A stretch of DNA of 64,000 nucleotides from positions 2,944,001-3,008,000 of the forward strand of contig OY762721.1 in the NCBI GenBank assembly GCA_963666345.1, written 5' to 3'. Origin of the DNA: Desulfatiglandales bacterium (GTDB lineage Bacteria; Desulfobacterota; DSM-4660; Desulfatiglandales; Desulfatiglandaceae). The notes beneath the pieces are model-generated. The model made no database searches and was not told the DNA's origin. It saw only the letters and a list, made by a program, of their open reading frames with translations. How positions within the stretch are numbered: position 1 is the stretch's first letter; each line of letters begins with the position of its first letter. The position numbers and the translations under genes are program-made. Positions 1-64,000 of the stretch are shown in pieces.

Positions 1-1464
1 ATACTGGTGGCGGACATGGAGACCCGGAGATTCAGATACTGCAATCCAGCCATATGCGAGATGTTGGGGTATGCCGAAGAAGAGCTCATAGAGCTGGGCG
101 TTACGGATATCCACCCCAAAGAGTCGCTCGGTCACGTCCTGGCCGAGTTCGAGGCCCAGGCGCGTGGCGATAGGCTTCTCGCTCCGAATCTTCCCTGCCT
201 CCGGAAAGATGGCAGCGTCATCTTTGCGGACATCCAAACGACCTCGGCCGTCATCGACGGCCTGGAGTGCAACGTGGGGTTCTTCACCGATGTCACCAAA
301 CGCATGCAGATCGAGGAGCAGTTCAGGCAGGCCCAGAAGATGGAAGCCATCGGCACCCTGGCAGGCGGTGTGGCCCATGATTTCAACAATATACTGACCA
401 CCATCATCGGGTATGCTGACCTTATGTTAATGACTGTCGAAACCGATAAACCCTTAACTGAGGAGATAGAGGAGATCAAGTTAGCCGGGGAAAGGGCAGC
501 CGCTTTGACCCGCCAGCTCCTCGCCTTCAGCCGCAAACAGATTGTCCAGCCTAAGATTCTGGATCTGAATAAATTATTGACAGGTATAGAAAAGATGCTT
601 GTCCGCCTGATTGGAGAGGATATTGAAATTCTGATAATCCCGAAATCTGACTTATGGAAGATAGAGATAGACCCCGGACAAATGGAGCAGGTGATCATGA
701 ACCTGGTGGTCAATGCCAAGGACGCCATGCCCAATGGAGGCAAGCTCACCATTGAAACGGTCAACATGGATCTGGGCGAGAACTATTTTACCGATCACGG
801 CATTGTTGAAAAGCATCCAGGCTCTTATGTGGTGCTGACTGTAAGCGATACCGGCATCGGGATGGACAAAGAAGCCCAGGAACGTATCTTTGATCCTTTC
901 TATACCACCAAAGAGAAAGGCAAGGGCACCGGATTGGGCTTGTCCACGATCTACGGCATTGTCAAACAAAACAATGGTTTTATTTGGGTCTACAGCGAAC
1001 CTGGACAGGGTTCCACCTTCAAGGTTTACCTGCCCAAGGTGAAGGGAGATGTTAAGGGGGAGGAGAAAGAACGAACCCCAGTAATCAAACTTGCCGGTTT
1101 TGAGACCGTTTTAATTGTAGAAGATGATGATAGCCTTCGGAAACTTACTCAAAAGTCTCTCCAGCCCCATGGATACAGAATACTTGTGGCTGAAAACGGC
1201 GAAGATGCCTTGAGAGTAAGCAAGGAGCACGAGGGAACGATTGATCTGCTGATCACTGATGTGGTGATGCCCAGGATGGGCGGTAAGGAAGTCGCAGAAC
1301 GGCTGCAACCTCTCCACCCACAAATGAAGATAATTTACATGTCCGGATATACTGACGACTCTATTGTTCATCGCGGTGTTCTGGCACCGGGACTTAATTT
1401 TCTCGAAAAGCCTTTTTCACCGGCAGGTTTGGCGCGCAAAGTGCGGGAGGTGCTGGACAAATGA
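1..1464 (+). CDS. PAS-HisKA-HATPase-REC hybrid histidine kinase (5' end outside window)
   Basis: Open frame from base 1; H-box GVAHDFNN, N-box NLVVNAKDAM, G-boxes DTGIGM/GTGLGL, receiver LLITDVVMP...KPF. Confidence 0.93.
   Translation: MLVADMETRRFRYCNPAICEMLGYAEEELIELGVTDIHPKESLGHVLAEFEAQARGDRLLAPNLPCLRKDGSVIFADIQTTSAVIDGLECNVGFFTDVTKRMQIEEQFRQAQKMEAIGTLAGGVAHDFNNILTTIIGYADLMLMTVETDKPLTEEIEEIKLAGERAAALTRQLLAFSRKQIVQPKILDLNKLLTGIEKMLVRLIGEDIEILIIPKSDLWKIEIDPGQMEQVIMNLVVNAKDAMPNGGKLTIETVNMDLGENYFTDHGIVEKHPGSYVVLTVSDTGIGMDKEAQERIFDPFYTTKEKGKGTGLGLSTIYGIVKQNNGFIWVYSEPGQGSTFKVYLPKVKGDVKGEEKERTPVIKLAGFETVLIVEDDDSLRKLTQKSLQPHGYRILVAENGEDALRVSKEHEGTIDLLITDVVMPRMGGKEVAERLQPLHPQMKIIYMSGYTDDSIVHRGVLAPGLNFLEKPFSPAGLARKVREVLDK
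328..1460 (+). repeat. ~1.13 kb direct repeat, copy 1 (HK-REC core; copy 2 at 31338-32470)
   Basis: Direct sequence comparison at offset 31010; identical over about the first 900 bp, scattered mismatches after. Confidence 0.97.
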
Positions 1465-1533
1465 AGCAGGTTACTCGTTGCCGGTGACTGGATACTGGTT
1501 GAAAAGAAAAACGAGGAACGTGTTTTCCGAAAG

Positions 1534-1632
1534 TCAAGTATCATTATCGAATGGTTGAGAATTTGGCCGCTTTGAAAACTCAAAGATACTGGATGTATCT
1601 TTTCGACATGGTCGGTGTAAATATCATTATCC
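1534..1632 (+). repeat. Conserved non-coding motif downstream of HK-REC genes (core AAAACTCAARGATACTGGATGT)
   Basis: Aligns with 32512-32611; core also at 36358-36379 and 37097-37118. Confidence 0.85.
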
Positions 1633-1688
1633 TAACCTGGACTATTCGCGGGTCCCTATTTTCAAGAATACCGGAACAGGAGGAAACG

Positions 1689-3023
1689 ATGGTAAAAATT
1701 AAGAAATCACCTGACGATTCCGGACTCAGGCGACGGGCCGAGGAAAAACTGAAAGAAGCGTCCAGACGTAGCGAAGATCTCTCCGGAGTGTCGCCCGAAA
1801 AAATGGCACATCTCATCCACGACCTTCAGGTTCATCAGATCGAGTTAGAAATGCAGAATGATGAACTCCGGCGCATCCAAGGGGAACTTGAACTAACGCG
1901 GGACAAGTATGCTCATCTGTACAACTTTGCGCCGGTCGGTTATTTTACAATGAGTGAAACTGGGGCCATCGAAGAGGCCAATCTCACCATCTCTTCCATG
2001 TTAGGGTTAGAACGGAGCGCCTTGATCGGAAAACCCTTCAACCGCTTTGTTCTGAGAGAAGACAAGGACATTTTCTATAAACATCGGCGACGTCTTTTGG
2101 AGACAGAGGCGCCCCAATCCTGTGATCTACGGCTAATGAAAAAAGACGGTCATGAGTTTAATGTCCGTATGGAAGGCATGGTCATAAAAAACAGGGGTAA
2201 CGATTTAAGGCAGATCAGGTCGGCGGTCAACGACATTACTGAACTCAAACAGGCAGAGAAAACGATAAAGGAACATTCTGAGACACTGGAGAAACGGGTC
2301 GATTTTTTACAGAGGATGGAAGCCATGGGTATATTTGCCGGGGGCATTGCGCATGATTTCACCAATCTACTGACAGTCATCATAAGTTACTCAAATTTTG
2401 CGTTAGACGGAGTTGGGCCGGAAAATGACATTCGAGAGGATATTGAAAAAATTATCCAGAATGCGAAACTCGGCGTATCGTTAGCTCATCAGCTCCTGCT
2501 TTTCAGTTGCAATATCCCGGTTGAGCAAAAAATTACGAATCTCAATGAATTGATAAGCGACATGGAAAAGATGCTAAGGCGTGTTATTACAAAGAAGATA
2601 GATCTGATGATTTTGCTGGAACCGGAGTTAGGCCGGGTCTTAGTCGATTCTGGCAAGGTGCAACTAATGATAATAAACCTTGTGGTCAATGCAGTCGATG
2701 CGATGCCCGAAGGGGGGCTGCTTACAATTGCGACTGCAAATGAGGAATCAGGCGAGCGCCCCATTCAAAAGGACAGCTCCGGTCATCAGGGGCCGAAAAT
2801 TGTGCTGTCGGTAAGTGACACGGGTATCGGTATGGACGAAGAGACCGTATTAAAAATATTTGAACCTTTCTTTACGACCAAAAAAAAGGGGGTGGGGACA
2901 GGGCTGGGCCTGGCCATTGCTTTCGATGCTGTTAAAGAAAACGACGGATTCATAAGGGTTTACAGCCGGCCGGGACATGGATCGACCTTTAAGATCTATC
3001 TGCCAAGAGTGCACGAGAAATGA
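1689..3023 (+). CDS. PAS sensor histidine kinase (no receiver)
   Basis: AGGAGGA RBS before ATG 1689; HDLQVHQIELEMQN coiled coil, PAS, IAHDFTN H-box, HATPase. Confidence 0.9.
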   Translation: MVKIKKSPDDSGLRRRAEEKLKEASRRSEDLSGVSPEKMAHLIHDLQVHQIELEMQNDELRRIQGELELTRDKYAHLYNFAPVGYFTMSETGAIEEANLTISSMLGLERSALIGKPFNRFVLREDKDIFYKHRRRLLETEAPQSCDLRLMKKDGHEFNVRMEGMVIKNRGNDLRQIRSAVNDITELKQAEKTIKEHSETLEKRVDFLQRMEAMGIFAGGIAHDFTNLLTVIISYSNFALDGVGPENDIREDIEKIIQNAKLGVSLAHQLLLFSCNIPVEQKITNLNELISDMEKMLRRVITKKIDLMILLEPELGRVLVDSGKVQLMIINLVVNAVDAMPEGGLLTIATANEESGERPIQKDSSGHQGPKIVLSVSDTGIGMDEETVLKIFEPFFTTKKKGVGTGLGLAIAFDAVKENDGFIRVYSRPGHGSTFKIYLPRVHEK

Positions 3024-3267
3024 GCGGTCGGGACTGGGCGAAGCGATTATTATCTTTGGGGTTGGAGTCTCTTGATGTCAGATCCTGAACAACGGCTTTA
3101 TTAACCTGGCAAGAGCGTTTTATTGGCATGAAGAATGCTTCCCTTATAGTTTTTAACACACCGTCCACTTGCCGTTCGACCCTGAGGCTCACAATGGGAG
3201 GCGGGGAGCCTCATTCATGGAACGATTGCCTTCACACGTTTTCCACACGGATGGACACATCGCTCTG

Positions 3268-3321
3268 TATGGAGGTTGCTCCATAAAAATATGGAGCTAT
3301 CACTATGGAATAAATTCCATA
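3268..3321. promoter_or_regulatory. Two 18-bp palindromes TATGGAR-N4-YTCCATA, putative operator of the NtrC-type activator
   Basis: TATGGAGGTTGCTCCATA (3268-3285) and TATGGAATAAATTCCATA (3304-3321); related sites upstream of gvpA. Confidence 0.7.
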
Positions 3322-3346
3322 TATTTTTACAAAAGGCTGACTCTCG

Positions 3347-4000
3347 ATGAAAAAAACAAACAAAGGCGCCGGTCCGGAAGTTATAGATAAAAAGCTTATA
3401 CACATTCCCATCATCCATACCGAAGCCGATATGGGAAGACTGAGCGGACCGGTGCGGCAAGCAGCCCTTCAAAAACTGGGAATAAGGGGCATAAAAAGAA
3501 AGGTCGATTTAATCGATAAAATCTGGACGGTAATTGAAAAGACCGTCGAGGGACTGGACCTGTCGTTTGAAAAAGTTCGCCTCTATCAGGACGGGTTACC
3601 TGTTTGCGGCAATGAGTCCGGGATTGTTACTGACTTGGCTGCGTCAGGAAGCAGAAACCACCGGCTACTTATGCGTTTGATGGATAAAGGGGCCCTGATT
3701 ATGGGGACCGAATCGCCGGAACTCCTCCTGGAAGAATATGAACTCACAAAAAAAAATCTTACTGCAGGCGGGAATTTGAAATCGATGAAGATCGAAGCGC
3801 ACCAGAAGCCGGTGAGTGATTCCCTGCTGAAAAGGCGTGATCAATTCATCGCGGATCGAATCAACGATACACTGTGTCCGGGGGAAACGGGAATATTGTT
3901 TTTAGGTATGCTTCACTCGTTGGGGCCTTTGCTGGACGAGCAAATCAAGGTTGTTTATCCGATTCCCGGACCGTTTAATCGATGGAGCCGAATGGCATGA
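3347..4000 (+). CDS. Conserved hypothetical protein heading the gas-vesicle regulatory operon
   Basis: 217-aa ORF, ATGA-coupled to the downstream regulator; motifs LYQDGLPVCG and GILFLGMLH look conserved. Confidence 0.75.
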   Translation: MKKTNKGAGPEVIDKKLIHIPIIHTEADMGRLSGPVRQAALQKLGIRGIKRKVDLIDKIWTVIEKTVEGLDLSFEKVRLYQDGLPVCGNESGIVTDLAASGSRNHRLLMRLMDKGALIMGTESPELLLEEYELTKKNLTAGGNLKSMKIEAHQKPVSDSLLKRRDQFIADRINDTLCPGETGILFLGMLHSLGPLLDEQIKVVYPIPGPFNRWSRMA

Positions 4001-5409
4001 AAGAAAACGACATAAAGGTTGTGGTCGCTGATGACGAGAAAGAGATCTGCACCCTTCTATCCCGTCTTCTGGAACGAGAAGGCTGCAGGGTCCTGATGGC
4101 CAACAATGGGGTTGATGCGCTGAAATTGATCAAATCCGAATTACCTGAAATTCTGTTTACAGATTTCAAGATGCCGGGCATGGATGGGATTCAATTGATG
4201 ACGAAGGCAAAAAAATGGGATCCGGACCTTCCGGTCATTCTCATTACCGCCTATGCGGATGTCCCAAGCGCTGTCATGGCAATCAAAAAGGGGGCCCATG
4301 ATTACCTGCCGAAACCTTTTGACCACATTGAAATTGCCAGGGTCCTGCACCGGGCATTGGCCGAACGGAAACTCAAAAGACAAGTCACGGTACTTTCCGG
4401 CCAATTGCAGGAAAAACTCTCCCTGCGGCAGAGCATGGGGCCAAGTGAGGAGATCGACCGCATAATATCCGATGTGAAGAAAGTCGCAGGATCGGATTTC
4501 ACAGTAGTCATTCAGGGAGAGACCGGGTCCGGAAAGGAGCTTGTTTCCCGGGCGATCCATAACGCCAGTTGCCGCTCCGGCGGCCCATTTGTAGCCATCG
4601 ATTGCGGGGCCATTCCGGAGACGCTTTTGGAAAGTGAATTGTTCGGCCACGAAAAAGGCTCTTTCACAGGGGCTCTATTTCAAAAGCCGGGTAAATTCGA
4701 AATGGCCAAAGGGGGCACCCTGCTGTTGGACGAAATATCAAACCTGTCCCTGAATTCTCAGGTCGTCCTCTTGCGGGTGCTGCAGGAAAAGAAGGCCTTT
4801 CGGGTGGGCGGACACAAACCTTATAACGTGGACATACGGCTTTTGGCTGCCAGTAACCAGCCCATTGAAAAGGCTGTCGAATCAGGCTTGTTCCGCCGGG
4901 ATCTTTTTTACCGGCTGAATGAATTCAGCATCAGGATTCCACCGCTTCGGGAACGCCCGAGCGACATACCTTACCTGGCTAACCGGTTTTTAAAGATTAC
5001 CAACTTTGAGTTGGAGAAAAACGTAAAACGACTTTCCAAGTCCGCCATCGATATTTTGCTCGCCTACAAGTGGCCCGGCAATGTCAGGCAGCTTCGATCC
5101 ACCATTCGGCGGGCCGTACTCTTAGCGGATGACATCATCACCGATAAACACCTGGATATAGACAGGGCGCCCGTTTCCGAACGAAGTTCGTCCCCGAAAA
5201 TGACAAGAATTTTACAAAAAGACTTTTCATACAAAGGTATACTACACCAGCAAACTGCTGCCTTGGAGCGGGAAATAATATCTAAGGCGCTTGAGCATAC
5301 CGGAGGAAACAAGGCAAAAGCGGCACGCTTATTGCGTATCGATTATAAAACGATTCATACCAAAGTCAAACATCTGGGAATTAAGATGAAGGGGAAAGAC
5401 CATGAGTGA
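3997..5409 (+). CDS. Sigma54-dependent NtrC/AtoC-family response regulator (GvrA-like position)
   Basis: REC + GETGSGKE + ESELFGHEKGSFTGA + WPGNVRQL + Fis-type HTH. Confidence 0.95.
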   Translation: MKENDIKVVVADDEKEICTLLSRLLEREGCRVLMANNGVDALKLIKSELPEILFTDFKMPGMDGIQLMTKAKKWDPDLPVILITAYADVPSAVMAIKKGAHDYLPKPFDHIEIARVLHRALAERKLKRQVTVLSGQLQEKLSLRQSMGPSEEIDRIISDVKKVAGSDFTVVIQGETGSGKELVSRAIHNASCRSGGPFVAIDCGAIPETLLESELFGHEKGSFTGALFQKPGKFEMAKGGTLLLDEISNLSLNSQVVLLRVLQEKKAFRVGGHKPYNVDIRLLAASNQPIEKAVESGLFRRDLFYRLNEFSIRIPPLRERPSDIPYLANRFLKITNFELEKNVKRLSKSAIDILLAYKWPGNVRQLRSTIRRAVLLADDIITDKHLDIDRAPVSERSSSPKMTRILQKDFSYKGILHQQTAALEREIISKALEHTGGNKAKAARLLRIDYKTIHTKVKHLGIKMKGKDHE

Positions 5410-5914
5410 AAAAAACGGGAAGAAGATGGGGTTTGGAGGGATACTCGAAGGTTTTACCGATCTTGTTGGAAAACTCGGTGAACTGGCGGAAAAGGGGGAG
5501 GAGCTCTCGAAAAGCGGTGAAATCAAGTTTAAGGGCAATGGAGAAGACCTTAAGGGGGTCATGGGGTTCTCCGTCAAGATGGGCCTGGGCGGTGAAGGGG
5601 TCAAGGTTGAGCCTTTCGGCAACGTACGAAAGGATGAGAAAACCGGAGAGTCGGTGGTCCAGGAAATCCGCGAACCGGTGGTGGATATCTTTGAAGAGGA
5701 AGACCACACCCTTGTACTGGCTGAAATGCCGGGAGTAAGTGCCGAGGATGTTCGTATTGAGGTCAAAGATGACCTGCTTAGTATCTATGCTGAAAAAAGG
5801 GGAAAAAAGTACAGGAAGGAAGTCCTTCTGCCCCGGAACTATCCCAAAGAGAAAATGCTGATTTCATGCAATAACGGTATTTTGGAGATAAAGTGTATGA
5901 ATCAACAATCATAG
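5402..5914 (+). CDS. Hsp20/alpha-crystallin family protein (GvpH-like)
   Basis: EPVVDIFEEED..VLAEMPGV..NNGILEI; gvp context. Confidence 0.85.
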   Translation: MSEKNGKKMGFGGILEGFTDLVGKLGELAEKGEELSKSGEIKFKGNGEDLKGVMGFSVKMGLGGEGVKVEPFGNVRKDEKTGESVVQEIREPVVDIFEEEDHTLVLAEMPGVSAEDVRIEVKDDLLSIYAEKRGKKYRKEVLLPRNYPKEKMLISCNNGILEIKCMNQQS

Positions 5915-5923
5915 GGGTTATCA

Positions 5924-8047
5924 ATGGCTGACAAGAAAGAGGTTGCTCTAAAGTTGAAGGTAGCTGAGGCGCTCGGCAAAGATATGGGGCGGGCATTCGC
6001 CCGTATGGGCCCTGAAGACCTTGAAAAACTGAAAGTCGCCATTGGCGATATCGTTGAAGTCTCAGGAAAACGGAATACCGTATGCAAGGCCATGCCGGCC
6101 TATAAAGAACTTCGAGGTCAATCCAGAATTCAACTTGACGGGCTCATCCGGGAAAATGCGGGGGCCGGGATCGATGAATTCGTTCTGGTTAAAAAAAATG
6201 CATGTCGGCCCGCTCAACGGGTCCACCTCGCCCCGACTACCATAACCCCGGATACCCGGGACTTGAAATACATCGGCAGCCTTTTAGACGGTCTGCCCGT
6301 GATGGAAGGAAATCGAATTCGGGCCACCCTGTTTGGGAGCCGCAGCGCCGATTTCAAAGTGGAAAACACCGCCCCAAAAGGGCCCGTGATCATCAACCCC
6401 ACAACTCAGCTTGTGATCGGAAAGGGGCCAAAGGAGGAGGCCAGGACCTCGGTGTCCTATGAGGATATCGGGGGACTCAAACGGCAGGTGCAGCGTATAC
6501 GGGAAATGATCGAACTTCCCCTGCGCTATCCGGAGATCTTCAAAACGCTGGGGATCGATCCACCCAAAGGGGTTCTTCTTCTTGGCCCGCCGGGTTGCGG
6601 AAAGACTCTCATCGCCCGGGCTATCGCCCATGAAACAGAGGCAATCTTTTTTTCGGTGAGCGGTCCTGAGGTGGTGCATAAGTTTTACGGAGAGAGCGAG
6701 GCTCACCTTCGGAAGATTTTTGAGGAAGCCTCCCAGAAGGGGCCCAGCATAGTCTTTCTGGATGAGATCGATGCGATTGCTCCCAGAAGGGAGAAGGTCG
6801 TGGGGGATGTGGAAAAACGTGTGGTGGCGCAACTCCTTGCCCTGATGGACGGGCTGACCAAACGACAGAACGTCATTGTCATTGCCGCCACTAATATCCC
6901 CAATGCCCTGGACCCGGCGCTGCGACGGCCGGGCCGTTTCGACAGGGAGATTTCCATCCCGATTCCCGACCGGACCAGCAGGCTGGAAATCCTGGAAATC
7001 CACAGCCGCGGGATGCCGTTGTCCCAGGATGTGGACATGGGCCATCTCGCAGAGATCACGCACGGTTTTGTCGGGGCCGACCTTGAGGCCCTGTGTCGGG
7101 AAGCGGCAATGATCTGCCTGAGACGTATCATACCCGACATCGATTTCGGCTTAACCCGGATTCCCTATGAGCAGCTCGCGAATCTCGAGGTGCACATGGA
7201 CGATTTCCTCGGTGCGATGCGGGAGGTTGAACCATCCGCCATTCGGGAGGTCTTTGTTGAAGTCCCTGATGTACGCTGGCACGACGTGGGGGGCCTTGGG
7301 GCGGTCAAAGACCGTCTTGTAGAAGCGGTGGAGTGGCCCTTGAAATACCCTCATCTCTTTGAGCAGGCAGGTATCCGGCCTCCGAAAGGCATCCTGCTAT
7401 CGGGAGCGCCCGGGTGCGGCAAGACGTTGCTGGCCAAGGCCATTGCCACCGAAAGCAAGGTAAACTTTATCTCCGTGAAAGGCCCAGCCCTGCTTTCACA
7501 ATATGTAGGAGAATCGGAGAGGGCGGTGCGGGAGGTGTTTCACAAGGCAAGGCAGGCCGCGCCGTGTATTGTGTTTTTCGATGAAATTGATGCGCTGGTT
7601 CCCATTAGGAGTGCCGGTTCATCAGATTCCCATGTGGCGGAGAGAGTGCTCAGTCAGTTCCTGGCGGAATTGGACGGGATCGAAGACCTGAAGGGGGTCC
7701 TGGTGCTCGGAGCGACGAACAGGGTGGATATGCTCGACGCTGCAGCGCTCCGGCCAGGACGGTTTGATGAGATGGTGGAGATTTCCATGCCGGATGAAAA
7801 AGATCGCAAGGAAATCTTCGAGATACATCTTCGAAACAAGCCCCTTGCGAAAGGGGTCAGCCCTAATGATTTGGCCGCCGGGACCGAGGGTTTCAGCGGC
7901 GCGGATATCGCCGGGGTCTGCCACAAGGCTGCGCTCAAGGCCCTTCGCAGAGTAGTGCAGGGAGGGGGCGGCGAAAAGAGTGGCAAGGCTGTCGACCTGC
8001 GGATTCGGAGGAAAGACTTGTCTAATACCATAGAAGAGGTGAAGTGA
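5924..8047 (+). CDS. CDC48/VCP-family AAA+ ATPase
   Basis: N domain plus two AAA modules (GPPGCGKT, GAPGCGKT; DEID; ALRRPGRFD). Confidence 0.95.
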   Translation: MADKKEVALKLKVAEALGKDMGRAFARMGPEDLEKLKVAIGDIVEVSGKRNTVCKAMPAYKELRGQSRIQLDGLIRENAGAGIDEFVLVKKNACRPAQRVHLAPTTITPDTRDLKYIGSLLDGLPVMEGNRIRATLFGSRSADFKVENTAPKGPVIINPTTQLVIGKGPKEEARTSVSYEDIGGLKRQVQRIREMIELPLRYPEIFKTLGIDPPKGVLLLGPPGCGKTLIARAIAHETEAIFFSVSGPEVVHKFYGESEAHLRKIFEEASQKGPSIVFLDEIDAIAPRREKVVGDVEKRVVAQLLALMDGLTKRQNVIVIAATNIPNALDPALRRPGRFDREISIPIPDRTSRLEILEIHSRGMPLSQDVDMGHLAEITHGFVGADLEALCREAAMICLRRIIPDIDFGLTRIPYEQLANLEVHMDDFLGAMREVEPSAIREVFVEVPDVRWHDVGGLGAVKDRLVEAVEWPLKYPHLFEQAGIRPPKGILLSGAPGCGKTLLAKAIATESKVNFISVKGPALLSQYVGESERAVREVFHKARQAAPCIVFFDEIDALVPIRSAGSSDSHVAERVLSQFLAELDGIEDLKGVLVLGATNRVDMLDAAALRPGRFDEMVEISMPDEKDRKEIFEIHLRNKPLAKGVSPNDLAAGTEGFSGADIAGVCHKAALKALRRVVQGGGGEKSGKAVDLRIRRKDLSNTIEEVK

Positions 8048-8610
8048 GGGACCATGGATTTATCAAACCACAAAAAAGATCCAGGTTGCTCGGATCCGGT
8101 TTCTTGGCTGTCATGAAGCGATCTATTCCCCCCAGGACCATGCGGGATGTCTCCCGCTCACATCGGAAACATGGAGGTCCGGTCAAAACAAACCGGGTCG
8201 TTTCAGGTTTCGGCATAACGGGGCGAATCTCCGGAGCAAGGCAATCGGGGCCCCAGGGGCATGAGAATCCTGTTACCACCCCTTTGCCGACGGGGCGCTT
8301 TCAGAAGCCCAGGAACTGGAAATTCCAGACGAAACCGTTCTTCAAAAAAATCAAAGGTCCCCTGGTGGATGTTTTTCACGAGGCGGAGGAAGTGCTTATT
8401 GTCGTTGATCTTTATGGTTTTTCACGGCGGGATGTTTCCTTGAGCATGAGCGAGAACAGATATTTGATTTCCGCATGCACGGAGGATCAAAGTTTTCTGG
8501 AGGAAATACCGCTGCCGCCGGAGTTCGATTTAGAAAAGTGCGTTGAAAATTTCAGGAACGGCATCCTTGAGATCGTCATTCCACGAAAGAAAGTGAAGGA
8601 TTTAACATAG
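8044..8610 (+). CDS. Hsp20-domain protein
   Basis: C-terminal PLVDVFHE...FRNGILEIVIP; start codon uncertain. Confidence 0.75.
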   Translation: MRDHGFIKPQKRSRLLGSGFLAVMKRSIPPRTMRDVSRSHRKHGGPVKTNRVVSGFGITGRISGARQSGPQGHENPVTTPLPTGRFQKPRNWKFQTKPFFKKIKGPLVDVFHEAEEVLIVVDLYGFSRRDVSLSMSENRYLISACTEDQSFLEEIPLPPEFDLEKCVENFRNGILEIVIPRKKVKDLT

Positions 8611-8678
8611 AGAGGGTCGTCCTTCATGGGAAGCAAAGGACTCAAAACGCCGGAATCCGGGGAAAAGGACTCTACAGG

Positions 8679-9101
8679 ATGAAAAAAAATCGTACTCAAC
8701 GAAAACAGATAGTCCTCGTTATTGAGGACGAAAAGGAAGTCCTGACTATCTTAGCCCGATTACTCAACAACGAGGGTTATAATGTCTTAGAGGCGGAAAA
8801 CGGTGCCCATGCAGTGCAAATTGCCGGTAGAATTAAACCGGACGTGGCTTTACTGGATCTGAATCTGCCCGACTGTAACGGTATCCGGCTGTTGGGAGAA
8901 CTTAAGGCGATGGACAAGACCCTTCAGGTGATTATCCTGACCGCTCACGGCACGCAGGAGGCGGTTCGGAGCGCGATGGAACTCGGGGCCTTTAATTTCC
9001 TGACCAAACCCTTTGAATTTAACGAATTGTGCGAGGCGGTGCGGGAGGCCTTTGAAACAAAATACGGTTTGGTCAAGCAGGATGAACAACATGTCCAATG
9101 A
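8679..9101 (+). CDS. Single-domain response regulator
   Basis: IEDE, LLDLNLPD, LTAHG, KPF. Confidence 0.9.
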   Translation: MKKNRTQRKQIVLVIEDEKEVLTILARLLNNEGYNVLEAENGAHAVQIAGRIKPDVALLDLNLPDCNGIRLLGELKAMDKTLQVIILTAHGTQEAVRSAMELGAFNFLTKPFEFNELCEAVREAFETKYGLVKQDEQHVQ

Positions 9102-9903
9102 TTCCAGCGCCATTTACCTTTTCTGTTTTGCACGACGCCACAGACTGCCGGTTTTTGAGGTCGGCGGTCTGGATCATCGACATCCTGTTTCATTCTGGGC
9201 ATTCAAAGATATCGTTGCGGTGCTGGGCATGTCATCCCTCGAGGATTTTTGCGGCCCGGAAGCTGAAAACAGGATGAAGGACCTGGCATGGATCGGACCT
9301 CGTGTCTGCCGCCACGAAGAGGTCGTGGAGGAAGTCATGCGCCGTTCTCCGGCATTTCCAGCCCGGTTCGGAACCATTTTTTCCTCGCTTGACGCCCTTG
9401 AGAAACTCCTTGACGTCCACTACGATAAAATATCCCGGTTCCTGGATAAGGCAGCGGACAAGGAAGAATGGGCCGTAAAGGGGCTGTTGAACAGGGTGCA
9501 GACCAGGACAAGTTTTTCGACACTTATGCTTTCAAGGGAAGAAGGGCGACTGGCCTCACTTTCGCCGGGAAAGCGATATCTTGCCGAGCAGCGAATCAGA
9601 AGCAGTGCCGACAGGGAACTGAACATCTGGTTGAATGGGATCATTAAGGGTATCGGGGACGACTTGTGTCGGCATTCCTCTGAATTTCGTGAACGCAAGG
9701 TGCTTTCCCCTGACAGCGAAGCAATGGAGATGGTCCTGAACTGGGCATTTTGGACAGCGCGGGAAGATGCCGATGATTTTCGGGCCAGGGTCGACAGGGC
9801 AAATGAACAGAATGACCGGCAGGGACTGCTGTTACAACTATCGGGGCCATGGCCCCCTTACAGCTTTCTACCCAACCTTGATTTGGTGACCGGTGAACAG
9901 TGA
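9091..9903 (+). CDS. GvpL/GvpF family gas vesicle protein
   Basis: IYLFCF, HEEVVEEV, PARFGTIF, EWAVK, SGPWPPYSF. Confidence 0.9.
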   Translation: MSNDSSAIYLFCFARRHRLPVFEVGGLDHRHPVSFWAFKDIVAVLGMSSLEDFCGPEAENRMKDLAWIGPRVCRHEEVVEEVMRRSPAFPARFGTIFSSLDALEKLLDVHYDKISRFLDKAADKEEWAVKGLLNRVQTRTSFSTLMLSREEGRLASLSPGKRYLAEQRIRSSADRELNIWLNGIIKGIGDDLCRHSSEFRERKVLSPDSEAMEMVLNWAFWTAREDADDFRARVDRANEQNDRQGLLLQLSGPWPPYSFLPNLDLVTGEQ

Positions 9904-10357
9904 TCGGTAATCAGTGAACAGTGGGGACGAAAATGAGTGAATTGGGACATGCAGAAAGTTTTCGAGACTTGATTGTATATCAAAAAGCCAGGAAAGTTGC
10001 CAGTAGGATCTTTGAGATTACCAGGGGCTTTCCGAAGGAAGAGATGTATTCATTAACTGATCAGATAAGACGATCATCAAGGTCGATTGGTGCCCAAATA
10101 GCAGAGGCGTGGGTAAAGCGACGCTATGAAAAACATTTTGTAAGCAAACTTACCGATGCTGACGGTGAGCAATTGGAGACACAACATTGGATCGACACAG
10201 CAATGGATTGCGGATATCTTGATGATGCCCAAGCGGTCGACTTGAACGATGAACTCTCTAAGATTGGCCGAATGCTAAACTCAATGATCAAAAAGTCTGA
10301 ACAATTCTGCGGAAAAGATCACAGGTAACCGATCACCGATTACCGATTACCGATCAC
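9886..10357. mobile_element. Four-helix-bundle cassette 1 bracketed by inverted heptamer arrays
   Basis: Left GTGACCG GTGAACA GTGATCG GTAATCA GTGAACA (9886-9920); right AGATCAC AGGTAAC CGATCAC CGATTAC CGATTAC CGATCAC (10316-10357); mobility is inferred. Confidence 0.6.
9933..10328 (+). CDS. Four helix bundle protein (23S rRNA intervening-sequence protein / bAvd-like family)
   Basis: SFRDLIVYQKA..FPKEEMYSLTDQIRRSSRSI..E..ETQHW. Confidence 0.92.
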   Translation: MSELGHAESFRDLIVYQKARKVASRIFEITRGFPKEEMYSLTDQIRRSSRSIGAQIAEAWVKRRYEKHFVSKLTDADGEQLETQHWIDTAMDCGYLDDAQAVDLNDELSKIGRMLNSMIKKSEQFCGKDHR

Positions 10358-10380
10358 TGTACAGTGGGGATTTACAAAGC

Positions 10381-11184
10381 GTGTATTTACTGTATTGCAT
10401 ATTTCACGGCATTGAAGTCCAAAGGCAAGCGACCCTTAAGGGGGTTGGCGGTCAACCTGTCTTTCCGGTTGCGATAAACGGCATCGGCGCTGCCGTATCC
10501 GAAATTAGCGATGCGCATTTGACGCCTGATGTTCCGCAGGTCATGGCATACAAAAAGGTTGTAGAATCATTTCACAGCGATCGAACGGTCATTCCCATGC
10601 GATACGGCTGTGTGCTCAGGGACAGGCCTCAGGTTGTTCAGCTTTTGAAGAGAAACGCCCGTCGGTATGAATCGCTTCTCAAAGAACTGGATGGCTGCGT
10701 GGAGATGGGGATTCGATTGATGATTGATGATTGCCGATTGTCGATTGAAGATTTAAGGAAATCGGAGTTAGAAAATTTCGATCCGCAATCCGCAATCCAG
10801 AATCCAAAATCCAAAATCACGGGACGGGCATATCTGGCCGCCCGAAAAGAGCATTATGCCCAAGAAGAATGCATCACGGAAGCGAACAATGAAATCGCCG
10901 AGCAATTCCGTGCCGCGTTGGCCGGTCTCTTCGTGAAATGTAAAGTTGAGACTGCTGCAATCGCCAATCGCCAATCCGCAATCCACAATCCACTTCTTTC
11001 CCTTTATTTTCTCGTGCCTAAAAAATCCATTGATCCGTTCCGGCGGGTTTTTCGGCACATGCGCCGCAGGATGGAAACCACGAAGCTTCTTTTGAGCGGG
11101 CCATGGCCTCCTTACAGTTTTGTGCTGCCTGACAAGAAAGAGCGCCGGTCGGGGCTTCAGGACAAAGAGGTAAAAGAAAGGTAA
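10381..11184 (+). CDS. GvpL/GvpF family gas vesicle protein carrying in-frame repeat insertions
   Basis: YLLYCI, VIPMRYG, EMGIR, SGPWPPYSF; repeat-derived peptides LMIDDCRLSIED/PQSAIQNPKSKI/ANRQSAIHNP. Confidence 0.9.
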   Translation: MYLLYCIFHGIEVQRQATLKGVGGQPVFPVAINGIGAAVSEISDAHLTPDVPQVMAYKKVVESFHSDRTVIPMRYGCVLRDRPQVVQLLKRNARRYESLLKELDGCVEMGIRLMIDDCRLSIEDLRKSELENFDPQSAIQNPKSKITGRAYLAARKEHYAQEECITEANNEIAEQFRAALAGLFVKCKVETAAIANRQSAIHNPLLSLYFLVPKKSIDPFRRVFRHMRRRMETTKLLLSGPWPPYSFVLPDKKERRSGLQDKEVKER

Positions 11185-11193
11185 CCCTGGACC

Positions 11194-12666
11194 ATGAATG
11201 CCGAATCCGTGAACGCCTCCGATATATCCTCAAAACATGAAGGTCTCTATGAAATGCTTTTAGAGTCCATTCCCTCTTCTGTCCTGCTGATCGACAAAAC
11301 GCTGTCCATCGTATCCGCAAATCGAAATTTCCTTGAAAAAAACGACCTGTCCTTATCCGAGACAATCGGGCAAAAGCTGGAAAAAGTGTTCCCGGACGTA
11401 ATCCTCCACCGGTTGCCTGTCCTGGATCAAATCCGGGGTGTTTTTCAAACCAGCGAACCGACCAATGGCCAGCGGTTGACCTATCGGGCCCCCGGGGTCC
11501 CCATGAGGGTTTATTACTATAAAATGATCCCGGTCATTCGGCAGGGCGTGATTGAAAACGTGATGTTTCTGATGGATGATATCACCCAGCAGGTGAAATT
11601 GAGCGAGAAGATCCAGCAGGTTGAACGTCACCTCGCGAGTGTCGTTGAGAGTGCCACTGACATCGTTCTATCCCTTGATACGGGGGGGCGGTTTTTGTCC
11701 ATGAACCCGGCCGCGGAAAAAATTTTCGGGTTCTCCATCGAGGATAACGATGGCCCGCTGTTTCAGGACTGTTTGCTTAAAGATGAAAAAAAAGAAATGC
11801 AGAAGGTTTTTTCTGAAGTGATGCACGGTAATAAAGCAAAAGCAGTCGAATGGGACCTGATTACAAAAGAGAAAGTGAGCATTCGCGTCTCCTGGATTTT
11901 TTCACCCATGAAGGATGAAATGTCGAAACCGATCGGCATCGTGGCGGTGGGAAGAGACTTAACCGAGCAGCGCAAATTGGAGATGGAGCTTTTTCAGTCA
12001 CAGAAACTCTCCGCCCTGGGCGTTATGGCTGGAGGTGTTGCCCATGAAATCAGAAATCCGCTGGCCATCAGTTCTTCCGCCGCCCAATTTCTCATGGATG
12101 ATGATATTACCGCTGAGTTTCGCAAGGAGTGTGCGGCTAAAGTTAATTTGGGCATTCAGAGAGCTGCCGCCATCATTGATAACCTTATAAAATTTGCCCG
12201 GCCGGCGTCAAAGCACAGGGTTGAGCCTGTTGAACTCATCTCTCTTCTGCAGGAAACAGTATCTCTGGTCTCCAATCAGGCCGGGATACAAAAAATCGAA
12301 ATAATATCGCATCTCTCCGGGGAATCCTTTACGGTCCAGGGGGTTTACGGACTTCTCCAGCAATTGTTCCTAAACCTTTTCCTGAACGCCATTGCGGCCA
12401 TGCCGCACGGAGGTATCCTGACCCTCTCTGCAGAAAGTCGGGTCGGGGACGTTTTGCTTCGGATAACGGATACGGGGGGCGGTATACCGGGAAAAAACAT
12501 CGATAAAATATTCGACCCTTTTTTTACGACCGGTTCCATAGGAGAAGGCATAGGATTGGGGCTTTCCATCGCCTATGCCATCGTGAAACAGCACGTCGGC
12601 ACTATTGAGGTGCATAGTGCCAGAGGAAAGGGAAGCACCTTCATCGTGAAGCTGCCCACACAGTGA
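11194..12666 (+). CDS. PAS-PAS sensor histidine kinase (GvrB-like position)
   Basis: Two PAS domains, GVAHEIRNPL, HATPase. Confidence 0.93.
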   Translation: MNAESVNASDISSKHEGLYEMLLESIPSSVLLIDKTLSIVSANRNFLEKNDLSLSETIGQKLEKVFPDVILHRLPVLDQIRGVFQTSEPTNGQRLTYRAPGVPMRVYYYKMIPVIRQGVIENVMFLMDDITQQVKLSEKIQQVERHLASVVESATDIVLSLDTGGRFLSMNPAAEKIFGFSIEDNDGPLFQDCLLKDEKKEMQKVFSEVMHGNKAKAVEWDLITKEKVSIRVSWIFSPMKDEMSKPIGIVAVGRDLTEQRKLEMELFQSQKLSALGVMAGGVAHEIRNPLAISSSAAQFLMDDDITAEFRKECAAKVNLGIQRAAAIIDNLIKFARPASKHRVEPVELISLLQETVSLVSNQAGIQKIEIISHLSGESFTVQGVYGLLQQLFLNLFLNAIAAMPHGGILTLSAESRVGDVLLRITDTGGGIPGKNIDKIFDPFFTTGSIGEGIGLGLSIAYAIVKQHVGTIEVHSARGKGSTFIVKLPTQ

Positions 12667-12711
12667 GGCGTTCCATTGACGATTGATGATTGGTGATTGA
12701 GGGCTGAAAAC

Positions 12712-13092
12712 ATGAAAACCAAAGAGCGGACCGTTCTCATTGTAGATGACGAGCCGGATATATTCTGGGTTATGGAACACCTCCTGAAGCAGGAAGGATT
12801 TGTCCTGATCGGGGCCTTGAACGGGCTGGAAACCCTGGTGGTCATGGAAAAAAAACATTTTGAACTGATTTTGCTTGACGCCAAACTGCCTGATATTGAG
12901 GGTTTGGCGCTGGCAAAAAAAATAAGGGAGATGGATTCAACGATTCCCATTGTGCTGATATCCGGATATCTTAGCCGGGATGACGAAATCGTTCAGGACG
13001 CACTCTCCAGCGGATTGATCTCGGAGTATATCTCCAAACCTTTTCAGCACACCGAGATCCTGAATGCAGTGAAAAATCTGTTGCTTTTGTAA
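12712..13092 (+). CDS. Single-domain response regulator (GvrC-like position)
   Basis: IVDDE, LLDAKLPD, ISGY, KPF. Confidence 0.9.
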   Translation: MKTKERTVLIVDDEPDIFWVMEHLLKQEGFVLIGALNGLETLVVMEKKHFELILLDAKLPDIEGLALAKKIREMDSTIPIVLISGYLSRDDEIVQDALSSGLISEYISKPFQHTEILNAVKNLLLL

Positions 13093-13108
13093 ACCCCGGT
13101 CTCTGAAA

Positions 13109-13148
13109 TATGGAATGGATTCCATTTTATAATGGCGCCTGTTCCATA
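13109..13148. promoter_or_regulatory. Putative upstream activator sequences for the gvpA sigma54 promoter
   Basis: TATGGAATGGATTCCATT (13109-13126) and AATGGCGCCTGTTCCATA (13131-13148), 22 bp apart. Confidence 0.65.
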
Positions 13149-13266
13149 GCCCCTATTTCCTGTTTTTTATCCTTTGAGAATCAATTCCCCCGTCCTCCGT
13201 TCAAATTACCCTTGATTTCAGCCGGTTGAAAGGGATTAAAGCTTCCACCACAAATGTACGTGTCTC

Positions 13267-13282
13267 CGGCACGGTTAATGCA
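13267..13282 (+). promoter_or_regulatory. Sigma54 -24/-12 promoter of gvpA operon
   Basis: CGGCACGGTTAATGCA; GG-N10-GC spacing exact. Confidence 0.8.
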
Positions 13283-13354
13283 ATAAATATTGTCTGCATG
13301 CATGCATATGGCAAAATCAGTTTAACCGACAAAAAACCAGAAAGGAGAAACATC

Positions 13355-13573
13355 ATGGCAAAAGTACAAAAATCGACAGATTCCTCGAGCCTGGCAGAGG
13401 TTGTGGACAGAATCCTCGACAAAGGCATTGTAATCGATGCATGGGCCAAGGTATCGCTTGTTGGGATAGAATTGCTGTCTATCGAAGCGCGTGTGGTGAT
13501 CGCTTCAGTGGAAACCTATTTGAAGTATGCCGAAGCCATCGGCCTCACAGCCTCCGCTGCAGCTCCTGCCTGA
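13355..13573 (+). CDS. gvpA: Major gas vesicle structural protein GvpA
   Basis: [71 protein letters not shown]. Confidence 0.98.
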
Positions 13574-13735
13574 AAGATCGGTGTGAAGGCAGCTTAGGCG
13601 GAATGAAACGACCCGCAACCGTTGCCCTTCCCCGTTAAACCCATATGGGCAATCTTTACGCGAGGAGCCGATCCCAAGGCTCCTCACGTTCAGACAACAT
13701 CTGTTTCCATTATAAACCGAGAAAGGAGAAGGACC

Positions 13736-14830
13736 ATGGGGCGATTAACGGAAGATATGACAAATCTGCGTGATGGAATAGACGCCCTCCGCAACGGGCG
13801 GGTGGAATTCATCGCCGGTTTAAAACACGGCATGTCTGAACTCAAGTCCGATGTGGCGGACATGCAGCAAGGTTTCCGCAAAGATTACACCCGGATGGCC
13901 GGAAACATGAAAGACAATTTGAAGGCCTTCATGGCTGAAACAGAAGCATATGTCTCAAACCTGAAAAATGACGTGGTGGACATGCAGGATAATTTCCGCA
14001 GCGATCACGCCGATATGGCCCGTAAGTTGAAAGACGATCTTAGTGGGTTTGCATCCGGGATAACATCCTCCGTGGCCGACCTGATGGATCTCTTCAGTGA
14101 CGACCGTGCCAAGATGGCCGGAAACATGAAAGACAGTTTGAAGGCCTTCATGGCTGAAACAGAAGCATATGTCTCAAACTTGAAAAATGACGTGGCGGAC
14201 ATGCAGGATAATTTCCGCAACGACCACGCCGATATGGCCGGCAAGTTGAAAAAGAATCTTCGGATGTTCGCAGCCGGCATAAAGTCCACCGTGTCCGATC
14301 TGGAAAAGCAATTTCGAGATGAGCATATCGAGATGACCGGCAAGGCCGGGGCTGAACGCCAAATGTTTTTTTCAAACGTGAAACAATCGCTTGCCGACCT
14401 GAAACTGAAAACAACCGATCTTCTTCAGGATATTAGCGATGATCTTGCCGGGGCCCGCAGGGCATGGTCCGGCACAACACCAACACCGTCCAGGAAAAGG
14501 ACTGCCGAAAAGGTCCCCAGGCCTGCCAAAAAACAGGCAGAACCGGAGAAGGTTGCACTTCCGGTCAAAGATCAGGAAGCGCAAGAGAGTACCGAAGATG
14601 TGCCTTTAAAGGTACGCCAACCCGCCAAAGCACAGGCAAAATCGGATGATCTCACACAGATCAATGGAATTGGTCCCGTCATGAGCAGGTGTCTGAACAA
14701 GGCCGGTATTTTTACGTTCGCAAAATTGGCTTCAAGCACCACTGAGGAAATCCGGGGAGCGCTGGGGCAATCGGCAAAGTTTGCCAACTTTGAGAGGTGG
14801 GTCAAGGAGGCCGGGAAATTGAGCAGCTAA
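13736..14830 (+). CDS. GvpC-like helical-repeat protein with C-terminal helix-hairpin-helix domain
   Basis: Position between gvpA and gvpN; 33/40-aa amphipathic repeats; DDLTQINGIGP..L..AGI.TF..LA tail. Confidence 0.7.
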   Translation: MGRLTEDMTNLRDGIDALRNGRVEFIAGLKHGMSELKSDVADMQQGFRKDYTRMAGNMKDNLKAFMAETEAYVSNLKNDVVDMQDNFRSDHADMARKLKDDLSGFASGITSSVADLMDLFSDDRAKMAGNMKDSLKAFMAETEAYVSNLKNDVADMQDNFRNDHADMAGKLKKNLRMFAAGIKSTVSDLEKQFRDEHIEMTGKAGAERQMFFSNVKQSLADLKLKTTDLLQDISDDLAGARRAWSGTTPTPSRKRTAEKVPRPAKKQAEPEKVALPVKDQEAQESTEDVPLKVRQPAKAQAKSDDLTQINGIGPVMSRCLNKAGIFTFAKLASSTTEEIRGALGQSAKFANFERWVKEAGKLSS

Positions 14831-14912
14831 ACAGCGTGTTCGCCTCAGGTCCCGGTCTTTTTTTGTCAAATTCACGATTTTCAAGAAAATTTTCAATGTC
14901 GGGAGAGTTTCA

Positions 14913-15878
14913 ATGAAGACTAAATCTTTGAATCGCACCTCGGAAGCAATCCAGATAATGCCGATGCCAAATGATAACGTTCTGCCCGAGCCCAGCAAGG
15001 AATTCGTCAACACCTCTTACATCCGGGATGTGACGGAGCGTGCCCTTGCTTATCTCAATGTGGGATATCCGGTACACTTTTCCGGCCCGGCAGGCACGGG
15101 AAAAACAACCCTTGCCTTTCATATTGCCGCACAGCTCGGCAGGCCGGTCTCTCTCATTCACGGAGATGACGAGTTCGGAAGCTCCGACCTGATTGGACGG
15201 GATTCGGGATACCGAAAGTATAAACTTTATGACAATTATATCCATTCCGTCATGAAAACCGAGGAGCATTTGAATACACAGTGGGAGGACAACCGGTTGA
15301 CCACGGCATGCAAAAACGGGAATACGCTCATTTACGATGAGTTTACCCGGTCTAGACCGGAGGCCAATAATGCGCTTCTCAGCGTCCTAGAAGAAAAATT
15401 TTTAAATCTGCCAAGGCTTCGAAGGGCCGATAAGGGGTACATGGAAGTGCATCCCGATTTCCGGGCGATCTTTACTTCCAACCCCGAGGAGTATGCAGGG
15501 GTCCACAAAACCCAGGACGCACTGATGGACCGTCTAATCACCATTCATCTGGGCCATTTTGACAGGGAGACGGAGGTGCAGGTTGCAATGGCCAGGTCGG
15601 GTCTGAAACTCAGCGATGCCGAAACCATTGTCGACATCGTGAGAGGGTTGCGAAATACGGGAGTAAATAACAACCGGCCCACCATTCGTGCCAGCATCGC
15701 CATTGTCCGCATCCTGGCAAACCTTGGCGGGCACGCCCGGATGGACGACCCCGTTTTCATCCGCACATGCCGTGACGTCCTGAGCACCAATACGGCCAAG
15801 GTTACCCGCGGGGGCCAGCCACTCATGCCCGAGGTGCTGGAGGAGGTTATGCAGAAGGTCTGCGGAACCCGGACATAA
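14913..15878 (+). CDS. gvpN: Gas vesicle AAA ATPase GvpN
   Basis: GPAGTGKTT, DNYIHSV, YDEFTRSRPEANN, TSNPEEYAGVHKTQDALMDRL. Confidence 0.97.
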   Translation: MKTKSLNRTSEAIQIMPMPNDNVLPEPSKEFVNTSYIRDVTERALAYLNVGYPVHFSGPAGTGKTTLAFHIAAQLGRPVSLIHGDDEFGSSDLIGRDSGYRKYKLYDNYIHSVMKTEEHLNTQWEDNRLTTACKNGNTLIYDEFTRSRPEANNALLSVLEEKFLNLPRLRRADKGYMEVHPDFRAIFTSNPEEYAGVHKTQDALMDRLITIHLGHFDRETEVQVAMARSGLKLSDAETIVDIVRGLRNTGVNNNRPTIRASIAIVRILANLGGHARMDDPVFIRTCRDVLSTNTAKVTRGGQPLMPEVLEEVMQKVCGTRT

Positions 15879-15903
15879 CCGGCCGGAGACCGTTGGCCGC
15901 TCA

Positions 15904-16023
15904 TATTGGCGATTGCAGATTTGTGATTGATGATTTGCGATTGTCGATTGAAGGAATTCTATATTTTATCAAAAAAGAAAGAGCGAAGCGATTCCACAAA
16001 TCAACAATCAACAATCGACAATA
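15904..16023. repeat. Gene-less inverted heptamer element (MITE-like) with GAGCGAAGCG core
   Basis: 7x GATTGNN-like left, 4x NNCAATC-like right, AT-rich centre. Confidence 0.85.
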
Positions 16024-16038
16024 AAAAGGAGCCAAAAG

Positions 16039-16362
16039 ATGCCTTTACCCAAAAAAATCATTCGAGGTTTGGCAAACATCCGCACACGCTCGGGAACCCG
16101 CGACCAGGTATCCGAGCCGTACAAGGCTTTTCTTAGAATCGGATCACTGGAGATGGAGAAAGCCCGGCGGGGCAAGGAAAAGGAAAGCGCAATGAACCGT
16201 GTGCATAATATAGATGACCGTTTCCTGGAAATCGAGGCTGAAAAATCTGAACTTCTAAAGGCAATCGGCATAACGGCCAGCGGCGATGCTTGCGGTAATC
16301 CGGCCAATGGGTCGAAGCGTGAGACGGCCCAAAATAATGGCGGATTCAAAATATCTTACTGA
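16039..16362 (+). CDS. GvpV-like small coiled-coil protein
   Basis: AAGGAG RBS; position directly after gvpN; LEMEKARR coiled coil. Confidence 0.6.
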   Translation: MPLPKKIIRGLANIRTRSGTRDQVSEPYKAFLRIGSLEMEKARRGKEKESAMNRVHNIDDRFLEIEAEKSELLKAIGITASGDACGNPANGSKRETAQNNGGFKISY

Positions 16363-16493
16363 GTATCAGTATGGATTATAGGATTGATGATTGACTATTG
16401 GTGATTGTCGATTGAAAAGCGCCTTAAAAGCTAAAGCATACAATATCCAAACACCAAAAACATTATTTTAAGGGTTATATATGAGGTAAACCG

Positions 16494-16750
16494 ATGCCAA
16501 GGTTGAAGGGGGCGGCCTATATCCACACCAGCCGAACGATCCGAGGTTTTCGGTCCTGTCGGCACTTTACCGGGATATCTCTCACCTACTTTGAGTCCGG
16601 CCGGATCGGATTCGAAAAAGAGAAAATAGCCGTCAGGGAAGCGTTGAACAGAAGACACGGTCAAAGTCACCGTGCAGGTTCTCGTCTGCTGTCCGAGGGT
16701 GTTCCGGTTCATGACAGGAAGACGCTTATTGGAGATAGAAACAAGAAAGG
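16494..16750 (+). pseudogene. Possible degenerate paralog of the GvpV-like gene
   Basis: GAGGT RBS; MPRLKG..RTIRG..RIGFEKEK in one frame and RRLLEIETRK in another echo IIRGL..LEMEK..RFLEIEAEK. Confidence 0.3.
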
Positions 16751-16770
16751 GCAAAGAAAGGGGTCAAGAT

Positions 16771-16956
16771 ATGAAAATCAACTGTCTTTCCTGCGGGCAC
16801 AAAGTAGACCTGGACGATGTTTACGATGATTATCAAGGCCAGATCAGGTGTTTGACCTGCGCCGCGATGCTGGAAATCAAAACCGAGGAAGGTCAACTCA
16901 GATCTGTCATATGGGCTAATGTTCCGCCCTCCCCTTTGGAAGAGAAAACCGCCTGA
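16771..16956 (+). CDS. Small zinc-ribbon protein (CxxC-x18-CxxC)
   Basis: MKINCLSCGH...IRCLTCAAMLEI; AGGGG RBS. Confidence 0.75.
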   Translation: MKINCLSCGHKVDLDDVYDDYQGQIRCLTCAAMLEIKTEEGQLRSVIWANVPPSPLEEKTA

Positions 16957-17007
16957 GGGCGCTTTGACAATTACCCGCAAACGTAAGAAAAGGATTGGGA
17001 AAGCAAA

Positions 17008-17772
17008 ATGGCTGCGCAATCTCCGGATCATAAAGGAAGATACTTATACGCCGTAATCGCCGGGGCCGGCGGGCAAAACCTGGAAACACAGGGAATTGAC
17101 AACGGCGCCCTCTATACCATTTCTGAAGGGAAAATCTCGGCTGTTGTCAGCGATGTCCCCAACAAAAAGCTGCGACCGGAACGGAGACACCTGGCGGCCC
17201 ACCAGGGTGTGCTTCGGCGGTTGATGGAAGAGGGCACGCCGCTCCCCATGACATTCGGTATCATTGCGGACGGTTCCCGGGCAATCAGGCGGATACTGAC
17301 CCTAAACGAAAAAGCTTTTCAGGAAGCGCTTGACCATGTCAACGGGAAAGTGGAAATGGGACTGCGGGTCACCTGGGATGTACCGAATATATTCGATTAT
17401 TTTATCAACACCCATCCGGAACTCAGAGCGGTACGAGATCGGTATTTCGGCACCAATCTGGAACCGGCGCACGCGGATAAGTTAGCGCTGGGGCGTATGT
17501 TCGACAACCTGTTGAATGAAGAAAGGGAGATCCACACCGAAAAGGTAGAAGAGATTCTTGCCGGTGTCTGCTTCGAGATCAACCGAAACCCATGCCGAAG
17601 CGAACTGGAAGTCATGAGCCTGGCCTGCCTTGTGGGACGGGATAAGGCGAAACAAAAAGCGTTTGAAAAAGGCATTTTGGAAGCAGCCAATCCGTTCGAC
17701 AACAATTATGCCTTCGATTACAACGGCCCCTGGGCTCCCCATAATTTCGTGGATATAGAGCTTAAGTTATGA
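17008..17772 (+). CDS. gvpF: Gas vesicle protein GvpF (GvpL/F family)
   Basis: GRYLYAVI, AHQGVL, LPMTFG, GKVEMGLRVTW, GPWAPHNFV; precedes gvpG. Confidence 0.9.
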   Translation: MAAQSPDHKGRYLYAVIAGAGGQNLETQGIDNGALYTISEGKISAVVSDVPNKKLRPERRHLAAHQGVLRRLMEEGTPLPMTFGIIADGSRAIRRILTLNEKAFQEALDHVNGKVEMGLRVTWDVPNIFDYFINTHPELRAVRDRYFGTNLEPAHADKLALGRMFDNLLNEEREIHTEKVEEILAGVCFEINRNPCRSELEVMSLACLVGRDKAKQKAFEKGILEAANPFDNNYAFDYNGPWAPHNFVDIELKL

Positions 17773-17792
17773 ATGAAGAGAAAACAATTTTT

Positions 17793-17933
17793 GATTGGCG
17801 ATTGGCGATTGGCGATTGACGATTTAAGGAAGTCGCTTCGCTCCATTATTATTTTTATAAATATAGAGCGATATTCCTCAATTTTTCAAACGGTGTTATT
17901 CAATCAACAATCGCCAATCAACAATCAACAATG
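17793..17933. repeat. Gene-less inverted heptamer element abutting the gvpG start codon
   Basis: GATTGGC x3 GATTGAC GATTTAA + GTCGCTTCGCTC ... TTCAATC AACAATC GCCAATC AACAATC AACAATG. Confidence 0.88.
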
Positions 17934-18212
17934 CTTATAGTCGATGACATACTGTTTTTTCCGATGCGTAGTATCCTCTGGATATTTCGCGAACTGCACA
18001 ACTCCGTCCGGCAGGAGATGGAAAACGAGGCCGAGTCCATCACGGCGGAACTGAGCGATCTTTATATGATGTTAGAGACGGAAAGAATAACGGAAGACGA
18101 GTTCGACGCCCGTGAAAAACAGCTCCTTGACCGGCTGGAAATGATACAGGAGCGCAATACCGGTATCGAAGATGATGAAGAAGACCCTGATCCGGATAAA
18201 CCGGGAGAGTGA
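17931..18212 (+). CDS. gvpG: Gas vesicle protein GvpG
   Basis: MLIVDDILFFP..WIFREL...ITEDEFDAREKQLLDRL. Confidence 0.92.
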   Translation: MLIVDDILFFPMRSILWIFRELHNSVRQEMENEAESITAELSDLYMMLETERITEDEFDAREKQLLDRLEMIQERNTGIEDDEEDPDPDKPGE

Positions 18213-18322
18213 CAACTGATCAGTAACCGGCCTCCGGCCCAGAGGGACCTACGCCCCGGAGGATGATCAGTGAAAAAAGATCGGTGACCGATAACCTATG
18301 ACTGATATCCGGTACCAGATTA
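18209..18322. repeat. Gene-less GTGANCN-type heptamer element containing a 32-bp GC-rich hairpin
   Basis: GTGACAA CTGATCA GTAACCG [CCTCCGG...CCGGAGG 18231-18262] ATGATCA GTGAAAA ... CGGTGAC CGATAAC CTATGAC. Confidence 0.65.
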
Positions 18323-18334
18323 AAGGGCTAAATA

Positions 18335-20422
18335 GTGACGGGAGAGCAACCGGAAGGATGTCAAAGTTTGAACACAGAACCACACAAGGACTCACCTCTT
18401 TTCCTTCGCAACAGCCATTTGCGAATCCTTTTTTTCGGCGGCAAAGGCGGTGTCGGCAAGACAACGTGCGCTACGGCCACGGTGCTCAGACTGGCCAAGC
18501 GCACCGCGGAAGCCTCCTTTCTCTTAGTCTCGACAGATCCGGCCCATTCTCTGGCCGATAGCCTGGCCGACACCACCCTTCCTTGCAATTTAAACGTTAT
18601 CGAACTCGACGCAGGAAAATCCCTAACCGCTTTCAAGAAAAACCACACCCGGAAACTCAGGGAGATTGCATCCCGCGGAACTTTCTTTGACGGAGAAGAT
18701 ATCAATGAGATCCTGGACCTCTCCCTGCCGGGCATGGACGAGCTGATGGCCTTTCTCGAGATCGCGGGGTGGGTGGAAAATGAGACGTATGACTGCATTG
18801 TGGTGGATACCGCTCCAACGGGACACACTCTCAGACTGCTGGCCATGCCGGCGTTGATCAAAAGGTGGCTTGATGCGCTGGATGCGCTGTTAGCCAAGCA
18901 TCGTTATATGAAGAAGCTGTTCAGCGGTTCTTATCGGCCTGATGATCTGGATAAATTCCTGTCCGGGATGGCCGGTTCGGTCAAACAGATGGAGGCGCTG
19001 CTGCAGGATCCGGAACGATGCTGTTTTGTTCCCGTTATGCTTGCCGAAGCCTTGAGCGTCACAGAGACCTCGAGGCTGTTGGAGGGATTGAAACAATCAA
19101 AGATACCGGTCACCGATATCGTGGTGAACAGGCTTTACCCGGAAAGTATTTGTATGGTTTGTTCGGACCGGCACATCCGACAGATGGGAGAGCTCGGTCA
19201 ACTTGAAAAGAAAATATCCGCTTATTCCCTATGGGGAATTCAACAATACCCGGAAGAAATTCGCGGTCCGGCTCCTCTCGAGGTATTCTGGGATGGACTT
19301 GTTGCATTGAACAATCAACCCCGGTTGAATATTCTAAAGATTCAACGGGGCAAGCAATCAGCAATCCATGGCCCAGACCTGGCCGGCCCAGATCCTGCGG
19401 TCAAGGGAAGTACATGGAGAACCAACAGAAGTAAAAGCATGCTCAGAGCATGTCGCGCCAGGGCGGGCATCAATCGCCAATCAACAATCGCCAATCAACA
19501 ATCCAAACCGCCTGTTCCTGAAAAGAGGCTCCTGGTTTTTGCCGGAAAGGGGGGAGTTGGAAAGACCACCCTGGCCTGTGCCACGGCAGTCAGGATGGCC
19601 CGGACATTTCCGGATAAGGGGGTTTTTCTATTCTCTACGGATCCGGCCCATTCCCTGTCGGACTGTCTAAGGAAACGGATCGGACCGGAGCCGACAGAGC
19701 TTATTCCCGGACTGACAGCCATGGAGATCGACGCACAGGCAGAGTTCGATGGCTTGAAAAAAAAGTATGCGGCAGAACTGGAGAGGTTTCTTGTCGCCCT
19801 CTCGCCCGATCTTGATCTGACATTTGATCGCGAAGTGATGGAACGCGTCATGGATCTCTCTCCCCCCGGCCTGGATGAAGTGATGGCCCTCACCCTAGCC
19901 ATGGGTTTTCTCGCCGAGGATCAATACCAGGTCTTCGTGCTCGATTCGGCCCCGACTGGGCACCTGATCCGGCTTTTGGAAACCCCGGAGCTCATTCAGC
20001 AGTGGCTCAAGATGTTTTTCAACCTTTTTCTGAAGTATAAGCGCGTTTTTCGGCTTCCCGGGGTCTCGGAGCAAATGATCCGGATATCAAAAGATCTCAA
20101 ACGCCTGCTTGCCCTGTTAAAGGATTTCGACCGGTCGGCGCTATATGCGGTGACCATACTGACGGAGATGGCATTTCAGGAGACAGCGGACCTGGTGGCT
20201 GCCTGCCTGCGAATGGGGATAAATGTGCCGACGCTTTTTCTCAATCTTGCCACACCGGTCAGTGAGTGCCCTCTTTGCTCGGCCCTTTACCGGAACGAGG
20301 AGCAGATCAGAAAAAAGTTTGAGCGAACCTTTCCCGGAAAGTCCCAGGTCCTGGTCCATTACATGGGGGAAACGCGGGGCATGCAGCGAATCGAGGCGCT
20401 GGGAGATGAGATTTATGATTGA
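18335..20422 (+). CDS. ArsA/GET3-family tandem ATPase of the gas vesicle cluster
   Basis: Two GKGGVGKTT / STDPAHSL / D(T/S)APTGH modules; no ars genes nearby. Confidence 0.93.
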   Translation: MTGEQPEGCQSLNTEPHKDSPLFLRNSHLRILFFGGKGGVGKTTCATATVLRLAKRTAEASFLLVSTDPAHSLADSLADTTLPCNLNVIELDAGKSLTAFKKNHTRKLREIASRGTFFDGEDINEILDLSLPGMDELMAFLEIAGWVENETYDCIVVDTAPTGHTLRLLAMPALIKRWLDALDALLAKHRYMKKLFSGSYRPDDLDKFLSGMAGSVKQMEALLQDPERCCFVPVMLAEALSVTETSRLLEGLKQSKIPVTDIVVNRLYPESICMVCSDRHIRQMGELGQLEKKISAYSLWGIQQYPEEIRGPAPLEVFWDGLVALNNQPRLNILKIQRGKQSAIHGPDLAGPDPAVKGSTWRTNRSKSMLRACRARAGINRQSTIANQQSKPPVPEKRLLVFAGKGGVGKTTLACATAVRMARTFPDKGVFLFSTDPAHSLSDCLRKRIGPEPTELIPGLTAMEIDAQAEFDGLKKKYAAELERFLVALSPDLDLTFDREVMERVMDLSPPGLDEVMALTLAMGFLAEDQYQVFVLDSAPTGHLIRLLETPELIQQWLKMFFNLFLKYKRVFRLPGVSEQMIRISKDLKRLLALLKDFDRSALYAVTILTEMAFQETADLVAACLRMGINVPTLFLNLATPVSECPLCSALYRNEEQIRKKFERTFPGKSQVLVHYMGETRGMQRIEALGDEIYD
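19369..19470 (+). repeat. 102-bp constant-end element, copy 1 (in-frame in ArsA linker)
   Basis: Ends TGGCCCAGACCTGGC / GTCGCGCCAGGGCGGGCAT match reverse complement of 27962-28063. Confidence 0.85.
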
Positions 20423-20441
20423 TGATTGGAGGAAATAAATT

Positions 20442-20705
20442 ATGGCTGATTTTTCCATCGAGGAAACGGAACATATCTCTCTTTGCGAGACCCTGGATCG
20501 CATTCTCAACAAAGGCGCCGTTATTTTCGGTGAAGTGGTGATTTCCGTTGCCAATGTGGATTTGATCTACATTGCCTTGCAGGTGCTGGTTGGTTCAGTC
20601 GAAACGGTGCGGGGGGAAATGCCGATAAGTGGTTCTAATCCTCCTCCCATAAGACTTGGGATCAGGGCAGACAATGTCGGCAAATTAGAGATTGGCGATT
20701 GTTGA
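20442..20705 (+). CDS. GvpA/GvpJ-family minor gas vesicle protein
   Basis: SLCETLDRILNKGAVIFGEVVISVANVDLIYI. Confidence 0.9.
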   Translation: MADFSIEETEHISLCETLDRILNKGAVIFGEVVISVANVDLIYIALQVLVGSVETVRGEMPISGSNPPPIRLGIRADNVGKLEIGDC

Positions 20706-20788
20706 TTGGCGATTTACGATTGAATCCGGTTTTGAGTTTTTCAATCAACAATCCAGAAGTCATCAATCCAAAGGAGGACGTTGGTAAA

Positions 20789-21184
20789 ATGATCAATCAT
20801 CAATCATCAATCATCAATCATCAATCAAAAAAGGTTGAATCCGAAACCCTCAGCGATTTTGCCAGAGTCATGGGTAAGGACACCGTGCAGGCTCAATCGC
20901 ATTGCGAAGTGAACGACCGTCGCGCCCGGATCGAACTTGATCCGGAAAAGGCAAAAAACGGGCTCGGTCAACTGGTGCTCACCCTAATGAAAGTCATTCA
21001 CGAACTCCTGGAACTTCAGGCGATCCGTCGAATCGACGCGGGGTCACTCATGGATGAAGAGGTTGAAAACATCGGGATGACTTTGATGAAGCAGGCCGAG
21101 GAGATTGACAGGCTCAGAAAAGAGTTCAACCTGGAGGAGGATGATCTCAATATTGACTTGGGGCCACTGGGGAAACTCTTATAA
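20789..21184 (+). CDS. gvpK: Gas vesicle protein GvpK (repeat-derived N-terminus; start uncertain)
   Basis: GLGQLVLTL..ELLELQAIRR..G.L..EEVE..G..LM...DLNIDLGPLGKLL. Confidence 0.93.
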   Translation: MINHQSSIINHQSKKVESETLSDFARVMGKDTVQAQSHCEVNDRRARIELDPEKAKNGLGQLVLTLMKVIHELLELQAIRRIDAGSLMDEEVENIGMTLMKQAEEIDRLRKEFNLEEDDLNIDLGPLGKLL

Positions 21185-21636
21185 TTGTTGATTGACGATT
21201 GTTGATTGATGATTGAAAGAAACAAATCTTATTTAAGAGGAGGATATGGAGTTAGATCCTGAAGAATTGAAAAAAAGGACAAAAGATTTCGCTCATAGGT
21301 GTGTAAAGCTTGCTATTTCATTGCCACGAACCACACTGGGAAAGCACATTGAATCTCAGTTAATCAGGTGTTCGACATCTGTAGCATCAAATTATCGAGC
21401 CAGTATTCATGCCCAGTCAAAAGCTGCATTTATAGCGAAAATAAGTATTGTAATTGAAGAATCAGACGAATCTGAGCTTTGGTTGGAATTCGTGATGGAT
21501 GAAAAGCTAATGGAAAGAAAGAAGGTTTTGCCGCTTTTCAATGAAGCACATGAACTATCTTCCATTTTTATAACCACAAGAAGGACAGCTCAGAAAAAGA
21601 AAAAAATCAACAATCATAAATCATAAATCAACAATC
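21183..21636. mobile_element. Four-helix-bundle cassette 2 bracketed by inverted heptamer arrays
   Basis: Left AATTGTT GATTGAC GATTGTT GATTGAT GATTGAA (21183-21217); right AAAAATC AACAATC ATAAATC ATAAATC AACAATC (21602-21636); mobility is inferred. Confidence 0.6.
21246..21626 (+). CDS. Four helix bundle protein (23S rRNA IVP family, second subfamily)
   Basis: LKKRTKDFA..QLIRCSTSVASNYRA..AQSKAAFIAKISIVIEESDESELWLE. Confidence 0.92.
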   Translation: MELDPEELKKRTKDFAHRCVKLAISLPRTTLGKHIESQLIRCSTSVASNYRASIHAQSKAAFIAKISIVIEESDESELWLEFVMDEKLMERKKVLPLFNEAHELSSIFITTRRTAQKKKKINNHKS

Positions 21637-21654
21637 AAAACCGGAGGTTTTCAT

Positions 21655-21984
21655 ATGGCCATTCAACGTGCAGCACAGCATTCCATCGCGAGCACCAACC
21701 TTGCCGATTTGCTCGAACGTATTTTGGACAAGGGGATCGTGATAGCGGGGGATATCAAGATCAGCCTGGTCGACGTCGAACTGCTGACCATCCAGCTTCG
21801 CCTGGTCATATGTTCCGTGGATAAGGCCAGGGAGATGGGCATGGACTGGTGGGTAAATAACCCCTGCTTCACCCGGGGGGCAAAAAATGATCAAGTCGTT
21901 GATTCCCTTGAAAGGATCGAGAAAAGACTCGAAAGACTGGAATCTTCCCCTTTGAAAGAATCCGGAAGTGATTCAGCACCTTAA
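21655..21984 (+). CDS. gvpJ: Gas vesicle protein GvpJ-like
   Basis: [51 protein letters not shown]. Confidence 0.9.
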   Translation: MAIQRAAQHSIASTNLADLLERILDKGIVIAGDIKISLVDVELLTIQLRLVICSVDKAREMGMDWWVNNPCFTRGAKNDQVVDSLERIEKRLERLESSPLKESGSDSAP

Positions 21985-22072
21985 GCCCGCGGTTTCCATT
22001 TGCGAAATTAAGCGTTGGATACATGGTTTTCGCCCGCAAGGGCAAAGCGACTGAAGACGAGGAGGTCGAATT

Positions 22073-22321
22073 ATGGGTCGGATTACTGACGTTTTGAATT
22101 ATCGACTGAAGAATAAAGGGTTTGAGCCAGTTGCGATCCCCAGGTTTATAAAGGATGTGGTCCATGCCGTTTCCGTTAATCACCAAATCGGACTGACGGA
22201 GATGAATAGACGATTGTGCCTGTTAGGCTGGGACCCCATCGAATTGGATCACCACACGCTGCAATTGATCATCGCGAGCAATGAAAAGGATTCGGTCCTC
22301 CCGGAGAGAATGTTGACTTAA
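22073..22321 (+). CDS. Small hypothetical protein
   Basis: GAGGAGG RBS, 82 aa, IPRFIKDV / LGWD motif. Confidence 0.6.
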   Translation: MGRITDVLNYRLKNKGFEPVAIPRFIKDVVHAVSVNHQIGLTEMNRRLCLLGWDPIELDHHTLQLIIASNEKDSVLPERMLT

Positions 22322-23255
22322 TATTGGTCCGGTATTCATTGTGATGAAGAAAAAGAGGTATTATGGCGGCAGTCATCAAACACTATTTGAATCCTTTGCA
22401 TATCTATTGCCGGTTGAGGAACATAGGAATCCGAAAAACCATGGCAATATCACCCTGCCGTTGTTATGAGCGGGTCCTTTTCAAGCGTTTTTTAAAATAG
22501 AAAAGGGGAGAGGAAGGGAAGATTTCCAGGTGATGTGAAGGCCGGATCCTTAAGAGGAAGATCAAGACGGAGATGACATATCCGAAAAGGGAGCTTGAAA
22601 AACAAAAAAGTATGGAAGGTGTGGCATAATTATCAACGCACCGGTACGGTATGGGTATTTTTGGACAAGAAAGGTATTAGGAATGGCTGAAAAACCTGCC
22701 TATGAAGAATTGAAGCAAAGGCTTAAGGAGTTAGAGAAAACAGCCCTTAGGTGCAAGCGGGCAGAGGAGGACGAAAAGGATAAGCTGCAGGCGCAGTTGG
22801 TAAACGCCTTGGAAATGGCCCATTTAGGCCGATGGGAATATGATGTCGCCAATGACCTCTTCACGTTCAATGACCATTTCTACAAAATATTTCGCACCAC
22901 AGCCAAGCAAATCGGCGGGTATACGATGTCATCGGCTGAATACGCCCGTCGCTTTGTCCATCCTGACAATATGACTGTTGTCGAAGAAGAAAATCGAAAG
23001 GCGATTGAAGCAACCGATCCCAACTTTAGCCGGCAACTGGAACACCGCATACTTTATGACGACGGTACCATAGGACATATTTCCGTTCGGTTTTTCATCG
23101 TCAAGGACGCCCAAGGCCTTACAGTCAGTACCTATGGAGTGAATCAGGATATCACAGACCGCAAGAGGATGGAGGAGGCGTTGCGGAAGAGCGAGGAACA
23201 CTACCGCAGCATTTTCGAGGATTCGAGAGATGCAGTCTATATTACCACTCGAGAT

Positions 23256-24531
23256 CAATACTGTCCGGTTAACAAATGTCTAATTTAAGCTGAGCTGAAC
23301 AGCTACCCTTATTTGAAATAGCAGGTGGCGGTTCAAATAGCTCCCTTAAGGAACAACTCCTAAAAAGATTGAGTTGCAGAATCCTAAGAAGATTCTGCAG
23401 GCTGACTTTAATGCGAAATAATAATTTCAGGTAACACAGTAGAAGATACGCGATTAATGCAACATAAATCTGTGAGAGGACCGCGTTTTTAGAATTGCCT
23501 ATGAAAGCCTTGATTTTAAGGTTCTGTTTGATCCAGCGGAAGAATATCTCTATTTTCCATCGCTCTTTGTAGATATCGGCAATTGTTTTTGCAGCCAGCT
23601 TGAAGTTATTGGTAATAAATACATAGTGATGTCCCGTTTGGGGGTCACGATAGCCTATCCTCCTTAATTGATAAGGGCACTGTTGTATTCCTTTTACACC
23701 GTTAAGCAAGATGGTCTGATCTGATGTCAAGCCCTGCTTTTTTTTAATCTCACGGCGTTCAGTGACCCTGTAAACGGCATTACGCTTTTGTCTTGTGACA
23801 AAAAACAGGTTGTTTTTCTCAAGGGATGCAAACCAGCTGTAATCGGTGTAAGCCCGATCAGCAACCACAATGGAGCCTTTGGGCAATCTAAGACATCGAG
23901 CGATCTCTATCTCATGTGTTTTAGCCTCTGAGATGGAGACAAAACTGGGTAGATAGCCATCATGATCCAACACGGTGTGCAGCTTAATGCCCGCCTTGGT
24001 CCTTCTGAAGGATGCCCAGGGAAATACACTGAGGCATAGATCGATCACAGAGGCATCCATACTGTAGAGTTTGTTTTTAAACTTAAATTTATGCTTAGGG
24101 GCGATACCGGAGCATTTACGATACATACGGTAAAATAAAGCCTCATAGAAAGAGGCTGGGCGGTTGTTGTTGGCATCGGAAAAGGTTGAGCGGGCAACGG
24201 GCGTGGCTCCCAGGTGATAAAGGCTGCTGGATCTGGCCTTTAAGCTTTGGATACCGTCTCTGAGGCTTACTCTGGAGGTCAGTTGCATAAACATCAGATG
24301 GACGAACTGATTCCATCGGCTAAAGGAGCGGGGTTTTCTGCCTGTGCCGTGCTGATTTTCAAGGGTTGAAAAAACATGTCTTGGTATAATTTTAAGCATA
24401 GAATTAAAAAGTGTGGTATGATGAGCCATAGTCCGGATTCTCCTTTCTGTTTAGTGTGTTATGGCTAACATCATTATAACAGATTACGCGGAGAGTTCGG
24501 ACTTTTTTTATCCCTTAACCGGACACTATTG
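23256..24531 (-). mobile_element. IS4-family insertion sequence, 1276 bp
   Basis: 17-bp IRs CAATA(C/G)TGTCCGGTTAA (16/17), 9-bp TSD ACTCGAGAT at 23247-23255 and 24532-24540. Confidence 0.96.
23269..24429 (-). CDS. IS4-family DDE transposase
   Basis: MDASVI, VADRAY, YKERWKIEIFFRWIKQNL (YREK motif). Confidence 0.96.
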   Translation of the reverse strand: MAHHTTLFNSMLKIIPRHVFSTLENQHGTGRKPRSFSRWNQFVHLMFMQLTSRVSLRDGIQSLKARSSSLYHLGATPVARSTFSDANNNRPASFYEALFYRMYRKCSGIAPKHKFKFKNKLYSMDASVIDLCLSVFPWASFRRTKAGIKLHTVLDHDGYLPSFVSISEAKTHEIEIARCLRLPKGSIVVADRAYTDYSWFASLEKNNLFFVTRQKRNAVYRVTERREIKKKQGLTSDQTILLNGVKGIQQCPYQLRRIGYRDPQTGHHYVFITNNFKLAAKTIADIYKERWKIEIFFRWIKQNLKIKAFIGNSKNAVLSQIYVALIAYLLLCYLKLLFRIKVSLQNLLRILQLNLFRSCSLRELFEPPPAISNKGSCSAQLKLDIC

Positions 24532-26269
24532 ACTCGAGATGGTAAGTTTATTGACGCAAACCAATCTGCACTTGATCTCTTTGGCTATAGTAGAGAAGAG
24601 ATGGCATCGGTGAATGCCCTTCAACTATATATGCATCCTGTTGATGCAAGCAGGTTTCAGAAGGAGATAGAGGAAAAGGGATTTTTGAGCGACTATGAAG
24701 TAACGTTCCGTAAGAAAGATGGTACGGAGATAAACAGTTTGTTTAGTACGACTCTCCGACGAGCAAATGATGGAAGCATTCTGGCATACCAGGGCATTAT
24801 ACGTGATATGACTGAGCACAAGAAACTTGAAGCCCAGTTCATCCAGTCCCAGAAGCTGGAGGCCATAGGCAATCTGACAGGGGGGATTGCCCACGACTTC
24901 AACAATCTCTTGACCGCCATCATCGGAAATGCCGATCTGGCGATCGGAGATGCGGGGAAGGATTCGCCCCTCTATGAGTTATTAGAAGAGATCAGGGAGG
25001 CAGGGGCAAGGGCGGCAGGGCTCACCAGGCAGCTCCTGGCCTTCAGCCGGAAGCAGGCCCTTCAACCCGAAGTGGTGAACCTCAATGAGGCGCTGGGTAA
25101 TATGGACAGGATGCTGCGGCGTCTCATCCGGGAGGATATTGAAGTGGAAACCCTCTTGAGGCCTGATTTGGGACGGGTCGAGGCGGACGTCGGGCAGTTG
25201 GAGCAGATCCTCATGAACCTGGCGGTCAATGCCGGAGATGCCATGCCCGATGGAGGAAAGCTGACTGTTGAGACAGGTAACGTGGATCTGGATGAAGGTT
25301 ATGCCCGGAACCACATCGCCGTGATGCCGGGTCCTTATGTGATGTTAGCCGTGAGCGACACGGGCATCGGAATGACGAAGGAGGTACAGGATCGTCTCTT
25401 TGAGCCCTTTTTCACCACCAAGGAGAAGGGGAAAGGAACGGGTCTGGGGCTCTCCACCGTGTACGGGATCGTCAAGCAGAGTAAAGGCAACATCTGGGTC
25501 TACAGTGAGCCGGGCAAAGGGAGCACCTTCAAAATCTACCTCCCCAGGATAGAAGAGACGGTTTGTATCATTGGGAAAGCAGAGAAAAAGGGAGTATCCC
25601 TTCAGGGTTCGGAAACCATCCTGGTGGTTGAAGATGACGACATGGTCAGGAATTTGGCACTCAAGGCCCTGAAGCAGTACGGGTACAAGGTCCTGTGCGC
25701 CGGGGACGGTCAGGATGCCTTTCATGTGTGCCGGGAACACAAGGAACCGGTTCACTTGATGTTGACAGACGTGGTCATGCCGGGGATGGGCGGCATAGAA
25801 CTGGCGAAGAGTCTGGAAAAACTGCGGCCTGAGATAAAGGTCCTTTTCATGTCGGGCTACACTGACAGTGCTATCTCTCACCATGGGATTTTAGCGCCAC
25901 ATGTTAATTTTATTGAAAAACCTTTTTTACCGGAGACTCTTGCAGGCAAAGTGCGCAAAGTTCTTGATGCCGGTCGGAGCGGAGCGTAGATCCCGCTGAA
26001 AGCGGGGATGAGGCCAAAGCTACCGACCCATGATTAATTATCCTTATTTGTAAGTTTTTTAGGTTCTTGTTTTTATTCGATAAATGACGACTATCTTCGC
26101 TGCATCCTCTATCGAATACAGTATTCGATAGTTTCCGACACGAATGCGATAATCATCTTTTTCGGTGAGCTTTTTAGAAGATTGAGGTCTATGGTTGACG
26201 GGCAGAGCGAGATTTTTTTGTCGATCGCAATGCGATCTTTCGGGGGATTGGGAGAAGAGGGGGAAGAGA

Positions 26270-27962
26270 ATGGATGCGAAGGAATTAAAAGCGAAGGAAA
26301 ATCAGGGAGATTTTGAACTCAGGCAAGGAGCCGAGGAAAAACTGAAAGAAGCGTCCAGACGTAGCGAAGATCTCTCCGGAGTGTCGCCCGAAAAAATGGC
26401 ACATCTCATCCACGACCTTCAGGTTCATCAGATTGAGTTGGAAATGCAGAACGATGAACTCCGGCGTATCCAGGGTGAACTTGAGAGGACGCGGGACAGG
26501 TATTCTGATCTGTATGACTTTTCGCCGGTCGGGCATTTTACAATGAGTGAAACGGAGATTATCGAAGAGGCCAATCTCACTATCTCTTCCATGTTAGGCA
26601 TAGAACGCAGCGCCTTGATCGGAAAATCCTTTACCCGTTTTGTTCTGAGAGAAGACCAGGACATTTTCTATAAACAACGGCAGCGCCTTCTGGAAACAGA
26701 GACACCCCGGTCCTGCGAGATACGTCTTGTAAGAAATGAAGGTCATGAGTTTCATGCCCGTATTGAATGCATGGTCATAAAAAACAGGGGTGGCGATCTA
26801 AGGCAGATCAGGGCGGCGGTCAGCGATATCTCCGACGTCAAGAGAATGGAAGAGGAGCTTTTAAGGTCCCAAAAACTTGAATCGGTAGGGTTGCTTGCAG
26901 GGGGCATCGCCCATGATTTCAACAATATCCTGACAGCGATTATAGGTAATGTTTCCATGGCCAAGATGCAGGTGAGGCCGGAGGATGAGATGTTTGACCT
27001 GTTAAGTGGCGCAGAGACTGACCGGACAGTTGGTGACCTTTGCCAGAGGGGGAGCGCCGGTAAAGGAGACCGCTTCAATCAAAGATGTTATCAGGGAATC
27101 ATCCCTCCTTGTTTTGCGAGGTTCAAAAACCAGGTGCGATTTTTCCTTAGCTGAAGACCTCTGGCCGGCTGAGGTTGACGTCGGGCAGATGAGCCAGGGC
27201 ATCAATAATATTGTTTTCAATGCAGACCGGGCCATGCCGGAAGGGGGAATCATTCAGGTTGCTGCAGAAAATCTAATAATAGGTGACGGACATGGGGTGC
27301 CCCTCAGGCCGGGCAGATACATCAAAATATCCATCACGGATCATGGGGTTGGCATAGCCGAAAAATATCTTTCAAAGGTATTTGATCCTTATTTTACGAC
27401 AAAGCAGGAAGGGAACGGTCTCGGGCTTGCCATGACCTATTCCATCATCAGGAAACACGATGGGCACATCACGGTGGAATCCCAGTTGGGGGTTGGGACC
27501 GCATTTCACATCTATTTGCCTGCTTCCGATAAAGCAGTCCCAGAAAAAGAGGAAGTTAAGATAATAAAAGGCCAAGGCAGGATTCTGGTGATGGATGATG
27601 AAGCGTCGTTACGGAAAATGGTCGGGAGGATGCTGAAAAACCTTGGCTATGAGTCAGAATTTGCAAAGGACGGTGCTGAAACGATTGAGATGTACAAGGA
27701 AGCCAAAGAAGCTGAAAAGCCTTATGATGCCGTCATTCTGGATTTGACCATTCCCGGCGGAATGGGCGGCAAAGAAGCGATTAACAAATTACTTGAGATT
27801 GATCCTGAAGTAAAAGCTATTGTCTCAAGCGGATACTCCGATGACTCGGTCTTGGCGAATCTCCAGGAATATGGTTTTAAAGGTACGATGCCCAAACCAT
27901 TTGAATCCCGATCACTGAGCAAAGTGTTACATGAAGTGCTCGAGGGGAAAGGGAAGTATTGA
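26270..27962 (+). pseudogene. PAS-HK-REC hybrid kinase with frameshift near 27011-27017
   Basis: H-box in one frame, AQRLTGQLVTF onward in another; several HisKA residues missing at the junction. Confidence 0.85.
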
Positions 27963-28063
27963 TGCCTGCCCTGGCGCGACTCCGCCGAAATTTGTTTGTT
28001 TCGTGATAAGTATTTAGAATTAGAGTCCCGGACGTCACGTTCATTAAAGCCAGGTCTGGGCCA
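27962..28063 (-). repeat. 102-bp constant-end element, copy 2
   Basis: Same ends and length as 19369-19470 in opposite orientation, followed by GATTGGT GATTGAG heptamers. Confidence 0.85.
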
Positions 28064-28462
28064 GGGATTGGTGATTGAGAAGAATTGAACCCTGGAGAAC
28101 TGAAAGAGCGAAAAGATGGGAAAATTTGTCAGACGGAGAATTCATTATTCTGAAATTCAAGGATCATTATCCGAAATAAGATTTAAGAATACCTTAACTA
28201 TACTGAATTTTTAGCAAAGTCATACTTATGCAAGCAATGTTAAAACTATCACACTTTTGAACATTATCAATCCCTTTGACATCCGCAATATATCCAGTCA
28301 TAAAAAAATTACGCTGATGATCGGGGAGAATTAACCACGCTTTTCGCCCCGAATATATTGTGGGATTGCAGGAGATGGTCACGTGAGAGAATGAGATAAT
28401 CGCCTTTTGAAACCTTCTGCGACTTGTGACAGCAAAATACCGCTATTTTGAAAGGAGAAATC

Positions 28463-30181
28463 ATGAACGGCAATCAACTGACACTTCAGCCGCATGGTAC
28501 TGAAAAAATGTCCACCGGCATTGAAGGGCTTGATGAGATCACCGGCGGCGGGCTGCCGCGCAACCAGACCTCGCTCGTCATCGGCGGACCCGGCTCCGGC
28601 AAAACCGTCTTTGCCTTGCAGACGCTGATCAATGGCGCGCGCCAATCGGGCGAGCCGGGCATCTTTGTCGCCTTTGAGGAGAACGCGCATCAGATCATCG
28701 CCAACGCGGCATCCTTCGGCTGGGATTTGCCCACGCTGGAGAAGGAAGGGAAAATTTTCTTTCTCGAAGGGCGCTTGTCCGCCGACGTCGTTCAAAGCGG
28801 CCAGTTTGACCTGGCTGGACTGTTAGCGGGGCTCAAGGCAAAAACCGATGAAATGGGAGCCAGGCGAATTGTTTTCGATTCGGTTGACGTCCTACTGATG
28901 CTTCTGAATAATCCCATCATAGAACGGCGCGAAATTTACCGCATCCGTGATTGGTTAGCCCAAGCCAACATCTCCGGCATCATCACCGCCAGAATTGAGG
29001 GGAGCGATCCGCTGTTGTCGGCACACTATAGCTTTATGCAGTTCATGGCGGATTGCGTGGTCTTGCTGCACCATCGCCTTGTCGACCGCGTTTCGCTGCG
29101 TGAATTGCGCGTCATGAAATACCGGGGTTCACATTTTGCCGAAGCCGAGTTCCCGATGGTGGTCGGTCCTCAGGGAATTGAAGTGATCAATTTCGGTCCG
29201 GAGCAAACCAGCGTCGAGGCCTCCACCGAACGCGTTTCCACCGGCGTCGAGCGACTCGACCTGATGCTTGACGGCGGTTACTTTCGTGGGTCCACTGTGC
29301 TGATCACGGGCACGCCGGGTACGGCAAAATCAACTCTTGCCGCGGCGTTTACGCACGCTACGTGCCAAAACAACGAGAAAGCACTCTATGTCTCTTTCGA
29401 TGAAGTAGCCAATGTGATGGTGCGCAACCTGTCTTCTGTGGGCATCCGCCTGAGTCCGCATATCGAGTCCGGGCTGCTCAGGATGTATTCGGCGCATACG
29501 GCGGCGCAGAGCGCACAAGAACACTTGCTGAAAATCAGAGCGTTAATCAGAGCACACAAACCGTGCTGCCTTGTGATAGACCCAATCTCGGCGATGACCA
29601 GAGCTGGAGGATCCGTATCCGGACAGGGATTTGCCGAGCAGTTGCTTCACATCACGCATTTGGAAGGAATCACGCTGGTCTGTGTCAGTCTTGTATCAGG
29701 GAACGATCCATTGATAGAAATGTCAGCCGCGCAAATCTCGACGATGGCAGACACCTGGATGCACGTCACCTTTATTGGATATCAAGGGGAACGAAACCGC
29801 GCGCTGACCATCATCAAGTCGCGCGGCACCAGGCATTCCAATCAGATGCGCGAACTCACCCTAAACGACCAGGGCATTACGTTGACGGACGTCTACACCG
29901 CCGGGGGTGAGGTGCTGTTGGGTTCGATGCGTTGGGAAAAGGAGCGCGCGATGGAATTGGAGGCCAAACTCCTGCTTGCGGATGCAGAACTCAAACGGAG
30001 CAATCTGAAACTGGCGGAATCGGAGATGTTGGCGCGCATCGAAACACTCAAACGCGAATTGAAAGCGAAACGCGCTGAAGTCGCCTTGCTGGATGCGCAG
30101 CAGGAGGAGCAACTGGAACGGTTGAAGGCGGAGCACAAAGACTTGGGTTTATTGCGAGGCGCAGACAAGGAGACGACATGA
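28463..30181 (+). CDS. kaiC: Double-domain KaiC with C-terminal coiled coil
   Basis: GGPGSGKT and GTPGTAKST P-loops, FEE, KYRGS, ISTMADT phosphosite region, KSRGT.HSNQMRE. Confidence 0.93.
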   Translation: MNGNQLTLQPHGTEKMSTGIEGLDEITGGGLPRNQTSLVIGGPGSGKTVFALQTLINGARQSGEPGIFVAFEENAHQIIANAASFGWDLPTLEKEGKIFFLEGRLSADVVQSGQFDLAGLLAGLKAKTDEMGARRIVFDSVDVLLMLLNNPIIERREIYRIRDWLAQANISGIITARIEGSDPLLSAHYSFMQFMADCVVLLHHRLVDRVSLRELRVMKYRGSHFAEAEFPMVVGPQGIEVINFGPEQTSVEASTERVSTGVERLDLMLDGGYFRGSTVLITGTPGTAKSTLAAAFTHATCQNNEKALYVSFDEVANVMVRNLSSVGIRLSPHIESGLLRMYSAHTAAQSAQEHLLKIRALIRAHKPCCLVIDPISAMTRAGGSVSGQGFAEQLLHITHLEGITLVCVSLVSGNDPLIEMSAAQISTMADTWMHVTFIGYQGERNRALTIIKSRGTRHSNQMRELTLNDQGITLTDVYTAGGEVLLGSMRWEKERAMELEAKLLLADAELKRSNLKLAESEMLARIETLKRELKAKRAEVALLDAQQEEQLERLKAEHKDLGLLRGADKETT

Positions 30182-30504
30182 GCAAGCCAAACGCACAAAG
30201 CGCCCGCGTCGAGCCTGCGCGCGGAGAGCCCTTCCTGTTCCGGCTTTACATCGCGGCGGGGACGCCCAACTCGGGTTACGCCATCGCCAACCTCGAAGCC
30301 GTCTGCAGGGAATATCTGCGAGACCGTCACCAGATCGAAATCGTGGACTTTCTGCAAGAGCCGTTGCGCTCGTTGGGCGAGGGAGTTCTCGTGACACCCA
30401 CGCTGGTCAAACTTTCGCCGTTGCCAATGCGGACAATTGTGGGCGATCTGAGTGATACATCAATCGTGTTGCATGAACTGGGATTGGAAGAAGGCGCGAA
30501 ATGA
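30178..30504 (+). CDS. kaiB: KaiB-family protein
   Basis: FRLYIAAGTPNS..A.ANL..IEIVD..P...VLVTPTLVK..PLP.R.IVGDLSD; ATGA-coupled to kaiC. Confidence 0.93.
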   Translation: MSKPNAQSARVEPARGEPFLFRLYIAAGTPNSGYAIANLEAVCREYLRDRHQIEIVDFLQEPLRSLGEGVLVTPTLVKLSPLPMRTIVGDLSDTSIVLHELGLEEGAK

Positions 30505-32483
30505 GCAAACGCAAATCGAACGTCGGCATCTCCGAGCGTAAGGAAACAGAAAAGGCGCAGCAAAGTATGGATGAATTGTTCCGCGCGCTCATCGAGAACT
30601 CTTCGGACATCATTACGATCCTCGACCCCGAGGGGATCATCCGCTATGAAAGCCCTTCCGTTGAACGGGGGCTGGGATACAAACCTGCGGAATTGATCGG
30701 CACAAACATCGTTGAACGGCTTCACCCGGACGATGTGTCAAAAGTCATCGAGGCCTATGGGGCAATAAATGCCCAACGAACTCCCAGCGGAACTTCTTGG
30801 ATTGGTCATTTCATAGAGGCGCGTCTTTGTCACAAAGATGGCTTGTGGCGGACGATGGAATGCATCTTTAATGCGCTTCCCAGGGACCTGCTCGTGACGG
30901 GAATTGTAATCAATTTCCACGACATCACCAAGCGCAAGCAGGCAGATGAAGCTCTCCGTGAGAGCGAGGAGAAATTTCGCTCTATGGTGGACAACGTCGG
31001 TATAGGGGTGGCACTGATCAGTCCAGCAATGGAGATACTTGATCTGAACCGCCAGATGCGTGTGTGGTTTCCAGATATCGACTCGAGCAAGCGCTTAATT
31101 TGTTACCGTGCCTTCAACAACCCGCCGCGTGAAGAGATCTGCGATTACTGCCCGACGTGTAGGACGCTTCAAGACGGCAACGTGCATGAGGCCACAACCG
31201 TAACGCCAACGGCGGACGGCCCCCGAAACTATCGCACCGTCTCGTCACCCGTCTTCGACGCAAATCGAAAAGTGACGGCTTGCATCGAAATGGTCGATGA
31301 CATAACTGAGCGTGTATCGCTGGAAGCCCAGCTCCGCCAGGCCCAGAAGATGGAAGCCATCGGCACCCTGGCAGGCGGTGTGGCCCATGATTTCAACAAT
31401 ATACTGACCACCATCATCGGGTATGCTGACCTTATGTTAATGACTGTCGAAACCGATAAACCCTTAACTGAGGAGATAGAGGAGATCAAGTTAGCCGGGG
31501 AAAGGGCAGCCGCTTTGACCCGCCAGCTCCTCGCCTTCAGCCGCAAACAGATTGTCCAGCCTAAGATTCTGGATCTGAATAAATTATTGACAGGTATAGA
31601 AAAGATGCTTGTCCGCCTGATTGGAGAGGATATTGAAATTCTGATAATCCCGAAATCTGACTTATGGAAGATAGAGATAGACCCCGGACAAATGGAGCAG
31701 GTGATCATGAACCTGGTGGTCAATGCCAAGGACGCCATGCCCAATGGAGGCAAGCTCACCATTGAAACGGTCAACATGGATCTGGGCGAGAACTATTTTA
31801 CCGATCACGGCATTGTTGAAAAGCATCCAGGCTCTTATGTGGTGCTGACTGTAAGCGATACCGGCATCGGGATGGACAAAGAAGCCCAGGAACGTATCTT
31901 TGATCCTTTCTATACCACCAAAGAGAAAGGCAAGGGCACCGGATTGGGCTTGTCCACGATCTACGGCATTGTCAAACAAAACAATGGTTTTATTTGGGTC
32001 TACAGCGAACCTGGACAGGGTTCCACCTTCAAGGTTTACCTGCCCAAGGTGAAGGGAGATGTTAAGGGGGAGGAGAAAGAACGAACCCCAGTAATCAAAC
32101 TTGCCGGTTTTGAGACCGTTTTAATTGTAGAAGATGATGATAGCCTTCGGAAACTTACTCAAAAGTCTCTCCAGCCCCATGGATACAGAATACTTGTGGC
32201 TGAAAACGGCGAAGATGCCTTGAGAGTAAGCAAGGAGCACGAGGGGCCTATTGATCTGCTGATCACTGATGTGGTGATGCCCAGGATAGGCGGTAAGGAA
32301 GTCGCAGAACGGCTGCAACCGCTCTACCCACGAATGAAGGTAATTTACATGTCCGGATATACTGACGACTCTATTGTTCATCGCGGTGTTCTGGCACCGG
32401 GACTTAATTTTCTCGAAAAGCCGTTTTCACCGGAAGGTTTGGCGCGCAAAGTGCGGGAGGTTCTGGACAAGAAAAAAGATTAA
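30501..32483 (+). CDS. PAS-PAS-HK-REC hybrid histidine kinase coupled to kaiB
   Basis: ATGA overlap with kaiB; two PAS domains, H-box, HATPase, REC. Confidence 0.93.
   Translation: MSKRKSNVGISERKETEKAQQSMDELFRALIENSSDIITILDPEGIIRYESPSVERGLGYKPAELIGTNIVERLHPDDVSKVIEAYGAINAQRTPSGTSWIGHFIEARLCHKDGLWRTMECIFNALPRDLLVTGIVINFHDITKRKQADEALRESEEKFRSMVDNVGIGVALISPAMEILDLNRQMRVWFPDIDSSKRLICYRAFNNPPREEICDYCPTCRTLQDGNVHEATTVTPTADGPRNYRTVSSPVFDANRKVTACIEMVDDITERVSLEAQLRQAQKMEAIGTLAGGVAHDFNNILTTIIGYADLMLMTVETDKPLTEEIEEIKLAGERAAALTRQLLAFSRKQIVQPKILDLNKLLTGIEKMLVRLIGEDIEILIIPKSDLWKIEIDPGQMEQVIMNLVVNAKDAMPNGGKLTIETVNMDLGENYFTDHGIVEKHPGSYVVLTVSDTGIGMDKEAQERIFDPFYTTKEKGKGTGLGLSTIYGIVKQNNGFIWVYSEPGQGSTFKVYLPKVKGDVKGEEKERTPVIKLAGFETVLIVEDDDSLRKLTQKSLQPHGYRILVAENGEDALRVSKEHEGPIDLLITDVVMPRIGGKEVAERLQPLYPRMKVIYMSGYTDDSIVHRGVLAPGLNFLEKPFSPEGLARKVREVLDKKKD
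31338..32470 (+). repeat. ~1.13 kb direct repeat, copy 2
   Basis: Near-identical to 328-1460. Confidence 0.97.
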
Positions 32484-32784
32484 ATTCGTGCCATAGGTCA
32501 CGCCGGTAAAATCAAGTATGATTATCCCAATGGTTGAGAATCTGGTCGCCCTTAAAACTCAAAGATACTGGATGTATCTTTGAGACATGGGCGGTTTAAA
32601 TATGATTATCCGATGGTTGACAAATTGGAGGGCCTGAAATTTTCGGATACTGATACAATTCGAAACTTTATGACGGTATAATCATACTTTTGAAAATGTA
32701 AGTAAGTTTTGGTTTGTATGCCAAAAGCAGATGATATCACTATGATGATGAACCCCTGAGAAATTTAGACAAAGGAGGGTGCAA

Positions 32785-33957
32785 ATGGAAAGCGTAATAA
32801 GACGTTGCCTAATAACAATCCTTGTCTCTATTCTTTTTGTTTCTTTAAATTCGGTCACTATAAGCGCCGCAGAAACTGATCCTGTTCTTAACGAAGGCAA
32901 GAAATGGCGCATCGGCTACCTTGAAGGCGGCCCCTATGTTAATTACCAAGGAACGCTGAAATCCATTATAACAAACCTGATGTCCATGGGATGGATTGAA
33001 AAAAGCGATCTCCCTGAGCTTCCAGATCTGGAAGATACCAGGGCTTTATGGGAATGGCTGTCTACCCCCGGCCGAAGCCGATACCTTACATTTGTTGAGG
33101 ACGGATACTGGTCATCCAACTGGAAGAAAGATAAAAGAGCGCAAAAGGTCGAAGAGATAAAAAAACGGATCTCAAATGTTCATGAGTTTGATCTTTTGAT
33201 CGCTATGGGCACTTGGGCTGGACAGGATATGGTCTCAATCACGAATAAAATCCCTGTAATGGTGATGTCTTGCAGCGATCCTGTTAAGGCAAAAATAATT
33301 AAAAGCGTTAAAGATTCGGGCCAAGACAATGTCCATGCATGGTGCGATCCGACCCGTGGTGAAAGACGCCTCCGGCTTTTCCATGACGTCTTGGGATTTA
33401 ATAAGCTGGGCGTTATTTATGAAAATACTGAAGATGGCAGAATTTATGCTGACCTGACGTCGATTCAAAAAGTATCAGGGGAACGCGGCTTTGAAACCGT
33501 TGAGTGTGAAGCCCTTGAAACAGGGCTTTCACTTCAAACAAGCCGAGACAATGTGGCTCGGTGCATCAATAAATTGGCTCAACGGATCGACGCTCTGATA
33601 ATCTCTGATCACCGTGGGCTTCATCCCAAAAATTTTCCGGAACTCATCAATCCGCTTTTAAAAGAGGGCATTCCTGTCTTTACCGCTGTCCGGGGACCAA
33701 CATTGGTAAAACGCGGCGTACTGATGGGAATCGCCCGGGAGGATTACCAACCACTGGGTGGCTTTTACGCAGAAACGATGGCCCGCATTTTTAATGGTTC
33801 CAGCCCCAGGGATTTGACACAAATTTATGAGGAGCCGCTGAAGCTGGCAATTAATCTTGAAGCAGCCCGAATCCTCGGGTATGAAGTTCCACCGAATATC
33901 AAAAAGATTGCCGATATCATATACTCGAAAATCGATCGAAGTCTTATGGAGCAATAG
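32785..33957 (+). CDS. Periplasmic ABC-type substrate-binding-like protein
   Basis: Signal peptide, DLLIAMGTWAG, SDPV, LAINLEAARILG; no permease or ATPase nearby. Confidence 0.8.
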   Translation: MESVIRRCLITILVSILFVSLNSVTISAAETDPVLNEGKKWRIGYLEGGPYVNYQGTLKSIITNLMSMGWIEKSDLPELPDLEDTRALWEWLSTPGRSRYLTFVEDGYWSSNWKKDKRAQKVEEIKKRISNVHEFDLLIAMGTWAGQDMVSITNKIPVMVMSCSDPVKAKIIKSVKDSGQDNVHAWCDPTRGERRLRLFHDVLGFNKLGVIYENTEDGRIYADLTSIQKVSGERGFETVECEALETGLSLQTSRDNVARCINKLAQRIDALIISDHRGLHPKNFPELINPLLKEGIPVFTAVRGPTLVKRGVLMGIAREDYQPLGGFYAETMARIFNGSSPRDLTQIYEEPLKLAINLEAARILGYEVPPNIKKIADIIYSKIDRSLMEQ

Positions 33958-33965
33958 GTGGACCA

Positions 33966-36326
33966 ATGATTCGTTGGTTGAAATCCGATTATGCCAAGGC
34001 GATGAGCTTTGCGATAGCTTTTGGTATCCTATTTTGGATTGTCGATGGATATTTCGAATATATATTTTTCCACAAAAATTTGAAATTTCTGCTACTTGAA
34101 GGTCCCGAAACACTTTTGGAATCCCTTTTTACCAAGGTGTCCCTTCACTCGCTTTTTGTAAGGATTTCTTTCCTTTTTGTGGCGTTCCTTGGGGGCTTGT
34201 TACTCTCATTCTTTCTTTACAGGAAAAACCAAATTCAGAAATCACTCCGAATCAGCGAGGAGACTTTTTCAGGTTTTTTCAACCAAGGCAACATCGGAAT
34301 GGCCATCATTTCGTTGGAGAAAGGCTGGGTAAACGTCAACAAAAAACTCTGCCATATGTTAGGATACAGTGAAGAAGAATTGATGCAGAAGACCTGGACG
34401 GAAATGACTCACCCGGACGATCTTGAACCGGATCTGGCGCTGTTTAATAAAATGATAACAGGTGAAATTGACAATTATGAAATGGAAAAGCGCTTCTTTA
34501 GAAAAGACCATAGTGTCATTTATATCCATTTAACGGTCTCGTGCACAAGGATTTCTGACGGCTCCATTGAAAGGGTGTTGGCCACCCTTCAGGATATTTC
34601 CGAGAAAAAAGCTTCGCAGAATCGTATCATCCACTTGAACAGGGTACTTAAGGCGATTCGAGATGTGAATCAACTGATCGTTCGAGAAAAAAACTCGGAA
34701 GAGCTGATTAAAGAAGGTTGTAATCTTTTAGTGAATAATAGGGGTTATGTCTCCGCCCTTATGGTTCTTACTGATGAAAATGACAGTCTTGTTTCCTGGG
34801 CATCGTCTGGTTTTGAAGCGAACGATGATTTAATGAATAGCTTAGCGGAAAGTCATCGATTGCCCCTTTGCCTCAATCCGTCATCCGATAATGAAGTGAT
34901 TTTGATTGAAGGCAATCATGAGGCATGTAGGAATTGTCCTATTTCTGGAGCCTGTGCCGGGAAAAGGACATTGTCTGTTCCGCTGGCGCATGGCGGGGCG
35001 AAATTCGGTTATCTAACTGTTATCTTGGGCACTGATCTTGAGGTGGATGATGAAGAGATAGGTCTCTTTTCGGAGATGGCTGGAGACATAGGCTACGCTC
35101 TCAACTTCATTCGAATGGAAGAAGAACATAAAGCGTCTGAGCATAAAGGGCGGTTGCTTCAAAGTCAGTTGGCGCAGGCTCAAAAAATGGAATCCATAGG
35201 CCGTTTGGCTGGTGGGGTGGCGCATGACTACAACAATATATCCAGCATTATCATCGGCTATTCAGAATTGGCTCTGGAAAAGATAGAACAAGACGATCAA
35301 CTTTATGACGACTTGATAGAGATTTATAGCGCTGCAAAGCGCTCGACGGAAATTACCCGTCAATTGCTGGCTTTTGCTCGTCAACAGACCATTTCTCCCA
35401 AAGTTCTCGACCTAAACGACAGCGTTGAAGGTATGTTAAAAATGCTCAGGAGGCTCATCGGCGAAGACATCGACCTCGCTTGGCTTCCCGGCGCCGATGT
35501 TGGTCCGGTTAGGATCGACCCTTCTCAGGTCGATCAAATCTTGGCAAACCTTTGCGTGAATGCCCGGGACGCCATAGCCGACGTGGGTAAAATCACCATC
35601 GAAACAAAAAATGCCTGCTTTGATGACGTCTATTGCGCCGAACACACAGGATTTATCGAAGGTGAGTTTGTGCTGCTTGCCGTGAGTGACGACGGCAGTG
35701 GAATTCCATCGGAAAACCTGGACAAAATATTCGAGCCATTTTTTACCACAAAGGGTATCGGGAAAGGCACAGGTTTAGGGTTAGCCACTGTTTATGGCAT
35801 CGTTAAACAGAATAATGGATTCATCAACGTATACAGCGAGCCCGAAAAAGGGACGACCATCAGGGTCTATCTTCCTAGGCATACCGGTAGTGTTAGATCA
35901 ACACAGCCCCAAATTGTATCAGAGATTCCGTTAAGCCGAGGTGAATCAATCTTACTTGTCGAAGATGACGGCTCAATTCTAAAACTTGGCAAAAGAATGC
36001 TCAATGATTTGGGGTATAATGTTTTGTCTTCTAATAGTCCGGTCGATGCTCTCCAGTTGGCCAAAGACCATGCCGACAAGATCCATTTGCTGATAACCGA
36101 TGTGGTCATGCCTGAAATGAACGGCCGTGAGCTGTCTGAGAAACTTCAAGCGCTTTATCCTAATCTCAAAACTCTCTTCATGTCCGGTTATACAGCTAAT
36201 GTCATTGCCCACCGCGGTGTGCTGGAAGACGGTGTTAGCTTCATTTCAAAACCATTTTCGAAAAATGACATGGCCGAAAAGGTCCGGCAGGTCTTGGATA
36301 ATGCAATAATCGAAACTCATGATTAA
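33966..36326 (+). CDS. Membrane PAS-GAF-HK-REC hybrid histidine kinase
   Basis: Two hydrophobic helices, [17 protein letters not shown]. Confidence 0.93.
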
Positions 36327-36658
36327 TTATCCTAGCCACAACTTTTCAACCGGCCTGAAAACTCAAGGATACTGGATGTTTTAAAGATTGTATAGAATCA
36401 AGTATCCTTGTCCGAAACTGGATCAATCACGGATCATGAAATTTATAGATACCATTAATATCCGTAATGATTGACAGGTTATAGCTTAAAAGATATCTAG
36501 GAGACGCTATCTGAGCGACTGATCGACATATATGACGATTGAATGGACTCATGTCTTTTATTTTTGACTTCCGAAATAGTGTTAGGCTCTCCAATAGTCG
36601 TTATTAGAAGTGGATTATATTCTGTTCTTATCAACCAAACCCATATGGAGGAAATCAA

Positions 36659-36922
36659 ATGACCAAAGTCGAATTAATCGAAAAAGTCGCTAGAGATGCA
36701 GGAATCACGAAAAAGGCAGCGAAAAAAGCATTTGATTCTGTGTTGGAAGGTATAAAACAAGGGGTACAAAAAAGGAACCACAAGGTAACTCTTATAGGAT
36801 TCGGTACATTTAAAAATGTTTACAGAAAAACCCGCATGGGTCGAAATCCACAAACTGGTGAAAAAATCAAAATCAAAGGTAAGAGCGTCGTCACCTTCAA
36901 GCCCAGTAAGAATATACTATAG
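36659..36922 (+). CDS. hup: HU-family DNA-binding protein
   Basis: MTKVELIEKVA..VTLIGFGTF..R.GRNPQTGEKI. Confidence 0.93.
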   Translation: MTKVELIEKVARDAGITKKAAKKAFDSVLEGIKQGVQKRNHKVTLIGFGTFKNVYRKTRMGRNPQTGEKIKIKGKSVVTFKPSKNIL

Positions 36923-36961
36923 AGATACAAAACTGAATATTTAGCCAGCCTGACTGCGACG

Positions 36962-37054
36962 GTGCTGGGAAAAAGGGCCTTTACCTACAAGCCGATTTTA
37001 AGGACCGATCTGACAGAAACGGTCCGAAAAGTGCTGGATGAGGCGAAAGGCTAA
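36962..37054 (+). pseudogene. Orphan C-terminal remnant of a receiver domain
   Basis: Translates VLGKRAFTYKPILRTDLTETVRKVLDEAKG*. Confidence 0.7.
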
Positions 37055-37207
37055 ATTTTCACATTTTTAACCAGTCACAACTTTTCATCACCACTGAGAA
37101 CTCAAGCTTACTGGATGTAGGCATCAATGCAATTGCGGTAATGGGCACGATCAGATAAATGCAAGTAATCGCAACTCGAAAAGATCGAGAAGACGCTGGT
37201 AAAAATC

Positions 37208-37900
37208 ATGTCTGAAAAGCCAACCTATGAAGAATTAGAAAAGCGGGTAAAAGAGCTATCGAACGCCGAATACGAACTAAAACTGGCTGTTGAGAAACTC
37301 AGGCAAAGTGAAAATCGATTTTACAATCTTATTGAAGGTTCTATTCAGGGAGTACTTATCCATCGAGAACACAAGGCGCTTTTTGTAAATCAAAAATGGG
37401 CGAATATACATGGGTATTCACCAGAGGAAGTACTTAGAATGGATACGGTTGTACAATTGATTTCCCCAAAAGATCAGAAGCGGATGATCGAATACAAAGA
37501 AGCACGTAAACAGGGTAAAGACGCTCCTACGGATTATGAATATCAAGGTGTACATAAAAATGGATCTTATATTTGGCTGGATAACAGAGCCAGTGTCGTC
37601 CAATGGGAAGGGCGGAATGCTATCCAAACAACTATTTTTGATATAACCAACCGTAAAAAGGCTGAGGAACAACGGGACAGGTTAATTTCGGACCTTCAAA
37701 AAACACTATCAGAGGTTAAAACATTACAGGGTTTTCTACCCATTTGCTCACATTGCAAAAAAATCCGTGATGACAAGGGTTATTGGAATCAGATCGAATC
37801 ATATATGAACAAACATTCCGATATTGAATTTAGCCACGGTATTTGTCCAGAATGTGCCAAAAAATATTATCCTGATATGCATCTTTATGATGATGAATAG
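37208..37900 (+). CDS. PAS protein with C-terminal Cys-rich domain (LPICSHCKKIRDDKGYW...SHGICPEC)
   Basis: PAS/PAC plus two CxxC motifs. Confidence 0.88.
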   Translation: MSEKPTYEELEKRVKELSNAEYELKLAVEKLRQSENRFYNLIEGSIQGVLIHREHKALFVNQKWANIHGYSPEEVLRMDTVVQLISPKDQKRMIEYKEARKQGKDAPTDYEYQGVHKNGSYIWLDNRASVVQWEGRNAIQTTIFDITNRKKAEEQRDRLISDLQKTLSEVKTLQGFLPICSHCKKIRDDKGYWNQIESYMNKHSDIEFSHGICPECAKKYYPDMHLYDDE

Positions 37901-38322
37901 CTGCAAATAATTATCCTATCCAAAAATTCCGGCCAGCTATAAAAATCAACAATTCCAAAGGTAATCACAAGAGGGATGACTTTATCTTGTGTCATTGATG
38001 CTGTAAAAGTGGGTGTTATTGCTGGATATCACAGGGTTAACCGAACCTGCGATTTGAAAGTTATCTCATAAAAAGGAAAAAGGCGTCAAATGGTTGGTAT
38101 CTCAGCTTAGTGAAGAACTGTGATATGATCAGAATATCTGTGATCTTTGATGATGAAAATATTCTGGTGTTTTTTGGTGAGATCACAGCAATTGCGATCC
38201 GTGTGATATGAAAGTGGTATCTTTCCTAGCTGGAGATTGAACCAAAACAAATAAATACAGTCCTTGCCTAAACCGCCTACCATTTTATATCATCCCTAGA
38301 AACAAAGCATGACAGGAGTCTT

Positions 38323-38613
38323 ATGCCAATGAGTCTAACCAAAGCTCAAATCGTTGAAGGGATACACCAAGGGACGGGTTTAACAAGAAAACAAGCGGGT
38401 GATGCCTTAGAAGACATCCTTGATATCATTAAGAACAGGCTTGAAACCGGGGAAAGTGTCTTGATTTCAGGTTTTGGTAGGTTTGCAGTCAAGGAAAAGC
38501 GCCCTAGGCGAGGTAGAAACCCTGCCACAGGCAAGTCCATAATGCTTGATGGTAGAAAAGTCGTCAGTTTTAAGTGCTCTGGTGTCCTAAAAGACAGGCT
38601 AAATAAGTCATAA
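38323..38613 (+). CDS. ihfA: Integration host factor alpha-like subunit
   Basis: SLTKAQIVE..GESVLISGFGRFAVKEKRPRRGRNPATG..RKVVSFKCSGVLK. Confidence 0.88.
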   Translation: MPMSLTKAQIVEGIHQGTGLTRKQAGDALEDILDIIKNRLETGESVLISGFGRFAVKEKRPRRGRNPATGKSIMLDGRKVVSFKCSGVLKDRLNKS

Positions 38614-39220
38614 GTCACTCAATTACGAGGTATTGGACTTCTATACCGTATAAATCACTCGATTTTCACTTCCCTCAAGTCCTTTAAACATAGTTGTAAG
38701 ATCAAAAATATGCGATTGAGGTCTTAAAATACCAGTTTGCGTTTAAAATATTGATGTTTCACGCTCCTTTTTAACCGTTTCTCACTCAAAACCACCTTTT
38801 TCAACAACAAAACACCCTTCTGTAAGAAAACTTCAAACCATTAACATAAGAGGCCTGGACCTGCTTCATAAATTACTGTTTTTTGTACTTGATAAGTCAT
38901 CTTGTAATGTCAACTGATCAATTTTTGCCAACAACTCATGGATAAACCGATTGAAGCAGGTAGTTCAAGAAATATCAATACAGTTTATTATTGATTATGT
39001 CAGTTTAAATTGTTTTATTTTGAAGTGATCAATGGATGATTTGAGGGCATGAACCTGGCTTCTCAATGCTTTTAATTAAGTCAGATAAATATCATCAAAG
39101 ACTGCAGGAAACTCTCAGAGAGGATAATATCGTAGAGCCAACAGTCATCAAATATCAAAGCTTATGGAATTCGGAAAAACCGCTCCCTCAAAACCAAATT
39201 AAAAAAAGAAAAAAACTTGA

Positions 39221-39320
39221 GTGACAGTATGACAGCAAATTTCAAACATTATTTTTTATAGTTAATATAATTACTTAATTAAATTAACAAATATAAAAAT
39301 TTTTACCGTCATACCGTCAC
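39221..39320. other. Putative replication origin (inverted iterons around an AT-rich core)
   Basis: GTGACAGTATGACAGCAAA vs inverted GTGACGGTATGACGGTAAA, immediately 3' of the primase gene. Confidence 0.6.
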
Positions 39321-39326
39321 AAGAAA

Positions 39327-41534
39327 TTAGTCTGAAACAACCTTACTTTTGAGTTTTATCAGACGCTTTTTTGAAGTCCTGTTATAGACTACTTCTACAC
39401 TGTTTTTTTCTAAGACATGGACTGCTCTTTTGAGTTCTTTGCCAATAGCAGCAGGACTGTTGGGAAATCCCTTTAAGTCTTTGTTTTGGTATGACAAATG
39501 CGCCTTCAAGTCGTTCAAAAGGTCGTCAGCAGTACCTTTCCACTGCTTTTTCTTATTCATAAAGGCAACAATGGTTAAAGCCAGGTAATCATTGTGAAGA
39601 CATATCCTGCTTTTTGTTTCAATGTTTTCCTGGTACTTCTTAAGGAACAGGTTGTTTTTCCAAGGCATTGCCGGTTCAGCTGCAACCACCCACTGAGTGA
39701 AATCAGCCATCCTTGGTTTGGTTTTTAAATTAACTTTGCTTAAGTTTTTCAAAGCTTCACTAACACCGTTAATTATACTTCCTAAGATATATGGTTTGTC
39801 ATTTTCAATTCTTGCCCATAACTCCCTTTCAGAAACCCTGTTTTTGTCTGAAATAGAGGGCAGTTCTATGACAATCGACCTGTCTGCTAGATCTGCTCGT
39901 ACAGCCAAATCGTCTATTCCGTTTAGAATTACAGGCCTTACTGCGTTAAAGATTTGCTCTTGAGTGTTGGTGTACTGCTTCCTTACTGACAATCCCCCAC
40001 CGGTTGAAAGTTGACAAAAGGCATCAGACAACCAGCCAGAGAACCTAGAGAGGTTATCGAATGCCAAAACCCAGCTGTTTCTTGCTGATATCATCAAATC
40101 TCTGGTGCTTTGAGGAGGTGTTCTAAGGGGGCCTTCACTCGGGTCGATTAGCTGCTTTAAGAGCTTGGAGGTGGTTGATTTGGCTGACCCCGGCCCACCT
40201 TGCAAGACCAGAATTGGGTAAGGCCCTGATGGATTCATGCTACCTAAAAGCCAGGCAACAATGAGGAGTTTGTCGGCTTTTAGAAAGCTTTTTAGCCTGA
40301 ACTTCCCATCTTTTTCTACTTTTGGGTAAGGCAAGGCCATCATCCCTGTCGGTCTGATAAAATGATAAGGTGGATCAGTTATGATGCACCAGGTTTCAGA
40401 AGTGATCTTTATCACTTCCCTGTTTTGATTTGCCAAGTCTAAATATACTGCCTTCTCTGAACCGGCAACCCTTATATGAACTTCCCTTAGTTCAGACTCA
40501 AATCGAGCCTTGGCATCAAGCAACCCTATAATTCTATCCAAATCAGCCTGAGAAATTACTTTCTTATGTTCGTTGTAATATTGCTTTTGAAGGAGGTTGC
40601 TAAATTCTTTGGATCTTATGGCTAAGGTCTCTTGGCGGTTTTCAACATCAATGACGGCATAACCTTCCCTTATGGCTGTGTGGAAGGTTTTGAGGTTGCT
40701 CAGGAGGTTAGTCCTAAAGTAGTCGAGGCTAGATTTTGATGAATCAGATTTTCCCGGCTCGTATTGCTTAATACTATCAACTATTGCCTCAACCTCTGAT
40801 TCATCTAGCCGGGGCTTACACCTCTTTTTGTTAATAAGTTTCAAGGTAGCTTTGAGCTTTTCCTCGCTGTAACCTTCTGCCCGAAGCTTTCCTGCTATGC
40901 TTGTCAGTTCCGTGTTACGGTGTCCTTTTCTAATCTTGTCATAGGCATATGGTAGGGCTTGGTCGATGGATTTTGCACTTTTTCTAGCTTCCTTTATAGC
41001 TGTCTTAAATCCGTCAGGGTCTGCAAGGTAAATTTCTCTTGCATCCTTGCATTTCTTTTTGAGCCTAATCACCTTAATACGGCTCTTTAAACTTGACTTT
41101 AAAAGCTGCCTGAGAAGGTCTCTACCTCCTTGATCGGGTTCCATCATGAAGTATATTTTCTTGATGTCTTTAAGGTGGTCAGCGTCCCGTTCTTCCTTCC
41201 AGAGATTTGCCCCAGGGACTCCTATTGCAGGAATCTTGTGGTACCAGAGGATGTGACAATCACTTTCCCCTTCTACAATAACAATGTAGCCTTTTTTCTC
41301 AGCTTCATTTAACCGCCAGAGGCCGTATAGTGTGGGGGTCAATCCTGTTTTCCATCTAAACCGGTTTGGGCCTTTGACTGAATTTCGATACCTGACATTG
41401 ATTTCATTATGATCTCTGTCAAAATATGGGATTTTAAGGGAAGTTTTACCCTTGTATTCATTGTCTTCCAAACCTAGTTTTTTCAAAAAGGAAACAGGTA
41501 CTTTTGTTATCTTTCCGTATTTTTTTAAATTCAT
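39327..41534 (-). CDS. Toprim primase-PriCT-helicase/ATPase fusion replication protein of an integrative element
   Basis: IVEGESDC and EPDQGG Toprim motifs, GHRNTELTSIAGKL PriCT-like, GGPGSAKST P-loop, FDNLS, DLADRS. Confidence 0.85.
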   Translation of the reverse strand: MNLKKYGKITKVPVSFLKKLGLEDNEYKGKTSLKIPYFDRDHNEINVRYRNSVKGPNRFRWKTGLTPTLYGLWRLNEAEKKGYIVIVEGESDCHILWYHKIPAIGVPGANLWKEERDADHLKDIKKIYFMMEPDQGGRDLLRQLLKSSLKSRIKVIRLKKKCKDAREIYLADPDGFKTAIKEARKSAKSIDQALPYAYDKIRKGHRNTELTSIAGKLRAEGYSEEKLKATLKLINKKRCKPRLDESEVEAIVDSIKQYEPGKSDSSKSSLDYFRTNLLSNLKTFHTAIREGYAVIDVENRQETLAIRSKEFSNLLQKQYYNEHKKVISQADLDRIIGLLDAKARFESELREVHIRVAGSEKAVYLDLANQNREVIKITSETWCIITDPPYHFIRPTGMMALPYPKVEKDGKFRLKSFLKADKLLIVAWLLGSMNPSGPYPILVLQGGPGSAKSTTSKLLKQLIDPSEGPLRTPPQSTRDLMISARNSWVLAFDNLSRFSGWLSDAFCQLSTGGGLSVRKQYTNTQEQIFNAVRPVILNGIDDLAVRADLADRSIVIELPSISDKNRVSERELWARIENDKPYILGSIINGVSEALKNLSKVNLKTKPRMADFTQWVVAAEPAMPWKNNLFLKKYQENIETKSRICLHNDYLALTIVAFMNKKKQWKGTADDLLNDLKAHLSYQNKDLKGFPNSPAAIGKELKRAVHVLEKNSVEVVYNRTSKKRLIKLKSKVVSD

Positions 41535-41736
41535 AATTAACTCCTTAATTGGTTGGGTTTGTAATGTGTTTTTTGCGATATCTGATATCCCTGTACAAAA
41601 CCTTTAAATGCCATCGGTTTATCTTTGGTTGTTAACTTTTCTTTCCCGCAATAAGAAAAGGGCCAGCCCTTTAAGAGACTGACCCTCCAATGAAAAACGA
41701 CACGTGTCGCGTGTTAAGTTGTTTACAAAATTACCA

Positions 41737-42378
41737 TTAGCCGGAAGCTTGAATCATCTCTTCGAGTTTATCTAGCATACGGTTAAGTTTCTCCTTTATC
41801 CCTTCCAGGGTCGATGTAGTCAGTTGGTTACTACAATTGCTATCATTTTCAATGTCATCGAATCTTTGCTTTAAGCTATTCACAGCGTTTTCTAAAAGCG
41901 TACTAGGATCTTTTTTCCTGCCTTCCTGCTTTTTCTTCTGAAGAGACTCGATAAGGCTTGTAATCTTATCCTTGAGGATAGGGATCTTATCCTGATCCTT
42001 ATCTGTTAAGTTGCAATCAATTTTCCGTTGTTGAAGCACATCAACTAAAGGCTTATCTCCGAGTAGGGATACCAACTGCAATAGTTTGCGCTGGCTGATA
42101 AAGGCAAGACCCGGAGCGCTCTCGATATCTACCTTTTCTGCAAGTATCATAGCCCTCTGCGCCCTCCTTATGCTCAAAGATGATATTTCTTTTTTCAAAT
42201 ATTTTTGCCATTGCTTATTATCCTTCTTCTTGACTACTTCTTTTAAGCGAATCAGTTGTTTTCCTAACTTGATAAATCTCTTAACTGTATTGCCTTCAGA
42301 CTTATGCAGTTTTTGATTTGCCTTTGCCACTTTAGCTAGTTCTTGATCCTTTGTGGAATTTTTTATATCCGTCAACAT
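41737..42378 (-). CDS. DUF3102-like mobile-element protein
   Basis: IKLGKQLIRLKE..WQKYLKKE..S.RRAQRAM pattern; AAGGAG RBS. Confidence 0.55.
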   Translation of the reverse strand: MLTDIKNSTKDQELAKVAKANQKLHKSEGNTVKRFIKLGKQLIRLKEVVKKKDNKQWQKYLKKEISSLSIRRAQRAMILAEKVDIESAPGLAFISQRKLLQLVSLLGDKPLVDVLQQRKIDCNLTDKDQDKIPILKDKITSLIESLQKKKQEGRKKDPSTLLENAVNSLKQRFDDIENDSNCSNQLTTSTLEGIKEKLNRMLDKLEEMIQASG

Positions 42379-42537
42379 AGTTAAATTCTCCTTTTATTTT
42401 TTAAGTTAACGTTCATATTTGATACCCTTGACGATGCTTTGGTTTCAGACCATGGTGACCACCTCCTTTCCGCGTTTATAGGTGAAATAAAAAAGGCCGC
42501 TTGCTCTTATGCGAGCAGCGACCATGGTGGCGAAAAT

Positions 42538-42569
42538 AAAAAGGGACCTTATTAGCGGGTCCCTTTTTT
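42538..42569. terminator. Bidirectional intrinsic terminator-like hairpin
   Basis: AAAAAGGGACC-loop-GGTCCCTTTTT. Confidence 0.6.
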
Positions 42570-42761
42570 ATCCATTTTTAATTCTACGCTGTTAATGCGA
42601 GTAGTCAGGTAATGTTTGTCAAAATCTTGACAATGACATATAACTTATTGATTTTACATACCAGCCTGCTGGTTCAAATCCAGTGTTCCTATGTGCAGAT
42701 AATGTGCAGCCCTAAAACACTTTGAGTAACTATTTGATTTGGTTAAGATATGGTGGCAAAA

Positions 42762-42789
42762 GCGGGTTCAAGTCCCGCCTTCGGCACCA
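42762..42789 (+). mobile_element. att core: duplicated 3' end of a tRNA (probably Leu)
   Basis: GCGGGTTCAAGTCCCGCCTTCGGCACCA = T-arm + acceptor 3' strand + CCA with no 5' half. Confidence 0.85.
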
Positions 42790-42800
42790 TTAACATATGT

Positions 42801-42827
42801 AACCCACTGGAAACGGTGGGTTTTTTT
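42801..42827 (+). terminator. Intrinsic terminator following the tRNA fragment
   Basis: AACCCACTG-GAAA-CGGTGGGTT followed by T-run. Confidence 0.8.
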
Positions 42828-43105
42828 ATGCCCATCCAATCGAATCCTTTCCCTAAACCCCAAGGCTTATCTGGTAGTGTGAAGCATCTTTCGCTCATTT
42901 TTTTTAAGGTCTGTAATCGGTATGGGCCTAACCATAAGACTCGATTCTCAGCCTGATGCCTTGACATCAGAAATGGTGAAGATCTAAAATATTTATAGAT
43001 AAAATATGAAGATTGTGGCGAGGGAACCGGCCCGATGACCGTCAAGCCGGCCTCTCCCTTTTGAGAGATCTTTTTGTTGATAGACAAGATGTCGGGAGGT
43101 ATCAG

Positions 43106-43495
43106 ATGTACCCAAAGCTGAGACTTGTCTATAAGGAGTCAAAAGGCATTGAATGCTGCCTGGAGGCTGTTGTTGTCAAGACTGAATCTTTAAAAATCAA
43201 ATATCCTGGAGGGTTGAGGCATTTTACCGAAAAGTGCATAGCTCAATGTAATCGGGATATAGCTGTAATATGCGCGATTGACGATGATGAAATTGTGGTA
43301 TGTATTGAAGAGCTGCTGGAACATGGTCTTTTACCCAAAAAGGACTTTATTCGTCTGGATGCTTTTTCCGAGGTGTTACTTTCTGAAAGGAAAAAGGGTC
43401 AACAGGCAGTTGGCATCTGTGGGCCTGAGTTGGGAGTTGATTGGTTAAAAGGATCAATCCACGGGCATTCGGTTCTGCTTGAATATCAGAGGTAA
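43106..43495 (+). CDS. Hypothetical protein
   Basis: GGAGGT RBS, 129-aa ORF. Confidence 0.55.
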   Translation: MYPKLRLVYKESKGIECCLEAVVVKTESLKIKYPGGLRHFTEKCIAQCNRDIAVICAIDDDEIVVCIEELLEHGLLPKKDFIRLDAFSEVLLSERKKGQQAVGICGPELGVDWLKGSIHGHSVLLEYQR

Positions 43496-43743
43496 TACAG
43501 GCCGGCAGCTTTTTAAAACCTTCCGGTTTCCGCATAATCCCCAAAAAAGAGTTCGCAAATAAATCATTAAGACACACGGTATGACCCCTGTGAGCATGCG
43601 GCCCAACAGGGCAGCCATGAGGCCAAAATGACAAACGGCCGGCCGAGTTCTGTCTCCTTTTTATGCCGGATATCTTCACGCATCCGGAACTTGTCTCCTA
43701 CGTTTGGCTGTAAATCGCATTTCCCAATATATTCAATCGCCGA

Positions 43744-46700
43744 TCAACAGCCATCCATCTTCCGGTCCAGCACATTACGAACTATATCAGCCAGATCCTT
43801 GAAAACCAAAGGTTTCATGGCAAAGGCCTTTATCCCCTTTTCCTTTGCCTTTTGTTCATCCATGCGCTCACTATAACCTGTACAAATAATGACGGGTAAA
43901 TCAGGACGAATCCTCATAAGTTCTTCCGCCAGCCTGTCACCGGTCATTCGCGGCATGGTCATATCCGTGATGACAAGGTCAAATTTGTCAGGTTCTGATT
44001 TAAACAGTTCCAGGGCTTTTTCACTGTCTGTTTTACCCACAGTCTGATAGCCCAGATGTTCCAGCATCTGTTTCGTAATTTCCAAAAGGTATTCGTCATC
44101 ATCAACAAAAAGGATCCTCTCGGTTCCTGTCGGTAAATCTTCCGGTTTTTCCTCTATTTCCGGTTTCATCGACCCTTCAAATAGGGGGAACAGCACCTCA
44201 AAAACCGTGCCTTTCCCCTCCTCGCTTTCCACCTTTACGGCCCCTTTGTGTTTCTTTATGATTCCGTGCACAACCGCAAGACCCATGCCGGTTCCCTCGG
44301 CCAGGCTTGTCACGGTAAAAAAAGGGTCAAAGATGCGATCAATTATCTTCGGATCAATCCCGTGCCCTGTATCCCGTACGGTCAGTTTGACGTAATTTCC
44401 CGGGACCAGATCCTCATACCTGGCTGCTGACTTTTCATCAAGACTCGTATCTTCTAACTTCACCTCCAGCACTCCCCCATCCGCCCGCATGGCATCTTTT
44501 GCGTTGGTGCACAGATTCATGAGAACCTGATTGATCTGGGTGGGGTCTGCCACTACAGCGTCCGATTCGCATGCAAGAACCTGGCGAATCTCTATGTTCG
44601 CGGGAATGGACGCGCGTATTAATTTCAGCGTTTCACTGATGATTGGGCTTATCCGTACCGGCATCAATTGAAACACGGATTTACGGGCAAACCCCAGAAT
44701 CTGCCGCACCACGTCTTTGGCGCGTAATGATGCCGAACGGACTTGTTCCAGGCACTCTTTTGCCGGGTTCCATTCGGGCACATCCGCCATTGCCAGTTCC
44801 GCATTGCCGAGGATAACACTAAGGAAGTTATTAAACTCATGGGCAATACCGCCTGCCAAACTCCCTATGGCCTCCATCTTGTGAGCATGCTGCAGTTGTT
44901 GATATAGTTCTTTTCTTTCCGTTATGTCGATGGATGTAATAATGGCTCCACCTGAAAAAGGGGATATCCTTATGTGAAGAAATCGCTTATCGTATTTTAC
45001 CTCCGGGAACTCCTTTTGCTTACCTGAATGAATGCATTTCATCAATTCCTCAAACATATCGAGATCATGTCTCCCGGCATAATCTTTGTACATAACGTCC
45101 CCGATCTTGGGTGATCTCCCCTCGGATTTCTGTTTTGCAAAATTGTGCATCATTATTTTTGCGTCATTATCCACGACAATAGTTTCAACAGGGTTATTCT
45201 CAAACAGGGTACGATATCGTTCTTCACTCTCTTTTACCTTTTCATGAGCACGCTTGAGTGCGGATATATCGGTTACAGTTAAGATATGTCCTCCGGCCGG
45301 GTTTGATGGGTCCAGAAAGCAAACCCGCATTATGCAGTCAAAAACCGTACCATCCTTTCGAATCCATCGTGATTCCGCGTGACCGGTTCCTGATTCCTCG
45401 AGGCCGGAGTATAGCTCACGGCCCGCCCGCTCATACTCATCATCATCCGGGTAGAGGTCACCGGTGTTTTGCCCTACCAGCGAACCCTGTTCATAGCCCA
45501 GCATGCGGTACATGGTGTCGTTGGCCCAGCCCAATTCGCGGTTGATGACCAGACCGATCCCCACGGGAGAAACACGCAGGATTGCCTTTATTCTCTTCTC
45601 GCTTTCCATCAATGCATTTTCCGCATTCCGGCGGTCTGAAACTTCCTGTTTGAGTTCTTGAAGCGTACTTTTCAGGTGTTCGTTTTTGATCTCTATTTCC
45701 AGGGTTCGATCCTTCACCTCCTGCTCAAGGTTTTCGGCATATGCCTTTTCCCGGTCCCTGGCATCGCGCAGGTTATCAACCATACTATTAAATGATTGGG
45801 CAAGTGAGCCTAAGGGCCTGATGAAGTTCTTTATAGAGAGTATTGCTATAGTATTTCATCTTTTGTATGTATATCAACGTGGGTTGTAAGATTTCCTTCT
45901 TTAACATGCAAAGCCCCCTTGGAAAGCTTGCCTAAGGGCCTGATGAAGTTCTTTATAGAGAGTATTGCTATAGCAATAATCGAGATTATCAAGAATAGAA
46001 TAGTTGCCAAGGTGAATTTCGTAGCCATTGACTTAACTGTTGAATCCAGCACGTTGCGGGTTTCCTGGATAGAGCCAAGAATAACGGCCTCAGGTACTAC
46101 AGTACCTAAACGCCATCCGGTTGAAGGCAAGAAATGAGAAGAAATCATATAGGGATACCCATTCAAAACAAACCGGGAAACCTCGTATTTATTCTCAACC
46201 ATACTTTCGCCTATCTTTCTGATTTCCACATTAGAGGAGTCCAACAAACTATGTTTCAGGATAACCGTGGCATCCACCAGTTTGTCCCGGTCTATCTTGA
46301 TTTCAAACATATCCAAATATTCCGGAGGGAAGGCAATAAGCCTTCCCTGATTATCAACAAGAAAGGAAAACAGGCCGTTCATCCTGTGAGGGGAGGGTAT
46401 GTTTTCAAAAATGTCGGTCACAATGGTATCCAGGGTAATATCAACCCCGGCTCCGCCGAGGTATTGTCCGCTCTTGCTGTAAACAGGGGTGCTCGCAGTG
46501 ATCAACAATCCCTGGTCGACACTGTCTAAGTAGATATTCGACCATACGGTCTTGCGTTCAAGGTTGTTTTCCGGCTTTGTAATCACATACCAGTTCGCAT
46601 TTCTTATATCAAATTTTGTTGTCGGAGGAAGTTTATCCACACCATGAATATTGGGATAGTAACGGGCGATTCCGGGCTCGGTGACAACATAACAGGCAAT

Positions 46701-47192
46701 ACTTTCGGGGTTTTCCTCTTTAATGGTTTCGAGAAAGGGATCAAGGTGGGAAAGAGTATTGATCTGTTCAATGATTCCCTCTGACATGTAAGGAGCGCCC
46801 CAGTATAATACCATTGTTCTTTCTGAACGATCATTTGAAAAGATTCCATTATGCGGGTAGACGACGATTTTCTCGTTTGGTTTGAGAGGCGTTTTTCCGT
46901 ATAAGGTCATATTTTCCAGGAGAACAGCAGACTGTTTGGCTATCATGGCTGAAGAAGCGGCGAACTTTTTGAAAGTGTTTTCATATCGCATAGCCTGTTC
47001 ATGAGCGATACGGGCCAGAAAAGCGTTTGCATTATCCCTGATGTTTGTTTCATTCCTGGAGGCGGATAATTCTCCGAATTCCGTAATCAGTTGTTTAGCG
47101 ATATAAGCAAGAGAAACCATTGACAACACCAGCACAAGTGAAAACGTTATCAACAATTTAACCCCTATTTTCGAATACAGCCATTTATACAT
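43744..47192 (-). pseudogene. Cache-HAMP-PAS-HK-REC hybrid kinase split by a short templated insertion
   Basis: Upstream ORF TM-dCache-TM-HAMP ends KDEIL*; downstream continues GSLAQSFNSMVD; 44-bp duplicate 45808-45851 = 45930-45973. Confidence 0.88.
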
Positions 47193-47560
47193 GTCAATTC
47201 CCTGAACAAATCAGCGATCAGTACCATGACGACCGCTTCACCATTGAACGTTTTTCCCTGAATCGGGATTTTAATTTAACTTTGTTGCTGCAAAACGGTC
47301 TTGACGACCTGATCCGATAATATCTTTTCTCCGGCCTTGATAAATTTTTGCCTGGAGTCCGTCATCTCTTTTCCGGACACCCCGAGTTTTCCCCTATGAT
47401 TTGCAAAGGGGTAGCGCCGAAATCCGAAATTTAAGCGGTTATCACAGCGGATTGGGGTTACATCGGATAATGATGAAGCCCGAAACAGGGACGTAACCAT
47501 ATCCTTTATCCGAACGGCCGGCACAATACCTATGAGCGGCCGATGGATACGCCTTTGATT

Positions 47561-48607
47561 TTACTGTTCCGGTATCTTGTAACCTTTATGATGAAAAAGT
47601 TTCATGCAGCTCTCGACCACTTCCGGGTCATAGAAGCTGCCCTTATTTTTTGAGATCTCTTCAAGCGCGACTTGAATTCCCAGCGCCGGCCGGTAAGGCC
47701 GGTGAGAAGCCATGGCCTCTACCACGTCCGCGACAGCTATGATCCTTGATTCCATCAGGATATCATCTCCTGATAAACCATTAGGATAGCCTGAACCATC
47801 CATTTTCTCATGATGTTGAAGAACAATCTGAGCGATCGGCCAGGGGAATGTCATATCTTTCAATATTTCATGTCCTGCCATGGGATGGGTCTTGATCAGA
47901 CTAAATTCAAGATCCGTCAGCCGAGTGGGTTTGGTTAGAATCTCAGAGGGAATAGATATCTTGCCCAGATCATGGATCATCCCTGCCATATGGATGCCCT
48001 CAACAATTTCATTTGCAAGGGACATCTCTATGGCTATGGCCCTGGCAAGTGCGGCCACACGCATCTGGTGTCCTGCCGTATAAGGGTCTCTGGTTTCAGC
48101 AGTCATTGCCAGGGCGCGTACAATCTCGTCCATTGCAGACTTGAACGCTTTAGTACGTTCCAGGACCTTACTTTCAAGTTCTTCACGGCGAGTCCGATTC
48201 TCGACTTCCAATTTTCTTCGACGCAGTGCGTTCGAAATGTTGATTAGCAGCTCAGCAGGTTTAAATGGTTTTATGATATAACCGTAGGCTCCCACTTCCA
48301 TGGCGATTTCCGCAAGCTCCGGATCATCCATGCCCGTGACCATGATGACGGCTGTTTCGGGAAATTCCGCAAGGACGTAACTGATAAAGTCCATGCCTGA
48401 TTCTTCCGGCATCATCATGTCGCAGAGGAGCAGATCAAAAGCAGCGCCCGCGAGAATGCCTCTTGCCTCTGCCGCACTGGCGGCCGAGGTGCATGTGTAA
48501 CCATTTGCGGATAACAGGCGGTCGATCATGCGCAGGATCGATTCGTCGTCATCCACGATCAGTATCTTTGTGCCGGTCTCATCTGTCTTTTTCATCTTTA
48601 TTTGCAT
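47561..48607 (-). CDS. REC + HD-GYP phosphodiesterase
   Basis: RDPYTAGH, IHDLGKI, HHEKMDGSGYP. Confidence 0.93.
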   Translation of the reverse strand: MQIKMKKTDETGTKILIVDDDESILRMIDRLLSANGYTCTSAASAAEARGILAGAAFDLLLCDMMMPEESGMDFISYVLAEFPETAVIMVTGMDDPELAEIAMEVGAYGYIIKPFKPAELLINISNALRRRKLEVENRTRREELESKVLERTKAFKSAMDEIVRALAMTAETRDPYTAGHQMRVAALARAIAIEMSLANEIVEGIHMAGMIHDLGKISIPSEILTKPTRLTDLEFSLIKTHPMAGHEILKDMTFPWPIAQIVLQHHEKMDGSGYPNGLSGDDILMESRIIAVADVVEAMASHRPYRPALGIQVALEEISKNKGSFYDPEVVESCMKLFHHKGYKIPEQ

Positions 48608-48857
48608 CTCTTTTCAATCGGAGTCTCCATTATTCCAAATATTTTTCAAAACAGGCTGTATATCTAAAGTCTTTTTTTAATTAACCTAAATTAACAATCA
48701 TATGATAAAATATTATTTATAAATATTATTTAAATGTTATGGTTTAATTAAATGCAAAAAAATATCTTAAAATCTTTAATATACAGTTAAGCAATAAATT
48801 TACAGACTGGCAGTGATTTATTCTGCTAAAAAGGGGGTATGTTTTACCGCCCGGCCC

Positions 48858-49508
48858 CTAAAGTCCGGGGTAAATCCTCTCTTGGCACTCCGGGCATATA
48901 CTATGGGTGAACTCGGCCTCTAAATGGTCTCGAATATATGCCTCTATTCGATTCCAGTATCCACTGTCATCCCGGATTTTCTTGCAGGACGAGCAGAAGG
49001 GAAGAAGACCGCTCAATATTTTTACCTTTGAGATTGCCTGCTGAAGCTTTTCTTTCTCTTCTTTTATATGATCCACAAGATCCAGGATAATAAAGGTCAC
49101 GATAAGTGATGCCAAAAGGGCTGCCAGGGCACCTGAAACGGCATGGCCGTTCTCCCACACCCATTTTTTTACACCCCCGGCGGTAATTATCCGGTAGATT
49201 ATTTCAAAATGGTCCCCCTCCGCAACCTTTGCCTGTATTCTGCTCCATACACGGTCCCTGTCATCAGGATGAATCATGTCTCCAAAAGAAAGGCGCCTGT
49301 TTTTTATAAGATCCTTTGGCCTGTACCCGCTCAGGGCGTAGATATTGTCACTGATGAATTCCATGGACCATGAGGCGTCATTGAGGCATCTGTAGACGAC
49401 TCCGGGCAGGTCGCTGATCAGCCTGACAATACTCTGACCCGCTCCATTTGATGATACAACTTGTGCCGCATCTTTGACTCCCGGTTCCCTGTTTTGCGTT
49501 AAGACCAA
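48858..49508 (-). CDS. PAS + TM + Cys-rich C-terminal domain protein (possibly an internal-deletion fusion)
   Basis: LPGVVYRC..IHPDDR..WVWENG then hydrophobic helix and LPFCSSCKKIRD..HSICPEC. Confidence 0.65.
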   Translation of the reverse strand: MVLTQNREPGVKDAAQVVSSNGAGQSIVRLISDLPGVVYRCLNDASWSMEFISDNIYALSGYRPKDLIKNRRLSFGDMIHPDDRDRVWSRIQAKVAEGDHFEIIYRIITAGGVKKWVWENGHAVSGALAALLASLIVTFIILDLVDHIKEEKEKLQQAISKVKILSGLLPFCSSCKKIRDDSGYWNRIEAYIRDHLEAEFTHSICPECQERIYPGL

Positions 49509-49793
49509 TCAGTAATTGCCATGCCGATTAAACCGGTTCATGAAGTAGTGTGAGCCTTTTGAGGAAAGGTCGAACAGTAGAGGACAGATAATCCTTTGAT
49601 TACCCATTAGGCCCTATTATTTGAAAGGTGATATTATATCATATCAGGCCCAAGTTCAGATACAGCAGTTCCTTATGTTGAAATGGCTTAAGGATAATCC
49701 ATAACTCATTAAAAAACAACGATATTTTAATGGCATGGAAAAAATCGTGCTGATTTTTATCAGTTTAAGTTGCAAGGAGGGGAGGGTGTTGAT

Positions 49794-51431
49794 TCAGATC
49801 GGTTCATAAAGGCTGTGGATTCTGCCACCCCTTTTTTCAAAATATATGTTTCCGAGGCAGGCCTTGTCATCCGTGTCAGGGTGATCTGATCTATAATGCG
49901 CGCCCCGGCTTTCACGTCTTCTATCCGCCCCTTCCGTTATCAGTATCGAGACGGTGACCATGTTTTTAAGTTCATAAAAGGAGGCAAGATCCTGAATATT
50001 TTCAATAGCCGCCTGAGAAAGATTCAGTTTTATCGCCTCAAGCTCTGAACGGGCGGTTTTAATGGAATCACCGCTTCTTACTATTGCCAGGTTGTTCCAC
50101 GTCAGTTCCCTGACGCACCTTTTCAGTTCACCAACAGAGAGGGCGCCGGAACGGAAGGGTTCAATCTCAAAGCGGGGGGATGAGGGAATAATTGTTTTTC
50201 CAGCGGAGCTGTCGGCTGCGGCCTTGCCCGCGGTTACCCCTGAGGCCACTGTCTCGGAAAGGGCCGTGCCCCCCAGCCTGTTGGCCCCGTGCAGTCCCCC
50301 GACCGCCTCCCCGCACGCAAGGAGACCGGGCACGGTTGTCTCTCCTTTTGAATTTACCGCTACCCCTCCCATGAAAAAGTGTGTGGCCGGAGAAACGGGG
50401 ATGAGATTTTTCAAAGGGTCGATTCCGACGCTTTTAAGCCTTTTGCACAGATCCGGGAATTTGTTGTCAAGGACCTCCCTGCCTATTTCTCTGCAATCCA
50501 CGAATATACGACCGTCTTTTCCGCGGCCTTCCCTGATTTCGCTGTATGCCGCACGGCTCATGATGTCTCTTGTAGCCAGGTTTCCCGATGTGTCATACCT
50601 GTGCATGAATTGTTCGCCGTCGGCGTTTAAAAGGGCCGCCCCTTCGGTGAAAAGGGCACTTGATATGGTTAATCTGGCCGGCTCGGACATCATGGCGGGA
50701 TAAAACTGCACGAATTCCATGTCCCTTATCCCGGCACCTGCGTCCCAGGCAAGGCCGTAAGAGTCTCCGGTGATATCACGGGTATTGTCCGATCTCAGAA
50801 AAATCCTGCCGCCTCCACCTGCGGCAAGGATTACGGATCTGCATGTAATCAGGAGAACACTTTCGTCCTTTTTGTTGATAGCGGCGGCACCGCAGACCTT
50901 TCCGTCGTCCACAAGAAGGCCTATGACAGGAGAAAAATCTATTGTCCTTACCCCGGTTTCCCTTGCCTTTTTAAGCAGAGGCGCCGTAATGGAAAGCCCC
51001 CTTGTAAGGTAGGGGTAGCCGCTGACGTCGGTGGGATATGTCCTGCCTACCGAATGTCCTCCTATCCTTTTTATCAGGTATGTGTCATCTGTTTTAGTGA
51101 AAGGGACACCAAGGCCGGAAAGTTTTTCAAGCACCCAGGCTGAGTCTTCCACAAACCGCTCCACCTGCCTTGGGTCATTAACCTCTTTGCCTGATTTCAT
51201 GATGTCTTTAAAGAAAAGTGCACGCGAATCGGTCCGGTTGTGTCTTGTGGAGAGAAGGGACAGGTATGCCCCTGATATGATGGAATTTCCGCTGTACCCG
51301 TTTTTGCTTTTAGAAAGGATGGTTACGGCCGCGCCTTTTGATCGCGCCTCTATAGCCGCTGCGAGCCCTGCGGCTCCGCCTCCTATCACAAGTACATCGG
51401 TGGTCAGCGTCTGTGCTGTTAATGAAGACAT
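49794..51431 (-). CDS. SdhA/FrdA/NadB-family flavoprotein
   Basis: GGGAAG, DMEFVQFYP, HFFMGG, GLHGANRLGG, RESRGAHYRSD. Confidence 0.9.
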   Translation of the reverse strand: MSSLTAQTLTTDVLVIGGGAAGLAAAIEARSKGAAVTILSKSKNGYSGNSIISGAYLSLLSTRHNRTDSRALFFKDIMKSGKEVNDPRQVERFVEDSAWVLEKLSGLGVPFTKTDDTYLIKRIGGHSVGRTYPTDVSGYPYLTRGLSITAPLLKKARETGVRTIDFSPVIGLLVDDGKVCGAAAINKKDESVLLITCRSVILAAGGGGRIFLRSDNTRDITGDSYGLAWDAGAGIRDMEFVQFYPAMMSEPARLTISSALFTEGAALLNADGEQFMHRYDTSGNLATRDIMSRAAYSEIREGRGKDGRIFVDCREIGREVLDNKFPDLCKRLKSVGIDPLKNLIPVSPATHFFMGGVAVNSKGETTVPGLLACGEAVGGLHGANRLGGTALSETVASGVTAGKAAADSSAGKTIIPSSPRFEIEPFRSGALSVGELKRCVRELTWNNLAIVRSGDSIKTARSELEAIKLNLSQAAIENIQDLASFYELKNMVTVSILITEGADRRRESRGAHYRSDHPDTDDKACLGNIYFEKRGGRIHSLYEPI

Positions 51432-51494
51432 TTTCTGCGTAAATTCCAGGGTTTGCTGAGAAACGGTTTCAATAAATGAAGGAAGAATTCAATT

Positions 51495-52730
51495 TCAGCC
51501 GGACTCCGGGTAACGACCTCTTATTGAACGAATCACGTCGTAGGCCGACATGAACACTTCTACAAGCTCGGGGTCGAAGTATCGGCCCGATTCTTTCCGG
51601 ATCTCTTTTAAGACCTCTGATTCATCCCAGGCATCCTTGTATGACCTTGACGAAGACAGGGCGTCGTATACATCCGCGAGCGCGACTATTCGTCCGAAGA
51701 GCGGTATTTCTTCTCCTTTTTTTCCTAACGGCTTTCCACCAGGGCCTGTGTGATCCTTCAGCGGCAGGCCTGTATGGATATCTATGTGTCCGGGATAACC
51801 CGATCCGTCCCAATGTTCGTGATGCGAGAGGGCTACCTGTGAGGCCGCCGCGTCCAGTTCCGATTTGTTCCCCGAAAAGAGCCTGGCGCCAAGAATTGTG
51901 TGCTGCTTCATGATCTCGAACTCATCCTTTTCAAAACGGCCCGGCTTTTTCAAAATGAGATCTGAGATGCCTACCTTACCCACATCATGAAGCATCGCCG
52001 CCATGCGGAGGATGTCCCGATTGTTATCGATCGTCCTCTGTGGGATATTTCGGCGGGCGGCCCATCTGTCATAAAGTTCAACTGAAAACGCCCCCACCCT
52101 GTTTACATGATCTCCTGTTTCTTTCGGGTCTCTCAGTTTGGCCATCCTGATCATGCGCAGGATTATAGCACGCGTCATCTGTGCCTTTTCAAGGGCCACG
52201 GAGGCGATGCTGGCAAAGTGCGTCATTATTTCTTTGTCTTCCTCGGAAAATGCCACAACACTGCTATTTGAATTATGTGCGTTTATGATCTGAAGAACCC
52301 CCAGCATGGAGTCATTGCTCGATATCAGAGGAATCGTCAGAACGGATTCAGTCCTGTAGTCCGAGGCTTCATCAAATTCTTTGCTGAATTGATAAGGACT
52401 GGCCGGATCGATTTTGTAGACATTTTCTATGTTGAGGGGACTGCCTGTTGAGGCGACATATCCGGCGATGCTTTTTTTGTCGATCCGTAGCGAAAAGGTC
52501 GAGTAAATAAGCTTTTCGCCAGGTTTCAATCTCTTTTGGAGGGTTTCGTTCTGTGTATAACTGAAATTCAACCTGCTGCCGTTGGCAATATATATGGAGC
52601 CAGCATCCGCATTAACCACCCGACGCGCGTTTGTCAGGATATGTTCCATCAGGATGTCGAGGTCTTTGACTCGACTAAGTTCTAATATCAGTTTATTTAG
52701 AGAATCAAGTTTCTCGGATTCCCTCAGCAT
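51495..52730 (-). CDS. GAF + HD-GYP phosphodiesterase
   Basis: GAF (FDEASDYRTESVLTIPL), LHDVGK, HHEHWDGSGYP. Confidence 0.92.
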   Translation of the reverse strand: MLRESEKLDSLNKLILELSRVKDLDILMEHILTNARRVVNADAGSIYIANGSRLNFSYTQNETLQKRLKPGEKLIYSTFSLRIDKKSIAGYVASTGSPLNIENVYKIDPASPYQFSKEFDEASDYRTESVLTIPLISSNDSMLGVLQIINAHNSNSSVVAFSEEDKEIMTHFASIASVALEKAQMTRAIILRMIRMAKLRDPKETGDHVNRVGAFSVELYDRWAARRNIPQRTIDNNRDILRMAAMLHDVGKVGISDLILKKPGRFEKDEFEIMKQHTILGARLFSGNKSELDAAASQVALSHHEHWDGSGYPGHIDIHTGLPLKDHTGPGGKPLGKKGEEIPLFGRIVALADVYDALSSSRSYKDAWDESEVLKEIRKESGRYFDPELVEVFMSAYDVIRSIRGRYPESG

Positions 52731-52974
52731 GGTCGCCCCTTTTTCAGTTTATAGTTTGACTCGGATAACGATCATATGGACAGTCGCAGAAGCTTTCACA
52801 CAATTGGGACGAATTTATCCTCTTAAGATGCCAAGATCAATGATAAAATATAGGACCCGGAGGCCGTTTCAAGCAATATATGCAAAAATAGATCATATGT
52901 CACTTGGTTAAGTTCTGCAAAAATCTTATTCCCGGTGGGGCGGCTACCAGAAAATCCCCTATTCAAATCATTGA

Positions 52975-53859
52975 TCAGAAAAGTTTTGTGTTCCTGATTA
53001 TTTTTGCCGCCTTATTGTCTTTTAACAGTTCAGCTTCCATACCTTCAAGGCCCGATATCCTGCAAAGGTAGAAATAGCCCCCTTTTAGGATTTCATACAC
53101 CATAAGGGGAATATTGGTAATGTGTTGAGTGCCGGCCTTGCCGTAGTAAAAGGAGGGCTCAGGCCTTGAAGAGGTGATGGAGAGCTGGACCGGTTCATTA
53201 TCATCTTTCGGGCTGCACCACCTTGCGGGGGTCAGCGCGAAGATGGCGGCGCATCCTTTAGGTCGGGCAGGATATATCACGCATTTGTCTTTATTGAGAA
53301 AGGGGCATGATATGTTGAGGTCAAGATATCTTTTGACCAGATTCGAGTGATTTTCAGCCACCTTTTCTGAAAATCCGGAAGTAACCATCAGGTTGAATGA
53401 TCCGGATACCTCCCTGAATAAGGATTCCTTCTTTTTTACCATGTTTCTCCAAACCGGATAGCCGAAAAGAAAAGCCTTTAAGGCCGATTCATTCTGATAG
53501 AGATAATAGACAATGGCCTCACACTCCTGAAGGGAGCCTCCAACAAAATGCGAGCAGCAGTAGACACAGCCCTTTGAGCACTGAACGGTCTTGCCGGTTT
53601 TCTCCGCATGCCTTTTCTGGTAACTGGAGATCTCCTTGAACAGGTCGGTTTTATGGTGCAGGTATCTTTTGCAGAAATCCCTTCTTTTTTTCCCTATGTT
53701 TCCCATGAAGGCAAGGCGGCGGGAAAGATCAAAAGGGTCCGCCTTTTTCGCGGTCTGCCCGACTGAGCTGTTAAAACCGACGGTGTTTCCGGCACCGCAG
53801 CAGTGCTTGTATTTTTTTCCACTCCCGCATGGGCATGGAGAATTTCTTCCGATTTTCAT
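52975..53859 (-). CDS. SEC-C motif + YkgJ/CxxCxxCC-type cysteine cluster protein
   Basis: [42 protein letters not shown]. Confidence 0.85.
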
Positions 53860-54046
53860 ATTGTAACCGTTTTTAATGACTTCGTAATACTAAAATCTTG
53901 GATAAATAAGGAAAAAGGCCCGCAAAGACCGGCAGGAGCCTTTTGACTTGATTCATGGCAAATGAAAACGCAGTTGCATGGGGGATCTCAGGGAAACGGT
54001 GTAGGGCGGCAGGTTTGCGTTGAGTCTTGCTGCCTTGTCTCAAAGA

Positions 54047-54454
54047 TTATCGCCGTTTTTTTTCCTCAGTGCCGTGCCTTTCCGCTTTGAGGTCGTCAAG
54101 TATCTCCTTGACGGTCTCATCTTTTTCAATCACATATGTCTTGTCCGTGTCTGAATATGAGACCGCGGGCCTTTTCCTGGGTGAGATCTTCCATGAACTC
54201 ATGTCAGAGTAGATGTTCCAGTCCTCCAGATCAAATTCCAAGTGCTTTACCTGCGGAAGTTCCGCCAGGTCACTCAAAAGGGGTTCAAGGGTGGATGTTG
54301 AAAAATCTCCGTCAGGATCCCTTTTAAGACTGCCGTAAAGGTAGAGGGTTGCACCTGAAAAGGAAAAATGAAGCGTGCTGAGATTAACGGCATGCCTTGT
54401 CAGAACGGCCTTAGCCATCTGATTTACTTCATATCTCAAAAATTGGTTTGACAT
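54047..54454 (-). CDS. Hypothetical protein
   Basis: 135-aa ORF with AAGGTG RBS. Confidence 0.7.
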   Translation of the reverse strand: MSNQFLRYEVNQMAKAVLTRHAVNLSTLHFSFSGATLYLYGSLKRDPDGDFSTSTLEPLLSDLAELPQVKHLEFDLEDWNIYSDMSSWKISPRKRPAVSYSDTDKTYVIEKDETVKEILDDLKAERHGTEEKKRR

Positions 54455-54754
54455 GTAACAGACACCTTTATCCTAAAATTTCCGGCTAATATTGCACAGT
54501 AAAATAAAAAAGCCAACCATTTGTTCCCTGATCCGCCATTCGACATGCCCATGGCCCTGAGTTGAACCGACAGGCCGGGTCGCCTTCGATGGTTCAGCCT
54601 CGTTTACATCCGATACCGGGCGACACCTTACCGGTGACCAGTTATTCCAAATCCATTTAACTCCGGACCGTTACCAGAATCACACGGCGGTTCCGGGTCG
54701 TGCCGGCAGGGCGGTTCGCCCTGAAATGCCTTTCCGGTTGGCTGGTATGCAGGG

Positions 54755-56401
54755 TTAATCGGGCCGGATAAGGCAAGGGATCTTTTTAAAATCAGGCCCT
54801 TCCTCTGCCTTGGAGGCAATCAGATTCGCAAGCCAGTTTTCGTTGTCTTCACGGGGAAAATCACTTCTAAAGTGTGAGCCCCTGCTTTCAGTCCTTAGAA
54901 GTGCGCTTCTGCAGACTATTTCAGCGACGGTAAGCATATTTGTTAACTCAAGGAGCCTTATCAGTTCTTTAGGATTTGAGACCCTGGACTCTTTACTGAG
55001 ATCAATTATTTCCCCTATCTCGGCCAAAGCCCTTTCCAGCATTTCACTGTTACGAACGATTCCTGCATTCCGCCATATCAGGGTCCTGAGCCTTTTTCGA
55101 AGAAGGGATATATCCATGCCACTTGGCGAGACAAGGCCCCTGATCCTTTGTTTTTCATCCTCGATCTGGTCCTGTGCCATGTTCGTCGATTTTGTGCCTA
55201 GTGCCTTATGGGCGGCGTTTTTACCGGCGACATACCCGATTGTGAATATCTCGGCAAGTGCGTTTCCACTGAGCCGGTTGGCGCCGTGAACCCCCGCGCA
55301 GACCTCACCGGCGGCAAAAAGCCCCGAGACCTTGGTTTCCGCGTTAGTTTCGATAACAACCCCTCCCATGCAGAAATGGGTCGTAGGAGACACGGGAAAA
55401 GACCTGATCCCCTTTGCGAATGAACCGGGAAGCAGCGAGTGAAATTGATCCGCCCTGTCTTCCGGCATGCTGCTCAGGTCCATTATCACCGAACCGTTCA
55501 CATCAAGCCCTTCTATTATCTCCTGCATGATGGCCTGTGCCATGCGGTCTCTGGTAGCCAGCTTTGAGTCGTTAAGGCCATGTTTTTCAAGGATATTTTC
55601 TCCCAAGGAATTTTTGAGGGTTGCGCCTCCATGAAACAGAAATGATTCATAGAGGAGTATCCTGCTGCCTGATTTTCCCGTTGCCGTCGGATAGAACTGG
55701 ACAAATTCCATATCCATGAGGGGAAGCCCCAGTTCATATGCGAGCGCCTGCCCGTCCCCTGTTATTCCCGCTGCATTATTTGTGTGAAGGAATATATTGG
55801 AATATCCGCCGGTAGCCAGGACAACGCATGCGGCTTTAAACAGGTGTATCTTTCCATCCCTTGAAATTCCTGCAGCGCCGGTTACAATATTCTCCGAGGT
55901 AAAGATCCTGGTGACAAACACCCTGTTTGTAAACCTTACTCCCGATCGCTCGGCATGTTGTTTAAGAGGGATCGCGAGATCGCTGCCTGTCCAGTTTATT
56001 CCTGAAACATGCCTAGGGTAGGTGTGCCCCGGCACATGCCTGACCCTTGGCTTCCCGTCCTGCTCAGCCAGGGAGACTCCACATTTTCTTAGAAATGAAA
56101 TCTGCCTGCCCGCCTCCCTGGTCATAATGGATAAGAGGCCGCGGTCGTTTAAAAAGCAGCCTCCTTTCAGGGTATCCTCCATATGGACCTCATGGTTGTC
56201 CTCTTTGGCCCCCCATCCGGAGGCGGCAATATTTGATTTGGATATAAAGGTGTTGTTTCCGTATCCTGCATTTGTCTTTGATACGACCATTACATCCGCA
56301 CCCCGTTGCCTTGCCTCTATGGCGGCCCTAAGCCCTGCCCCCCCGCCTCCCACAATGAGGACATCACAACAGTGCTGTTCTGTTTCTTCAAGATGGTTCA
56401 T
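54755..56401 (-). CDS. SdhA/FrdA/NadB-family flavoprotein (second paralog)
   Basis: GGGGAG, DMEFVQFYP, HFCMGG, GVHGANRLSG, TESRGSHFRSD. Confidence 0.9.
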   Translation of the reverse strand: MNHLEETEQHCCDVLIVGGGGAGLRAAIEARQRGADVMVVSKTNAGYGNNTFISKSNIAASGWGAKEDNHEVHMEDTLKGGCFLNDRGLLSIMTREAGRQISFLRKCGVSLAEQDGKPRVRHVPGHTYPRHVSGINWTGSDLAIPLKQHAERSGVRFTNRVFVTRIFTSENIVTGAAGISRDGKIHLFKAACVVLATGGYSNIFLHTNNAAGITGDGQALAYELGLPLMDMEFVQFYPTATGKSGSRILLYESFLFHGGATLKNSLGENILEKHGLNDSKLATRDRMAQAIMQEIIEGLDVNGSVIMDLSSMPEDRADQFHSLLPGSFAKGIRSFPVSPTTHFCMGGVVIETNAETKVSGLFAAGEVCAGVHGANRLSGNALAEIFTIGYVAGKNAAHKALGTKSTNMAQDQIEDEKQRIRGLVSPSGMDISLLRKRLRTLIWRNAGIVRNSEMLERALAEIGEIIDLSKESRVSNPKELIRLLELTNMLTVAEIVCRSALLRTESRGSHFRSDFPREDNENWLANLIASKAEEGPDFKKIPCLIRPD

Positions 56402-56580
56402 AAGTGCCGCCTTTCCTTTTAGCAATGATCATCATTGAGGTGAGAAGGAACTCCTTTTTTGATTGATGAAAACATGGCCTGCCCGGGATACCTTCGAACA
56501 TAACAGAATAATAGGTTTTGGCATGTTGCTTTTGATGCGATTCGGAAAGAATCAGGGTGGAATGTCCATCCTCAGGATAT

Positions 56581-57750
56581 TTATGCGCTGTATCTTCTGA
56601 AGAATTCGCAGGTCACTTTTGTTGAAACTGCGATGGAGGTAATTACGTTTTCAAGGATATTCCTCATTGTTACCGAAAGATTATCATGCTCCTTTTGGAA
56701 TTTTGTTATATCCATCTTTGTTACTTCCATATCCCTGGACGCAAATACGGAAGCGGAATGAGGTTCCTGTGCAGGCGAAAGGAAGGGGAGGTATCCGAAA
56801 AAATCGCCTTTACTCAAATCCGCCAACAATACATCTCCGATATCCGTCTTCCTTATAATTGATGCCCTTCCATTGTTTATAAAAAAGGCGTCCTTCAGTT
56901 TGCCTCCCTGCCTTGCAAAAGGTCTTTTATCTGCGATCGCTTCTTTGATCGTGCCTTTTCTCAGATATGTGTCAACCGCCTTGTTGGATGTTTCCCTCAG
57001 CCTTTTGTCGAGACTGATCAGCAGATTCCTGAATTCGATAGAGAGATGGGAAAATTCCCCCGACAGGCGTTGGGAATCCAGTATCCCCAGCTGAACCCTG
57101 CCCACTGCCACCGCAGTCGCGCTGCGTATGTTCGTCGGAAACAGAAGAGATGCCATACTGCCGATAAAGGAGCCCTCGCCGATTCTTACAAGGGTCAATG
57201 GGCCTCGGCCGGTATCTTTCACTATGTCAACCGCTCCCTTTATTATGACCCATATCCAGTTTCCGAACTGACTTTCCTTAACTATGTTGTGACCATGAAC
57301 AAAAGATTCCATGTCCACGACATGTCCATAGTCGATAAGAGGACCTTTGATAAAAGGAATGCCTTTTGCAGCCGGTGATGTACCGGAGTAAATCTCATCA
57401 AAAGTGATTCCTCCAACCTTTTTGACGGTACCTTCATCAAGCATTCTGAGACCGTCCAGAATCAGCTCCATCTGGTTGGCGTGAATTGTGCGCCTTTTTT
57501 TATGTGCCTGCTGAGTGAAGTTGAATTCGCCTTCGGTCCAGCCGAAAAGCGGATAAACCGCGTCCGCCCCGGTAATGTTTCCCAAATCGGCAGAAACGAT
57601 ATGACCTTTTTCAAAATAGATGTCGCCGGGCGGCCCGGAGTATTTGCTTTTGAGGCGAAGCACGCCTGATGCACCGCTTGAACCGAGGAGCTGTATTATC
57701 TCCGGCAATCCAAGAAAAGCCAGGTTTCCTGCCAGATTAGCCTTGGACAT
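56581..57750 (-). CDS. DUF4388 (PatA-N-like) + tandem cNMP-binding domain protein
   Basis: LAGNLAFLGLPEIIQLL..WTEGEFNF; two cNMP-like domains (RSATAVA, HSASVFA). Confidence 0.8.
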   Translation of the reverse strand: MSKANLAGNLAFLGLPEIIQLLGSSGASGVLRLKSKYSGPPGDIYFEKGHIVSADLGNITGADAVYPLFGWTEGEFNFTQQAHKKRRTIHANQMELILDGLRMLDEGTVKKVGGITFDEIYSGTSPAAKGIPFIKGPLIDYGHVVDMESFVHGHNIVKESQFGNWIWVIIKGAVDIVKDTGRGPLTLVRIGEGSFIGSMASLLFPTNIRSATAVAVGRVQLGILDSQRLSGEFSHLSIEFRNLLISLDKRLRETSNKAVDTYLRKGTIKEAIADKRPFARQGGKLKDAFFINNGRASIIRKTDIGDVLLADLSKGDFFGYLPFLSPAQEPHSASVFASRDMEVTKMDITKFQKEHDNLSVTMRNILENVITSIAVSTKVTCEFFRRYSA

Positions 57751-58007
57751 ATCTATTAAAATCCTCCTCTTCCCTTTTGGTGATCATGGACAGCCGGTAA
57801 ACACCCTTCTATTTTATTGCAACATGAGGAGTGTGGCAATAGCTTTTGTATGTAGGCCTCTGATTTATACCGGGTTCTATTCGATTGAATTATAAATAGG
57901 GGCCTTTGAGCATCTTTTTGATTGAACCCAAGCCGGTCGTGGTCTATAGATGGCTTATAGAAATGAGGAATCTTATATCTTGAGGCGGTTATTCCAGGAT
58001 TGAATCG

Positions 58008-58048
58008 AAAAAAAGAGCAGGCAAATGAATAGGCTGCCTGCTCTTTTT
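58008..58048 (-). terminator. Intrinsic terminator of the tRNA operon
   Basis: AAAAAGAGCAGGCA...TGCCTGCTCTTTTT. Confidence 0.85.
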
Positions 58049-58060
58049 GTTGCGATATCA

Positions 58061-58136
<76 letters not shown>

Positions 58137-58147
58137 AAGTGAGCATA

Positions 58148-58224
58148 TGGCGCGCCCGGCAGGATTCGAACCTGCGGCCTACGGGTTCGAAGCCCGGCGC
58201 TCTATCCAGCTGAGCTACGGGCGC
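58148..58224 (-). tRNA. tRNA-Arg (TCG)
   Basis: 77-nt cloverleaf GCGCCCG...CTTCGAA loop...GGTTCGAATCC...CCA. Confidence 0.95.
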
Positions 58225-58353
58225 CACTTGAGACAAAAATCACTAACAGGATTGATTCCCTTTGTCAATACTATTTTTTTAGAAATAGCTTGACATATCG
58301 TGATATTTTTCTTAAAAGATACTTTTTGATTTTTGAGAGACAGGATAAAAATT

Positions 58354-58782
58354 ATGAAGACATATGTAGCGAAGGAACAGGAAATCACCAAAGGCTGGCA
58401 GCTGGTTGATGCCAAAGACAAGGTACTCGGAAGAATCGCCACCCAGATTGCAATGAGGCTAAGGGGGAAGCATAAGCCTATATTCACCCCCCATGCTGAT
58501 ACAGGTGATTTCGTCATAGTTGTAAATGCCGATAAGATTGTTCTGACAGGTAAAAAGTGGACCGACAAGCTCTATTACCGTCATAGTGGATACATCGGCG
58601 GGCTCAAGCAGACCTCGGCAAAAGAGATGCTTGAGAAAAAACCTGAGGAAATCCTGCGCCTTGCGGTAAGGGGAATGTTACCCAAAAACAGTCTTGGTCG
58701 CCGACAGCTCAAGAAATTAAAGATATATACGGGTCCGGAACATCCTCACGAGGCGCAGCAACCAAAAAAATTGGAGATATAA
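58354..58782 (+). CDS. rplM: 50S ribosomal protein L13
   Basis: [33 protein letters not shown]. Confidence 0.98.
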
Positions 58783-59175
58783 ATGGCAGGAGAAATTTTA
58801 TACGCCACCGGCAAAAGAAAAACATCTGTGGCCAGGGTCTGGATGAGGCCTGGTAAAGGTGAAGTCAAGATTAATAAACGCCCGCTTGAAAAATACCTGG
58901 TAAGAGAATCCGAGAGGATGCTTATCATGGAACCCCTTAGGCTTACCGAGATGATGGACAACTTTGACATTTACGTAAATGTGAGAGGCGGCGGTATTTC
59001 CGGACAGGCTGGGGCCATCAGGCATGGCATAAGCAAGGCCCTCTTGATCAAGGATCCTGAAACAAGAAAAATCCTCAAGAAGGCAGGGTTTATTACCAGG
59101 GATTCCAGGATGAAAGAAAGAAAGAAATACGGGCAGCCGGGTGCCAGGGCAAAGTACCAGTATTCGAAACGATAA
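58783..59175 (+). CDS. rpsI: 30S ribosomal protein S9
   Basis: [37 protein letters not shown]. Confidence 0.98.
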
Positions 59176-59204
59176 TTGACCGTATCGTTGAAATAGAGCT
59201 AATC

Positions 59205-59236
59205 AAAGGGGGGCCTTGTACCGGCCCCCTTTTTTT
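59205..59236 (+). terminator. Intrinsic terminator after rpsI
   Basis: GGGGGCC-loop-GGCCCCC followed by T-run. Confidence 0.85.
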
Positions 59237-59357
59237 ATGGTCTTTGCCTGAATGTCCCGCATGTCAGCGCAGAGGGATTAAATGCAAGGTGAACCGCGTC
59301 TAAGCCCTTAAGGGCTTAGACGGATCAGGCCGCAGATTTCCGCGCACGGATTCATGG

Positions 59358-60110
59358 GTGAATGGGGTGAAAGACAGAAATATCAGGCTTACAGTTGCAT
59401 ATGACGGGAGCCGTTACCATGGCTGGCAAAGGCAGGATAACGGCATTACGATCCAGGAAGTTATGGAGAAAAAGATTTCTCTTATGGCGGATGAACCTGT
59501 CGCCCTTATCGCCTCCGGTCGCACTGATGCGGGCGTTCATGCCCTGGCCCAGGTATGCAATTTCAGGACCGGGGCCGAGCTTTCAGCCAATGTGTTCAGA
59601 AGCGGCCTTAATTCCCTTCTACCTGATGATATTTTCGTGAAAGAAGCGCGTGACATGCCTTTGGAGTTTCACTCCAGGTACAGTGCAAAGAAAAAGACCT
59701 ATGAATACAGGATCCTGAATCTTGAAGAAAGGGACATATTCAGGCGTCTTTATTCATGGCATATCAGAACTCCCCTGGACACCGATAATATGGGAAAATG
59801 TCTTGACATGTTGAAAGGTAAGCTTGATTTTTCCTCATTTCGATCAACGGGAAGTGAAAACAGGGATCCTGTAAGGAACCTTTCAAGGGCTCAAATATCA
59901 GGACCTGGAGGGGGTATGATCCGCATTGTTATCGAGGCTGACGGCTTTTTGAGACACATGGTGAGAAATATCGTTGGAACGGTTGTCGACGCGGGGCTGG
60001 GGAAGATCTCCGTCGAAACCTTCAAATCGATTCTTGAGGCAAGGGATCGCTCAAGTGCCGGAATCAAGGCTCCGCCGCAGGGGCTTTTCCTTGTGGAGGT
60101 GAATTACTAG
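59358..60110 (+). CDS. truA: tRNA pseudouridine(38-40) synthase
   Basis: YDGSRYHGWQRQ, SGRTDAGVHA, FLRHMVRNIVG. Confidence 0.96.
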   Translation: MNGVKDRNIRLTVAYDGSRYHGWQRQDNGITIQEVMEKKISLMADEPVALIASGRTDAGVHALAQVCNFRTGAELSANVFRSGLNSLLPDDIFVKEARDMPLEFHSRYSAKKKTYEYRILNLEERDIFRRLYSWHIRTPLDTDNMGKCLDMLKGKLDFSSFRSTGSENRDPVRNLSRAQISGPGGGMIRIVIEADGFLRHMVRNIVGTVVDAGLGKISVETFKSILEARDRSSAGIKAPPQGLFLVEVNY

Positions 60111-60268
60111 TCCTTGTCCGGGATATCTTCTCCAACAGATGAATTGACGGTTTTATAGACCTTGTCCCAGACTTCACTGAAGGAATTCACACTCAACCTT
60201 CCCATTTCTATGAATTTTACCACTATCTCTTTTGTGGCCTTTATTACAAGCTCATCTTTGCTCTTCAT
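60107..60268 (-). CDS. Small conserved hypothetical protein
   Basis: GGGGAG RBS; KATKEIVVKFIEMGRLS. Confidence 0.65.
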   Translation of the reverse strand: MKSKDELVIKATKEIVVKFIEMGRLSVNSFSEVWDKVYKTVNSSVGEDIPDKD

Positions 60269-60497
60269 GCGATCTCCCCAGATAATTCCCATTAAAAGAT
60301 AAACAGTTATGGATGGGCACCAGATATAGAACACCGGCTGTTTTATCAAAAAAAACTTTGATTGGCGGCAGCCGTTTAAATATATATTTAAACCCCCGTC
60401 AGACGGAAGAAGGCCGCAACCGGATCCGGCGGGGGTTAATTAAGAAGAACCTTTCAAGCCCCCCTTAACCTAAAACTATCAGAGCCGTCTGAAAAAA

Positions 60498-61514
60498 TCA
60501 ATTCCACCATATTCCAGGTATACTTGATCCGCACCTTGGACATCTTCCGTCATTTACCATCATAGCCTTCACGTCGAAACCGTAACGGTCTATCAAAAGC
60601 TCGCCGCAGCTGTGACAGAATGTCCTCTCCCCCTCGTCACCCGGGATATTTCCCGTGTATACGTATTTAAGTCCTGATTCAAGGCCTATCTCTCTGGCCC
60701 CTTGAAGGCTTTTTGAGGGAGTGGGTGATCTGTCGGTGAGCCTGTAGTCGGGATGGAACCGGCTTATGTGCCAGGGGATATCCGGATCGAGTCCCGCAAG
60801 GAACCGGGCGATAAGCCTTATTTCTTCCTCAGAGTCATTTAGCCCCGGTATGAGAAGGGTGGTAACCTCAAGCCACACCCCCTGTCTTTTCATTTTTTCG
60901 ATGGTCCTTAGAACCGGGTCCAGTCTTGCCCCGCACTGTCGCCTGTAAAAGCCGTCATTGAACGATTTGAGATCAATGTTTGCAGCGTGAAGATCCGGAT
61001 GGATAAAATCCAGAGACTCTTCGGTCATGTATCCGTTTGAGACAAAAACATTCCTGATTCCCTTTGATGCCGCCACGCGCGCCGTGTCGGATGCCAGTTC
61101 GAAGTATATGGTCGGTTCCGTATAGGTATAGGAAATGGTGGCGCAACCGGTGGCAAGAGCGTCCTTGACGATTTGCTCGGGTGCTATGCTTTGACCCGTT
61201 ATAATTCTTCTGTCATTCGGCATCTGAGAGATATCTGAATTTTGACAGAAAAGACATCTGAAATTACATCCTACGGTTGCGATGGAATAGGAAAGAGTGC
61301 CGGGCAAAAAATGGAACAGCGGCTTTTTCTCTATCGGGTCGCAATGCCTTGCGATCACCTTGTCATAAACGAGGCTGAAAAGGGTTCCTTCCCTGTTTTC
61401 TCTTACCCCGCATATGCCTTTTGCGCCTTGTTTTATGATACACCTGTGATTGCAGAGGTTGCATCCGACCTTTTCATTTTCAAGTTTTTCATAAAGATAT
61501 GCCTCTTTATTCAC
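60498..61514 (-). CDS. amrS: AmmeMemoRadiSam system radical SAM enzyme
   Basis: CNLCNHRC, DPIEKKPLFHF, GCNFRCLFCQN, YTYTEPT. Confidence 0.92.
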   Translation of the reverse strand: MNKEAYLYEKLENEKVGCNLCNHRCIIKQGAKGICGVRENREGTLFSLVYDKVIARHCDPIEKKPLFHFLPGTLSYSIATVGCNFRCLFCQNSDISQMPNDRRIITGQSIAPEQIVKDALATGCATISYTYTEPTIYFELASDTARVAASKGIRNVFVSNGYMTEESLDFIHPDLHAANIDLKSFNDGFYRRQCGARLDPVLRTIEKMKRQGVWLEVTTLLIPGLNDSEEEIRLIARFLAGLDPDIPWHISRFHPDYRLTDRSPTPSKSLQGAREIGLESGLKYVYTGNIPGDEGERTFCHSCGELLIDRYGFDVKAMMVNDGRCPRCGSSIPGIWWN

Positions 61515-62301
61515 CGCTGACTCCTCTGTTGGCGTTAATGTCCCCGATAGTGCTTGAACCGACCAGCGGCGGGGCCGCCTTTTTCAGACGCACCCGTAGC
61601 GGCAGGTTGTCGGTCTTTAATCTGTAGAGCATTCTTGCAGATATCGCGACAAATGAACCGAATGGAGAGCGCCTGCAAAGAGAAGAAACACCTTTGTCCG
61701 ATCCGAGACCCTTGATAAATGACGGCTGACATTGAACCGTGAGCCAGGAAACGGGCACATCTCCATAGGCCTGGAGGATGAATGATTTTAATTGAAAGAG
61801 ATTGTAGAATTTGGCGTTTTTGAAAAGAGGATTTCCCAACAGACCCTGAATCCTGTTACCAATCCCGTTCCATGACAGAGCGTTTATGGCCCCTATGAAG
61901 ATGCTTTTGGAAGAAACGCGTCCTGCCTCCATCAATGCCTGAATCGGATCATTCAGGAATTCGAGGGTATTGATCATAACCGCATAATCGAACTCATTGT
62001 CATCAAAGGGAAGATCCTCCGCCCATCCCATCTTGAGGGTAAATCTTTTGTCCAGCCTTTCTCTGGCCTTCTTCAGCATATGGGAGGAGGCGTCAAGGCC
62101 GGTTGGTTCCATGCCCATTTTCTTTAGTAAAAGCATGTGTTTGCCGGTTCCGCAGCCTATATCGAGGATCCTCTCACCTCTCCTTGGTTCAAGAATTGTT
62201 CGAATCAGATGCTCGATTGAGTTGTCTACGGCCTGTCCCTGATTGGAATTACACCAGGAATCGTATGATAGTTCCGTGTCGTTTTGAAAGACTGTTCCCA
62301 T
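61507..62301 (-). CDS. Class I SAM-dependent methyltransferase
   Basis: ILDIGCGTG, AEDLPFDDNEFD; start uncertain. Confidence 0.88.
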   Translation of the reverse strand: MGTVFQNDTELSYDSWCNSNQGQAVDNSIEHLIRTILEPRRGERILDIGCGTGKHMLLLKKMGMEPTGLDASSHMLKKARERLDKRFTLKMGWAEDLPFDDNEFDYAVMINTLEFLNDPIQALMEAGRVSSKSIFIGAINALSWNGIGNRIQGLLGNPLFKNAKFYNLFQLKSFILQAYGDVPVSWLTVQCQPSFIKGLGSDKGVSSLCRRSPFGSFVAISARMLYRLKTDNLPLRVRLKKAAPPLVGSSTIGDINANRGVSGE

Positions 62302-62783
62302 TTTCCAAGACCTGATGAAGTGATATAGGGACCTGATAAACAAAAGATGCCAATAACCAAGTTATGAAAATGGTCAAAGGGATGCAAGGAGAATCTAACT
62401 CCCTCTTTTGAGATGGTCTTTTTAGTGTTCAACCAATAAAATGACTCCTCTTATAATCTTATGAGACCTTTTCGTGAATATTTGATCAATACAAATATGA
62501 TTTGTCCTGTTTTTAAGCTCCCTATTATACCGCTATATGACGGATAAGCGAAAGGCAGGAGATTTTTTTGAAGAGATTCGGAATCGATTAAAACGGGAAA
62601 CCGCCTCAATGAAAAGATCCTCCGGCCTGTCCAGATAGCCGAAAAATTGATAATAAGAGTCCATAAGTTCCAGATTGGGGATAAATTTTAAATTTAATTG
62701 GAAATAATTGGTAATCCATAAATAAAATTGGTATTTTTATCAACATAATTAGGTTTTTATTCAAAAAAGTAATATTTAAATGT

Positions 62784-63129
62784 GGTTCTTCTCCCAATTA
62801 ATTGGGAGAAAGTGGCCAAGGATTCTAGGGTTCTAGGATTCAAGTGTTTGTTTTTTTTAATCGTTTTATCTGTAAGTAAAAGATATTTAAGTACAAGAAC
62901 TAATTATCTTTTTTACCTCAAGCACACGACTCTTAGATAAAAAAAGCTCAAAAGATGGCATTATTTACTTTAACGGCCTTATATTCCATCTATGGGCGAT
63001 ATAGAGTCTTGACATAATATAATATTGGGCTACGTTCATATTATCGTAATTATTAAGTCTTTCACTCGATCCCTTGACCCTTGGAATCCTTGAATCCTGA
63101 TCATCGACCAACTAATTTGGAGATGATCC
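62784..63129. mobile_element. MITE-like element with 22-bp TIRs and internal inverted octamer arrays
   Basis: GGTTCTTCTCCCAATTAATTGG vs inverted GGATCATCTCCAAATTAGTTGG (18/22); GGATTCTA GGGTTCTA GGATTCAA ... TTGACCCT TGGAATCC TTGAATCC. Confidence 0.75.
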
Positions 63130-63190
63130 TTAAATATTAAACAAAACAATGATCCTTTTCAATGTTTGACTGTCTCAGACTCTTGATACC

Positions 63191-63826
63191 ATGCGCATTA
63201 CTATTATCTACGACAACCGGGTATGCAAAGAAGGGCTAAAGGCGGATTGGGGTTTTTCCTGCCTGATTCAGGATGAGGGAGTAAACCTGTTATTTGATAC
63301 TGGGGCCAGCGGGGCGATACTCCTTGAGAACATGAGGAAACTGGGAATCTCCCCTGAAAAGGTGGATGAGATTTTTATTTCACATTCCCATTTCGATCAC
63401 ACAGGGGGATTACGGGATTTTCTTGAAATAAACCCTTGCAAGGTCTATCTCCCCCGTTCATGCAGTCAACCTGACGGTGCTGGTGAAGTCGTACGGATCG
63501 ACGCTCCCGTGAGACTTCACGGATGTCTATACTCGACAGGGGAACTTGAGAAGATCGAGCAATCACTCATCGTGAAACTGGATGGGGGGCTTGCGGTTAT
63601 TGCAGGGTGTTCACACCCAGGTGTCGGCAGGATACTTGCACAGGCGCGGGAGCTTGGAAGGGTCAGAGCCCTTATAGGGGGGTTGCACGGTTTCAGGGAA
63701 TTTTTCCTTTTAAGAGATATCGATATTGTTTGCCCGACACACTGCACCCAGGCAGTAAGGGAAATCATGTCGCTTTTCCCTGAAAAATATGAAGAGGGAG
63801 GGGCAGGCAGGGTGCTGATGCTCTGA
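63191..63826 (+). CDS. MBL-fold metallo-hydrolase
   Basis: LFDTG, SHSHFDHTGG, GCSHPG, GGLH, PTHCT. Confidence 0.9.
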   Translation: MRITIIYDNRVCKEGLKADWGFSCLIQDEGVNLLFDTGASGAILLENMRKLGISPEKVDEIFISHSHFDHTGGLRDFLEINPCKVYLPRSCSQPDGAGEVVRIDAPVRLHGCLYSTGELEKIEQSLIVKLDGGLAVIAGCSHPGVGRILAQARELGRVRALIGGLHGFREFFLLRDIDIVCPTHCTQAVREIMSLFPEKYEEGGAGRVLML

Positions 63827-63922
63827 AGGAGACGTTCAGGTCATTTTCTACTTGAAAATATTTCATTTATTGGGCTAATCTAACAGCTTTCGTAAATACC
63901 TAAGAGGTGAAGGAGGCCTTTT

Positions 63923-64000
63923 ATGAAAATCGCGGTAAGCGGTAAGGGGGGCGTTGGCAAGACTACCTTCGCCTCTTTTCTAATTAGGGCCCTTGCTGAT
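63923..64000 (+). CDS. CooC/MinD-like P-loop ATPase (5' fragment)
   Basis: AAGGAGG RBS; MKIAVSGKGGVGKTT. Confidence 0.8.
   Translation, partial: MKIAVSGKGGVGKTTFASFLIRALAD

Follow-up and report, generated by a model that had tools for sequence, protein, structure and literature searches.

The heptamer arrays in the gas-vesicle region studied here probably belong to a family of small insertable cassettes, as their arms, as gene-less derivatives or as decayed remnants. The window, i.e. the whole stretch of 64,000 nucleotides that was analysed (contig OY762721.1 of a Desulfatiglandales bacterium), contains two such cassettes with their four-helix-bundle gene. Positions are those of the window unless the genome is named. 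The window was compared with the orthologous gas-vesicle cluster of a relative from another genus (G009, a draft genome of 360 contigs), which shows 83-92% nucleotide identity. The features are as follows.

9886..9923, + strand: cassette 1, 5' arm, about five units GTGAwCn (TRF, sequence; absent from G009)
9921..10328, + strand: four-helix-bundle gene 1 (PF05635 5.4e-33, PF22296 bAvd-like 4.1e-12)
10317..10357, + strand: cassette 1, 3' arm, GATyACC units, reverse complement of the 5' arm (TRF, sequence)
10714..10753, + strand: GATTGnn array in frame in GvpL/F2 (MIDDCRLSIE) (TRF, sequence; conserved in G009)
10781..10818, + strand: nnCAATC-type array in frame in GvpL/F2, decayed partner of 10714 (TRF)
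10958..10991, + strand: nnCAATC array in frame in GvpL/F2 (IANRQSAIHNP) (TRF; a shorter one in G009)
12675..12700, + strand: lone GATTGnn array at a histidine-kinase/response-regulator gene junction (TRF, sequence)
15905..16022, + strand: gene-less hairpin between gvpN and the next ORF (TRF, sequence)
16382..16470, + strand: GATTG array, then a decayed CAAnnnC arm (TRF, sequence; clean indel relative to G009)
17793..17932, no strand assigned: gene-less hairpin between the gvpL/F3 stop and gvpG start (TRF; absent in G009)
18209..18295, + strand: imperfect palindrome of GTGA/TCAC-type words, between gvpG and ArsA-like gene (sequence; no TRF row)
19353..19503, + strand: CAATC arrays in frame in the linker of a two-domain ArsA-like ATPase (TRF, sequence)
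20410..20428, + strand: short GATTG array at the ArsA-like gene stop (TRF)
20690..20827, + strand: gene-less hairpin whose CAATC arm codes for the GvpK N-terminus (MINHQSSIINHQSKK) (TRF, sequence)
21184..21216, + strand: cassette 2, 5' arm, GATTGnn units (TRF, sequence; orthologous arm in G009)
21246..21626, + strand: four-helix-bundle gene 2 (PF05635 6.7e-13)
21602..21640, + strand: cassette 2, 3' arm, nnCAATC-type units (TRF, sequence)

Census of the arrays

Tandem Repeats Finder (TRF) returned 47 rows in the whole window, and 25 rows of period 7, 14 or 21 lay within 9886-21640. Outside this segment only three rows of these periods were found (36749, 38603 and 63932), each of about two copies and chance-like, in agreement with the near-absence of arrays that an earlier note on this DNA had reported for the remaining window. 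The same note had listed about 20 arrays in some 12 kb, and a TRF row was recovered within a few bases at 17 of the 19 places. The other two were 18209, the imperfect palindrome, and 19353, where only two CAATC units are present. After merging, 210 arrays of period 7, 14 or 21 were counted in the 4,162,108 bases of the genome and 20 in the window. Seventeen of these lay within 9886-21640, where the density was about 30 times that of the genome. Strict GATTG arrays (core repeated at a spacing of exactly 7 nt, three units or more) numbered 14 in the 4.16-Mb genome: 11 at 9000-22000 of the window, none elsewhere in the window and three at 1.6188-1.6335 Mb of the genome. Lag-7 arrays numbered 62 in the real genome vs 1 in a shuffled genome.

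Arrays are concentrated locally at two hot spots. One is the gas-vesicle cluster and the other a chemotaxis/histidine-kinase operon, so the earlier picture of a system colonising gas-vesicle operons was too narrow. An additional cassette was found between oligopeptide-transporter-type genes. Two further heptamer array families of the genome, GCTGAnn and GTTAynn, occur without any PF05635 gene.

Six inverted close pairs of arrays were counted in the window, and at least four pairs are without an enclosed gene. Reading of the sequence and ORFs bore out the three arrangements described before, i.e. a four-helix-bundle gene inside two pairs, nothing inside others and in-frame translation of others. 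The G/T-rich array does come first in the transcript in all six close pairs. As strand evidence this order fails: an inverted repeat reads alike on both strands, and pair polarity is thus uninformative on the transcribed strand.

Cassettes with a four-helix-bundle gene

The 5' arm of cassette 1 also provides the final codons and stop of GvpL/F1 (ORF 9013-9903). Gene 1 starts at GTG 9921 in the ORF list; ATG 9933 is the likely start. Its product is a small basic four-helix bundle. PF05635 scores were 113.8 bits for gene 1 and 49.2 bits for gene 2 (cut-off 33.8). The proposed relation to bAvd held for gene 1, which reached 47 bits with PF22296 (bAvd-like, cut-off 40). In the domain search, matches of the flanked genes were confined to these two families. 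PDB relatives of gene 1 were 2rld and 2gsc, each deposited with five chains, and the clade profile of gene 2 matched 2rld at 3.7e-29. Gene 2 has a strong ribosome-binding site (AGGAGGA), and its final codons and stop lie inside the 3' arm. The arms of cassette 1 paired in the minimum free energy (MFE) fold of 9875-10370 (z -2.6, 0 of 100 shuffles as good). Those of cassette 2 paired in the MFE fold of 21170-21650, but the whole-molecule z was just -1.15. The arm stems of both cassettes are interrupted, and of the two folds only 9875-10370 beats every shuffle.

Gene-less hairpins and translated arrays

Hairpin 15905..16022 consists of a GATTG arm, a 48-nt loop with AGAGCGAAGCGATTCC and a CAATC arm (fold z -1.8 on the plus and -3.4 on the minus strand). 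Hairpin 17793..17932 carries the loop module GGAGCGAAGCGACTTCC on the minus strand and gave the lowest z (-6.9 plus, -7.3 minus), equalled by 0 of 200 shuffles. The corresponding values were -2.5 (plus) and -4.6 (minus) for hairpin 20690..20827 and -1.7 for the palindrome at 18209..18295. A 16-nt loop module is common to two window hairpins; no common body sequence was seen among the window hairpins, which share only the unit and, in two, this module.

Comparison of the sequence with the ORFs located in-frame arrays in GvpL/F2, in the ArsA-like linker, in the GvpK N-terminus and in the last GvpL/F1 codons. The peptides encoded in GvpL/F2 are MIDDCRLSIE, QSAIQNPKSKI and IANRQSAIHNP. Array 10714..10753 had no counterpart in orthologs at 39-55% identity, and no array was found at the place corresponding to 10781..10818 in G009. 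The fold of 10705-10825, which spans both, was at shuffle level (z -0.4). The ArsA-like linker array encodes INRQSTIANQQSK; it is split by a 109-nt insert here and is a single uninterrupted, shorter array in G009.

Comparison with G009 and natural populations

A search of an orthologous gvp cluster for empty sites had been proposed. The G009 cluster lacks both four-helix-bundle genes and several arrays, with clean boundaries. The site of cassette 1 is empty, the entire block 9886-10375 being missing. At the site of cassette 2 both arms are kept, gene 2 is missing and a 19-nt loop lies between the arms. Four arrays or array-type elements are cleanly absent (12675, 16382, 17793 and 18209), the first at the orthologous junction on G009 contig C169. 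Hairpin 15905..16022 has both arms in G009 with a loop shorter by 44 nt, the counterpart of array 20410..20428 is 30 nt longer, and some arrays of G009 lack a counterpart in this genome. The empty sites of G009 hold one unit-like word, GATCGGTGA or GGATTA. Neither a target-site duplication nor a terminal repeat beyond the arrays was seen at the clean indels. No close GATTG-type gene was detected in G009, a draft in which a copy may be unassembled, though GATTG hairpins are present. Identity to gene 2 is 31-34% for its nearest G009 relatives, which have other units, GAACATC in two cases.

In natural populations, one contig of run X6 joins 16367 to 16483 and skips element 16382, and a joint of the same run from 17756 to 17970 skips hairpin 17793. 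In run X5, one contig lacks 7 nt, a single unit, at 20710. The cassettes appear to be gained and lost over the time scale of genus divergence.

Cassettes in other phyla

Eighty loci encoding relatives with 54-77% identity were collected, 72 of them with both flanks. They come from Acidobacteriota, Verrucomicrobiota, Planctomycetota, Chloroflexota, Bacteroidota, Nitrospirota, Cyanobacteria, Parcubacteria and others. Inverted period-7 regions were present on both sides in 68 of the 72 loci, and periods 5, 6, 8, 9 and 10 were so in 0-1. Counted by flank, 140 of 144 had a period-7 region vs 34 of 401 control windows located 350-1015 nt away. In 60 of the 64 loci that could be analysed, downstream units matched the upstream consensus in reverse complement, and G exceeded C in the upstream arm in 67 of 67. 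In a logo of 610 units, position 2 was G in 83%, position 3 A in 94% and position 5 T in 88%, giving a conserved core nGAwTkn, inverted on the flanks. In 12 cross-phylum cassettes read whole, the arrays abut host stop and start codons and nothing lies beyond them. Nostoc and Planktothrix plasmids provided further cases of the tie between array and gene. Wrapping of this gene family in mirror-image heptamer arrays is a general packaging and not specific to gas vesicles. No published description of heptamer-armed four-helix-bundle cassettes was found in the literature searched.

Other PF05635 copies in the genome

On inspection, all of the best 20 of the 39 PF05635 hits of the genome had inverted 7-, 8- or 9-nt units on their flanks. 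The units are GATTGnn or GTGAwCn in the window and CGGAAnn, an octamer and a 9-mer elsewhere. Terminal inverted repeats (TIR) mark the octamer-armed family, whose 38 paired elements measure 213-603 nt. An 8-bp target duplication (TSD; at least 7 of 8 positions matching) accompanies 31 of the 38 vs 7 of 2000 random pairs. A PF05635 hit lies inside 25 of the 38 elements, which accounts for 27 of the 39 hits. This family is a true TIR/TSD MITE that carries most PF05635 copies of the genome. Since most copies here are cargo of such an element, the PF05635 gene need not drive mobility. Three identical ISL3-family insertion sequences generate 8-bp A/T-rich duplications; their tip is GGTTCATC, and the MITE tips are GGATCATC and GGTTCTTC.

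RNA pairing

No sign of selection for RNA pairing was found in wobble counts or in unit-order comparison. Would-be G-U mismatches were 116 in sense vs 116 in antisense, and no strand difference in stem energy was seen (38 vs 27 loci, Wilcoxon p 0.16). Antisense-strand folding of the window stems was equal to or better than sense. Variable unit positions matched between arms at p<0.05 in 2 of 60 loci, not beyond chance. The 'stem' may be a by-product of two arrays of the same unit, because variable unit positions are uncoordinated between arms. Cognate heptamer recognition by the protein is plausible, because every protein lineage here has its own unit; co-inheritance accounts for lineage-specific units equally well.

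Proposed explanation and alternatives

The idea of a transposase-free element family, put forward in the earlier note, fits both the indels relative to G009 and the cross-phylum loci: arrays and four-helix-bundle genes form an insertable unit without its own transposase. A complete cassette would be a promoter-less PF05635 gene with its own ribosome-binding site, flanked by tandem arrays, inverted to each other, whose short unit is specific to the lineage. Its place would be within a transcription unit of the host, either precisely between two genes or in a linker or terminus that tolerates it. The arms may be recognition sites for the encoded protein, on DNA or RNA, a step held tentatively. 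By analogy with rRNA intervening sequences, it is possible to the same degree that the arms pair in the transcript and are cut by RNase III. Arm recognition and RNase III processing are not mutually exclusive. Spread within the cluster could conceivably proceed by array recombination or gene conversion plus slippage rather than by a transposase, which is somewhat more doubtful.

Three other explanations were weighed. The heptamer hairpins could be ordinary MITEs whose movement depends on a DDE transposase acting in trans, with the four-helix-bundle gene as passive cargo. The octamer-armed family with its target duplications fits this, as do the 8-bp A/T-rich duplications of the ISL3-family copies and the tips compared above. 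In the window, however, heptamer cassettes and hairpins have no terminal repeats outside the arrays and no target duplication at the clean indels, their copies have the unit in common and no body, and the 12 cassettes from other phyla abut host codons with nothing outside; for the heptamer type this origin is improbable. The arrays could instead be slippage-prone simple repeats like STRR or TAACTGA that arise independently, four-helix-bundle genes tending to insert there. Unit number indeed varies between strains and genera (the 7-nt deletion in run X5, the lengths in G009), the arrays at 12675 and 20410 are partnerless, GCTGAnn and GTTAynn arrays lack a PF05635 gene, and a single unit-like word stands at the G009 empty sites. 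Independent slippage was judged very improbable because it would not result in arms that are always inverted with one unit for both, in a polarity fixed in all 67 loci, in period 7 across phyla (68 of 72) or in a unit core conserved together with the protein clade.

Least probable is a regulatory role for the host, with the arrays serving the gas-vesicle cluster as operators, attenuators or RNA switches, for example. They do lie at gene boundaries within one long operon, and other proteins are known to have heptad arrays as operators. Against this, the chemotaxis/kinase operon is full of the same arrays, the majority of arrays are missing from the orthologous gvp cluster of G009, and no enrichment was found of promoter-like (15 vs 13.8 expected) or terminator-like (16 vs 16.6 expected) sequences.

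Relation to known elements

In the part of PMC4990558 available, which cites Ralph & McClelland 1993 on intervening sequences (IVS), ORF-bearing 23S rRNA IVS (Leptospira, Coxiella burnetii S23p) hold a PF05635 gene in a stem loop. The stem is of 28 bp, arrays are not mentioned in that part, and the IVS is removed from the transcript by RNase III. The cassettes likewise have a PF05635 gene in the loop of a stem of complementary ends within a transcribed host RNA, and no recombinase; mobility of IVS has long been suspected, according to the same text. Unlike 23S IVS as described there, the host RNA here is an mRNA operon, with cassettes between gvp genes, the ends are tandem 7-nt arrays, and there are derivatives that are gene-less or in frame. 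An IVS lies in a helix of the 23S rRNA gene, and the sole 23S gene here (606500-609522) contains none of the 39 PF05635 hits.

Cyanobacterial STRR are heptamer direct repeats. TAACTGA repeats are intergenic heptamer direct repeats of marine Beggiatoaceae (PMC4679880, of which the part available has no mention of '23S', 'four helix', 'S23' or 'STRR'). As in both, units of 7 nt are arranged in tandem, many per genome and chiefly intergenic; unlike these, which are direct arrays as far as described, the arrays here are paired in inverted orientation and linked to a gene family. Rickettsia palindromic elements, Chunjie of Geobacter and REP/REPIN with RAYT are MITEs or palindromic elements inside operons or genes, and the REP/RAYT repeat, which also stands alone, flanks a gene in inverted copies. 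The window hairpins are similarly small, without their own transposase, tolerated in operons and sometimes in frame. They differ in having tandem arrays as arms. Terminal repeats and target duplications are lacking in the heptamer type, and the many near-identical copies of one body expected of a MITE are not present among the window hairpins. The enclosed gene is a four-helix bundle and neither a tyrosine transposase (Y1, IS200/IS605-like, the type flanked in REP/RAYT) nor a DDE transposase. Gene 1, PF22296-positive and encoding a small basic four-helix bundle, resembles Avd of diversity-generating retroelements, and no reverse transcriptase or template/variable repeat was found near the window cassettes. 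The two RVT_1 hits of the genome (2,892,162 and 3,778,801) are more than 50 kb from every window cassette.

Significance

Short-read assemblies are broken by the cassettes, the contigs of runs X3-X5 stopping at arrays, and gene calls acquire spurious extensions at C- and N-termini because of them. The heptamer element enters ordinary operons, alters the ends of genes and marks proteins with translated scars. PF05635 is, to our knowledge, a very widespread family of unknown function. Since 1993 its rRNA intervening sequences have counted as an oddity, and we know of no explanation of tandem heptamer repeats over about as long a time. As parts of one element, each of the three gains a testable partner. 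The most far-reaching version, which we consider unlikely as it stands, is that PF05635 proteins would form multimers that read sequence and bind the heptads (nGAwTkn) in their own arms and, together with host recombination or RNA-processing enzymes, would constitute a class of transposase-free mobile gene cassettes. If true, it would link rRNA intervening sequences, the very large 'four helix bundle protein' family and the abundant heptamer repeats of cyanobacteria, sulfur bacteria and others.

Heptamer arrays in the gas-vesicle cluster

The source genome is one contig of 4.16 Mb with 48% G+C. Plain coordinates are window positions, and coordinates with the prefix G000:C1 are positions in this whole contig. 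The features of the region were as follows.

3300-22000 (+): gas-vesicle cluster, containing
two Hsp20-type genes and a CDC48-type AAA ATPase gene (+)
three GvpL/F paralogs and three GvpA-type genes (+)
genes for a GvpN-type AAA protein, GvpG, GvpK and a two-domain ArsA-like ATPase (+)
interleaved histidine kinase and response regulator genes (+)
9886-10375: cassette 1 (gene 1 between GTGAwCn arms)
21184-21640: cassette 2 (gene 2, 21246-21626, between GATTGnn arms)
23269-24429 (-): IS4-type DDE transposase gene (PF01609 with DUF4372), just beyond the end of the cluster

About 20 heptamer arrays had been listed by eye in the earlier note, and the observation is real: a TRF row was found at 17 of 19 listed places, the others being a palindrome built of GTGA-type words (18209) and an array of two units (19353). 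TRF gave 25 rows of period 7, 14 or 21 between 9886 and 21640 and only three, all two-copy, in the remaining 52 kb of the window. The concentration of arrays was borne out by a genome-wide period-7 scan, in which 17 of 210 merged arrays fell within these 11.75 kb. Of the GATTG arrays, strictly defined, 11 of the genome's 14 lie in this stretch and the other three at 1.62-1.63 Mb. A lag-7 detector returned 62 arrays in the real genome and one in a shuffled genome. The two small enclosed genes, taken at first reading for four-helix-bundle genes, both matched PF05635, and gene 1 also passed the bAvd-like model. Solved relatives of genes 1 and 2 are 2rld and 2gsc, with five chains deposited for each. 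Rfam gave only a sub-threshold chance match (MIR161, at 23 bits where the gathering score is 90), and promoter- and terminator-like sites showed no enrichment.

The 10-mer ACAGTGGGGA follows each arm of cassette 1 (9918-9927 and 10361-10370). With each copy comes a ribosome-binding-like GGGGA site, for the cassette gene in the first case and for gvpL/F2 in the second. The pair could be a duplication made by insertion, or chance (about 0.1 expected in 500 nt).

Comparison with orthologous clusters

The same cluster was recovered on four contigs of G009, a relative of another genus in the same family, at 83-92% nucleotide identity. The search for empty sites proposed in the earlier note was answered at cassette 1, where 30 bases of G009 link gvpL/F1 to gvpL/F2 and include one unit-like word, GATCGGTGA. 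At the site of cassette 2, both arms are kept round a 19-nt loop, that is, as a gene-less hairpin. Four further features are clean indels: the array at 12675, the element at 16382, hairpin 17793-17932 and the palindrome at 18209. Hairpin 15905 is common to both genomes, but its loop in G009 has 44 nt less. Only G009 has five AAATyCC units where the CDC48-type gene starts, and its array at the ArsA stop is the longer one. Among metagenome contigs, one from run X5 carried a one-unit deletion at 20710, and joints from run X6, a more distant relative, skipped 16382 and 17793. The elements therefore come and go, and the number of units changes.

Other arrays are shared within coding sequence. The ArsA-linker array is common to both genomes and is split by a 109-nt insert in the window genome. 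G009 also has the GATTG array that is read in frame in GvpL/F2; this array is absent from six orthologs of other families (39-55% identity), in which the corresponding segment is a hypervariable linker. Elements are thus tolerated in protein linkers and termini.

Joints 9923->10334 (runs X4 and X5) and 9915->10335 (run X3) were not counted as excision, their sides being only about 25 nt long and inside arrays; another locus or organism may be their source. An inverted heptamer pair with TGACGAw/wTCGTCA units lies downstream of a gvpL/F gene in the gas-vesicle locus of G054, a distant relative from another family (L108, about 3486-3630).

Cassettes in other phyla

Taken together, the seven four-helix-bundle proteins were too diverse to give a survey profile. 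The profile was therefore built from a four-member clade alignment and covers only relatives in gene 2's clade, leaving aside gene 1's. A search of one-genome-per-species contigs gave 603 confirmed stretches, the best 80 of which were 54-77% identical and came from more than 10 phyla.

Flank tests were performed on 72 loci with 150 nt on either side, all from these best 80 of 603, and the counts in this paragraph hold for that set. A period-7 region was present on both flanks in 68 of 72 loci; periods 5, 6, 8, 9 and 10 gave 0-1. Periodic flanks numbered 140/144, against 34/401 control windows 350-1015 nt distant. RNA duplex energies between flanks were rejected as a measure (real median -92 vs -76 and -90 in controls), and local inverted alignment scores were used in their place. 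The best inverted flank match had a median score of 20.5, compared with 9.5 for mismatched partners and 8.0 in direct orientation. Of 64 loci open to analysis, 60 had downstream units reverse-complementary to the upstream consensus, and the upstream arm held more G than C in 67/67. No rRNA similarity was found at these best 80 loci.

The unit logo, from 610 units, was nGAwTkn, with G at 83%, A at 94% and T at 88% at positions 2, 3 and 5. In 12 fully read cassettes the arrays directly adjoined the neighbouring genes, with nothing outside the arrays. Nostoc and Planktothrix plasmid relatives share the design of a gene between inverted arrays, and one plasmid cassette has a DISARM helicase gene on one side and an MmeI-type gene on the other. 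Phage records contained no gene 2 relative. According to the available part of PMC3936711, 18 genes of this family were noticed within cas loci; repeats are unmentioned in that part.

Some loci had other arrangements or neighbours. On a Planktothrix agardhii plasmid (L120, 1200-2040), the gene lies between two complete hairpins and not in a loop, in the order G arm, C arm, gene, G arm, C arm, with the DISARM gene drmD on one side and an MmeI-type gene on the other. In four Acidobacteriota loci (L043, L045, L067 and L101), a tRNA-Sec gene stands directly upstream of the cassette, about 60-220 nt before the cassette gene. In a Parcubacteria locus (L054), tRNA-Leu and tRNA-Gly genes directly follow the cassette, and the sequence just upstream resembles a tRNA 3' end.

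Other sites in the same genome

The elements had been described as colonising the gas-vesicle operons. That reading is too narrow: a minus-strand operon coding for CheR, CheB, CheW and hybrid histidine kinases forms a second hot spot, and 26 arrays were counted in its bin (1.6-1.7 Mb). Within this operon are two intact PF05635 genes flanked by CGGAAnn/nnTTCCG arrays and a PF05635 fragment flanked by GATTG-type arrays. A cassette with 9-nt units lies between oligopeptide-permease-type and ATPase genes. Of 39 PF05635 matches in the genome, the 20 best are, by inspection, all flanked by inverted tandem units of 7, 8 or 9 nt. None of the 39 is inside the single 23S rRNA gene, and both reverse-transcriptase matches of the genome are far from any cassette. 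The 23S rRNA gene (G000:C1:606500-609522) measures 3023 nt, the model having 2925 positions, and may hold short insertions lacking an ORF.

The 11-mer GAGCGAAGCGA occurs 11 times in the genome (about 2 expected), in 7 cases within G+C-rich, 16-nt words resembling GGAGCGAAGCGAyTCC, immediately before the 3' arm. These words precede the 3' arms of cassettes and hairpins with differing unit types, and were located as follows.

15979-15996 (+): in the loop of hairpin 15905-16022
17827-17843 (-): in the loop of hairpin 17793-17932
G000:C1 1198675, 1645704, 2282536, 2719031 and 3673785: elsewhere in the genome

In the 9-mer cassette, one such word follows the gene. GCGAAGC, contained in GGAGCGAAGCGAyTCC, forms a very stable DNA mini-hairpin. 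The gene-less hairpins therefore retain part of the anatomy of a cassette and occur in both orientations.

In this genome most PF05635 copies are part of a dispersed family whose arms are built of octamers (GGGGTCAA-type upstream, TTGAmCCC-type downstream), with, outside the arms, terminal inverted repeats GGATCATCTCCAAAAGAGTTGG... and ...CAACTAAGTTGGAGAAGAACC (also GGATCATCTCC... / ...GGAGAAGAACC). Pairing of these ends gave 38 miniature elements (MITEs) of 213-603 nt. An 8-bp flanking duplication, with at least 7 of 8 positions matching, was present in 31/38, against 7/2000 random pairs. A PF05635 ORF or pseudogene was found in 25 of the 38, accounting for 27 of the 39 genomic matches, many of which have stop codons. 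The octamer MITE and the related insertion sequence were located as follows.

62784-63129 (-): single octamer MITE copy of the window
G000:C1 1172257-1173605, 3211806-3213154 and 3541257-3542605: three identical ISL3-family insertion sequences

The ISL3-family copies start with GGTTCATC, one mismatch from each octamer MITE tip, and have perfect 8-bp A/T-rich target duplications. From this likeness of tips, their transposase is a candidate for mobilising the octamer MITE in trans. IS6 (PF13610) and IS256 (PF00872) transposases had no match in the genome. The heptamer elements of the window, at the sites of indels relative to G009, have neither terminal repeats nor target duplications. Two long stretches with 'paired' terminal repeats (1783 and 2593 nt) were discarded as false pairings with unrelated genes inside. 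Some octamer MITEs carry a nested palindromic insert in both arms.

Two further kinds of heptamer repeat were observed.

G000:C1 246021-246102, 1564244-1564325, 1762833-1762914 and 1871408-1871489: examples of a second heptamer-armed, gene-less hairpin element of about 170 nt (arms nnTCAGC, then GCTGAnn)
G000:C1 1.65-2.08 Mb (+) and 3.38-3.85 Mb (-), e.g. 1682688, 1682981 and 1683274: GTTAynn arrays

The polarity of the former is opposite to that of the cassettes, and a small terminal hairpin flanks each arm; 33 strict GCTGA arrays are spread over the genome. The GTTAynn arrays are inside larger, tandemly repeated units of about 293 nt that share a conserved CTTATCTCACAAAAAATACCACAGG tail, and their strand goes with chromosomal position.

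Predicted arm pairing and possible recognition

Arm pairing was present in predicted folds. The best case was 17786-17935 (z -6.9); other folds were weaker, that of the in-frame pair within GvpL/F2 did not surpass shuffles, and antisense strands folded equally well or better. Mismatches across 67 loci comprised 116 that would pair as G-U in sense RNA, 116 that would do so in antisense and 421 transversions. Permuting unit order did not lower arm-to-arm identity (p<0.05 in only 2/60 loci). Both arms are accordingly arrays of a single unit, rather than a stem kept by compensatory change. Such a pattern agrees with selection for the unit as a recognition site present in many copies, or with slippage leading to concerted evolution. 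The wobble and permutation tests lend no positive support to an mRNA stem, and cutting of an imperfect duplex by RNase III would be compatible with them. The earlier note had placed the G/T-rich array first in the transcript. This order holds, but it does so on both strands of any inverted repeat; the polarity belongs to the element rather than to the transcript.

A protein reading the repeated unit was considered alongside. Five protein lineages of the window genome go with five unit types, a match that recognition would predict and co-inheritance would predict equally. Since gene and arms are inherited together, shared protein and unit labels would not show recognition. In G009, GATTG hairpins are kept and the nearest gene 2 relatives are 31-34% identical, with other units, two of them GAACATC; in this draft of 360 contigs, the hairpins argue weakly against a need for the gene. 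Recognition of the arms by the protein and processing of the RNA are both putative steps.

Overall reading

Heptamer arrays around PF05635 genes were not found described in a literature search on the family names and on heptamer or heptanucleotide repeats, conducted mostly outside subscription journals. In the available part of PMC4990558, the Coxiella IVS is a stem-bounded element excised by RNase III, and older ideas of the IVS as a transposition remnant or mobile element are repeated. The TAACTGA repeats of PMC4679880 are direct, and the names of the family are not in the part of its text available.

The arrays and four-helix-bundle genes had been proposed to form one element family. This reading is well supported, by the indels relative to G009 and by the same packaging in many phyla, and the link of these elements to gas vesicles is incidental.

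What the first reader, a model, noticed from the sequence alone, without database searches (positions are those of the whole stretch)
19369..19470. 102-bp element with constant ends and a variable 68-bp core, inserted into heptamer arrays
Seen: 19369-19470 (+) and 27962-28063 (-) are both exactly 102 bp. They share a 15/15 left end (TGGCCCAGACCTGGC) and an 18/19 right end (GTCGCGCCAGGGCRGGCAT), but the 68-bp interiors show no similarity I can detect. Both are preceded by NNCAATC NNCAATC and followed by CAAT. Copy 1 adds 34 in-frame codons to the ArsA inter-domain linker; copy 2 overlaps a kinase stop codon. Inference: fixed length with constant ends and variable cargo resembles a spacer/guide cassette or a length-constrained hairpin element that targets the arrays.
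Basis: seen in the sequence. Interest (0 to 1): 0.85.

Follow-up and report, generated by a model that had tools for sequence, protein, structure and literature searches.

The report
Length-locked 100-bp mobile element family
The two 102-base stretches are copies of a small selfish DNA element, scattered through sediment bacteria of the Desulfobacter group, that keeps its ends and its length fixed while its middle drifts, and one copy has landed in frame inside a working gene.

Summary
Both stretches are 102 bp, with the stated constant ends, and their middles match at only 17 of 68 places.

They belong to a large family.
- The element proper is 100 bp (T...GGC).
- CCC stands before it in 147-149 of 150 copies, and there is no target duplication.
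- It occurs in 8 of 41 related genomes and in over 123 stretches worldwide, mostly Desulfobacter-group MAGs.
- In a scan that allowed gaps of 1-400, 103 of 112 matches are 95-104 bp, with the mode at 100.

The middles are not cargo. They fall into 86 BLAST clusters but share a weak common profile in register (c1 z=3.7, c2 z=4.2; 0 of 5000 shuffles each). They are old, diverged homologues.

Empty sites show insertion. An 87-89% identical ArsA orthologue has the same hairpin and heptamer linker but lacks the 34 codons.

Nothing supports an RNA structure, an Rfam family, or a phage, plasmid or self match. I found no transposase partner.

Verdict: an apparently undescribed MITE-like element with an unusually strict length and an unknown mobilising enzyme. 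The guide-cassette reading is not supported.

The parts
19369..19468 (+). Copy 1 of the element proper (100 bp, T...GGC), in frame in the ArsA inter-domain linker.
   Evidence: It is absent from the orthologous ArsA of G009 and from a related contig of run X6.
19369..19379 (+). Constant left end of copy 1 (11 invariant bases; bases 12-15 are only semi-conserved in the family).
19452..19468 (+). Constant right end of copy 1 (17 bases).
19366..19368 (+). Three bases before the left end. Here they are CCA, one of the rare exceptions to the family's CCC.
   Evidence: (CCC in 147-149 of 150).
19319..19350 (+). 32-base perfect hairpin that precedes the heptamer array. Together with the array it encodes the ArsA linker. 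It is also present in G009 and at two other places in the genome.
19351..19368 (+). Heptamer units (NNCAATC type) upstream of copy 1.
19471..19503 (+). Heptamer array downstream of copy 1 (period 7/14).
   Evidence: (TRF rows 19471-19503 and 19478-19503).
18335..20422 (+). Host gene of copy 1: a two-domain ArsA-type ATPase of 695 aa, open across the insertion.
27964..28063 (-). Copy 2 of the element proper (100 bp), between the kinase gene and kaiC.
   Evidence: A paralogous locus at genome position 1604299-1604552 lacks it. An identical copy exists in G005.
28064..28081 (-). NNCAATC units and the CCC directly upstream of copy 2 (read on the minus strand).
27006..27962 (+). Hybrid histidine kinase / receiver gene. 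Its stop codon ends one base before the element proper.

Best explanation
Both stretches are copies of a non-coding, non-autonomous mobile DNA element of about 100 bp.

Anatomy. It has an 11-base left end and a 17-base right end that are kept almost invariant, most likely as protein recognition sites. The AT-rich core of about 70 bp is free to drift in sequence but not in length.

Insertion. It enters DNA in one orientation directly after CCC (commonly AAYCCC), usually before a pyrimidine, and does not duplicate the target. NNCAATC-type and CCTTGA-type short-repeat arrays offer such sites, which is why the copies in this window sit in arrays.

Shown: discreteness, the conserved ends, the CCC flank, the lack of duplication, the length lock, presence/absence at orthologous and paralogous sites, and wide spread in Desulfobacter-group genomes.

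Inferred:
- It is moved in trans by a sequence-specific enzyme that joins without a staggered cut (a non-DDE type of recombinase or transposase). That enzyme is not yet identified.
- The length lock reflects a need to bring the two ends together in one complex.

Copy 1 is tolerated in ArsA because it fell in an unconstrained linker and the frame is open. Nothing indicates that it serves the host.
For: Discrete unit with empty sites.
- The c3-type copies sit inside one copy each of another abundant repeat whose other copies are uninterrupted at that point.
- ArsA of G009 (87-89% aa identity) has the same hairpin and heptamer linker but lacks the element, a difference of 34 codons.
- A related contig of run X6 has 64 letters where the window has 193 (record 20).

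Constant ends and flank.
- Among 152 unique copies, CCC stands upstream in 147-149 of 150, and +1 is a pyrimidine in 134 of 151.

No target duplication.
- The best register gives 2.87 of 8 identical bases, against 2.38 for permuted pairs. Only 3 of 139 copies reach 7 of 8.
- 20 of 20 copies of a recently amplified lineage in G044 show no direct repeat.

Length lock.
- 22 of 35 matches in relatives have the same span, range 90-97.
- With a gap of 1-400 allowed, 103 of 112 matches are 95-104 bp, 45 of them exactly 100. The rest are 4 of 61 bp, 1 of 74 bp and 4 tandem doublets.

Core is drifting homologous sequence.
- It splits into 86 BLAST clusters, but a weak shared consensus exists.
- Register-only profile scores: c1 z=3.66, c2 z=4.22, with 0 of 5000 shuffles each. 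For the deep core: z=2.9 (13 of 5000) and z=3.3 (2 of 5000).

No RNA-type constraint.
- Left-end bases 12-15 vary without compensation in the right end; paired cells equal the number expected under independence.
- RNAalifold finds 4 invariant pairs and a covariation term of 0.01.
- There is no Rfam match at E up to 10.
Against: - No autonomous partner was found. There are no long left-to-right pairs up to 10 kb in the own genome. All 19 apparently unpaired left ends examined in G041 belong to short or truncated copies.
- The tool's gap limit of 500 kept me from looking for kb-sized elements in other genomes.
- The candidate enzymes I checked do not fit: the IS200 copies have unrelated ends, the 320-340 aa Y1-domain genes are not flanked by the element, and IS110-type genes are absent from copy-rich G023 and have unrelated flanks.
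- There is no recent activity in this genome. The closest pair, c3/c4, shares 58 of 68 core bases.
- Several lineages (c3/c4 here, 20 copies in G044) lie inside larger composite repeats, so part of the copy number comes from hitch-hiking.
- Transposition itself has not been observed.
- The terminal inverted repeat is weak (5+6 bases around a small indel; read).
Confidence: 0.6

Rival explanations
1. It is an ordinary MITE of a DDE transposase. Short inverted ends are cut and pasted by an IS-encoded enzyme, and the target duplication has been lost through age or is hidden in the repeat arrays.
For: - The ends form an imperfect inverted repeat (read).
- Same-element flanks are slightly more alike than permuted ones in one register (z=6.3).
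- Three examples have 7 of 8 or better matching flanks, for instance the L004 copy.
- The family is old enough for decay.
Against: - The mean flank identity is only 2.87 of 8.
- A recently amplified lineage (20 copies in G044) has no duplication.
- Insertion is strictly orientation-specific relative to an asymmetric flank, which cut-and-paste DDE elements usually are not.
- No IS with these ends was found.
- The excess flank similarity is what local tandem arrays would give.
Confidence: 0.12
2. The element is not mobile by itself. The constant ends are host protein-binding or architectural sites at a fixed spacing, and copies spread by hitch-hiking in larger repeats, duplication and gene conversion.
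For: - Copies in G044, and c3/c4 here, are embedded in larger repeated units.
- No partner enzyme was found.
- A fixed spacing of two sites is typical of protein-bound DNA.
Against: - Clean presence/absence of exactly the element occurs inside otherwise colinear sequence, including a coding linker.
- The CCC flank is invariant in dozens of unrelated contexts.
- Copies lie in ORFs, at gene ends and in intergenic DNA in both orientations.
- Flanking genes share no common function.
Confidence: 0.13
3. One reading: a guide or spacer cassette, or a small structured RNA gene family. The constant ends would be handles for a protein and the variable core would specify a target.
For: - Constant ends, a core that looks unrelated pairwise and a fixed length resemble a repeat-spacer unit.
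- Some core lineages are conserved between genera and families.
Against: - The cores share a common position-specific profile and so descend from one sequence.
- There is no second match of the c1 or c2 core in the genome. Phage and plasmid collections give nothing above chance; the best E-values are 0.8-0.9.
- There is no conserved structure or covariation and no Rfam family.
- No promoter-like site lies in either copy.
- Copy 1 lies inside an ORF, and copies occur in both orientations relative to genes.
- There is no recurrent neighbouring gene.
- The ends are not direct repeats.
Confidence: 0.04

Closest known systems
Prokaryotic MITEs such as Correia/NEMIS, Chunjie and QMITE (review PMC10969869; I read passages only)
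   Same: Small, non-coding, multi-copy and dispersed, with conserved ends and less conserved cores. They can sit inside genes and operons.
   Different: - The review describes flanking direct repeats and sizes that vary widely within a family (39-400 bp for QMITE1, 178-235 bp for Chunjie).
- This family has no duplication, only a weak inverted repeat, orientation-specific insertion after CCC, a length spread of a few bases across many genera, and no known parent IS.
Rickettsia palindromic elements (RPE), as described in the passages of PMC10969869
   Same: Elements of about 100-150 bp that are found inserted in frame in protein-coding genes and translated as part of the product, like copy 1 in ArsA.
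   Different: - RPEs are palindromic, and in-frame insertion is their rule.
- Here the element is not palindromic.
- Copy 1 is the only in-ORF copy that I documented. The others I looked at lie at gene ends, in other repeats or between genes.
REP sequences and REPINs moved by RAYT tyrosine transposases (title and abstract of PMC3733652 seen in the listing; the REPIN spacing rule is recalled, not read)
   Same: Short elements with two conserved terminal parts at a preferred spacing and no target duplication, dependent on a single-copy host-like enzyme.
   Different: - The ends here are not G+C-rich hairpins.
- The whole unit does not fold into a hairpin.
- The GTAG or CGTC tag named in that paper's title is not at the ends.
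- The Y1-domain genes of carriers are not flanked by the element.
IS200/IS605-derived miniature elements (palindrome-associated elements; recalled knowledge, no paper read)
   Same: Asymmetric ends, no duplication, and obligatory short target sequence directly 5' of the left end.
   Different: - The canonical 100-bp form has no subterminal hairpins.
- The IS200 copies of this genome have unrelated ends.
- No clean strand bias along two complete chromosomes is visible by eye in the coordinates.
Cyanobacterial small dispersed repeats and minitransposons embedded in heptamer arrays (Elhai and co-workers 2008; recalled, and not retrieved because one search failed)
   Same: A setting of tandem heptamers, small mobile units and tiny hairpin units nested precisely inside them. 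Here 30-bp, 16-bp and 22-bp hairpins are nested inside the element's ends.
   Different: Different phylum, different sequences, and the unit here is about 100 bp and not 21-27 bp. I found no evidence for an RNA intermediate.

Membership tests
MITE (canonical) | Small size (<500 bp), no coding capacity, many dispersed copies | tested here: met
   The element is 100 bp. c3-type copies carry stops in all six frames (read).
MITE (canonical) | Terminal inverted repeats | tested here: inconclusive
   The ends share 5+6 complementary bases around a 1-base offset. Left bases 12-15 vary with no compensating change.
MITE (canonical) | Target site duplication flanking the element | tested here: not met
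   3 of 139 copies reach 7 of 8 or better; 0 of 20 recent copies have a duplication; the empty sites have no extra repeat.
MITE (canonical) | Parent IS with the same ends | tested here: not met
   In genomes other than G000, the search for elements longer than 500 bp was not possible.
REP / REPIN | G+C-rich palindromic units forming a hairpin, with RAYT genes flanked by them | tested here: not met
   Folds show z-scores of -0.2 to -1.95. One search finds no consensus structure. One search shows no element ends beside the six 320-340 aa Y1-domain genes examined in carriers, nor beside the two in G000.
IS200/IS605-type miniature element | No duplication and a fixed short target 5' of the left end | tested here: met
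IS200/IS605-type miniature element | Subterminal hairpins at both ends, and a Y1 transposase with matching ends | tested here: not met
   There are no hairpins within the 11-base and 17-base ends (read). Hairpins occur only as nested extras in a minority of copies. The IS200 ends are unrelated.
CRISPR-like or guide cassette | Direct repeats flanking captured spacers that match foreign or self DNA | tested here: not met
   The ends are not direct repeats. The cores are homologous. No matches were found.
Integron attC site | Conserved core sites at both ends and an imperfect hairpin of the whole site | tested here: not met
   There is no hairpin of the whole unit. The core-site motif is recalled and not seen in the ends. 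I did not search for an integrase.
Any Rfam RNA family | Covariance-model match | tested here: not met
   no hit overlaps either copy at E up to 10 in window 18500-29000.

The most novel reading that the evidence does not exclude
This would be a transposase-orphan, length-gauged mobile element moved by a mechanism not yet described for miniature elements: a dedicated host-like recombinase, or a single-strand or template-directed process that measures about 100 bases between two short recognition sites and joins after CCC without duplication. It would come with its own layer of hyperparasites, namely tiny hairpin units that insert at one exact position inside its right end and at another exact position inside its left end, in different genomes.
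Probability: 0.25. Interest if true: 0.75.

Novelty: new variant of a known kind. Interest (0 to 1): 0.5.

Why it matters
If the reading holds, Desulfobacter-group sediment bacteria carry a widespread miniature element, which my literature searches did not find described, that breaks the usual MITE rules in four ways.
- It makes no target duplication.
- It inserts in one orientation after a three-base signal.
- It keeps a length fixed to within a few bases across many genera while its core drifts almost to randomness.
- It has no visible parent element.

That combination points to an unidentified enzyme that gauges length, which would be worth finding as a DNA-insertion activity.

It also has practical uses. 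It explains odd in-frame linkers, such as the 34 extra codons in ArsA, and many contig breaks in MAGs of this group.

For the host gene itself the finding is ordinary: a tolerated insertion in a linker.

Tried and rejected
- Rfam scan of 18500-29000 at E up to 10: nothing on the copies.
- nhmmer leave-out test on the short cores: uninformative, and the script then failed on a missing id. I replaced it with register-only profile scoring.
- Autonomous partner. There are no left-to-right pairs up to 10 kb in G000. Of the 19 apparently unpaired left ends in G041, all belong to short copies with variant or interrupted right ends, apart from one truncated before a cobalamin-riboswitch-like leader (my reading), one probable chance hit and one masked.
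- IS200 ends, Y1-domain 320-340 aa genes and IS110-type genes: no link to the element.
- Recurrent neighbouring genes in 185 loci: none occurs in more than 3 loci.
- Phage and plasmid BLAST of both copies: no match, or chance-level matches at E 0.8-0.9.
- Promoter and terminator scans. There is no promoter-like site in either copy. One weak terminator-like stem lies in each copy, at about the chance rate.
- Helical (10-11 bp) periodicity of the core as a sign of bent DNA: not significant. Only a roughly 20-bp wave in AT content appears, which shared descent can explain.
- Heptamer arrays as the general target: 6 of 90 against 1 of 90 controls, so not general.
- Reads. Only assembled contigs were available, and no RNA run held a useful share. 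Nothing can be said about transcription, splicing or excision circles. Parts of the stretch without cover are not evidence.
- Literature. 'Miniature inverted-repeat transposable' plus 'Desulfobacter' gave 1 paper, on integrons, seen as a listing only. The search for small dispersed repeats, heptameric repeats and cyanobacteria did not list the 2008 paper. One search failed on term length.
Full report
THE OBSERVATION. Searches show the two stretches exactly as described. They are 19369-19470 on the plus strand (c1) and 27962-28063 on the minus strand (c2). Each is 102 bp, preceded by two NNCAATC units and followed by CAAT. The 15-base left end occurs twice in the 64-kb window and nowhere else even with 2 mismatches allowed (expected 0.10). 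The 19-base right end occurs twice with up to 3 mismatches allowed (expected 0.01). In register, the two 68-bp interiors agree at 17 of 68 places, which is chance level.

The host of c1 is a 695-aa ORF with two ArsA ATPase domains (PF02374, E 1.7e-114). c1 lies between the domains and the frame stays open. c2 follows a HATPase_c plus receiver gene and precedes kaiC.

TRUE BOUNDARIES AND FLANKS. I collected 152 unique copies from this genome, its relatives and a world-wide scan. The unit proper therefore runs from T to GGC and is 100 bp in c1 and c2.

The three bases before the unit are C in 148, 149 and 147 of 150 copies. A preference for AAY precedes them, and the base after the unit is a pyrimidine in 134 of 151. 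c1, with CCA, is one of the rare exceptions. By this boundary c2 stops one base short of the kinase stop codon.

There is no target duplication. In the best register, upstream and downstream flanks share 2.87 of 8 bases, against 2.38 for permuted pairs. Only 3 of 139 copies reach 7 of 8. The 20 copies of a recently amplified lineage in G044 show none.

THE FAMILY. The window's own genome is 4.16 Mb in one contig, at 48% G+C. Its copies are:
- Two degenerate copies.
- A tandem pair at 1607365-1607611, in which each right end is interrupted by a 30-bp hairpin.
- A c2-like copy at 1618822 that has lost its right end.

Among 41 relatives, 8 genomes hold 35 matches. Of these, 22 have the same span as c1 and c2, and the range is 90-97. 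The 80 listed records are nearly all MAGs labelled Desulfobacteraceae, Desulfobacterales, Desulfatiglandales, Desulfosarcina or Deltaproteobacteria. A few are labelled otherwise: Gammaproteobacteria, Bacteroidales, Pseudomonadota and Syntrophobacter. Three predicted viral contigs of 2.9 million hold four copies.

LENGTH. Within the biased collection, lengths are 100 (46), 99 (43), 98 (16), 101 (15) and a few others. The unbiased test allowed any gap from 1 to 400 between the ends in five genomes. It gave 112 matches:
- 103 lie at 95-104 bp, 45 of them at exactly 100.
- 4 are a 61-bp deletion form.
- 1 is that form with a duplicated left end.
- 4 span two tandem copies.

An order-wide search for gaps of 105-500 hit 24 of 209 genomes. 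Judging by the lengths and the first 80 letters shown, these are tandem doublets, copies with the 13-base left end repeated two to four times, and copies with a roughly 22-bp hairpin nested just inside the left end. The length is therefore not literally fixed, but it is held within a few bases across many genera. That is unlike the size spread that a recent review gives for bacterial MITEs (PMC10969869, passages).

THE CORE IS NOT CARGO. BLAST groups the 152 cores into 86 clusters, 59 of them singletons. Printed side by side, however, many cores share motifs at fixed positions. A global alignment of 139 copies gives a weak consensus of 0.3-0.7 bits per position.

An alignment-free test used only the 46 copies of exactly 100 bp, left out everything at least 45% identical to the query, and scored the query core against the position-specific composition of the rest:
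- c1: z=3.66. c2: z=4.22. In each case 0 of 5000 shuffles reached the real score.
- On the deep core alone (positions 19-77): z=2.9 (13 of 5000) and z=3.3 (2 of 5000).

The cores are 62% A+T. So they are descendants of one sequence that have diverged almost to saturation by substitution while indels were purged. Lineages are shared between genera and even families, for example the c1-like copies in G023 and the 1607365-like copy in G031.

EVIDENCE FOR INSERTION. There are four lines:
1. c3 and c4 lie inside copies of another abundant repeat. At the same point, six other copies run on without the 100 bp and without any footprint.
2. ArsA of G009 is 87% and 89% identical over the two domains. 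Its linker is encoded by the same 32-base hairpin and the same kind of heptamer array but lacks the element. The query-to-subject gap differs by 34 codons. Within the linker, the two genes are even read in different frames for a stretch because of a 7-base difference. This shows that only openness of the frame matters there.
3. A contig of a related organism in run X6 has 64 letters where the window has 193 (record 20). Runs X4 and X5 hold contigs identical to the window across both copies (records 2, 10 and 16).
4. A paralogous kinase 3' region at 1604299-1604552 lacks c2.

WHAT IT IS NOT.
- Structured RNA. There is no Rfam match. Folds of single copies are unremarkable, with z from -0.2 to -1.95. 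RNAalifold on 77 representatives finds four invariant pairs and no covariation. The apparent pairing of left bases 10-15 with the right end is not maintained: bases 12-15 vary while their partners do not, and paired cells equal the number expected under independence.
- Captured spacers. There are no matches of the c1 or c2 core elsewhere in the genome, and none in phage or plasmid collections above chance.
- Promoters. No promoter-like site lies in either copy.
- Array-specific targeting. Only 6 of 90 copies with long flanks sit in strong period-7 sequence, against 1 of 90 controls.

THE MISSING ENZYME. I found no longer element with these ends.
- The six-copy IS200 of this genome has unrelated ends.
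- The 320-340 aa Y1-domain genes common in this order are not flanked by the element, and the Y1 family is present in 33 of 41 genomes whether or not they are carriers.
- IS110-type genes are missing from copy-rich G023 (83% complete) and have unrelated surroundings elsewhere.
- No gene recurs next to the element.
- Gaps over 500 could not be searched in other genomes, so a parent element elsewhere is not excluded.

MECHANISM (INFERENCE). Four features point to a sequence-specific enzyme that joins without a staggered cut: an invariant short flank on one side only, strict orientation, no duplication, and asymmetric ends that are conserved as sequence and not as structure. That is the style of single-strand (HUH) or site-specific recombinase systems, and not of DDE cut-and-paste.

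The length lock suggests that both ends must be held in one complex at a set distance. I could not find helical phasing to support a bent-DNA version of this idea. I put 0.6 on 'non-autonomous mobile element moved in trans by such an enzyme'. I put 0.12 on a classical MITE with lost duplications, 0.13 on a passively spread protein-binding module, and 0.04 on the RNA or guide idea.

COMPARISON AND NOVELTY. The element works like a MITE but fails the defining test of a target duplication and has no parent IS. It shares the fixed 5' target and the lack of duplication with IS200/IS605-type miniature elements but lacks their end hairpins. It resembles REPINs in having two conserved parts at a set spacing but does not fold. 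Like Rickettsia palindromic elements, it can be carried in frame inside a protein.

The setting recalls what was reported for Nostoc in 2008 (recalled, not re-read): heptamer arrays, a small mobile unit, and still smaller hairpins nested at exact positions inside it. My literature searches found no description of this family. The scan's own notes hold nothing like it.

I class it as a new variant of a known kind, of moderate interest. For ArsA and the kinase themselves it is a tolerated passenger.

LIMITS. Most relatives are fragmented MAGs, and repeats often end contigs. Copies within lineages are not independent. No raw reads or RNA data were available. The supplements of the papers were not consulted.

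Noticed in passing
G000 genome 1607443-1607493 and 1607565-1607611 (outside the window); L175, L178-L180, L183, L187, L189, L191 in G041: A 30-bp G+C-rich hairpin is inserted at one exact position inside the element's right end. In G000 both of its copies lie there and nowhere else. In G041 it sits in 8 of the 19 copies examined, which belong to different core lineages. It looks like a tiny unit specialised on this element.
   Followed up: partly
L033, L039, L040, L047-L050 (G023); matches in G049, G054, G055, G070, G071: Other small hairpins are nested at fixed points. In G023 a roughly 16-bp unit, itself sometimes carrying a further nested unit, sits at the same right-end position. In other genomes a roughly 22-bp hairpin sits directly after the 11-base left end.
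   Followed up: no
matches (for example G061, G062, G068-G070); window 19384-19398: The 13-base left end is often repeated in tandem, two to four times. c1 itself carries a degenerate second copy of the left end right after the first.
   Followed up: no
window 9000-22000: This is a gas-vesicle gene cluster: GvpA-type protein at 13226-13573, AAA_5 GvpN-like at 14913-15878, GvpL/F at 17008-17772, further small gvp-like ORFs, and ArsA within it. Nearly every intergenic gap holds NNCAATC or GATTGNN heptamer arrays.
   Followed up: partly
window 19319-19350; genome 1604363 and 1618765: A 32-base perfect hairpin followed by heptamers recurs three times in the genome. In ArsA it is translated as part of the linker. 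G000 and G009 read part of this linker in different frames.
   Followed up: partly
window 23255-24532: An IS4-type insertion sequence (DDE_Tnp_1 plus DUF4372, 386 aa, 18-bp inverted ends) appears to split a PAS histidine-kinase gene (ORFs 22683-23288 and 24529-25989).
   Followed up: partly
genome 1160900-1161400 and dozens of other places: An abundant repeat of a few hundred bp ends in CCTTGA-type short repeats and hosts the c3 and c4 copies. It has tens of copies in the genome.
   Followed up: no
window 9921-10328 and 21246-21626: Two genes for 23S rRNA-intervening-sequence-type four-helix proteins lie inside the gas-vesicle cluster (the second was confirmed by Pfam; the first is judged by eye only).
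   Followed up: no
window 27972-27987 (+): Read on the plus strand, the right end of c2 forms a weak terminator-like stem with a T-rich tail about 10 bases after the kinase stop codon. It is at about the chance rate for the scan.
   Followed up: no
L255-L258: Four copies of the element lie on three contigs of the viral collection, two of them on one 6.5-kb contig.
   Followed up: no
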